Source: Candidatus Helarchaeota ASGARD archaeon Hel_GB_B (GTDB taxonomy: Archaea > Asgardarchaeota > Lokiarchaeia > Helarchaeales > HEL-GB-B). From it: 30,481 bases of DNA. Position numbers and translations under genes: made by a program. This document shows, in pieces, positions 1-30,481 of the stretch; within the stretch, counting starts at the first letter, position 1, and each line of letters opens with the position of its first letter. The DNA lies in the NCBI GenBank assembly GCA_005191425.1, contig SUPR01000037.1:1-30481 (forward strand), in the 5' to 3' direction. The notes beneath the pieces were generated by a model, which worked only from the letters and a program-made list of their open reading frames with translations, was not told the origin of the DNA and did no database searches.

Positions 1-41
1 TTTAACCCGCCTGAAATCTTTCCCCTCTTTAAATATCTATC

Positions 42-263
42 TCATTTCCTCCATAAAATTACTCTTTTATCAGTACAATTTTCACATTTGAATCTTCTTA
101 TATATATTAATTCATCCCTTGTAAATACTTCTTCAAATCCATCGAAGCTCATTTCACACTTACAAACAGGACAATTTGGTAATAATTCTCCTCTAATAGA
201 TGTTTCTAATTCTCTATAATACTCCTCTAATCCTTTTGGAATTGCCATTTTACTCATTGACAA
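42..263 (-). CDS. Small hypothetical zinc-ribbon protein (73 aa)
   Basis: Two Cys pairs, CPVC and CENC, about 25 residues apart; protein-like composition; no family recognised. Confidence 0.6.
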   Translation of the reverse strand: MSMSKMAIPKGLEEYYRELETSIRGELLPNCPVCKCEMSFDGFEEVFTRDELIYIRRFKCENCTDKRVILWRK

Positions 264-440
264 TATTATTGCTATTCATTCTTTTTTATTTTTATGTAAA
301 AAAAAATTGATAATTTACTCAATTATTCTTAAATTTCAATTCATTTAAAAACAAAATCAATGCCATAAAAAATTAATTGGTGCTCCCGTCCTTGTTAAAA
401 ATATCGTCTTCCAAATTAAAACATTATTTATTGTAATAAA

Positions 441-470
441 TTAAAGAAAATTAAAGAAAATTAAAGAAAA
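441..470. repeat. Tandem repeat (TTAAAGAAAA) x3
   Basis: Three exact 10-bp units read directly, just downstream of the NifU-like gene stop. Confidence 0.9.
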
Positions 471-479
471 AATAAACAA

Positions 480-728
480 TTACATTATATTTTCTACATA
501 TTTTACTTCGGGTATTCTGGCTTTTAATAATCTTTCTATCCCATTCTTCAAAGTCAGTGTTGAATACATGCAACCTGCGCAATGCCCTGTTAATCTCACT
601 CTTACAACTCCATCTACAATTTCCACTAATTCTACATCTCCACCATCTGCCTGAAGACTAGGTCGAATTTCATCAAGTGCTTTCTTTACTTCTTCTTCCA
701 TTTCATCACACCTTTCAAATTTGTGCAA
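480..728 (-). CDS. NifU/NfuA C-terminal-domain Fe-S cluster carrier protein
   Basis: IRPSLQADGGDVELV, VRLTGHCAGC (CxxC) and TLKNGIERLLK match the NifU-C/Nfu domain pattern. Confidence 0.92.
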   Translation of the reverse strand: MHKFERCDEMEEEVKKALDEIRPSLQADGGDVELVEIVDGVVRVRLTGHCAGCMYSTLTLKNGIERLLKARIPEVKYVENIM

Positions 729-789
729 TAATTAATAATTATTTTCTTAAAAGTCATTTAGTCTTTCTATTTATCCTTTATAAATTATT

Positions 790-1335
790 AGGTAAGTTAT
801 TTCAAATTCCATTACCCTTTTAAATTTTTCTTATTTCGATAAATTTAAAGCATTTATTTCTCATATTATTTTTAAAAAGTTATTTTCATTAATTTTTATT
901 TTTCCTAACTTAATTTCGTCTGGTTTATTTAATAAATCAGATTTTTATTCTAACTTATTGATTGATTATCTGTTTCTAATTTTCAAAATAATTAATAAAA
1001 TATATCGATAAATCAAATAAATTTTCAATAATAAATCAGCAAAAATATTCCATTTATTCAATTATCTTGGAAGTTAAATTCTCTTATTAAAGAATTCTCT
1101 ACAAAATTTTCTATTTTTTATAAATTCTTTCTCCAATTCGTCAATATTCATCCTATTTATTTTTTATAACAATATGAATAATTATTACCTACGTATTTCA
1201 AATTATGAACCAATTTTACTATTGTTTAAACGATAATCGTATAATAATTAAACTGATTTCAAGATTATTATTGATTTTAATCGATATTTCACTTAAATTA
1301 CTTAATTTAATTACACTTCAATATTCATATCCTAT
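790..1335 (-). pseudogene. Possible decayed gene relic
   Basis: No ORF of 60 aa or more in about 600 bp, but protein-like fragments (MNIDELEKEFIK, DLLNKPDEIKLGKIKINENNFLKII, KLSNLSEISIKINNNLEIS) interrupted by stops and frameshifts; duplicated AGGA..ATGAATATTGA start motif. Confidence 0.25.
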
Positions 1336-1382
1336 ATTAAATAATATCATAATTGTTAAATGTATCTTCGTAAATTATTAAT

Positions 1383-2015
1383 TTGATGCGAAAATTAAAG
1401 TTAACTGAATATATATTAATAATCAATTTTGTGGTATACATAATACTCTCAATTTTATGTTTTAATCCACTCATTATCTCAAATGATGTATTAATTTGGG
1501 TCGCTCAATCTAATTATATGATTTATTACCATTTTTTATATTATGAGTTTTTCACTGCAATTTTCGTACATTTAAACCTGGCGCATATACTCAGTAATTC
1601 GCTATTTCTATTGATTTTTGGATATCGCTGTGAAGAACTTTTTTCTAAACGAGATTATTCAATAATCTATATTGTATCCGGCTTGATAGGAAATATACTT
1701 TCTTTATTTTTAGGGTTATATTCTATTTCTGGCGGGTCCTCAGGTGCAATTCTAGGCATTTTTTCAGCAATTCTCTATGCTCTTAGTGTAAAGGAAAAAC
1801 GAGCTTTTAAATCCTTTATTTTTATTGGACTACTTTTTTTAATTTTTATAGGGGCACAATATGGAGTAAACCCAATTAGTCATTGGACCGGGTTTATTGT
1901 AGGTTTAATTCTGGGAAGATATTTATTTAAAAAATCAGAGACTAATCGTAATAAAAAAATTATTTCTAAGAATGAATCGAAATATAAGAAAAAGATAATT
2001 TTTAAAAACAAATAA
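1383..2015 (+). CDS. Rhomboid family intramembrane serine protease
   Basis: About six hydrophobic segments; FVHLNLAHILSN, catalytic GSSG and SHWTGF (catalytic His) motifs. Confidence 0.9.
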   Translation: MMRKLKLTEYILIINFVVYIILSILCFNPLIISNDVLIWVAQSNYMIYYHFLYYEFFTAIFVHLNLAHILSNSLFLLIFGYRCEELFSKRDYSIIYIVSGLIGNILSLFLGLYSISGGSSGAILGIFSAILYALSVKEKRAFKSFIFIGLLFLIFIGAQYGVNPISHWTGFIVGLILGRYLFKKSETNRNKKIISKNESKYKKKIIFKNK

Positions 2016-2080
2016 AGAAAATTTTATGAATGTCTTTATTAGGTTTTACTTTAATTAAATAATAATTTGAGGATATATTA

Positions 2081-3436
2081 ATGTCAAAAGTTCATCCAAT
2101 TGAATTCAGATATTTCACGGAAAAAATGAGAAACATTTTTACTGAAGAGACCAAACTTCAAAAATGGCTAGATGTTGAAGCAGCACTAGCCCGAGCACAC
2201 GCTAAATTAGGGGATATACCTAAATCTGCCGCCGATGAAATTACCAAAAAAGCTAATGTAAAATATGTTAAACTCCAGCGAGTAAAAGAAATTGAAAATC
2301 AAATTCACCATGATTTAATGGCTATGGTTAAAGCATTAACAGAAGTTTGCGATTCTAATGCAGGCGAATACGTCCATTTTGGAGCAACAAGCTATGATAT
2401 CGAAGATACTGCAACCGCTCTACAATTTAAAGACGCAATAAATGTAATTGAAAATAATATGAAATCTCTTTTAAAAACACTGATTATGCTCGCTGAGAAA
2501 CATAAAAATACAATTACAATAGGGCGTACCCATGGCCAACATGCTCTACCAACTACCTATGGTATGAAATTTGCAATTTGGGCTTCAGAATTATTTAGAC
2601 ATTTAAATCGCTTGGAACAAATCAAACCCAGAATTCTAGTGGGTAAAATGAGCGGCGCTGTTGGCACTATGGCAAGTTTTGGTGATAAAGGGTTCCAAAT
2701 TCAAGAACTTGTAATGAATGATCTAGGCCTTAAACCTGTCATGATATCCAACCAAATCGTCCAACGCGACCGCCATGCTGAAATTTTATTATTACTTGCA
2801 CTCATTTCTAGTACTCTCGATAAAATCGCACGCGAAATAAGGAACTTATCCCGTACTGAAATTGCTGAAATATCTGAACACTTCAAATCTTCTCAAGTTG
2901 GATCTTCCACAATGCCTCATAAACGCAACCCACATAAGTCCGAACGTATCTGCGGACTCGCAAGAATCATTAAGTCAAATGTATTTCCTGCACTTGAAAA
3001 TATCTCACTTGAACATGAACGAGACCTGACTAACTCCGCACCTGAACGGATAATTATCCCTGAATCTTTTATCCTCCTTGATTATATGCTCGCTCAAATT
3101 AATTCTATACTTCAAGGCTTGGTCTTTAATTTCAAAAATATCCAAAATAACTTGAACAAGACTCAAGGCCTTATTATGGCCGAAAATATAATGCTTAAAT
3201 TAACTCAAAAAGGTATGGGTAGACAATCTGCCCATGAAATTCTCCGCAAATGCGCTATGATTTCTTATCAACAAAATATCCCTTTTAAAACTATTTTACT
3301 CCAGGATAACTCTTTAAAAAATTTTCTTAAACCTGATGAACTCGATAAATGGCTCGATCCTAATAATTATCTCGGACTTTCCTCTAAAATTGTCCAAAAT
3401 GTTATTAATACAATTAATAAATTTCTTGAGGCTTGA
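2081..3436 (+). CDS. purB: Adenylosuccinate lyase
   Basis: Fumarase-superfamily signature GSSTMPHKRNP, GRTHGQHA and VHFGATSYD; GAGGA Shine-Dalgarno upstream; adjacent to purM. Confidence 0.97.
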   Translation: MSKVHPIEFRYFTEKMRNIFTEETKLQKWLDVEAALARAHAKLGDIPKSAADEITKKANVKYVKLQRVKEIENQIHHDLMAMVKALTEVCDSNAGEYVHFGATSYDIEDTATALQFKDAINVIENNMKSLLKTLIMLAEKHKNTITIGRTHGQHALPTTYGMKFAIWASELFRHLNRLEQIKPRILVGKMSGAVGTMASFGDKGFQIQELVMNDLGLKPVMISNQIVQRDRHAEILLLLALISSTLDKIAREIRNLSRTEIAEISEHFKSSQVGSSTMPHKRNPHKSERICGLARIIKSNVFPALENISLEHERDLTNSAPERIIIPESFILLDYMLAQINSILQGLVFNFKNIQNNLNKTQGLIMAENIMLKLTQKGMGRQSAHEILRKCAMISYQQNIPFKTILLQDNSLKNFLKPDELDKWLDPNNYLGLSSKIVQNVINTINKFLEA

Positions 3437-3441
3437 TCTTT

Positions 3442-4545
3442 ATGTCTGACCAAAATACCCCTAATAATGACCAATTCACTTATGCTAAAAGTGGTGTCGA
3501 TATTAATGCCCAAAAATCAGCACATAAAATCATTGGCGAACTTATAACTAAAACATATCTATTTAGACAAGGTAAATTTGGAGAAATTATCGGTGAATAC
3601 GGTCATTATGCTGGCTTAATTGATATTGGTAATGAGTTATGTCTTGCAATGCATGTAGATGGCGTAGGCACTAAAGTAATGATAGCTCAAATGATGAATA
3701 AATATGATACAATCGGAATTGACCTTATTGCTATGCACGCAAATGACCTCATTTGTATGGGCGCCGAACCTGTTGCTCTCGAAGATTATCTTGCTATTGA
3801 GACCGTTAACAATGATGTTATCTATCAAATCATGAAAGGACTTGTTGAAGGCGCTAAACAAGCCCAAATGGCTATAATTGGCGGCGAAACTGCCATTATG
3901 CCAGACATCATTAAAGGCACATCCCCCGGAAACGGCTTAGACCTATCTGGAATGAGCATCGGCGTTGTTAATAAAAAAAATGTAATTACTGGGTCTAATA
4001 TTAAAATAAACGATACTATAATCGGTATTATGAGTTCAGGTATCCATTCTAATGGATATACTCTTGCTAGAAAAGCTTTTTTTGATCTTGCTAAATTGTC
4101 CCCTTTTGATCCACTTCCAAATTATCCTGATTTAATTGTCGGTAATGAATTATTAAAACCTACTAAAATTTATGTCCAACCTATTTTGAGCTTATTAAAA
4201 AAATTCAATGATAAAATTCACGGGCTCGCTCATATCACAGGCGGAGCTTTTACTAAATTAAATCGCCTTAGACCTCATGGACATGATTTTGGCTTCCTAC
4301 TTAACAATCTCCCAAAAGCACCCCCAATCTTTAAGGAAATACAAAATATAACCAATATTTCTGATAAAGAAATGTATAAAACCTTTAATATGGGCATCGG
4401 TTTCTGTATTATTGCTGACCCTTCCATACAAAACGAAATCATAAATCTACTCGATAATTTTAATTTCTCCTCTCTTATCATCGGAAAAATCATTAAATCT
4501 AATAAAATTATTTTGCATTTGAATGAAAATAAAATCTTTTTATAA
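3442..4545 (+). CDS. purM: Phosphoribosylformylglycinamidine cyclo-ligase (AIR synthetase)
   Basis: YAKSGVDI, DGVGTK, GGETA, SSGIHSNGY, HITGG and FNMGIG motifs. ATG at 3442 preferred over the track's TTG at 3433. Confidence 0.97.
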   Translation: MSDQNTPNNDQFTYAKSGVDINAQKSAHKIIGELITKTYLFRQGKFGEIIGEYGHYAGLIDIGNELCLAMHVDGVGTKVMIAQMMNKYDTIGIDLIAMHANDLICMGAEPVALEDYLAIETVNNDVIYQIMKGLVEGAKQAQMAIIGGETAIMPDIIKGTSPGNGLDLSGMSIGVVNKKNVITGSNIKINDTIIGIMSSGIHSNGYTLARKAFFDLAKLSPFDPLPNYPDLIVGNELLKPTKIYVQPILSLLKKFNDKIHGLAHITGGAFTKLNRLRPHGHDFGFLLNNLPKAPPIFKEIQNITNISDKEMYKTFNMGIGFCIIADPSIQNEIINLLDNFNFSSLIIGKIIKSNKIILHLNENKIFL

Positions 4546-4887
4546 TTTGAGTCCTCTATTATATCACAAGTCTAATTACAGGGAAAATGATGACCAAGTT
4601 TATACTTAGCAAATTTACTTGCGTTGAGGAAATTAAAAGCCCCCTGATTCCCTATATTCCTATACTTTTAATTTTTTGAATTCTATCCTTTTTACTTCTT
4701 CCCCTCTATCCCAACATTTACCAAACCTTTTTTTCCCAAATTAATACATTACGTTCTTTTAATTTTTTATCCTAATTAACTTGATCTATACATATTTTTT
4801 TATCTATTTTTCTGTTCAAAAAAATCGTTCAATGCTTAACTATTGATTTGGTTTGAACTTAACTATTGACTAATTTTTAAAAATAGA

Positions 4888-4917
4888 CTAAATAAAAAAG
4901 AATGAAAATAAAAAATA
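4888..4917 (-). terminator. Putative oligo-T terminator for the minus-strand radical SAM gene
   Basis: Minus-strand T-rich tract (TTTTTTATTTTCATTCTTTTTTATTT) about 40-70 nt after the stop codon; archaeal terminators are oligo-T rich. Confidence 0.4.
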
Positions 4918-4955
4918 GTTTGAACTCTATTTTAATAATATTTTTCAATTTCTAA

Positions 4956-6632
4956 TTATGACGTTTCTATTTTGGGTGGTTCTGCCTTGACTTTCTCTTC
5001 TTTTGGCTTCTCTTCAATTGAATGGTACGTAAATAATATGTTCTCAATTCTTTCTCTGTGTAATGTATTCATAGCACAAAATGGTACTCCATATACTTTA
5101 CCATCCCTAGGATCAACCCATCCGTAATGTACCAAACATCTTGAAACTCGCTCAACATCAAAATTATAGCCATCTTGGAAATGCATTAATCCTATAATCA
5201 TTGCACCCGCACCTTTACTCTGCACAAAATTTGCTGACGCATCCCATCTTGAATTTAATACCATGTCCAGGAAAAACTTCGATTTTGATAATATACCCTC
5301 TAATTTCATTGTCGATAACATGTCTAAACCCATTCTAACTTTGATTAATGTATCGTCTACTTTATTATATACTTTATCTATGTTCAGGCCAATTTCTCCT
5401 AAACCAAAATTCCCAAGTAATTTCTCAAATATTTTTGGCTTTTCTCCATATCGTCTCTCTTTTAATATATTATACCACTTTTTCGATTTCTTCATGAACG
5501 ATTTGATATTAAATACCCTATGCGTCCCTGTCATCTTTTTTGTACCATCGGGTTGATCTTCAATAAATAAGAAATTTCCAAAACCACAAATTGGATTACA
5601 TGTAAACTCTACTACTTGATTATTTGAAGCCGCCCATCCAATTATTTTAGCAAAATGTGAGATCGCTGTTAAAGGATATAACACACCTATTTCTCCATTT
5701 GTAAAGTCTTGTAACGCCTTTGCAACATGGGATGATGTTATCCTCAATTTTAACCTGTCTTCTTCACTTATTCTACCTACAAGTGCTACTGGCTGATAGA
5801 ATACCCCTACAACTACATCATTGTTGTCTATTGCAAACTGTAAAATATCGCCTATTTGATGGTCATTGATACCTTTTGCCACTGTTGGAACTAAAATCAC
5901 CCCTGAAAATCCCAATTTTCTGCAGTTCTCTATTAATTGTTTTTTAAATTTGAAAATCGGTGCACCTCTCGTCTTCTCATAAACATCCTCCGTAACTCCG
6001 TCAAATTGTAGATAAATCGATTTGGCACCTGCATCTAAACACGCTTTTAAATAATTTATGTCTTTTGCTAACCTTATCCCATTTGTAGTAATCTGTGGAT
6101 GGACATAACCCATTTTTACACATTCCCTAATAATATCAGGCAGGTCATCCCTTAATGTAGGCTCGCCTCCACTATACATAGCTACCAATGGTGGCTGAGG
6201 TTGGATTTCACTAAAGTGTTTGTAAACTTGAATGATCTCATCATATGTAGGTTCAATTTTCTCAAGATTTGGGTTCACATTTGCATTTGCAAAGCAAATA
6301 GGACAACGCAAATTGCATCTGTATGTTATATCCATCAAAACAATCGCTGGAGAACTCTTATGAAATTCACAAATACCACAATCATATGGACACCCCTCTT
6401 TTATTGGTTTTTCAGGGTGCCATCGTTTTGCATCAGAGTCCATCCTAAACGGTTGCAACCATTTAAACCAATCCGAATCAATTGACACAATATCTTTAAA
6501 TGTACCATGCTTATCACAAGTTTTAACCATATAAACTTTACCATCTTCTTCGATATAATCAGCATCAATTCTAGCTTTACATTCAGGACAAATACTCTTA
6601 GTAGATTGAATAATTGTTGCCATATACTTCAT
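4956..6632 (-). CDS. Radical SAM protein of the tetraether lipid synthase (Tes/GDGT-MAS, MJ0619) family, paralog 1
   Basis: N-terminal CPEC..TCDKHG rubredoxin-like site, GCPYDCGIC auxiliary cluster motif, CNLRCPIC radical SAM motif, GGEPT, YLQFDG, and C-terminal MHFQDGYNFDVERVSRCLVHY..PFCAMNTLHR; colinear with MJ0619 as I recall it. Confidence 0.85.
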   Translation of the reverse strand: MKYMATIIQSTKSICPECKARIDADYIEEDGKVYMVKTCDKHGTFKDIVSIDSDWFKWLQPFRMDSDAKRWHPEKPIKEGCPYDCGICEFHKSSPAIVLMDITYRCNLRCPICFANANVNPNLEKIEPTYDEIIQVYKHFSEIQPQPPLVAMYSGGEPTLRDDLPDIIRECVKMGYVHPQITTNGIRLAKDINYLKACLDAGAKSIYLQFDGVTEDVYEKTRGAPIFKFKKQLIENCRKLGFSGVILVPTVAKGINDHQIGDILQFAIDNNDVVVGVFYQPVALVGRISEEDRLKLRITSSHVAKALQDFTNGEIGVLYPLTAISHFAKIIGWAASNNQVVEFTCNPICGFGNFLFIEDQPDGTKKMTGTHRVFNIKSFMKKSKKWYNILKERRYGEKPKIFEKLLGNFGLGEIGLNIDKVYNKVDDTLIKVRMGLDMLSTMKLEGILSKSKFFLDMVLNSRWDASANFVQSKGAGAMIIGLMHFQDGYNFDVERVSRCLVHYGWVDPRDGKVYGVPFCAMNTLHRERIENILFTYHSIEEKPKEEKVKAEPPKIETS

Positions 6633-7008
6633 CTCATTATTTCAAATTTTTTTGCTTTTATAAGACCAAAATTATGTCTTTTTTTCAATCATATGATTCT
6701 AACATTTATAAATCTATACTTTATAGTTGGAAAATAAAAAAATAAACGCATTTATTTAGAAAATTTAATCTAAGAAAAATAATTGGTAAATATAACTTAA
6801 ATTAATAAAAATCTCTATGAAAAAATTATTTTTAATGTGAGTAATTAATTTAAAATTAAAACATATTTAATCAATATTTAAAACCAATTTATCTATTTCT
6901 ATTATATTAACTATTTTTTATAATAATAAAATCAAATTTATTTTTCAATTTTTTCAAGAATTTGGCAATGACAAAAGAATTTAGAAATTAAAATTACAAA
7001 TTAAATAT

Positions 7009-7638
7009 TTAATGCCTTTTATCTTTGTACCAATCAAACATATCGCGACGTAGTTTGCACATTTCTCCTGTTTGGTTATGGTAAAACACAATTCCTTCTG
7101 CAAATTCTTTAGTACCATGTCGTCTTCTAATTTCTAAGCTCCAGAGTTCTTTAAATACATTACTAACAATGTCATAAAGTTCCAAGTCATTTTTATTGGT
7201 GAAATCAAGGTTATTCCAAAATTTATAGGTATTTTTTTTTCTCAATCGAGTAAAGGGGTACCAGACATGTTGTTTTAAATGCAATGGATTATTATTAATT
7301 TTAGGGCCACAGAGTTCTCCGAAGAACTGTCCTTTACTATTTGGAGTAAAGTAATTATTATCTATTGCATATTGAATACCTTCATAGAAATATCCGTATC
7401 CTTTTTTAAAGAAGGGGATATGATTTTTTCTATTATAAATTGCTACAATTTTTTCTCCATCACAGATGACACTTACATTTGTTCCATCGATTTTCTCAAC
7501 AGCTTGGACAAAATCGGGATTAAATATCCAGCGATATTTTTCTACAATCTTTGGTGTGCAAACGTATTGACCATTTATTGTTTCTCTAATAAAAGGTGAT
7601 TCTAATTTTGGGAAATCTTGTGCATTAATCATCTTCAT
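7009..7638 (-). CDS. Stand-alone ATP-dependent RNA ligase-like nucleotidyltransferase (C12orf29/RLIG1/DUF5565- or Rnl2-like)
   Basis: Motif I EKIDGTN (adenylated Lys), motif III FGELCGPKIN, motif IV EGIV, motif V CKLRRD; 209 aa with no OB domain. Confidence 0.75.
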   Translation of the reverse strand: MKMINAQDFPKLESPFIRETINGQYVCTPKIVEKYRWIFNPDFVQAVEKIDGTNVSVICDGEKIVAIYNRKNHIPFFKKGYGYFYEGIQYAIDNNYFTPNSKGQFFGELCGPKINNNPLHLKQHVWYPFTRLRKKNTYKFWNNLDFTNKNDLELYDIVSNVFKELWSLEIRRRHGTKEFAEGIVFYHNQTGEMCKLRRDMFDWYKDKRH

Positions 7639-7745
7639 CTTTATTAATTTTGAGATTTTATTCTAATAATTTTATTTAATAAATATATTCAAAAAATTTT
7701 TATTTAAACTAAAAGTATTGTAATAGATTTATGGTCTAATAATAC

Positions 7746-7894
7746 TTCATAATCTAAATATATTTTCAATTTCAAATTTAGTATTTTTATGACCACGAAT
7801 TATTTTATTAAATGAAAAGTTATTTTAATATTTTATGAACCAGAAATATGTATTTTAATAGTCATAAAAAAAATTATTAAGTTTAAAGTCATAA
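7746..7894. promoter_or_regulatory. Array of TTATGA(A/C) heptamers in both orientations, in the divergent AT-rich intergenic region
   Basis: Copies at 7746-7752 (-), 7787-7793 (+), 7833-7839 (+), 7861-7867 (-) and 7888-7894 (-); 10-bp inverted repeat TTTTTATGAC (7784-7793) / GTCATAAAAA (7861-7870); TATTTTAATA repeated at 7821 and 7851. Confidence 0.35.
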
Positions 7895-8052
7895 TAGTTT
7901 ATTAAAAAAATATCTTATTGTGGTGATTGTCTTAAATCTATTTTGAAAATAAAAAGAATCAATAAGATCAAAAAAGGTAATATGGGTTTGTAATAAATCA
8001 ATAATTTTTAAAAAAGAGGCAGACTATTCAAATATAAAGGAAATGAAAAAAA

Positions 8053-9699
8053 ATGGTATATGAAAGAAAAACAAAATCTATTTGTCCTGAATGTAAAAAA
8101 ACTATTGATGCAGTAATTGTTCAAGAAGGAGACAAAATTTATATGCACAAGACATGTGAAGAGCATGGTTCTTTTAGTGATATAATAGCAACTGATGTTG
8201 AAACATATGTAGAAGCTCAGAAATATAGGAAATTTGGCTTTCCCCACAAAGATCCACAAATGACAATAAAAGATGGCTGTCCACATGATTGTGGGATGTG
8301 TCCAAACCATAAGTCAGCGACTACATGTGCAATGGTAGATGTAACAAACAGGTGCAACTTAAAGTGTCCTATCTGCTATGCAAACGCGGATACCGCGGGT
8401 TACATTGTAGAACCGCCTTTTGAAGATATCATAAGAATCTATAAGCATTTTAGGAGTTTAAAACCGGTGCCTCCAGTTGTTGCAATGTATGCGGGTGGTG
8501 AGCCAACTATGAGAGATGATTTACCTGAGATCACGAGGGAGTTAGTAAAAATGGGGTTCAAGCAAATTCAAGTAGCTACAAATGGAATTAGACTTGCAAA
8601 TGATATCAATTATTTTAAGAGATTAATGGACGCAGGAGCTAATGTATTATATTTACAATTTGATGGTATAGAAAGCGATACATGGATAAAAACTAGAGGT
8701 GTAGATTTATTCGAGAAAAAGAAGCAGGTAATAGAAAATTGCCGTAAAATTGGATTTAAAGGCGTTTGTTTAGTACCTACAATAGCCAGAGGTGTGAACT
8801 TTCCCCATGAAATAGGAAATATCTTGCAATTTGCTGCCGATAATGTGGACGTAGTGTCCGGGGTGATGTTTCAGCCGGTTGCTCTTTGCGGACGAATAGA
8901 GCAAAAAGATCTTTTTGATTTACGAGTTACTACCTATGATGTGTTAAATGAGATTGACAAATATACAAATAATGTAATGAGACCTTGGCGACCATTTCCT
9001 GCGTTTCAAAATCTAATGCGATTAATAGCATGGTGGGGTAGTTTAAGTGGTAAACACATAGAGCATGTGGAATTTACACCGAATCCTCAATGTGGTTTTG
9101 TCACTTTTATGCATATTGAGGAACAAGATGGGCCAAATAAAATAGTTGGTTTTAATGACATTATTGATATTGATGAAACAATAAAATATTGCGATCAACA
9201 AATGGAAAAGATCGATAATATGAAGGAGATTTCATTTTTCCAGAATTTAACGTTAACTGAATTTGGCGAAAAAGTAGGAAAAATGTTAGACAGCAGTTTA
9301 AATTGGTTAAATAAAAGAAGAGTCCAAATAGAAGGCTTATTTGAAGCAATAAAATTATTAAAAGATCCACTCAGTACATCAGCAATAATGTTGTATAAAA
9401 TGTTGTTAAATCAAAGTTGGGACAATACGAGGGATTTTCTTGTAAAAGGGAATAATATATATGTAGGTATTATGCACTTTCAAGATGAATATGATTTAGA
9501 TGTAGAACGAGTGAGTCAATGTGTTGTTCATTTTGGATATATAGACCCGAAGGATGACAGAGTAAAGCAAGTACCATTTTGTACTATGAATAATTTACAT
9601 AGACCTAGAATAGAGCGGGCATTAGCTATAAAATATGGTGGGATGAAACAACAACCAGAAAAAGAAAAAATAGTAGCAGAACCTCCTAAAATAAACTAA
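8053..9699 (+). CDS. Radical SAM protein of the tetraether lipid synthase (Tes/GDGT-MAS, MJ0619) family, paralog 2
   Basis: CPEC..TCEEHG, GCPHDCGMCPNHKS, CNLKCPIC, AGGEPT, YLQFDG, MHFQDEYDLDVERVSQCVVHF..PFCTMNNLHR; aligns end to end with paralog 1. Confidence 0.85.
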   Translation: MVYERKTKSICPECKKTIDAVIVQEGDKIYMHKTCEEHGSFSDIIATDVETYVEAQKYRKFGFPHKDPQMTIKDGCPHDCGMCPNHKSATTCAMVDVTNRCNLKCPICYANADTAGYIVEPPFEDIIRIYKHFRSLKPVPPVVAMYAGGEPTMRDDLPEITRELVKMGFKQIQVATNGIRLANDINYFKRLMDAGANVLYLQFDGIESDTWIKTRGVDLFEKKKQVIENCRKIGFKGVCLVPTIARGVNFPHEIGNILQFAADNVDVVSGVMFQPVALCGRIEQKDLFDLRVTTYDVLNEIDKYTNNVMRPWRPFPAFQNLMRLIAWWGSLSGKHIEHVEFTPNPQCGFVTFMHIEEQDGPNKIVGFNDIIDIDETIKYCDQQMEKIDNMKEISFFQNLTLTEFGEKVGKMLDSSLNWLNKRRVQIEGLFEAIKLLKDPLSTSAIMLYKMLLNQSWDNTRDFLVKGNNIYVGIMHFQDEYDLDVERVSQCVVHFGYIDPKDDRVKQVPFCTMNNLHRPRIERALAIKYGGMKQQPEKEKIVAEPPKIN

Positions 9700-9730
9700 A
9701 TTGTGGCTAAAATTTCATAATTTAATATAT

Positions 9731-9751
9731 TTCTTTTTCCATTTTTCTTTT
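9731..9751 (+). terminator. Putative oligo-T terminator for radical SAM paralog 2
   Basis: TTCTTTTTCCATTTTTCTTTT tract about 30 nt after the stop codon. Confidence 0.4.
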
Positions 9752-10110
9752 AATCTTATAAAATTATATTAATTAATTTTTAATCTCAATTATTTTTAAA
9801 ATGGTCATTAGAATATTGCTAAATTTCGTTAATAAAATTCTATTTTAATTTTAAAAACTAATTTTGATTAAATAGGTTATTAATATTCTTAAATTGGAGT
9901 TATCTTAGTATATTTGTCTGATGTAATGTTAAATTATTGGATTGAAATAATTTTTGAAGGGGAGTGAAAAATAGGGGAAAAAGTAATATAAGTAGTATTA
10001 ATGTAATATTAATTTAAAATAGGTGGTAAATAAAAGAGAATTGAGTATAGATTTACAAATATAGTTAAACAGATGAATTTTTTATTATTTTTCAATTTAG
10101 ATATCAACGA

Positions 10111-11091
10111 TCAAGGTCTATTCTTTAGATAATATTTTCCGTCAATATTTTCAACTAGGTTTTTATCAATGAGGTCTTGAAGGTATTTTAATGCCCATAT
10201 AAAATCTGTTCTCATCAATTTATAGAACCTATAATGACCGATATGAGTCCGTTCATACATAAGTGGGACAATTTTCGAGATTTTTAGGGGTCCTTTGAGT
10301 TTAAGGGCAATAAGAATTCTTTTTTCGGCTCGTTGAATACTATCGAGAAAATTGAGATAAATAGGATATTCTTCGCACCAGGGATGAGGACGGTAGCCAT
10401 GTCCACGGAAAACGAATCGGATTGAATGGTCGAAAATTTTATGAACAGAGTTTATGATATCTGAGATAGAAGTTTGAAGATAAGGAGTAAATGGAATGGT
10501 GTCTCCTGTGAACATTATTTTGGGAGGTGCATAATAAATACAGATAGAATCGAGTGAATGTCCTGGAGTATGTATAATTTCTAGTTTTACATTTCCACAT
10601 GAAATAATTTGTCCATCATATAATGGTTTAACAGATTTTGCGGGTTTGATCCTACCTTGATAAAAATGATAACCGAGTTTTATTATGTTTTGAATAATAG
10701 GGTGTCTGATAATCTTTTTATTAAGAAATGGAATGGCGTTTTCTAGGAATTCCAAGAATTCAAATTTTTTAATATCAAAATCATTAAAATCTTTGGTCAA
10801 TGGTACAATAGCTGATGGATGAGCAAGGACTTCACAATTGAATATTTCTTGAAAAAGTCCTACATTAGCTGAATGGTCGTGGTGTGTATGCGTTAAAATT
10901 ATCCTATCAATCTTATCAATACCAAGTGTCTTGAGGATTTTAAATAAATTTCTTTTAGTGAGAGTATAATATGTCCCGGTATCTATTATTGTATTAATTT
11001 CATCTTTAATGAAATAAACATTTGCATTGAGCATGGCAGTGCCAGATGGAATAAACATTGTAAAATATTTATTTATTCTATATAACTTCAT
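10111..11091 (-). CDS. Metallo-beta-lactamase fold hydrolase with a probable C-terminal winged-helix extension
   Basis: IIDTG, THTHHDH (HxHxDH), HTPGHS, FTGD and RGHG motifs; C-terminal RILIALKLKGPLKISKIV helix-turn-helix-like segment. Confidence 0.9.
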   Translation of the reverse strand: MKLYRINKYFTMFIPSGTAMLNANVYFIKDEINTIIDTGTYYTLTKRNLFKILKTLGIDKIDRIILTHTHHDHSANVGLFQEIFNCEVLAHPSAIVPLTKDFNDFDIKKFEFLEFLENAIPFLNKKIIRHPIIQNIIKLGYHFYQGRIKPAKSVKPLYDGQIISCGNVKLEIIHTPGHSLDSICIYYAPPKIMFTGDTIPFTPYLQTSISDIINSVHKIFDHSIRFVFRGHGYRPHPWCEEYPIYLNFLDSIQRAEKRILIALKLKGPLKISKIVPLMYERTHIGHYRFYKLMRTDFIWALKYLQDLIDKNLVENIDGKYYLKNRP

Positions 11092-11118
11092 TGTAGACTA
11101 ACATTTGACCTTTTTATT

Positions 11119-11667
11119 TTATTTTTTTAAGAGTATTCCATAATAAACCATAATATTAATAAATTTTTGAATTAAAAACTTTATTTTATCATAGATCTCA
11201 TAATATACATTAATATCAGTCCCGAATGGGTCTGGGAGAATAATATTTTCGTTCACTAATTCAGCTAAAAGAAATGATTTATCACGTAAATTTTTAGGGA
11301 TTAAATGCAGGTGGCTTTTTTCCATGACAATGATAATATCCGATTCAACAAGTAAATGAAAATTTTCTTTATTTTTTAAATATGTAGGCTTAAATGTATC
11401 AATTAAAGATTTTTTAAATCCCTCTTTAATTAAAATTTCTTTAGTGAATTCGTGCAAATTAGAGTTTTTAAAAAGGACTGCGCCTGAATTAACAACAAAT
11501 TTGTCATAGTTCCTTGTTTGTTCTCGAATCATTTTCTTAAATAAAAATTCTGCCATAACTGACCGAATTATATTACCTGAACAAATGAATAGAATTGAGA
11601 TAGTTTCTTTATTTTTCAAATTTTCTAAAATGTTTGTCATTTTGATCTTATGAAATTTAATAAACAT
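11119..11667 (-). CDS. Low-molecular-weight protein tyrosine/arginine phosphatase family protein
   Basis: P-loop ILFICSGNIIRS (Cx5R), DIIIVME and LPDPFG (general-acid Asp). The true start may be the ATG at 11640. Confidence 0.85.
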   Translation of the reverse strand: MFIKFHKIKMTNILENLKNKETISILFICSGNIIRSVMAEFLFKKMIREQTRNYDKFVVNSGAVLFKNSNLHEFTKEILIKEGFKKSLIDTFKPTYLKNKENFHLLVESDIIIVMEKSHLHLIPKNLRDKSFLLAELVNENIILPDPFGTDINVYYEIYDKIKFLIQKFINIMVYYGILLKK

Positions 11668-11848
11668 TGAATTAATAATAAATTAATATTGCTTATTTAA
11701 AATATTTGGAACTCAATTATCATAATGATTAAATTATGAAAATGGGGAATTTCTCTAATAGTTAATCATACTAAATTTAGATATTCATTTTTCATTTAAC
11801 AAGCAATTAAATATTAATAAAACATCAAAAGAAATTCTTTGGTTTATC

Positions 11849-12166
11849 ATGAATAACAATTTATTGGTAAAATCAAATTCAAATTCCAATATTGTCCATG
11901 ATATTTATTCAGAAAATTATGATATCGTAAATATTCAAATAAAAATTTATAAAACATCAAATTTAATAACGAAAATGAATTTAAAAGAATTTATTGTAGA
12001 ATTTGGTAAAAATTGTTTTATTTCAGAGAATAACGAATTATCAAATATTATTATAGAAGTGCACAAAAGAGTCCTTGGAATTATAAATGCTATTTATAAA
12101 AATTATGGTAAAAATGATGATATAATATACCTCGTGCAAGAATTAGATGATTTATACAGATTTTGA
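11849..12166 (+). CDS. Hypothetical protein (105 aa, Asn/Ile-rich)
   Basis: Open frame with ATG in an otherwise non-coding gap; no recognisable motif. Confidence 0.5.
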   Translation: MNNNLLVKSNSNSNIVHDIYSENYDIVNIQIKIYKTSNLITKMNLKEFIVEFGKNCFISENNELSNIIIEVHKRVLGIINAIYKNYGKNDDIIYLVQELDDLYRF

Positions 12167-12316
12167 CTTTATTGCGGAGAAAAATTGACCAATAATTTTA
12201 TCTTTTACGAAAATTGTAATAAAAAGTTATTTTAATAAAAATCTTAAAATAAACGATAAATATTTAAATTGTTAGATTTATATTTAAATAAGAAATGGAG
12301 TGCAAGGATTAAACCG

Positions 12317-12778
12317 ATGAGAATATTTGAAGTTGGTATTATTAGGAATGAAGCAGTTGTCTTTTTAGATGAATATTATAATGGAAAAAGAAATGAACAT
12401 GAAATTCAAGATAAAGAAATATTTCGCGGTGCTCTAATAAATTTAGCAAAAAGAGAGATAGAATATACCGATGAGCTAAAATCTTTTGAAATATTCAATT
12501 ATCATGTATCAATGATAGGCAAGAAGAATGGTAATAAAAGTAAATTTATTTTTTATTTAATTTCTGATGTTAATTTAGATTTAAATATGAAGAAAAACAA
12601 GTTAAATCAAATAATTTCTGAATTTTTTAAGAGTTTTCCACCCCCCAGGTGCTATAATCCAAATACAGAGATTTTTAATAAATTTTTAGATAATACTAAT
12701 AAAATAGTAGGTGATTTAGGAATAGATGCACCTGATAGGCTTATTCATGCTTGGGGTATAAATCATCAAAAGAGATAA
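12317..12778 (+). CDS. Hypothetical protein with a longin-like fold pattern
   Basis: ATG at 12317 with AAGGA upstream (the track starts at TTG 12269). Pattern by eye: beta-beta (IFEVGII, VVFL), helix (FRGALINLAK), three strands ending FIFYLISD, and two helices (KLNQIISEFFKSF, EIFNKFLDNTNKIV). CDS is likely real; the fold call is an inference. Confidence 0.55.
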   Translation: MRIFEVGIIRNEAVVFLDEYYNGKRNEHEIQDKEIFRGALINLAKREIEYTDELKSFEIFNYHVSMIGKKNGNKSKFIFYLISDVNLDLNMKKNKLNQIISEFFKSFPPPRCYNPNTEIFNKFLDNTNKIVGDLGIDAPDRLIHAWGINHQKR

Positions 12779-12884
12779 TTGAAATAATTAAAGCGATTCA
12801 AATCAAATTTAGTGATTTATTTAATTTTATTTTTATTATTAGTGAATAAATAATAAATAAAAAAGAAAAAGAGTCAGGGCTATA

Positions 12885-13070
12885 TTATATTGCGAATTTT
12901 TTTAATTCTCTATCACAGCGGGGGCATCTTGAAAATTTTATTATCCATTTTTGTAGTTCTGATTTATGAAAAAAAGTAAAGCAATAAGGGCATTGGACCG
13001 GATTGTCTAAAATTTCTTTTCTACATATATAACAAATTTTTGGTTCTGAATTTTCAGTTATAAAGAGCAC
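12885..13070 (-). CDS. Small RING-finger-like protein (61 aa)
   Basis: CYIC..CPYCFTFFHKSELQKW..CPRC, with the conserved RING Trp before the last CxxC; GTG start. Confidence 0.75.
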   Translation of the reverse strand: MLFITENSEPKICYICRKEILDNPVQCPYCFTFFHKSELQKWIIKFSRCPRCDRELKKFAI

Positions 13071-13091
13071 CTCAAAAAATTGATTTGATTA

Positions 13092-14399
13092 TTATATATT
13101 AAGATCTTCAAGAATTGTTTGCGCGCATAATAAAGCAGATGCATGTGCAATATCGCCACCGATACCCGGGCCATTATAAGAATCGCCAGAAAAATAGAGT
13201 CCATCAATTGGGCTTTTAACTGAAATTCTTTTATTTCGATGAGTTGAAGTATAAACAGTAGAACCATCAACAACCGGCATAACAATTGGTCTTTTCCAGC
13301 TGATGTTTTCATTAAAGCCCGGGAACATTTTATTTAACATAGTATAGATGTTTTGAATGATTTTATCTGTTTCTTGTTTATTATTTATAATAGAATTTGG
13401 TAAGGGTTGTAAAATGGTGAAGAGTTGTTCATTGTTTGGAGCGACATTAGGGTCCAGGTTAGATGTAAAACAAGACATTGTAAATGGATTATAGGTAGTT
13501 ATCAGTCCATCAATATCTGAGACCTTTCGTTTAAGTCCGAAATCAATGGAAATACCGCAAGTAGGAGTTGTGTTTTTAGCCATATTAATTAAAGATTCTG
13601 GTAAAAGATTATTATCAATTAGAGACAGTGCATCATTTATAGGAATTGCTAAAATTATGTTTTCCGCTTTAATAGTATCATTATTAATCAAGACTCCTTC
13701 CACTTTATTATTATTTATTATTATCTTATCTATTTTTGATTTGGTCTGGATCTCGCCATTATCTTGAATTTTTTTAACTAATTCATCAATTATAAATTTC
13801 CAGCCGCCACTAGGATAGCTGGAACCTTTACCTGCATTAATAGCTTTTTTGATTCCATCAAGAAATTCCCCGGTAGACAATTTATCAATTTCATTATATG
13901 AAACGCAAAGTAAATCTGTTATAATTGTAATTAATTTCATAGTATTTTTAGAGAGATTTTTATCTTTTAACCAATCTTTAATACTAAGATTTAATAAATC
14001 ATCATTGAGTTTAATTGATAAAGCTCCTGCCAGGATCTGAGACAATTGTTCTTTTTCATTTTCATTCAATAATTTAGTATTTTGTATAGCGGAAATACTT
14101 AACGGAAGGTCATTCCATTCGTTATCCATAAACAGCTTACCTTCTCCATAATCAATGATTTGTAATTTTTGTTTGAATTGTTTTTTGAAAATTGTTGGAA
14201 TTACACCTTTTTTCGAGAACCTTATTGCATGAATACCATAATCAACGATATAACCTGGTTTATATTCAAATGAATTAGCTCTTCCGCCCAATATATTCTT
14301 TTTTTCAAAGATCTTAACTTTTAGTCCTTTATTTGCTAAAATTGCCCCAGATATTAGTCCTCCAAAACCACCACCAACAATCAATACATCGAAAGTCAA
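13092..14399 (-). CDS. FAD-dependent oxidoreductase, phytoene dehydrogenase-like (COG1233-type)
   Basis: N-terminal dinucleotide-binding VLIVGGGFGGL..FEK..LGGRA; YPSGG; C-terminal GLYFSGD..GPG; GGAGA Shine-Dalgarno before a TTG start. Confidence 0.85.
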   Translation of the reverse strand: MTFDVLIVGGGFGGLISGAILANKGLKVKIFEKKNILGGRANSFEYKPGYIVDYGIHAIRFSKKGVIPTIFKKQFKQKLQIIDYGEGKLFMDNEWNDLPLSISAIQNTKLLNENEKEQLSQILAGALSIKLNDDLLNLSIKDWLKDKNLSKNTMKLITIITDLLCVSYNEIDKLSTGEFLDGIKKAINAGKGSSYPSGGWKFIIDELVKKIQDNGEIQTKSKIDKIIINNNKVEGVLINNDTIKAENIILAIPINDALSLIDNNLLPESLINMAKNTTPTCGISIDFGLKRKVSDIDGLITTYNPFTMSCFTSNLDPNVAPNNEQLFTILQPLPNSIINNKQETDKIIQNIYTMLNKMFPGFNENISWKRPIVMPVVDGSTVYTSTHRNKRISVKSPIDGLYFSGDSYNGPGIGGDIAHASALLCAQTILEDLNI

Positions 14400-14434
14400 A
14401 ATTAATACATCTCCATTTTCTTTATTTTCTATAA

Positions 14435-14680
14435 TTATTCATTATATGTTAGGTCATTTAAAATCTTTTTAAGAAGGTCTATTTTTACCAGAATTTTATC
14501 AAGCCCAATTTTAAAAATTATATTTTCAAAAGAAGCGATAGCTCTTTTATCACCCCTTTTTTTAACGATTTCAAGTGCATTTCTATAAAGTTCTTGAGCT
14601 TCATGAAATTGTTGGTCTTTAATAAACCTTCGAGCTCTTATACGAAGAGTGCGTAGTTCATAATCAACAGTATCGTCCAT
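14435..14680 (-). CDS. Small helical protein with a single TPR-like hairpin (81 aa)
   Basis: ARRFIKDQQFHEAQELYRNALEIVKKRGD fits the TPR helix A/B consensus; AGGAG Shine-Dalgarno upstream. Confidence 0.7.
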   Translation of the reverse strand: MDDTVDYELRTLRIRARRFIKDQQFHEAQELYRNALEIVKKRGDKRAIASFENIIFKIGLDKILVKIDLLKKILNDLTYNE

Positions 14681-14731
14681 AATATGCTACTCCTATCATA
14701 ACTACACAAAAAATTATTGATATTATGGTTT

Positions 14732-15469
14732 TTAATTATTATTAATTTTGTGTTTTAATTCTTCAATTTTCTGTTTAAACTTTTCAACTTTATCTGATTC
14801 TTTTAATTCTTCAGAAATTTTAAGAGCGTTTTCTAAAGCCCAGATTGCATCTTGTAATTCACCGTCCTCTTCTAACTCCTTTGCAAGGACTATTGATTTT
14901 CTCCTTGCTGCAAGTTTCTGTGATATCGGCACTTCTTGGTCCACTTTTAAGCCAATTTTATCAATCAAAGTACTTTCAATTTCTTGAAAAATATCTACGA
15001 ACCGACCAGGACTATCTTTATCCCAGTTTTTTAATGTTGGACTTATGTCCTCTGGTTTTCCTGCCAAGACTCCTTTAGCTTCAGATGAAAATTGGACGAC
15101 TGGCTTTTTTGGAAACTTGTGAAAATCAATTAGAAATCGAAAATGATCGTAGGGACTCGCAGAAATATAAACCACGCCCTTAGTTGCTTTTTTTAGTTCT
15201 AAATTATAATCCACCTGAAAATTATTACGTAATTCTATTAACTGTTCAATTAATGATTCCTTAAAATTGGGCTGGTCCTTAATATTTTTTTCTTTTAAGG
15301 TTTGAATTTTGTTTCTCAAATCGGTTAACTCATCGTTTAGGTTTTTTTTCAAAGTATCAAATTCAGGTTGCGTTAGTTCTTTATTTTTTAACTTATTTTG
15401 TAGGTCAAATACCTTATTTTCAATCTCAAAATATTTCTCTTCCAAATCTTTCAATTTTTGGTCGTACAT
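14732..15469 (-). CDS. Coiled coil + UBC/UEV/RWD-like domain without Cys + TPR-like hairpin (245 aa)
   Basis: Heptad-rich N-terminus (residues 1-65); FLIDFHKFPKKPVVQF resembles the E2/RWD [YF]PxxxP motif; LKNWD resembles the E2 LxxW; C-terminal AKELEEDGELQDAIWALENALKISEEL hairpin; no cysteine in the protein. Confidence 0.6.
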   Translation of the reverse strand: MYDQKLKDLEEKYFEIENKVFDLQNKLKNKELTQPEFDTLKKNLNDELTDLRNKIQTLKEKNIKDQPNFKESLIEQLIELRNNFQVDYNLELKKATKGVVYISASPYDHFRFLIDFHKFPKKPVVQFSSEAKGVLAGKPEDISPTLKNWDKDSPGRFVDIFQEIESTLIDKIGLKVDQEVPISQKLAARRKSIVLAKELEEDGELQDAIWALENALKISEELKESDKVEKFKQKIEELKHKINNN

Positions 15470-15790
15470 ATAGTTCCCCAGTCTTTTTAAAATTTCAAAA
15501 TATATGGTTTCACTTTATATTCTAAATTGACAAAGATGTTAATAAAAATTAGTGTAAAAGTCAAATAAATAAATTCTTACTTTAAAATTAATGAATATAT
15601 TTTACGTTAAAAATTAATTACGAAACAAATTTCAAATGATTATTTAAGCTAAAAAGATAATATAATAAACAAAAGTTTTTAAAATACCAGCGAAAAATTT
15701 TCAGAATGATTACAATATCAATTTTTTTTAATCGTGACCACTTTATCAATTTTATAATTTCCGTAAATATATGCAGTCAGTCTATTTTCA

Positions 15791-15819
15791 TTTATAATTA
15801 TAGTGGTTATAATTATAAA
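15791..15819. repeat. Perfect 12-bp inverted repeat with a 5-bp spacer
   Basis: TTTATAATTATA-GTGGT-TATAATTATAAA, read directly in the 715-bp divergent intergenic region. Confidence 0.8.
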
Positions 15820-16047
15820 GATACAAGATTTTCAGTTTAATATATTAAAAATTCTCCATTTAATTGGAATTTATTCAATAATTATATATCCAAATTGATT
15901 ATTACTATAATTAAAACATTTATATGCAATATATATGAAGAATATTATTGATTTTTGGGGTTGAAAAATGAAAAAAGACAAATTAAGGAAAATATTAAAC
16001 TTTTTCATTTAAAATCTTTATTAATCCACATTAGGAAATCATTTTTT

Positions 16048-16081
16048 AAATATTAAATCAAATATTAAATCAAATATTAAA
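16048..16081. repeat. Tandem repeat (AAATATTAAATC) x about 2.8
   Basis: Read directly, about 100 bp upstream of the 193-aa ORF. Confidence 0.85.
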
Positions 16082-16184
16082 AGAATTTTAGAACAAAAGT
16101 TAAAAAGTTGAAAAAATTTTTTTTAAATTTAATAACGAAAATAAATAAGTTTGCAAAAAAAGTATTTAGTTAATGATTTAAGAA

Positions 16185-16766
16185 TTGAGTAAAAGAAAAA
16201 TGCCGGAACAATTTGCGAAATTTATAATATCTATTGCGGAAAATACAAAATTTATCAGGTTAGATATGATACCCTTTTTTGAGGATTATATCAAGAAGCA
16301 CCCGACACCCTTAAAAAGGTTTAAGCGAGCATATAAAATATCAAGGTCAAAATCAAATTTGAAAATTGTAAAATCAAATGTCGCTGCTTATTTAATAAAG
16401 AAGGGTAATGATCTTTTTACTGATTGGTTAAATACTATGTTTTATTTCAGAAAAACTGATTTAAGTGTGGAAATAAAAGGAGGGGGGACTTCAATGGACG
16501 TAGTAATAAATATTAAATATATTTATAGAGAGGATGAAATAAAAGTTATGGAAAGAGTAATTAAAGATTATGAATTAAACAAAAATGACATAACAATAGA
16601 AGATATCTGTTTATTATTATTAAGTGAAGCTATATTGTGTATGCAGACTTTTTTTAATGAAATAATTGGTTATAAATTTTCATTAATGGTACAAAATGAT
16701 GAAGTAGAAGTGTCTAAAAATAAAATTAATACTTATATAGAATTAGTAACTAGGTTATATTCGTAA
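16185..16766 (+). CDS. Hypothetical protein (193 aa)
   Basis: Long open frame with protein-like composition; start is TTG 16185 or ATG 16200; no motif recognised. Confidence 0.75.
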   Translation: MSKRKMPEQFAKFIISIAENTKFIRLDMIPFFEDYIKKHPTPLKRFKRAYKISRSKSNLKIVKSNVAAYLIKKGNDLFTDWLNTMFYFRKTDLSVEIKGGGTSMDVVINIKYIYREDEIKVMERVIKDYELNKNDITIEDICLLLLSEAILCMQTFFNEIIGYKFSLMVQNDEVEVSKNKINTYIELVTRLYS

Positions 16767-16803
16767 AAATTAAGTTTTAAAAAGGAATGGGAATTAAAAT
16801 TTG

Positions 16804-18579
16804 TCATATTTTCAGTGCATCATAGACCATTCTTTCTATTTTAAGACGTGTGGCTGATTTAATTTTTGAGAGATATTCATCACTTAAATGTAAGAAAAGA
16901 CAGTAAGCATATTCTTTTTCTGAAATACCAAGTAAAGGCAGATTAATATTATGCGATGCTTGGTCAAGAACAAAGTTTACAAGAGTCGATAAATTTTTTG
17001 ATGCCAAACTATCTCTTAAAATCCTTTTGAAATCTTTTCTAAATACATTATCAAGTGCATCTGATCTTGCCATTCCCCGGATTTTTTCGGAGCATTTTAA
17101 GGAACACGAGTCGCAATTTACAAATGGGTGTAATTCTAATTTTTTAATTAATTTTTTTGTTTGTTCAGTATCAATATAATCTTTTATCCGTTCAAATTCC
17201 ATAATTGCTTTTTCATAGTATTCCCGAGCTTTTGAAAATTTACCTCTATCATAGAAAGCAAGTCCAATCCTTTTAAGGCAATCAGCAGCCCCTCTCTCAT
17301 CACCAATTTGTTTTCTTATTCTTAATGCCTGTTCAAAGCAGCTCATAGCTTCCCCGATACGATTTACAGCTACTAATGTTTCTCCTAATCTTATAAGTCC
17401 ATTTGACTCTCCTATTGTATCGTTCATTAATTTGATTGAACTTAACGAATCTCTCTGATACTTTACTGCCTCTTCAAATCTACCTAGTCCTATTAATGTT
17501 TTTGAAATTGATGTTAAAATGTTAGACTCTTCCATTTCATCTGCGAATAATTCGACTTCTTGGTCTGCTTTAATTTGATTAATAATATTAAGTACATGAG
17601 TAAAATATTCAAGTGCTTGTTCGAATTCTCCTAATTCGTAATAATTTTTTGCCATAGATATTAAGCAAGAAGTAATTAAAGGGTTATTTTTTTGTTCTTG
17701 AATCAAGACATATGCTTCTTTATAATATTGAAGTGCATCTTTATTGTTTCCCATTGCAGTATGTACGGCGCCTAAATTTAAAAGTATTTTAACTTTCATT
17801 ATTGCATCGCCAATTTCTTCATTTACTTTTAACGCTTTTTCATAGTATTCAACTGCCTCGTCAAATTTACCTGCACCGGAGAGTATCATACCTATAATGT
17901 AATTATTGAGTATTTTCTCAAGTACTGATTGTTCTTTTAATAAAAAAGCGAACGTAATCACAGGATAAAGTCTGGAATTTGGTGTTGCTGCTTCAATAAT
18001 TGGCCTTTTTTCAATATCTCCTGGGTCCAATAACAATAGGTTTTTCTCAGTTCTAAAATAATCAATTTCACTGTGTAAAAAAATCAAAATTTGAGAATAT
18101 CCTTCATTCAATGAGAATTCAATACTATTTGGACTATAGTTAATATTGATTGATGTTAGAAATTTGGCTTTAATATTATTTTCAAAAGTTATATCGTCCT
18201 TACTTCTTGTATAATTTGTTTTAATTACCCATTTAAATTGGCGAGGCATGTAATAATTTATTCTTATAGCACAACTACCAGGATTTCTCCCTTGGATTAC
18301 TTCAAATCGTCGTTTACCAGAGCTTAAATCTTGCTTTAAAATTTTCAATGGAAGTCCGATATTCAATTCAAAAGGACTTTGAACAAATATGGAATCATTT
18401 CTATCTGGAAGTAATTCATATACCGTAGCTGGATAAAAATCAATTTTTCTACTTACCGACCTAATTTCTTCATCAATTATTAGCCGCTTCTTAAATAGCT
18501 CATCTCTAATCTCTGTAATTTTTCCGATATTATCATCGAAAATCAATGATATTCCAAAATCCGGCTCTCCAATAATCAT
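16804..18579 (-). CDS. Tetratricopeptide repeat protein with unknown N-terminal domain and a C-terminal CxxCxxxC motif
   Basis: About six TPR units (e.g. AGKFDEAVEYYEKALKVNEEIGD, LGEFEQALEYF, RGKFSKAREYYEKA); VNCDSCSLKC near the C-terminus. Confidence 0.88.
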   Translation of the reverse strand: MIIGEPDFGISLIFDDNIGKITEIRDELFKKRLIIDEEIRSVSRKIDFYPATVYELLPDRNDSIFVQSPFELNIGLPLKILKQDLSSGKRRFEVIQGRNPGSCAIRINYYMPRQFKWVIKTNYTRSKDDITFENNIKAKFLTSININYSPNSIEFSLNEGYSQILIFLHSEIDYFRTEKNLLLLDPGDIEKRPIIEAATPNSRLYPVITFAFLLKEQSVLEKILNNYIIGMILSGAGKFDEAVEYYEKALKVNEEIGDAIMKVKILLNLGAVHTAMGNNKDALQYYKEAYVLIQEQKNNPLITSCLISMAKNYYELGEFEQALEYFTHVLNIINQIKADQEVELFADEMEESNILTSISKTLIGLGRFEEAVKYQRDSLSSIKLMNDTIGESNGLIRLGETLVAVNRIGEAMSCFEQALRIRKQIGDERGAADCLKRIGLAFYDRGKFSKAREYYEKAIMEFERIKDYIDTEQTKKLIKKLELHPFVNCDSCSLKCSEKIRGMARSDALDNVFRKDFKRILRDSLASKNLSTLVNFVLDQASHNINLPLLGISEKEYAYCLFLHLSDEYLSKIKSATRLKIERMVYDALKI

Positions 18580-18730
18580 AAGGTACCACTAATCAATTAT
18601 TATTTAATAAATCCTTATTTAATATTTGATTTTTTATTAATGATATTTAATCAAATTTATTAATATAGTGTAGATTCAAAACATAATAAAATCATTTTAA
18701 ATAATTATATTCTTTTCTAATTGAACGATT

Positions 18731-19687
18731 ATGAATTCAACATATTCAATAGATGATCTTTTAAATTGTATTCAAATGGCTATTTTGCTAGAAGTTAGTG
18801 GATATCCCAAACCGGGAAATGTACATAGGACAAGAGACTTCAATTTTACTCGATATGAACATTTTCTTGTTGGTGGGGTAGTAATAAGAAGTGCTTTTCA
18901 ATCATTATGTGAAAATACGGTAAATGTTATAAAAAATAATAAAAAATATAGCAAATTAAGTCTAGGACAATATATTTTACAAGCAATAATTGAAACGAAG
19001 AAATGGCAAAATGGGGGTAATATTAATTTAGGTATAATATTATTGCTTGTTCCATTATGCGCAGCATCTTGTGTATTAATAAATAAATCAATCAATAAGC
19101 CAAATGATTTTAATTTTTTAAGAGATGAAGTAGATAAAATCTTAAAAAGTTCTACTTATAAGGACACAATCAATTTGTATAAAGCAATTAAAATTGCTAA
19201 CCCTGGTGGTATGGGTAATGTGGAAAAATATGATATCAATAACGAAAATTCTTTAAAATTAATAAAAAAAGACAATATTAATTTATATGACATTTTTAAT
19301 CAATCTAAGGAATGGGATTCAATCGCTATGGAGCTGGTTTCAAAATATCGAATTACTTTTGATATTGGTCTTCCTTATTTCATAGAGACATTCCAGAAAT
19401 GTCATGATATAAACATAGCTATAGTAAATACATTTCTTAAAATAGTATCTGAAATACCTGATTCTTTAATAATAAGACAATATGGTAAAAAAATTGCAAA
19501 TGAATATAGTGGGAAAGCTTTAGAGTTAATTTCTAAAGGTGGACTTTTAAATCCCTCTATTAAAAATAAATTATTCAAATGGGATCGGTCAATAATAAGG
19601 ACCAATTTAAAAATAAACCCTGGTACTACTGCTGATCTTACTGTTTCTACGATTTTTGTTTCTCTATTGTCTGGTATAAGATTTTAA
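18731..19687 (+). CDS. citG: Triphosphoribosyl-dephospho-CoA synthase (CitG family, archaeal type)
   Basis: LLEVSGYPKPGNVHR, NINLGIILLLVPL and INPGTTADL motifs typical of the CitG family. Confidence 0.88.
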   Translation: MNSTYSIDDLLNCIQMAILLEVSGYPKPGNVHRTRDFNFTRYEHFLVGGVVIRSAFQSLCENTVNVIKNNKKYSKLSLGQYILQAIIETKKWQNGGNINLGIILLLVPLCAASCVLINKSINKPNDFNFLRDEVDKILKSSTYKDTINLYKAIKIANPGGMGNVEKYDINNENSLKLIKKDNINLYDIFNQSKEWDSIAMELVSKYRITFDIGLPYFIETFQKCHDINIAIVNTFLKIVSEIPDSLIIRQYGKKIANEYSGKALELISKGGLLNPSIKNKLFKWDRSIIRTNLKINPGTTADLTVSTIFVSLLSGIRF

Positions 19688-19817
19688 AAAATTGCTTAAA
19701 ATTTATTTTCTAATGAAATTTTTGATATTTTATTATGATTTGATATTTAATTTAAAGCGAAACCAGTTTTATTAAAAAAATAAGAAAAAAAAATAAGAAT
19801 ACTTTTTAAAAAATAGT

Positions 19818-21701
19818 TCAGATTTTGATTTTAATGAATCGTTTTCTAATCAGTATTACGGCCAATGAAACTAATGCTAAACCCGGTAAGACATATACCC
19901 ATTCAAACCCAGGAATTCGGATATTAGGTGTTATTGTTCCGAACATTGAGAATTCTGGGTCATGGACAATTTTTGAACCATTGAAATCTGGATATGTTAT
20001 TATATATGCTCCAATTGAACGAGTAAAATTAGTATTAATAGACCAATCAGCTGTAACATTTCCTACTTGTTGGTTCATCAATTCCCCGGTTTCTTTATAT
20101 CTACTAGCATACATTGCATATGGAATTACTGCACCGTTTGCTTTATAGATTGGTGGGCCATCATTTATTGAATAATTTTCGCCTGCTAAATCCAAACCAG
20201 CTACTTTAGATGTCCCTACAAAGAAATTTAATGTTTCAGTTTTAGACGATGTTTTAGTCATAGTGTATGAATTAGCAGGGCCTTGTGGCGTATACATAGA
20301 TGAATTTATTGCAGGCGTATGTCTATTGAATGTACTCTGAGATTTCAATTCAAATACATCAGTAGCATAAAGGACAGCTAAGTCTAATTTTGCATATTTT
20401 CCTTGTAGACCCGAACTACCATTAAATTGGCCTATCGTATGGTCTAGTTTTAATATAGCCTTAATATTTTTTGTATTACCCACTTGGCTGGACTCTGGTT
20501 TAAAGGTAAAACCAAATGATGTATCTCCTACTGGAATTTCAGTTGTATTTAAGATAACGCCCTCTTCAGATGAGACACCCCACGGATTTAATCTAACAGT
20601 GGGATTAACTAATGTGGCATTCCATTTTAATGTCTTCGCAGTTTCATCAATAATTGGTGCCGAGAAAATACAATTTGTAGCATCGACCAATTCAAGTGAA
20701 AATTTAGATTCATCAACAACTGGATAATAATGCTCTTTAGAGCTGTCCCATTCAAAATTTACGTCCATTAGACCGTTGTTATTTGAATCATTATAAAGTG
20801 CCACACCCATTAATCTATGAGCAGCTAGGACGAGGTCAAAGTCATAGGTAAATGACGGTGGAAATATCTTAAAGCCCCAAAATATTTTTTTAGCCCAAAA
20901 TTCTGTAATCAAAAAGAAAAAATTTGCATTAGAACCGTTTATTGTTTGAACCCCACTACTATTAATTAATGGCGCCAAACTTGGGTCTTCTTGAACTTTT
21001 TGGGAAATTGCAGTTTTTACATCTGCTGGGAGGTCATTATAAGCATATTTCGGGTCATTATATGGGCCATCATCGTCAGCATCGATGATATAATTATTTG
21101 TTAGATTATAAGTTAAATCTATGTCATATTTCCAAAATATTACGGGGACTACAATGAGCATTTCATCTCCAGTAAGAATTGTATCAATATGCAACAGAGC
21201 ATTCCACATCATGTTATTCGCAGCATCGGTGTCATTATGTGCAGTCGCATTATTTACTGCCGATAGAAAATTAATGAATGATTTATCGTCATCCCATAGT
21301 ATTGTGAGAATACTAATATTTTGAAAGAAATCAATGTTTAAATTCGAAATATTCAAGCTACTTTCCAGATATACTTTTTTATCCGAAGAAGTAGTCACTC
21401 CAGTATAGACCATACCATAGAAATAGGTACTAGGTTCGAAAAATGCGTAATTATCGCTATGGGTTTGGTAGAAATACGCCGTAGTATTACCGAAAATCAA
21501 ATTTGAGCTAAAATTAGCCCTTGTATCATTGTCAAAAATACTTCCAAGTAAAGTTCCTAAAAAGTTGACCCTATCTGTATCACCTATTTCAGGTGTCGCT
21601 GGTGGTGCATCTGCTCTAACAATTGGCATTGGTAGTGCAAAAAACATCCCTGAAATTACTGTAATAGCTAATATTAATCCTATTAAATATTTATTTTTCA
21701 T
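19818..21701 (-). CDS. Secreted, C-terminally anchored cell-surface glycoprotein (PGF-CTERM-like)
   Basis: N-terminal signal peptide (MKNKYLIGLILAITVISGMFFALP..VRA); C-terminal IPGF + hydrophobic helix + RKR; about 19 N-x-S/T sequons counted by hand. Confidence 0.85.
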   Translation of the reverse strand: MKNKYLIGLILAITVISGMFFALPMPIVRADAPPATPEIGDTDRVNFLGTLLGSIFDNDTRANFSSNLIFGNTTAYFYQTHSDNYAFFEPSTYFYGMVYTGVTTSSDKKVYLESSLNISNLNIDFFQNISILTILWDDDKSFINFLSAVNNATAHNDTDAANNMMWNALLHIDTILTGDEMLIVVPVIFWKYDIDLTYNLTNNYIIDADDDGPYNDPKYAYNDLPADVKTAISQKVQEDPSLAPLINSSGVQTINGSNANFFFLITEFWAKKIFWGFKIFPPSFTYDFDLVLAAHRLMGVALYNDSNNNGLMDVNFEWDSSKEHYYPVVDESKFSLELVDATNCIFSAPIIDETAKTLKWNATLVNPTVRLNPWGVSSEEGVILNTTEIPVGDTSFGFTFKPESSQVGNTKNIKAILKLDHTIGQFNGSSGLQGKYAKLDLAVLYATDVFELKSQSTFNRHTPAINSSMYTPQGPANSYTMTKTSSKTETLNFFVGTSKVAGLDLAGENYSINDGPPIYKANGAVIPYAMYASRYKETGELMNQQVGNVTADWSINTNFTRSIGAYIITYPDFNGSKIVHDPEFSMFGTITPNIRIPGFEWVYVLPGLALVSLAVILIRKRFIKIKI

Positions 21702-21830
21702 ATGAAAACCTTTTTTTAATTAAAAATTATAATTAAGAGTAAATATATGATATATTTCTTAATTAGACCTTAAATACCTATGGAATTGTTATAATTAAAA
21801 AAAAGAGATATATAATGGTTATTTAATTTA

Positions 21831-23162
21831 TTAAGATGATATAATCAAATTTTTACAGACAATATAGGGTATTAATGTATTTTCTTCAAAATTACGCTCT
21901 ATAGAAATAAATTCAATGTTCTTGATCATATCAAATACATTTCCACTTAAATTTCCACCTTTTATTGGGGTAGAAATTTCACCATTTTTTATAATATAAC
22001 CATTCCTTATTTCCGCTCCGAAATCGCCAGTAATCCTATTAGGATTTAACCATGAGAACTCTTCTACAATAACTCCTGATTTTATTTGAGATATTATGTC
22101 TGATAATTTAGTATTACCTGGAGATATCTCTAGATTAGTAAAGTCATTTTCTATTGTTCCGTTAGACGACCGAATACCATTTCCGGTACTCTTTTTATTA
22201 AGTATTTGCGCATGTTTTAAATCATAAATTCTTGATATAAAAACTCCATTTTCTATTATTTTGGTAAGACGTTGGGGAGTACCTTCTCCGTCCCATGGGT
22301 GGGTTCTTAGTCCACCTGTTAAAATACCGTTATCTGTCAAATTAAATTCTTTAGAAGCAATTTGATCACCAATTTTAATTTTTGAAATTTTTTCAACTTT
22401 GGACTTTCCTGTAATGTGGAAACCAATTGTATTTGTAAATGCATCTTTAAGGACTATTGGTGGAAATAATACTGTTGCAGATTTTTGTAATTGCGGACGC
22501 TTGGCTACTAATGTATCTTTTGCAATTTTTGCCCATTTTGGAATTCTATTTTCCAAATCTAACTGGTCAGAATTTTTAAAATAACTTTTAGCCCAATACT
22601 CTGCTAAATTATTTGTTGATTCTGCTTTTAATGCATATTCAATAAATAAATAGGTTGATTTTGAATCTAATTCAAGCCCTAAATAGTTGACTAATTTTTT
22701 GTCATTAATATATGCCCTTAATTTACCAAAAGTTGGAATTACACCTTTATATCTTGAGATTATATTTGTTAATTTTTCAGAGATATCTTGAATAAAATCA
22801 AAAGGATTGGAAATTATCTTGTTTTCTGCAATATCTAATGTTGGATATTTTGAACCTGGAGATATTAAATCATATTTTATACTTGAATTTAAATTCGCCA
22901 TTTTAATTGCGGAATTTATAGTTTCATTAATAATTTTTTCATCTAATGTTGAACCTTGAACAACACCAATTCCCATTTTATCATTTTTATCAACAAAAAT
23001 TCTTAAGAAATAATTAAGTATCTCATAATCCCGGGTAATTTCAAGGTCGAACCCTCTAAATTGGTTTTCAATAGTAAATGTTTTGGTCAATAATAATTCC
23101 CATTTTTCTACATTCAGTTTTTTTAATTGTTTTTCAATTAAATTTTTAGCTTCTTCAATCAT
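21831..23162 (-). CDS. pmbA: TldE/PmbA family protein
   Basis: PWDGEGTP, NPITGDF-like WLNPNRITGDFG, IENG-type motifs and LSGNVFDMIKNI; lacks HExxxH; ATGA overlap with the upstream tldD. Confidence 0.9.
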   Translation of the reverse strand: MIEEAKNLIEKQLKKLNVEKWELLLTKTFTIENQFRGFDLEITRDYEILNYFLRIFVDKNDKMGIGVVQGSTLDEKIINETINSAIKMANLNSSIKYDLISPGSKYPTLDIAENKIISNPFDFIQDISEKLTNIISRYKGVIPTFGKLRAYINDKKLVNYLGLELDSKSTYLFIEYALKAESTNNLAEYWAKSYFKNSDQLDLENRIPKWAKIAKDTLVAKRPQLQKSATVLFPPIVLKDAFTNTIGFHITGKSKVEKISKIKIGDQIASKEFNLTDNGILTGGLRTHPWDGEGTPQRLTKIIENGVFISRIYDLKHAQILNKKSTGNGIRSSNGTIENDFTNLEISPGNTKLSDIISQIKSGVIVEEFSWLNPNRITGDFGAEIRNGYIIKNGEISTPIKGGNLSGNVFDMIKNIEFISIERNFEENTLIPYIVCKNLIISS

Positions 23163-24559
23163 CCTGGCCCCACCACCGCTTCCTTAACTTTAATATATAC
23201 TCCTCCACTTGTTACCGGGACATAGTCCTCATATCCTTTCCCACATGTCCCTCCACGTAACTCAATAGGTCCCTTTGAAACTGCATCTATAGATTTTAAT
23301 AGGTTTAAAACTGGACCACTTAAAGTTATTGCTTTTAATATCTGAGATTTCTCTCCGTTTTTTATCATATATCCTTTCTTGGAGGTTACCTGCATACCCC
23401 CTCCTAATGGGTCTTCCATTCCGAAAAAACCTTTTTCAAGGATTATACCATTATTTAACTCATGAATCATTTCGTCAAGCTTCCAATCTTTGGGCTCAAA
23501 AAATGTATTAGTCATCCGTACAAATAATTTAAAATTATATGCTTCTCTCCTTCCATTTCCTCGGGGCTTCATGTTTAATGCAGATGCTGTATATCTGTCA
23601 TGTAAAAAATTTATTAAAATCCCATCTTTAACAAGTATCGATTTTTCAGATTTAATTCCATCATCATCAAAAAAGAATGAACCTCTAGCACGCTTTTCCA
23701 CCGGCGAATCACTTATATTGACTAATTCGCTAGCAACCTGCTTATTATATAATTTTTCAAGATATGACCTTTTTCTAATTACTTGGTCTGCTTCTAGGCC
23801 ATGCCCAAATGATTCATGTGCTACAAGTCCCGCCATATCTGGGTCTAATATAACTGAGAATTTACCTGAAGGTGGTTGTTTAGCATTTAAAAGTTCGATT
23901 GAATCATTAACTACTCCTCGCAATTCTTCCTCTGTTAAATTTTCAATTAATTCAAACCCATATTGCCCTGATTTTGTAAAATAGTCAAAATCAACGACAT
24001 TTCCTTCTTTTACTATTGGTTGAATAAAAATTCTTATCTGTGGATATTTTTGATATAATTCGCAACCTTCATTATTTACAAAAACTTTTTCAATTATTGA
24101 ATCACCATATGAAACTATTGGATTAATTATCCTTTTGTCCATATTTGCAATTTTATTTTGAATTTCAGCAATTTTATTATATTTATATTCAATGTCAATA
24201 CTATCTAACGGTATTTCTCCTAAAATCTCTTTATCACAAGTCCAAGCCCCAAAATTTTTAAGTTCAATGGAATTTCCTTTTTCTATTGGGAATTTAACTA
24301 TTTTTTCAATAATGCTCCTAAGTTTATCTAATGACTGCGTGGCAATTTCTCGCCAGATACCCTTTTTATAGCATCTCACTACAAACCCTGCATTTTCAGG
24401 ATGATATATTAGTTTTTCGTCCGTCAGAGTTTTTAAAATACCAGTTGATCTCTCGAATGTATACAAAATATCTATATACATCTCTTTCCTATTGATACCT
24501 TTTACTAAATCTGACAGATCTGTGATTAAGTTTTCTTTACTGGTATTCACATCCATCAT
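23159..24559 (-). CDS. tldD: TldD family metalloprotease
   Basis: AHESFGHGLEAD (HExxxH), FFDDDG, GNGRR, RMTNTF and GTCGKG..VPV motifs. Confidence 0.93.
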   Translation of the reverse strand: MMDVNTSKENLITDLSDLVKGINRKEMYIDILYTFERSTGILKTLTDEKLIYHPENAGFVVRCYKKGIWREIATQSLDKLRSIIEKIVKFPIEKGNSIELKNFGAWTCDKEILGEIPLDSIDIEYKYNKIAEIQNKIANMDKRIINPIVSYGDSIIEKVFVNNEGCELYQKYPQIRIFIQPIVKEGNVVDFDYFTKSGQYGFELIENLTEEELRGVVNDSIELLNAKQPPSGKFSVILDPDMAGLVAHESFGHGLEADQVIRKRSYLEKLYNKQVASELVNISDSPVEKRARGSFFFDDDGIKSEKSILVKDGILINFLHDRYTASALNMKPRGNGRREAYNFKLFVRMTNTFFEPKDWKLDEMIHELNNGIILEKGFFGMEDPLGGGMQVTSKKGYMIKNGEKSQILKAITLSGPVLNLLKSIDAVSKGPIELRGGTCGKGYEDYVPVTSGGVYIKVKEAVVGPG

Positions 24560-24832
24560 TTCCTTTAAACGAATTATTTGTTTGGTATTAAATAATTAAC
24601 AATTAGACAATTTAATCTTTTTATATAATCCGTTCTATTTTAGTTATTAAAAGTAAAAAATTAATGAAATGAATATTAAAGAAATGTTGCTATAAAATCT
24701 ATTTAAATAATTGATTAATTTTAAATTAAATAATTATAAAATAATCAAATTTCTTATCTAATGTTCCTATTAACTGTATTTTTATATTTTCCAGTTTAAA
24801 TGGTAGCTTTATTAGTTTTATTTCATTTTCAT

Positions 24833-25597
24833 TCAATGTATTTTTGAATTTTTAAATCCCCAATAAATAAAAAGTGGAGACATAATCCAAATAATATGTC
24901 CAATTGGACCTGTAATTAATTGATATTCTTGTCCTGAAATTAATATTCCAATAATTACAAAATAAAGGACTCCTATTGCTGTTGTAGCCGATCCAAATAT
25001 AAAATACAATATTTTACGTTTATCGATTTTATCTTTATTTATGTCCTTATAAACTCTTGCATGCTCATAAATTGCAAAAAAGTAAAGTGTGAGTTCAATC
25101 AAAATAAAAATAAAACTCATCATCGTATAATTAGTCTTAACTACATCTGGGATTACACTAGTATCTTTTATTATAGTATCAAATGCGTCCATGACTAATG
25201 TAATACTTGCAATTAACAAGATAATTGTTATTATGTATTTTTTCTCTTTTGCTTTTGAAGCACCATATCTAATTATAATACTTGCATAAAGATACCCAAA
25301 AGCCATAATTGCTGCCCCAAATATTTGTATATCTCTGAGAATATTTGCTATAAGTGGAACTGTCATCATTTCCCCATGAATACTAATTTCTCCCAAACTC
25401 CATGGCTCAATATGTCCTATTGGAAAAATTAGTAGATCGCATAATGCATAGACCGTCCAGCCAATCAATGAAACCGAATAAATTTTATTTAAGAAATAAT
25501 TTTGCTTTTTATAAATTATTATTGAGCAAATTAAATAGATTCCTATCTCAAATCCTCTTGGAATTCCCATAAACATGTCTATCATTAATGTTCCCAT
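24833..25597 (-). CDS. Seven-transmembrane protein without a cytoplasmic output domain (HisKA_7TM-like sensor architecture)
   Basis: Seven hydrophobic segments separated by short basic loops (YKKQN, KAKEKK, DKRK); ends about 6 residues after the last helix. The family call is an inference. Confidence 0.65.
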   Translation of the reverse strand: MGTLMIDMFMGIPRGFEIGIYLICSIIIYKKQNYFLNKIYSVSLIGWTVYALCDLLIFPIGHIEPWSLGEISIHGEMMTVPLIANILRDIQIFGAAIMAFGYLYASIIIRYGASKAKEKKYIITIILLIASITLVMDAFDTIIKDTSVIPDVVKTNYTMMSFIFILIELTLYFFAIYEHARVYKDINKDKIDKRKILYFIFGSATTAIGVLYFVIIGILISGQEYQLITGPIGHIIWIMSPLFIYWGFKNSKIH

Positions 25598-25649
25598 AGT
25601 TATTCGATCTCTTAAAATTCTTTTTGAAATTACAATGTACTGAGTTTTT

Positions 25650-25673
25650 AAATTTACTTTAAAATTTACTTTA
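25650..25673. repeat. Tandem duplication (AAATTTACTTTA) x2
   Basis: Read directly in the divergent promoter region between the 7TM gene and serS. Confidence 0.8.
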
Positions 25674-25884
25674 ATATATTTAAATGTTGATTAAAAATTT
25701 TGAAAAATAAATGCAAAAATCAAAAAGTTTTTAATAATCCATATCATTACTTCATTCACTAAATTTATATTTATTAATATTTGAATTACATTTTTAATCA
25801 ACTAAAGTATACTAAATATAAATCATATTATATTATAATCCTAACAAATTATAATGAATTATCAACGAATTTGAATGAAATCAA

Positions 25885-27390
25885 ATGACATCTGTATTAA
25901 AATCCAGGTATTTATTTAATGTTGAATTATCAAAAATATCTGATAAAATAAAATTTTTTATAGAGAATTTCATGAAAGACAAAGAGGACAAATTACGACA
26001 GCAAATTAAATTTAAGTTAGATTTTCAAAAAAAAGAGATGATTCTTGACATAATTTTTAAGGTTGGATATCCGCATTCTATTTTATTTAACCTAAGAAAC
26101 GAAATTATCAAGAATTTTGGTCGTGAGTACAAATTATCTGTTGAAAAGATAGATATTGACTATTATGAAATTGAATTTGAGTTAGAAAAAGAACCATTGA
26201 AGGAGATTTCTATTCCATTTGTAGATGATATAGCAATTTCAGGAAAACAGTGTAAAATCAAATTCAATAAAATTATGGATCAAAATTTTGTTAAAAAAGG
26301 TTTTATTAATCGAATAATAAAAAGGATTAAAGAAAAAATAGAGCAGCAATATTATGCAGGTAAAGGTGAGTATTCAGAAATATTATGGAAATCAGAGAAA
26401 AAAGATATGGTCTGGGATCTAGATCCAAGCAAAGAAATGCTTAAGAAATCATGGATAAGACAGGCAAAAACAAAAGGAAAGTGGTTTTTTGGTCCGCAAT
26501 TAGCAAAAATTATTCGGGGACTTAAAAATATAGTCTTTGACGAGATTCTAATACCAATGGGTTTTAAAGAGGTTATCGAACCACATCATGAATCTTTTAG
26601 TACCCTACTAAAAACAGGTCATTTAGAAGGCGTCCCTATGGAGGTTTATTATGTTTCTGAGCCTAAAACAAGGAACCCTGAAGAATGGGAATTATTTATT
26701 GATAAATTAAAAATTTCAAAAGAAGTACCTTATGATGAGTTATTAAAAATGATTTCTCCTCCTAATGCGATTAATTGTTATGTCCAATGCCCAAATATAT
26801 ATGAATTCTTTTCAGGTAGGACTATTGCTGATGCAGAATTTCCAATTTTAGTTTTTGAATCAAGCGCAGTGAGTAATAGATATGAGAGTGGTGGACGACA
26901 TGGAATAGAGCGAATGGACGAATTTCATCGGATTGAAATCGTTTATATAGGGACTAAAGAACAACTTTTAGATGTTAAGGAAGAATTAATTAAAAGGTAT
27001 TCTCACATATTTAATGATATCTTAGATTTAGAATGGCGTATGGCATGGGTTACTCCTTTTTATATGCAACAATCCGGATTTTTAGGGTTAGATGATGAAA
27101 CCCAAAGAATAAAAGGTACAATTGATTTTGAATCCTATCTACCATATAGAGGCTCAAGAGAAGAAAGTGAATGGCTTGAATTCCAAAATTTATCGATAGT
27201 TGGAGATAAATATGTTAAAGCATTTAATATTAAAGCGCAAAAACTTGATTTATGGTCTGGCTGTTCGGGAGTTGGACTGGAACGGTGGGCAGTATCTTTT
27301 TTAGCTCAAAAAGGACTTGACCCTGAAAACTGGCCAGAAAAATTTAGAAAAATAGTTGGCGAACTTCCCAAACCATATACATTTTATTGA
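25885..27390 (+). CDS. serS: Serine--tRNA ligase, atypical methanogen-type
   Basis: Class II motif 2 RYESGGRHGIERMDEFHRIE; motif 3 WSGCSGVGLERW; Zn-ligand-like Cys (VQCP), Glu and Cys (SGC); long N-terminal domain; EWLEFQN and LDPENWP typical of the methanogen type. Confidence 0.92.
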   Translation: MTSVLKSRYLFNVELSKISDKIKFFIENFMKDKEDKLRQQIKFKLDFQKKEMILDIIFKVGYPHSILFNLRNEIIKNFGREYKLSVEKIDIDYYEIEFELEKEPLKEISIPFVDDIAISGKQCKIKFNKIMDQNFVKKGFINRIIKRIKEKIEQQYYAGKGEYSEILWKSEKKDMVWDLDPSKEMLKKSWIRQAKTKGKWFFGPQLAKIIRGLKNIVFDEILIPMGFKEVIEPHHESFSTLLKTGHLEGVPMEVYYVSEPKTRNPEEWELFIDKLKISKEVPYDELLKMISPPNAINCYVQCPNIYEFFSGRTIADAEFPILVFESSAVSNRYESGGRHGIERMDEFHRIEIVYIGTKEQLLDVKEELIKRYSHIFNDILDLEWRMAWVTPFYMQQSGFLGLDDETQRIKGTIDFESYLPYRGSREESEWLEFQNLSIVGDKYVKAFNIKAQKLDLWSGCSGVGLERWAVSFLAQKGLDPENWPEKFRKIVGELPKPYTFY

Positions 27391-27522
27391 ATTTTTTTTC
27401 ACTTAATATTTAAAATTGAAAAATTAATATCCATTTTAAATTAAAAACTGAGAGGTTATATAATATAATTATTTAATTTATAAATTTCTACTTTTTTACT
27501 CTAAATCTAAATAATATTAATT

Positions 27523-28062
27523 TTAAGGGTCTAATTCTAATATTTCTTCTCCATATTTTCTAAAACCAATGAATTTCACAAATGTGTAAGATGGTATATT
27601 TTTTTCTCCTACTTCGCATTCTACAATGTTAATATTATTCTGTTTTAGAAATTCATATGCTTTTAATGCCAACGCTGACCCTAAACCCCTGCGTTGTTTT
27701 TCTGGCATTACTGCAAGCGTTATAATTACTCCTATTTTTTCATTTTTTTCGTTTTGCTCAATTGAAATACAAATCAAGCCATATTCTCGTCCAAACATTT
27801 TTATAAAAAAAACTTTTAAGTTTAAATCTTCTAAATCGTCTAATGTAATAGAATGAAATGGGTCTGGGCTCGTTAAAAACGCTCTATTATATATTCTTAT
27901 GAAAATTTCTTTATCGGATGTTGTATATTCTTTAAAATTGATTAAATGTTTAATTTTTTCGACCTTTTTGCTAAGTACATCAATTACTTCTTTTTTAAGT
28001 CCACTTAAATCTAAGCGCATTTTTGCATAAACGTAAATATCTTTATTTTTTATTTTAAACAC
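27523..28062 (-). CDS. GNAT family N-acetyltransferase
   Basis: Acetyl-CoA motif A LAVMPEKQRRGLGSAL and motif B VGEKNIPS..FIGF. The start may be the ATG at 28020. Confidence 0.88.
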   Translation of the reverse strand: MFKIKNKDIYVYAKMRLDLSGLKKEVIDVLSKKVEKIKHLINFKEYTTSDKEIFIRIYNRAFLTSPDPFHSITLDDLEDLNLKVFFIKMFGREYGLICISIEQNEKNEKIGVIITLAVMPEKQRRGLGSALALKAYEFLKQNNINIVECEVGEKNIPSYTFVKFIGFRKYGEEILELDP

Positions 28063-28111
28063 CCTAATTTTATGAATATTTTAAAAAACAATATGTAAAA
28101 GTTCGGATCAA

Positions 28112-29089
28112 TTATAAAATTAATGAAGTGGGAAAATAAATCATAACGGAGATTAACGCTGAAGCAGGAAATGTTAATAACCAAATCAAAATCAATTTCC
28201 ATAACCCTTTTTTGGTCGGGGTCTTTCTTGCTTTAGCGAGACCAATTAAAGCTCCTACTATTATGTGGGACCCAGAAAGTGGGATACCATATAATGTACC
28301 AATAAATAATATCACAGAGATTGGTATTTCACAAGCAAATGCTGTACTTGGGTGTAATTCTGTTAATGTTCCCACATTTTTTATAACTCCTCTCCCAAGT
28401 ACTATAATTCCTAATGAAAATCCTATTCCTGTTATTAATAATGCTAAATTTAAGTCCATAACCCCAGCTTCGATCCCGGTTAAAATTCCTACAGCATTTG
28501 AACAATCATTTCCTGACCGAGAAAATGCATTGATTGAAATTACGGCAATTAAAATATAGGAAAAGATTTTTTCCGCTCGTTCAAAGCTCCTAAGACCAGA
28601 TAATTTATTAATTATTAATTTATGTATAATTTTATAGGAAAAATAAGCAACAAAATAGCCAATTATTGGAGATAAGATCCAATAAATACTCATTACTAAT
28701 ACTGTATTCCAATTAATACTATTTGACCCTCCTAAAAACAGACCAATTCCTAATATTGAACCAATTGTAGCATGAGTCGTTGAAATCGGTAGTTTTAAAA
28801 TTGATGATAGTATTAACCAAATTGCTGTCGAAATTAGTACTGTTATCACAACTGAATTTGTTATCGTAATAGTTAAAATTCCTGTTCCTACTGTTTTACT
28901 TACATTTCTACCTAATATTAATGTCCCACTTATTGCAAATATTGTTGTAAGAATAAGTATATGCTTCATTTGTAATGTTCTACTACCATAAATAGTAGAA
29001 AATGTTTCATCGTTAGACCCAATTCCAAATGCAATAACAATCGATAAAATGATAATAATGATTAAAATAGCTGCCTGTGTTAATTCCAT
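28112..29089 (-). CDS. Inorganic phosphate transporter, PiT family
   Basis: Two PiT signature halves (FGIGSND, SRSGNDCSNAVG), PISTTHATIG and PLSGSH; many TM helices; AGGAGA Shine-Dalgarno. Confidence 0.93.
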   Translation of the reverse strand: MELTQAAILIIIIILSIVIAFGIGSNDETFSTIYGSRTLQMKHILILTTIFAISGTLILGRNVSKTVGTGILTITITNSVVITVLISTAIWLILSSILKLPISTTHATIGSILGIGLFLGGSNSINWNTVLVMSIYWILSPIIGYFVAYFSYKIIHKLIINKLSGLRSFERAEKIFSYILIAVISINAFSRSGNDCSNAVGILTGIEAGVMDLNLALLITGIGFSLGIIVLGRGVIKNVGTLTELHPSTAFACEIPISVILFIGTLYGIPLSGSHIIVGALIGLAKARKTPTKKGLWKLILIWLLTFPASALISVMIYFPTSLIL

Positions 29090-29107
29090 TAATTTTATTC
29101 TCCTGCT

Positions 29108-29743
29108 TTATCTACTTGGATATTTTATAATTAGTCCATTTAGAAAATCAGATATTTCTTCAGCTCTTGAAATCGCTTCATATAATAGTGAGATTAAATT
29201 ATCAAATAAGATTATTTCCAGATGATTGTCCATTCTTTCATAAGTTTCTGCGAGCATTTGAAACTTTAAATCTAACGCACTTCTTCTTAACGAACTTATT
29301 ATTGATAGATATTCTTTTGTTTTATCGAAATCTGTTTCAATAACTGTTGTTGCTTTGATTAAAGCTTCCATTATTTCAAAACATAAACGATTCAAATTAC
29401 TAAAATCTTTTTCAAGTTTACTATTAAAATTAAAGGGATAAACAGCAAGACTACGTGCCGTCATCTCCGCTACCCCTAATACCTTATCTAAGGATGTGAT
29501 AATCTTATATCGATCTTCAACTAAAAATGGAAGTGCTCGCTTATTTTTATATAAATATTCAATGAATTCTTCTTTTAATCTATCTGCTTTTTTTTCAGAA
29601 ATTATAACTTCTCTTGCTTTTTCTTTATCAACTTTATTATTAATAAAGTTGTTTATTATAGTATTAAGCAACTTTATTCCTTTCATAAACTCCGACTGAT
29701 AATCTGCGAAAATGTCTTTTAATTTTCTTTTTTTTCCTTTCAA
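29108..29743 (-). CDS. DUF47 family PhoU-like phosphate transport regulator
   Basis: All-helical; EKKADRLK and LPFLVEDR motifs; canonical position directly upstream of a PiT gene. Confidence 0.88.
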   Translation of the reverse strand: MKGKKRKLKDIFADYQSEFMKGIKLLNTIINNFINNKVDKEKAREVIISEKKADRLKEEFIEYLYKNKRALPFLVEDRYKIITSLDKVLGVAEMTARSLAVYPFNFNSKLEKDFSNLNRLCFEIMEALIKATTVIETDFDKTKEYLSIISSLRRSALDLKFQMLAETYERMDNHLEIILFDNLISLLYEAISRAEEISDFLNGLIIKYPSR

Positions 29744-29778
29744 GATTGATCACGAATTGAAATTATTTAATGTGTCTA

Positions 29779-29910
29779 AATCCAGTTAACCTAACTAATT
29801 GAACTACCATGCCCTAAAGGGCGATGGATTCGTAATTCATTGAAAATTGCTCTCCAAGGGAGAGTCTTACATCTTCTCCAAACGCATTGACCGTAGTCCC
29901 TACGGCAGTA
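29779..29910 (-). ncRNA. Putative TnpB reRNA (omega RNA) 3' portion plus flanking guide
   Basis: Stacked hairpins in the tnpB 3' end: CCGTAG-3nt-CTACGG (29891-29905), CTCTCC-3nt-GGAGAG (29850-29864) and the terminal hairpin. TnpB reRNAs are known to overlap the 3' end of tnpB and extend past the right end. The 5' boundary is unknown. Confidence 0.55.
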
Positions 29911-30481
29911 TCATTATTACTAATGATTTTAATATTTTTTTCTCTTAAAATTTTTTTACCCTCTTTTTCAATATTTTCAGAGGCATTTATATCTCTATGG
30001 TGGTGGGCCTGACATTGCGGGCAAGTCCATTCTTTATCATCTAATTTCAAGTCGTCCTTCTTATATCCACAGTTGGAGCAAAGCTTGGAGCTGGGAAAAA
30101 ACCTGTCCACGAGGATTAAATGCTTTCCTTTTTGTTCCATTTTATATTTTAAGATAGTGACGAATTGATGCCACGAGAAGTCCAAGCTCACGGACTTCGA
30201 TAGCCCCGAATTAAACTGTTGCATACCCTTGATATTTAAGTCTTCTAATATCACACAATCAAAGTGTTCCGACAAAATGTGTGTGATCTTATGTGTCCAG
30301 TCCTTTTTTCTGTTGTTGATCTTCTCATAGATTTTTGCCAACTTATTTTTTGACCTATTTCGATTATTAGAACCGTTTTTCCTTCGGCTCACTTCTTTAT
30401 GGAGTTTTCGTAGCTTGTTTTGTTCAGCTCGATAGAATCTCGGATTGGTGAACTTGAACCTTTTTGTTATCAAGAAATTGG
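29799..30481 (-). mobile_element. IS200/IS605-family element, right-end portion (runs off the window)
   Basis: tnpB 3' half; subterminal hairpin CCATCGCCC-TTTA-GGGCATGG (29807-29827) followed by TAGTTCAA on the minus strand (TTCAA at 29803-29799); visibly higher GC than the flanks (26 of 60 in the line starting 30181). Confidence 0.88.
29814..30481 (-). CDS. tnpB: RNA-guided endonuclease TnpB (5'-truncated by the window edge)
   Basis: NPRFY, RuvC-II ILEDL, Zn finger PSSKLCSNCG..WTCPQC and RuvC-III HRDINA. The frame stays open to the window end, so the track's TTG start at 30473 is an artefact. Confidence 0.93.
   Translation of the reverse strand, partial: NFLITKRFKFTNPRFYRAEQNKLRKLHKEVSRRKNGSNNRNRSKNKLAKIYEKINNRKKDWTHKITHILSEHFDCVILEDLNIKGMQQFNSGLSKSVSLDFSWHQFVTILKYKMEQKGKHLILVDRFFPSSKLCSNCGYKKDDLKLDDKEWTCPQCQAHHHRDINASENIEKEGKKILREKNIKIISNNDTAVGTTVNAFGEDVRLSLGEQFSMNYESIAL

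Follow-up and report, generated by a model that had tools for sequence, protein, structure and literature searches.

The strand asymmetry of base composition around two radical SAM genes of an Asgard archaeon is positional, ongoing and conserved in a sister species. It was studied in a 30,481-nt stretch of DNA from Candidatus Helarchaeota archaeon Hel_GB_B (GCA_005191425.1 SUPR01000037.1:1-30481), referred to here as the window, whose host genome we call G000. The + strand of the window is C/T-rich to the left of a sharp switch and G/A-rich to the right of it. We put forward the window as a candidate replication initiation site devoid of ORB boxes, a reading that is unproven and to which we give slightly less than even chances. 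The original prediction of a replication origin stood in part: the switch is real, has the polarity of an origin and is not caused by transcription of the radical SAM genes, but no ORB box, initiator gene or conserved central element accompanies it.

The skew switch in the window

The cumulative GC skew at neutral (four-fold and intergenic) sites, a plot that the original prediction had called for, was V-shaped, with a global minimum at position 6955 and a flat course up to ~7800. The predicted switch near 7.8 kb thus exists but starts about 0.9 kb further left, and it extends over an RNA-ligase-family gene plus the gap on each side. On the + strand the skew turns from C-rich to G-rich, with its minimum at 6955. 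A turn in this direction is of the origin type, and it is seen at four-fold and intergenic sites independently of gene orientation. The parts of the locus are as follows:

1..6632, no strand: left arm, + strand pyrimidine-rich (C>G, T>A) at neutral sites for any gene direction
4681..4800, + strand: C-rich non-coding tract (C29:G2)
4956..6632, - strand: rSAM1, radical SAM protein with an HMPTM N-terminal zinc ribbon
6633..7008, no strand: AT-rich gap, 14% GC, containing the cumulative neutral-site GC skew minimum (6955)
7009..7638, - strand: RNA-ligase-family gene (PF09414), centre of the switch, mixed composition
7639..8052, no strand: AT-rich gap, 16% GC, upstream of rSAM2
8053..9699, + strand: rSAM2, paralogue of rSAM1 (46% aa)
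9901..10080, + strand: G-rich non-coding tract (G35:C4)
10111..11091, - strand: metallo-beta-lactamase-fold (MBL) gene, own coding strand C-rich (third-position skew -0.43)
7009..22000, no strand: right arm, + strand purine-rich, strongly to ~11 kb and weakly to ~22 kb

In successive 1-kb bins, the neutral-site GC skew was -0.37, -0.35, -0.40, -0.85, -0.40, -0.66 and -0.25 on the left side, followed by +0.31, +0.30, +0.36 and +0.60 on the right, the neutral-site values reaching about -0.9 and +0.6. Along the left arm it ranged from -0.25 to -0.85 per kb, and the corrected GC3 residuals were -0.1 to -0.6 for genes of either strand. A change point within the contig was placed at 6632/7009 (permutation p ~0.007), and the gap between these positions, 6633..7008, is one of two candidate positions of the switch. 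The upward jump ranks second among 1,670 gene gaps when corrected for gene direction, and first among 8,557 positions by the neutral-site jump measure; its local amplitude of 0.4-0.9 compares with a usual contig-level residual of ~0.08.

Recounting reproduced exactly the base counts predicted by hand for the two non-coding tracts. A 120-nt stretch as skewed as these occurs in 16 of the 1,170 intergenic gaps genome-wide, and two of the 16 fall in the window with opposite signs. The sequence of the tract 4681-4800 is not conserved in the sister genome, and we read it as neutral DNA in local mutational equilibrium. The coding strands of purB, purM and the MBL gene are C-rich, as had been noted, with third-position skews of -0.35, -0.53 and -0.43, respectively, which belong to the lowest 0.4-1.7% among 2,505 long ORFs; the four-fold sites of purM hold C37:G2, and the composition of the MBL gene agrees with the right-arm bias. 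Synonymous sites of both rSAM1 and rSAM2 are G/A-rich in the window.

The bias fades away from the centre, as predicted. On the right it is strong as far as 11 kb, stays weakly positive until ~22 kb and is mixed beyond; on the left, ~10 kb of strong bias is followed by a weaker one that extends across the adjoining contig C142, with the same sign over ~30 kb overall. C142 was identified as the left neighbour via a sister assembly; no contig-end overlaps with C115 were found. In this fragmented assembly, which leaves the replichore scale out of view, the skew amplitude drops within ~10-15 kb of the centre, and this decay, together with the mixed right arm beyond 22 kb, is unlike what simple replichore-scale fork polarity predicts. 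The bases enriched on the outward strand are G and A, which also counts against an origin, for the classical replication-linked enrichment is G+T. The gaps at the centre did not turn out to be extremely AT-rich, as had been supposed of the one at about 7640-8050: their 14% and 16% GC correspond to the 8th and 21st percentiles of intergenic DNA of the same genome (28% GC).

The switch keeps its place when the genes are inverted

The position of the switch was compared across species with one relative, G001, a same-genus genome that is 93% complete. There the orthologues of rSAM1 (85% aa) and rSAM2 (83% aa) are both inverted relative to the conserved flanks, such that they face inward, and both are C/T-rich. 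The G3:C3 counts changed from 106:49 in the window to 45:95 in G001 for rSAM1, and from 90:52 to 53:85 for rSAM2. Comparison of the orthologous loci, which the original prediction had suggested, clearly showed that G001 keeps the switch between the same genes despite both inversions, in the 333-nt gap separating the convergent rSAM genes. As the synonymous skew of the rSAM genes reversed its sign upon inversion, the switch remains at the same syntenic point.

The RNA-ligase-family gene was not found in the 93% complete G001. The central spacers of the window and G001 did not align above shuffles; the sole conserved element in the spacer comparison was a purM-proximal small RNA, and no conserved non-coding element was detectable at the switch centre between the two. 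Gene order is identical in three other assemblies or records, which rules out the misassembly raised as a possible refutation. An inversion breakpoint, raised likewise, is formally present, since the centre is common to two inversions that distinguish the window from G001; these do not explain the switch, because the skew re-equilibrated afterwards.

Skew follows position rather than genes across the genome

Genome-wide, the third-position skews of oppositely oriented neighbours are anticorrelated (-0.33), in divergent pairs (-0.36) as in convergent ones (-0.31), and intergenic skew follows the corrected skew of the flanking genes in every orientation class (r=0.33). Over 400 kb of G005, a relative from another family, neither the anticorrelation nor the tracking was found, so that the effect is not created by the method. 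Skew in G000 is dependent on position rather than on genes; averaged over coding strands it leans towards G (mean +0.146). Genes lie slightly more often on the C-rich strand, possibly an operon artefact, and this was given no weight. C enrichment linked to terminators was considered and rejected, as averaging the sequence downstream of 2,457 stop codons into a meta-profile revealed no such enrichment.

Sharp upward jumps outnumber downward ones by 12 to 0 at J>0.5, and the jump distribution has a skewness of +0.60 vs. 0.00 +/- 0.06 in shuffles; sharp jumps in the upward direction only are as expected from fixed initiation sites combined with diffuse termination. The assembled part of the genome holds 4-9 strong upward jumps. 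To our knowledge, four origins are the maximum shown on any one archaeal chromosome, and the higher number of jumps was therefore counted against the origin reading. The skew autocorrelation gave no periodic sawtooth, and enrichment of jump sites at contig ends was not significant.

Search for origin elements

In archaeal origins of the ORB type, an AT-rich duplex-unwinding element within a gene-free stretch is surrounded by several ORB or mini-ORB boxes, as a rule in inverted orientation; an adjacent orc1/cdc6 (or whiP/cdt1) gene is common but not universal. We searched by pattern and by a PWM built from five boxes (contig C108 and its G001 orthologue). Boxes were found in the genome at C108 only, in a single cluster at 12.17-12.44 kb with PWM scores of 27-29 bits. 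The window has none, its best PWM hits being <=14.9 bits and within genes, and no hit of >=12 bits occurs at the G001 locus. In agreement with the original prediction, Pfam and NCBIfam scans of the window ORFs revealed no orc1/cdc6, nor were other replication genes found in the window; the three Orc1/Cdc6 homologues of the genome (PF09079) lie on contigs C114, C182 and C151.

Within the two gaps of the window there are no 10-mer repeats, and no 8-10-mer is enriched in common among the gaps of 13 upward-jump loci. The gap 7639..8052 bears TTATGAC(C/T)-like repeats at 7729, 7787, 7835, 7861 and 7888, a cluster unique in the genome. Because G001 has a similar pair ~220 nt upstream of its own rSAM2, and not at the G001 switch, the cluster is probably an rSAM2 regulatory element; it was rejected as an origin element, as it goes with the rSAM2 promoter and not with the switch. 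An inverted pair similar to CCAGAAAT lies upstream of the C182 orc1/cdc6 gene; this sequence was judged too weak for an origin element, being present in a single copy in the window (chance expectation ~0.03). Rfam and tRNA scans gave no matches, an exact sequence look-up of an 82-aa NifU-like ORF returned no record, and a bacterial promoter/terminator scan, whose models are irrelevant to archaea, stayed at shuffle level.

Possible causes of the switch

Of the causes considered, diverging replication forks at 6.9-7.8 kb are the likeliest. A fixed site within this interval sends strand-asymmetric mutation pressure outward both ways, such that on each side the strand running 5′ to 3′ away from the centre turns G- and A-rich at neutral sites. 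As an initiation site or zone it would lack both ORB boxes and a neighbouring orc1/cdc6, and its leading strand would be purine-rich. We infer fork direction as the cause of the asymmetry, and initiation at 6.9-7.8 kb, with the ORB-box locus on C108 as a calibration: its jump has the same polarity and shape and a similar size, which marks upward jumps as origin-like. A wider proposal, which we consider improbable at present, is that this archaeon initiates at several discrete sites defined neither by ORB boxes nor by neighbouring initiator genes, with diffuse termination and a eukaryote-like skew pattern. Beside each site the purine bias would then reach exceptional values, up to ~0.9 at neutral sites, and the strongest case would be the window.

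The main competitor of diverging forks, possible but less likely, is the boundary of some position-bound, strand-asymmetric mutation or repair process which mimics an origin; a segregation or centromere-like site, a nucleoid-domain boundary and a recombination hot spot are candidates. Such a boundary would fit a window without any origin sequence feature, a cusp-shaped bias that decays within 10-15 kb, a purine/pyrimidine asymmetry that requires a transversion bias, and a centre that is the breakpoint common to two inversions. We know of no alternative process of this position-bound kind in archaea, and the C108 ORB-box locus carries the same signature. Moreover, the established causes of strand asymmetry are replication and transcription, of which transcription is excluded at this locus. 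Skew jumps unrelated to replication do exist at Candida albicans centromeres (PMC3459929). A relic junction, where a past inversion or translocation joined segments with opposite skews from elsewhere, is largely refuted. The locus is indeed rearranged relative to G001: both rSAM segments have flipped around the centre, and of the two species only that of the window has the ligase gene. But the time since the two congeners diverged was enough for the inverted genes to take on the local bias, and a relic would have been lost in the same way. The switch also sits at the same point in both gene arrangements, with an amplitude far above the usual residual, and there are neither equally sharp downward partners genome-wide, which inversions would make, nor a partner jump of opposite sign within the window.

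Transcription-associated mutation or codon-usage selection, driven by the divergent rSAM genes or by read-through from purBM and LMWPc-MBL, is very unlikely, even though coding strands are G-rich on average, both rSAM genes point outward in the window, and read-through from the conserved flanks is possible at this one locus. The genes purB, purM and MBL point inward yet match the positional bias, the strongest bias is in non-coding DNA, and anticorrelation is as strong between divergent neighbours as between convergent ones, which speaks against read-through as a general cause. The sign would need C/T enrichment of the non-template strand, the opposite of known transcription-associated bias. 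Outward rSAM transcription, which the original prediction had offered as the alternative, was not borne out: in G001 the rSAM genes point inward with reversed skew sign and the switch persists. Chance, or a mirror image left by an ancient inverted duplication that yielded rSAM1 and rSAM2, is refuted by extent and statistics and may be practically dismissed. The two genes are indeed inverted paralogues with nucleotide arms ~71% complementary, and this inverted pairing across the locus is confined to their coding regions. At their divergence synonymous sites are saturated, and the bias covers non-homologous flanks for 10-30 kb. Duplication of the flanks was rejected as well, since no inverted repeat links 4681-4800 with 9901-10080; the aligned downstream spacers share one short G-rich patch only (AGGGGAA-AAGTAA), beyond which the flanking tracts do not align convincingly. 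Permutation and rank statistics speak against chance.

Significance and comparison with known systems

Asgard archaea are the closest known archaeal relatives of eukaryotes. In the literature searched, we found no experimentally mapped Asgard replication origin, the sole Asgard case being a skew-based origin guess for Odinarchaeum (PMC9246712). If the window is an origin, then at least one initiation site on an Asgard chromosome functions with neither ORB boxes nor an initiator gene linked to it, and exact coordinates are available for experimental mapping. The locus is a clean natural experiment irrespective of the cause, in that two genes inverted in a sister species show fully reversed synonymous bias. 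This full reversal indicates that strand-asymmetric mutation in the lineage is strong, fast and position-bound, which matters for codon-usage analyses, origin prediction and composition-based anomalies in these genomes.

Like the window, the centromeres of C. albicans are special places on the chromosome where the skew jumps sharply and locally. As their jumps are not replication-related (PMC3459929), they advise caution in reading the window as an origin. Human skew N-domain borders and yeast origins also show skew jumps (PMC3320577; PMC3459929), and like G000 they have sharp upward jumps and gradual declines with no equally sharp downward jumps. Unlike in these systems, the upward excess in G000 is limited to a few extreme loci (4-9) with no periodic sawtooth, and the neutral-site amplitude in the window is large, up to ~0.9 at the four-fold sites of purM. 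In Sulfolobus/Saccharolobus, oriC1-3 are each specified by their own initiator and motif (PMC3607249; PMC4010727). Several origins per chromosome with origin-specific elements are found there, and G000 has three Orc1/Cdc6 homologues; those origins, unlike the window, were mapped experimentally, have defined repeats and are mostly located next to their initiator genes.

The closest likeness is within the same genome, at the C108 ORB-box locus (11.97-12.91 kb). Its three ORB boxes (TCCAnnGGAAAT..GGG(A/G)G), placed around an AT-rich core and conserved in G001, set it apart from the window. In both loci, the upward C-to-G jump is of similar size by the corrected and neutral-site measures, the bias is strongest near the centre, and the right-hand + strand is purine-rich; both are without an adjacent orc1/cdc6, and both keep the switch in G001.

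The C115 locus and its assembly

The Hel_GB_B assembly (G000) comprises 3.54 Mb, fragmented into 182 contigs, with 28% GC, and the window is the whole of contig C115 (30,481 bp). Genes were called as ORFs that start with ATG and are 120 aa or longer, and do not represent a curated annotation. The left part of the contig carries the following genes:

42-263 and 480-728, minus strand: two small genes, zinc-finger and NifU-like
1383-2015, plus strand: rhomboid
2081-3436, plus strand: purB
3433-4545, plus strand: purM
4956-6632, minus strand: rSAM1, a radical SAM protein with an HMPTM zinc ribbon
7009-7638, minus strand: RNA-ligase-family gene, PF09414, with weak Rnl2 likeness
8053-9699, plus strand: rSAM2, radical SAM with an HMPTM zinc ribbon
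10111-11091, minus strand: metallo-beta-lactamase-fold (MBL) gene
11119-11667, minus strand: LMW phosphatase (LMWPc) gene

The two rSAM proteins are paralogues (46% amino-acid identity) sharing the HMPTM zinc ribbon, a Pfam domain tied to methanopterin-pterin methylation. The C115 assembly is correct; its gene order recurs in NCBI GCA_054387055.1 (JBQSIZ010000298.1) and ENA ERZ27227322, and partly in ERZ23491052, and the central 1.5 kb differs from GCA_054387055.1 by a single SNP (7841, C to T) within one TATGAACC repeat. In the NCBI record the window is directly preceded on its left by contig C142 in reverse orientation, about 1.2 kb between the two being absent from G000. This left extension (L051, 1-8570) holds a gelsolin-domain gene, DZR zinc-ribbon genes and a TPR gene.

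Immediately 3′ of purM we noticed a candidate C/D box small RNA (4578-4661, plus strand), with ATGATGA after the 5′ stem arm and CTGA before the 3′ arm. It is the only spacer sequence kept between C115 and the same-genus sister genome G001, where its terminal stem GGGAA/TTCCC becomes GAGAA/TTCTC (two compensatory pairs); no Rfam match was obtained for it.

A purine/pyrimidine switch in the centre of the locus

The hand counts of bases in the tracts 4681-4800 and 9901-10080, from which the original prediction started, were exact on recount. Tracts this skewed occur in 16 of 1,170 gaps genome-wide, two of them in the window and with opposite signs. As a general trait of DNA 3′ of genes, such tracts were rejected on the basis of the profile downstream of genes. 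Coding strands of the 2,505 long ORFs are on average G-rich (mean skew +0.146), and purB, purM and the MBL gene are indeed C-rich on theirs, their third-position skew falling in the lowest 0.4-1.7%.

Cumulative GC skew, computed over four-fold and intergenic sites of C115, shows a V-shaped minimum as predicted, but its lowest point is at 6955, not near 7.8 kb, and the curve stays flat to about 7800. Left of the switch the neutral skew per kb ranges from −0.25 to −0.85; right of it, as far as 11 kb, from +0.30 to +0.60. The asymmetry is one of purines versus pyrimidines, as seen at the four-fold sites of purM (C37:G2, T64:A32) and of rSAM1 on its own minus strand (G35:C10, A86:T55). The central gaps are both AT-rich, though only ordinarily so for this genome. 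The suspected fading of the bias with distance was borne out: it peaks in the 10 kb or so around the centre and is mixed beyond 22 kb on the right arm.

The PF09414 ligase gene lies exactly at the switch centre and was not found in G001 (93% complete). Its base composition is mixed (own strand, four-fold sites, A28:T15 and C13:G1), so that it may be a recent arrival.

The bias follows position in a sister species

The sister comparison was made with one same-genus relative, G001, where the locus is split over two contigs whose ends overlap by 78 nt (75 matches). The joined order reads X(−), LMWPc(+), MBL(+), rSAM2(+), a 333-nt gap, rSAM1(−), purM(−), purB(−), rhomboid(−), the rSAM loci being L018 125-1792 and L016 4258-5895. 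Measured against the conserved flanks, each rSAM gene is inverted in place about one shared central breakpoint, so that the two are convergent in G001 and divergent in C115. The ratio G3:C3 is 106:49 in C115 versus 45:95 in G001 for rSAM1 and 90:52 versus 53:85 for rSAM2, and the four-fold counts of rSAM1 become G6:C30 and A77:T94. The sign of the synonymous bias is thus reversed in both rSAM genes, while that of the flanking genes is unchanged. Per-kb neutral skew in the joined locus runs from −0.18 to −0.54 and then from +0.19 to +0.45, with the switch inside the 333-nt gap. The bias is thus tied to position and still at work, and a new equilibrium is reached in no more than the divergence that separates two congeners, whose rSAM proteins share 83-85% amino-acid identity. 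This refutes the proposal that the skew stems from the outward-facing rSAM genes.

Genome-wide, the mean coding-strand effect was subtracted for each ORF and the third-position residual was expressed on the plus strand. Residuals are spatially autocorrelated, at 0.31 for distances up to 2 kb, falling to about 0.1 at 10-30 kb and to 0.05 at 40-60 kb, and the mean residual is significantly nonzero in 25 of 87 contigs; negative residuals run on leftward from C115 through C142, over some 30 kb altogether. Intergenic skew and flanking-gene residual are correlated (r = 0.33), and this holds for each of the four orientation classes. Opposite-strand neighbours are anticorrelated in coding-strand skew (−0.33), equally so whether the pair is divergent (−0.36) or convergent (−0.31); neither codon usage intrinsic to the genes nor read-through of transcription can therefore be the general cause. 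The same analysis of 400 kb from a relative in another family of the order (G005:C5:60001-460000) revealed no positional strand bias effects; hence the method does not create them, and the strong bias is lineage-specific.

Rank among skew jumps and relation to putative origins

The best change point in C115 falls at 6632/7009 (p ~0.007), and change points with p<0.01 occur in 6 of 87 contigs. With three genes per side, the C115 upward jump (plus strand passing from C-rich to G-rich) measures 0.81, second among 1,670 gaps to that on contig C108 (0.91). On the neutral-site measure with 4-kb arms, the highest of 8,557 positions is C115:6751 (0.86), followed by C9:4001 (0.72), C108:10751 (0.71) and C127:14001 (0.64). 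Jumps above 0.5 by the three-gene measure are upward in 12 cases and downward in none (skewness +0.60; shuffles 0.00 ± 0.06); by the four-gene measure, distinct loci number 4 up versus 0 down above 0.5 and 9 versus 3 above 0.4, with parity below 0.3. Other strong upward jumps, by corrected or neutral-site skew, lie on C9 (~4.0 kb), C127 (~13.3-14.0 kb), C95 (~31.5 kb), C93 (~20.7 kb), C105 (~4.2-5.5 kb) and C99 (~11.5 kb). No ORB (origin recognition box) sequences and no shared motif were found at these six, nor any motif common to the jump loci.

The 945-bp gap C108:11969-12912 contains three ORB boxes that read TCCAnnGGAAAT..GGG(A/G)G, the only strong PWM matches in the genome (27-29 bits; next best 20.8), conserved in G001. 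In both genomes this locus shows an upward jump with a purine-rich right-hand plus strand, which gives a calibration of polarity for G000, where upward jumps are the origin-like ones. Further along, C108:27862-35934 (L047) holds a GINS51-like gene and then a seven-gene shikimate-pathway run; third positions there become increasingly C-rich toward the end of the contig, with residuals going from −0.1 to −0.5, as if a further upward jump lay just past that end, some 25 kb away from the ORB locus.

The three Orc1/Cdc6 homologues are encoded on C114, C182 and C151. A weaker upward transition lies 4-8 kb from the C114 gene; none was found on C182 or C151. Upstream of the C182 gene, C182:49846-50111 carries the genome's only intergenic inverted CCAGAAAT pair (49915, plus; 50025, minus), one copy being followed by AGGGAG and resembling a shortened ORB box; this is possibly an initiator-linked origin, though without a skew jump.

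As originally stated, no initiator gene is present among the genes of the window, and pattern and PWM searches found no ORB box there. The central gaps lack repeats except for a TTATGAC(C/T) cluster, unique in the genome; in G001 a related pair is found ~220 nt upstream of rSAM2 and a long way from the switch, and the cluster is therefore probably an rSAM2 regulatory element. No conservation of the central sequence was found between C115 and G001.

Discussion

Strand asymmetry is known to arise from replication and from transcription. Since transcription is excluded and the signature equals that of the C108 ORB locus, the best reading of the C115 switch is a site of diverging forks, which we put forward tentatively, at slightly less than even chances: replication would initiate here without ORB boxes. 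Four observations count against diverging forks, which do not explain them: the bias is concentrated near the centre and gives way to a mixed pattern on the right arm; the enriched bases are G+A rather than G+T, implying a transversion bias; strong upward jumps number 4-9 in the genome; and the centromeres of C. albicans show skew jumps that have nothing to do with replication (PMC3459929). The main rival, some other position-bound process whose signature is merely origin-like, is less likely but has to be taken seriously.

The remaining explanations are poorly supported. A relic junction is improbable, as the re-equilibration of the inverted rSAM genes to the local bias argues against it. Transcription or codon usage is more improbable still, given the sign reversal on inversion in G001 and the equal anticorrelation of divergent and convergent neighbours, and chance, or a mirror image left by duplication, is hardly credible.

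No experimentally mapped Asgard origin was found in the literature searched, and the one given for Odinarchaeum is a guess based on the minimum of its cumulative skew (PMC9246712). Human N-domains and yeast origins display sharp upward skew jumps separated by gradual declines (PMC3320577, PMC3459929). The Hel_GB_B genome shares with them the sharp upward jumps, and its extreme jumps are upward only.

Follow-up and report, generated by a model that had tools for sequence, protein, structure and literature searches.

The 30,481-nt stretch of DNA from Candidatus Helarchaeota archaeon Hel_GB_B analyzed here (contig SUPR01000037.1, hereafter the window) encodes two full-length radical SAM proteins of the Tes/GDGT-MAS family with four-metal-site architecture, namely P0001 (4956..6632, minus strand, 558 aa) and P0002 (8053..9699, plus strand, 548 aa). 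The GDGT lipids made by Tes shape the membranes of archaea and are the basis of palaeoclimate proxies. With a probability of roughly 0.58, we read the two proteins from their sequences as independently functional Tes/GDGT-MAS-type enzymes that would have diverged in preference following an old duplication in a Tes clan specific to Lokiarchaeia. A P0001/P0002 complex, a pathway combining Tes with Gms, or a co-regulated divergent unit is unlikely.

Family membership, metal sites and fold

A first interpretation of the letters alone (the sequence-only reading) had proposed two complete proteins of 558 and 548 aa sharing four metal sites, and the open reading frames, the ligands and the fold all bear this out. 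Both proteins contain PF23545 (N-terminal zinc ribbon; 68 bits) and PF04055, and among NCBIfam models each scores best with NF045702, covering it from positions 1–2 to 480–484 of 486. The score of P0002 lies above the equivalog cut-off of this model (457.4 versus 450 bits) and that of P0001 below it (429.3 bits). From end to end, the proteins align with the GDGT-MAS MJ0619 (7TOL; E 3e-102 for P0001 and 8e-110 for P0002) at 33–36% identity, and they are 46% identical to each other over 556 columns (E 3e-172). The TrsS family (NF045646) resembles them over roughly the first 300 residues, which take in the zinc ribbon and the cluster at the N-terminus as well as the radical SAM core, but its scores are 338 and 330 bits, where the cut-off is 490, and the C-terminal half stays unmatched. 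In the public record, P0001 is given as 555 aa, with a start three codons downstream.

The layout of MJ0619 comprises a rubredoxin-like CX2C...CX2H site, an N-terminal [4Fe-4S] cluster (three Cys and a His), the CX3CX2C core and a C-terminal [4Fe-4S] cluster (three Cys and a labile Met). Of the ligands named for GDGT-MAS (Lloyd 2022, PMC9433317), 15/15 across the four sites are kept in both P0001 and P0002, and an alignment of 140 homologs retains them almost throughout, the exceptions being a few rows that are gapped or aberrant. The rubredoxin-like site of both proteins has Cys, Cys, Cys and His at the MJ0619 columns C9, C12, C33 and H36, and the N-terminal auxiliary [4Fe-4S] site lies in a GCPxDCGxCxxHKS block. 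The CX3CX2C radical SAM cluster motif is formed by Cys106, Cys110 and Cys113 in P0001 (6294..6317, minus strand) and by Cys101, Cys105 and Cys108 in P0002 (8353..8376, plus strand). At the C-terminal auxiliary [4Fe-4S] site, P0001 has Cys349, Met483, Cys499 and Cys519, with equivalents in P0002; Met483 corresponds to the labile Met439 of MJ0619.

AF2 models of both proteins (pLDDT about 90, pTM 0.90) align structurally with GDGT-MAS across some 530 columns, with Foldseek TM scores against 7TOL/7TOM of 0.79–0.80 by query and 0.88–0.89 by target, and the next matches are radical SAM cores only (TM about 0.3 by query). The four-domain layout is thus the same over the full length; P0001 and P0002 differ from MJ0619 in a helical cap that is about 40 residues longer and, at the C-terminus, in a short tail rich in Lys, Glu and Pro. 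If they work like their homolog MJ0619, the [4Fe-4S] cluster at CX3CX2C would split SAM, and the 5'-deoxyadenosyl radical would take a hydrogen from a saturated archaeal diether lipid, at the terminal carbon of one of its phytanyl chains. The radical formed on the substrate would then be held by the C-terminal [4Fe-4S] cluster, at one of its sulfides, until a second SAM cleavage and a second chain give the tail-to-tail C–C bond of a biphytanyl. Predicted products are GDGT, GTGT and/or macrocyclic archaeol.

A Gms-like role for one of the copies, as had been suggested, found no support, because Gms belongs to a different family. Gms also joins isoprenoid chains of tetraether lipids by a C(sp3)–C(sp3) bond as a radical SAM enzyme, but it is a SPASM-domain, AhbD-related protein that has two auxiliary clusters and, at its N-terminus, a helical domain of its own (Li 2024, PMC11186832; Garcia 2024, PMC11214058), an architecture absent from P0001 and P0002. 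SPASM-family models match only their radical SAM core, at 30–63 bits and far below the cut-offs, and the SuiB structure superposes on the AF2 models with a TM of about 0.3. Similarly, Mss (Sahonero-Canavesi 2022, PMC13159169) is a radical SAM enzyme for tail-to-tail coupling, but according to its authors it is only remotely related to Tes.

One copy could instead have acquired a new reaction or substrate, such as the joining of a non-terminal carbon to give a GMGT-like bridge, non-archaeol chains (bacterial-type ether or alkyl lipids) or another polyprenyl compound. Consistent with this, the clan to which both proteins belong is distinct from canonical Tes and has no characterised member, P0001 scores under the Tes equivalog cut-off, and mixed lipid gene sets have been discussed for Asgard genomes (PMC13159169). 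Nor did this genome yield a convincing Gms candidate, the best match to the AhbD model being a 345-aa frame at 94 bits (leaving aside radical SAM frames of 408 and 422 aa). However, the cofactor ligands are unchanged, no domain was gained or lost, both folds superpose on GDGT-MAS, the known GMGT synthases form another family and the gene context holds no pointer to another substrate, which makes such a change of function improbable.

Age of the duplication and Tes copy number

In an unrooted IQ-TREE tree of Tes homologs, P0001 and P0002 were placed outside the clade with the characterised Tes enzymes and within a Lokiarchaeia-type clan, which a 100/100 branch splits from the canonical clade of Methanococcales and Methanosarcina representatives, Bathyarchaeia, Thorarchaeia and bacteria. 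As all characterised Tes lie outside this clan, beyond the 100/100 branch, the activity of P0001 and P0002 is extrapolated. The clan comprises at least five old subclades (named here A, B, C1a, C1b and C2), with 1–4 copies per genome. P0001, in subclade C1a, groups with genes from the two other families of the order (support 100/99), and its subclade is present in these two families without a P0002-type partner. P0002 and its orthologs (C1b) form the sister clade of this subclade (support of the union 100/97), and within their own genome the two proteins are each other's closest paralogs. Constraining the copies of the genus to one clade cost 104 lnL units (AU p 0.0003). By this test, a genus-level duplication is rejected; the copies separated before the families of the order arose. 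The duplication that had been proposed for this lineage therefore stands within the Lokiarchaeia-type clan, but is older than the genus.

Three motifs had been put forward as features of the lineage, VAMY[SA]GGEPT, EFTxNPxCGF and MHFQD. All are present; VAMY[SA]GGEPT is common to P0001, P0002 and their closest subclade only, and MHFQD is not lineage-specific, since Tes proteins from a mixture of clades all carry it unchanged.

This assembly, which is 93.7% complete, has no Tes-like genes besides P0001 and P0002; a third copy, of clade A, occurs in the sister species and was not found here in searches with P0008 and the family model. Several Lokiarchaeia genomes carry 2–4 copies and one complete chromosome has a single one, so that Tes copy number is flexible. 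In a clade B profile search for related loci, the best 80 loci were all from MAGs.

Gene order and genomic context

The start codons of P0001 and P0002 are separated by 1,420 nt and the genes are transcribed outward from each other, with a small RNA-ligase-like gene, P0003 (7009..7638, minus strand), between them. The identity of this gene, already proposed from the sequence, is confirmed by a match to the Pfam family RNA_ligase (PF09414; 35 bits, cut-off 27), and PHROG RNA ligase families match as well. The paralogs had also been described as head to head about 1.4 kb apart. They are indeed divergent at this distance, but the strict head-to-head partner of P0002 is P0003, across a divergent, AT-rich spacer of 414 nt (7639..8052), and P0001 follows behind P0003 on the same strand after a spacer of 376 nt (6633..7008). 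An independent contig of another run (X1, record 1, 7,670 nt) spans positions 4000–10600 colinearly and in one piece, with 107 differences, so the arrangement is not an assembly artefact.

P0003 has no homolog in 40 relatives, that is, 1 of 41 genomes carries the gene, and an RNA ligase is absent next to the other Tes genes at all loci examined. From this distribution, P0003 appears to be species-specific, and it is probably a later insertion outside the lipid function. In the sister species, both Tes genes appear to be adjacent, tail to tail and without an RNA ligase, and each gene is flipped relative to its flanks; in the other genomes, Lokiarchaeia-type paralogs are dispersed. Consequently, the head-to-head synteny is not conserved. 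The idea of shared divergent control found no support, given the different orientation in the sister species, the confinement of the ligase to this species among the 41 genomes and the upstream sequences. When the four upstream regions, one for each gene in each species, were compared by k-mers, no shared or conserved motif was found, only AT-rich chance matches at no consistent position.

Because each gene is flipped relative to its flanks in the sister species, an inversion switch was considered. It was rejected, as no specific flanking inverted repeats were found and contigs of four public runs, aligned to positions 4000–10600, gave no supported strand-changing joints. The only joints in these contigs had a short side of 21–22 nt and were regarded as spurious.

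The adjacency of the genes here, and apparently also in the sister species, would suit an obligate heterodimer in which P0001 and P0002 work only together. This is very improbable, given that GDGT-MAS was purified as a monomer active by itself, that the class includes genomes with a single Tes copy, that the P0001 subclade lacks a P0002-type partner in the two other families of the order and that clan paralogs elsewhere are dispersed.

No lipid gene adjoins P0001 or P0002 in the window. The members of the P0001 subclade in two other genomes (G003 and G004) each have a geranylgeranyl-reductase-family gene directly after them in the same direction (TIGR02032, 126 and 137 bits), echoing the published linkage of MA_1486, ferredoxin and GGR in Methanosarcina acetivorans (PMC8941075). 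Lokiarchaeia have been reported to produce biphytanyl/GDGT lipids (PMC7015854, PMC12042123).

Divergence between the copies and its meaning

Between this genome and the sister species, dN is 0.117 for P0001 and 0.124 for P0002, compared with 0.20 for PurB, 0.31 for the AIRS-like gene and 0.38 for the metallo-beta-lactamase gene among the flanking genes, dS being saturated in this comparison. By this measure of sequence change, both copies are under strong purifying selection. The region in which they differ most from each other is the helical lipid-pocket cap, with 31% identity as opposed to 54% in the core; divergence of the cap could be neutral drift.

A second difference concerns the active-site Tyr459 of MJ0619, which was reported to show strict conservation among 1,000 homologs from archaea. 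P0001 has a Tyr at this position (Tyr503, codon 5124–5126) and P0002 a Phe (Phe494, codon 9532–9534). Since the Y459F variant of MJ0619 keeps robust activity (PMC9433317), this Tyr is not essential for membership in Tes, and the change in P0002 need not signal a new specificity. Taken together, the diverged cap and the Tyr/Phe difference suggest that P0001 and P0002 probably differ in substrate or product preference.

The two could also be redundant isozymes that give the same products (GDGT, with some macrocyclic archaeol) and have been retained so that their expression can differ, for instance with temperature, pressure or growth phase. Their catalytic and cofactor residues are identical, the activity of the Y459F variant fits equivalent enzymes, each gene has a long upstream spacer of its own, and copy number across Lokiarchaeia is flexible. 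Yet the split is older than the families of the order while both copies have changed less than the housekeeping genes beside them, long-term keeping of fully redundant genes is unusual, and identity in the lipid-pocket cap is down to 31%. We consider full redundancy a real contender, but a rather doubtful one.

For the preferred reading of two functional enzymes with diverged preference, there is a published precedent. Methanosarcina acetivorans likewise has two Tes paralogs in one genome, of which MA_1486 makes GDGT and MA_1114 only trace macrocyclic archaeol (Zeng 2022, PMC8941075). Hence, the pair described here is not a new kind of system, as Tes paralogs of unequal function have been described before. 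In Methanosarcina, the pair is less deeply diverged (for Methanosarcina sp. UBA289, 63% identity without gaps, versus 46% here), and both of its members belong to the canonical clade, carry the Tyr and are non-adjacent, in contrast to the adjacent P0001 and P0002. At the locus examined, one Methanosarcina copy stands beside ferredoxin and GGR, a context that P0001 and P0002 lack.

The presence or absence of Tes in Asgard genomes has been used in arguments about what membrane the archaeal ancestor of eukaryotes had (PMC12042123), and the searchable literature handles Asgard tes as a single gene. Here, we find a Lokiarchaeia-type clan with several old paralogs, none of them characterised. As a compact, intact and strongly conserved pair, P0001 and P0002 offer a test case for which copy makes GDGT. 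On a wider and distinctly speculative view, which we hold to be unlikely as a whole, Lokiarchaeia may have their own radiation of tetraether synthases whose members share out the reaction, the Tyr-type/Phe-type pair being one such division of labour. The split could lie between GDGT and macrocyclic archaeol, between the first and the second coupling, or between head groups or chain types. If this were true, the presence or absence of tes would be too coarse for predicting Asgard membrane type, and the paralogs would be handles on the tuning of monolayer versus bilayer in these relatives of eukaryotes.

Two tetraether-synthase-like proteins with intact metal sites

The window encodes two radical SAM proteins resembling the tetraether synthase Tes (GDGT-MAS), namely P0001 (4956-6632, minus strand, 558 aa) and P0002 (8053-9699, plus strand, 548 aa), which are 46% identical over their full length. 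Each has a zinc ribbon of the Tes type (PF23545) at its N terminus, together with a radical SAM domain. The Tes equivalog NF045702 is the top NCBIfam model for each and is aligned over nearly its whole length; P0002 (457.4 bits) scores just above the cut-off of 450 and P0001 (429.3 bits) just below it. Both align end to end with crystallised GDGT-MAS (7TOL/7TOM; E 3e-102 for P0001 and 8e-110 for P0002). Measured against the metal ligands listed in Lloyd et al. 2022 (PMC9433317), both proteins are complete: no position is lost from the rubredoxin-like site, from the N-terminal or radical SAM clusters, or from the C-terminal cluster with its three Cys and labile Met. Of the 140 aligned homologs, essentially all retain these ligands too, and the few that do not are gapped or aberrant rows. 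AlphaFold2 models built from a 61-sequence alignment (pLDDT 89.7 for P0001 and 90.2 for P0002, pTM 0.90) match 7TOL/7TOM with TM-scores of 0.88-0.89, normalised by target, and their remaining PDB matches cover the radical SAM core only. The sequence-only reading of this locus as a full-length Tes-like pair with intact metal sites is thus confirmed.

The sole active-site difference falls at the column of Tyr459 in the reference enzyme MJ0619, with Tyr in P0001 and Phe in P0002. Since the MJ0619 Y459F variant retains robust activity (PMC9433317), this Phe is no argument against function. The Lys/Glu-rich C-terminal tail of P0002 has low confidence in the model; within it, the strain of another public run (X1) carries a 6-nt in-frame insertion (AGAAAA) at 9656.

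An ancient split under purifying selection

A family search found only these two Tes-like genes in the source assembly (3.54 Mb, 182 contigs, 93.7% complete; the window is contig C115) and 1-4 copies per genome across 40 relatives. Trees from FastTree (140 sequences) and IQ-TREE (LG+C20 PMSF, 62 sequences) gave the same picture. A 100/100 branch splits canonical Tes (Euryarchaeota, Bathyarchaeia, Thorarchaeia and bacteria) from a Lokiarchaeia-type clan. Apart from a single divergent extra copy in family f3, every copy of the class falls into this clan, in which we distinguish subclades A, B, C1 and C2. P0001 groups in C1a with genes of families f2 and f3, the other two of the order; in the sister group C1b (100/97), P0002 is joined by its ortholog from G001, the sister species, by P0005 of a third near relative and by one gene of the MAG Bin_245, which is labelled Bathyarchaeota. 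Constraining the genus's copies, a group named after the tree was seen, to one clade was rejected (delta lnL 104, AU p 0.0003). Given this rejection and the presence of C1a in other families, the P0001/P0002 split is older than the families of the order. The motifs common to the pair, earlier taken as signs of a duplication in this lineage, are indeed present, but they characterise either subclade C1 or the family as a whole; judged from the trees, the pair is not a recent local duplication.

Several further copies were observed in relatives. The sister species has a third paralog of subclade A at a contig end (L057 5231-5926, G001:C165), a fragment identical to the 559-aa representative P0008; no subclade A copy was found in this window's assembly (93.7% complete). 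The extra f3 copy (L009 in G005:C3, L010 in G003:C164) is very divergent (branch length about 1.0), lies inside the canonical clade, scores higher against NF045702 than any other (562-569 bits) and may have been gained horizontally; in G003, two genes of the CrtI family are found no more than 6 kb away. In G004, a 170-aa Tes-like fragment just downstream of a subclade A gene (L037 3583-4092, G004:C265) and a 635-aa P0001-type ORF with an aberrant C-terminal region (L050 5470-7377, G004:C172) may be broken or frameshifted copies. Bin_245 has three Lokiarchaeia-type copies; its contigs (L070/L071, WJJB01), and a contig with such a copy from a 'Nanopelagicaceae bacterium' (L194), are probably Asgard DNA that was mislabelled or mis-binned. 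Across 1,000 archaeal homologs, Tyr459 has been described as strictly conserved (PMC9433317). The position is Phe in 30/30 clade B sequences (loci L011-L035 and others) and Met in L009 and L010, and this residue is therefore not conserved in Lokiarchaeia.

Synonymous sites are saturated between this genome and the sister species. The dN values of P0001 (0.117) and P0002 (0.124) are lower than those of the flanking purB (0.20), AIRS-like (0.31) and metallo-beta-lactamase-fold (MBL, 0.38) genes, indicating strong purifying selection on both. Between the paralogs, identity is 47% in the N-terminal metal domains, 54% in the radical SAM core, 54% in the C-terminal cluster region and 31% in residues 331-475, the helical cap, which makes the lipid pockets of GDGT-MAS. 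The two proteins probably differ in lipid preference.

Gene order and orientation

The gene order is purB, AIRS-like (plus), P0001 (minus), ligase (minus), P0002 (plus), MBL, phosphatase (minus). One flank encodes a rhomboid protein, adenylosuccinate lyase and an AIR-synthase-related protein, the other the MBL protein and a low-molecular-weight phosphatase; none of these flanking genes is a lipid gene. As an independent, 98.4% identical X1 contig covers the full 6.6 kb in identical order, the layout is real. The intervening RNA-ligase-like gene P0003 (7009-7638, minus strand, 209 aa, Pfam RNA_ligase) matches the phage RNA-ligase PHROGs phrog_548 and phrog_14301, has no homologs in 40 relatives of the class, sister species included, and looks like a recent insertion.

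In the sister species, each Tes gene shares its direction with the genes before it: the ortholog of P0001 (85% identical) comes after purB and the AIRS-like gene, that of P0002 (83% identical) after the phosphatase and MBL genes. Just past both stop codons, the ends of the two G001 contigs overlap (78 nt, 96% identity); the Tes genes are probably adjacent there, tail to tail and without a ligase between them, an adjacency left unproven by so short and imperfect an overlap. In the third near relative, P0002 and MBL are placed as here, but a same-strand gene lies upstream of P0002. We found no upstream motif common to both genes or conserved with the sister species, and among the fetched loci outside this genus none carries two full-length Tes-like genes. 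The proposed shared divergent control thus finds no support, and the head-to-head arrangement was not seen in the relatives covered. The pair may keep an ancestral tandem position.

GC skew changes from -0.29 (4001-6000) to +0.25 (8001-10000); this flip (4000-10000) falls on two homologous genes of opposite orientation and may be explained by a simple coding-strand effect. A CrtI/HpnE-like FAD oxidoreductase of amine-oxidase fold (13092-14399, minus strand), 3.4 kb from P0002, keeps its position relative to P0002 in the P0005 contig and could be an isoprenoid-modifying enzyme.

Relation to characterised lipid enzymes

Two tes copies occur in 22 methanogen genomes; in M. acetivorans, GDGT is made by MA_1486, whereas MA_1114 yielded macrocyclic archaeol in trace amounts only (PMC8941075). 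Synteny matches these genes to the pair in Methanosarcina sp. UBA289. The UBA289 copies are 63% identical, compared with 46% here, and both keep the Tyr, so the Methanosarcina duplication is shallower. A pairing of Tes with a Gms-like paralog does not fit, because the GMGT synthase Gms is an AhbD-related SPASM enzyme (PMC11186832, PMC11214058) unrelated to Tes. GDGT-MAS acts as a monomer, and both GDGT and macrocyclic lipid are its products; each protein here is most likely a self-sufficient tail-coupling enzyme.

Biphytanes/GDGTs have been reported in Lokiarchaeia (PMC7015854, PMC12042123), and one complete chromosome of the class carries a single clade B gene and no other Tes copy. Because class genomes carry only clan-type copies and Lokiarchaeia GDGTs are reported, at least some clan members must be true tetraether synthases. 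In G003 and G004, which represent two other families of the order, a P0001-subclade gene is followed co-directionally by a geranylgeranyl-reductase (GGR)-family flavoprotein (L042 3477-4871, L048 477-1880), with TIGR02032 scores of 126 and 137 bits, below the cut-off of 158.8. The two flavoproteins are different paralogs (42% identical); genomes of the order carry 3-7 members of this family each. The arrangement resembles the published MA_1486-ferredoxin-GGR linkage of Methanosarcina (PMC8941075), and that linkage is also present in a Methanosarcina locus of our data. The GGR neighbours lend modest independent support to an isoprenoid-lipid role.

Our literature search found no paper on the Lokiarchaeia-type clan or its paralogs. 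Of the sequence-only reading, the assignment to the Tes family stands; a duplication in this lineage applies only broadly, and the Gms-like partner and the shared control find no support. P0001 and P0002 are two ancient, intact and selected Tes paralogs of this uncharacterised clan. The pair belongs to a known family and is no new system; the question it raises is what the extra Asgard Tes copies do, which is easy to test.
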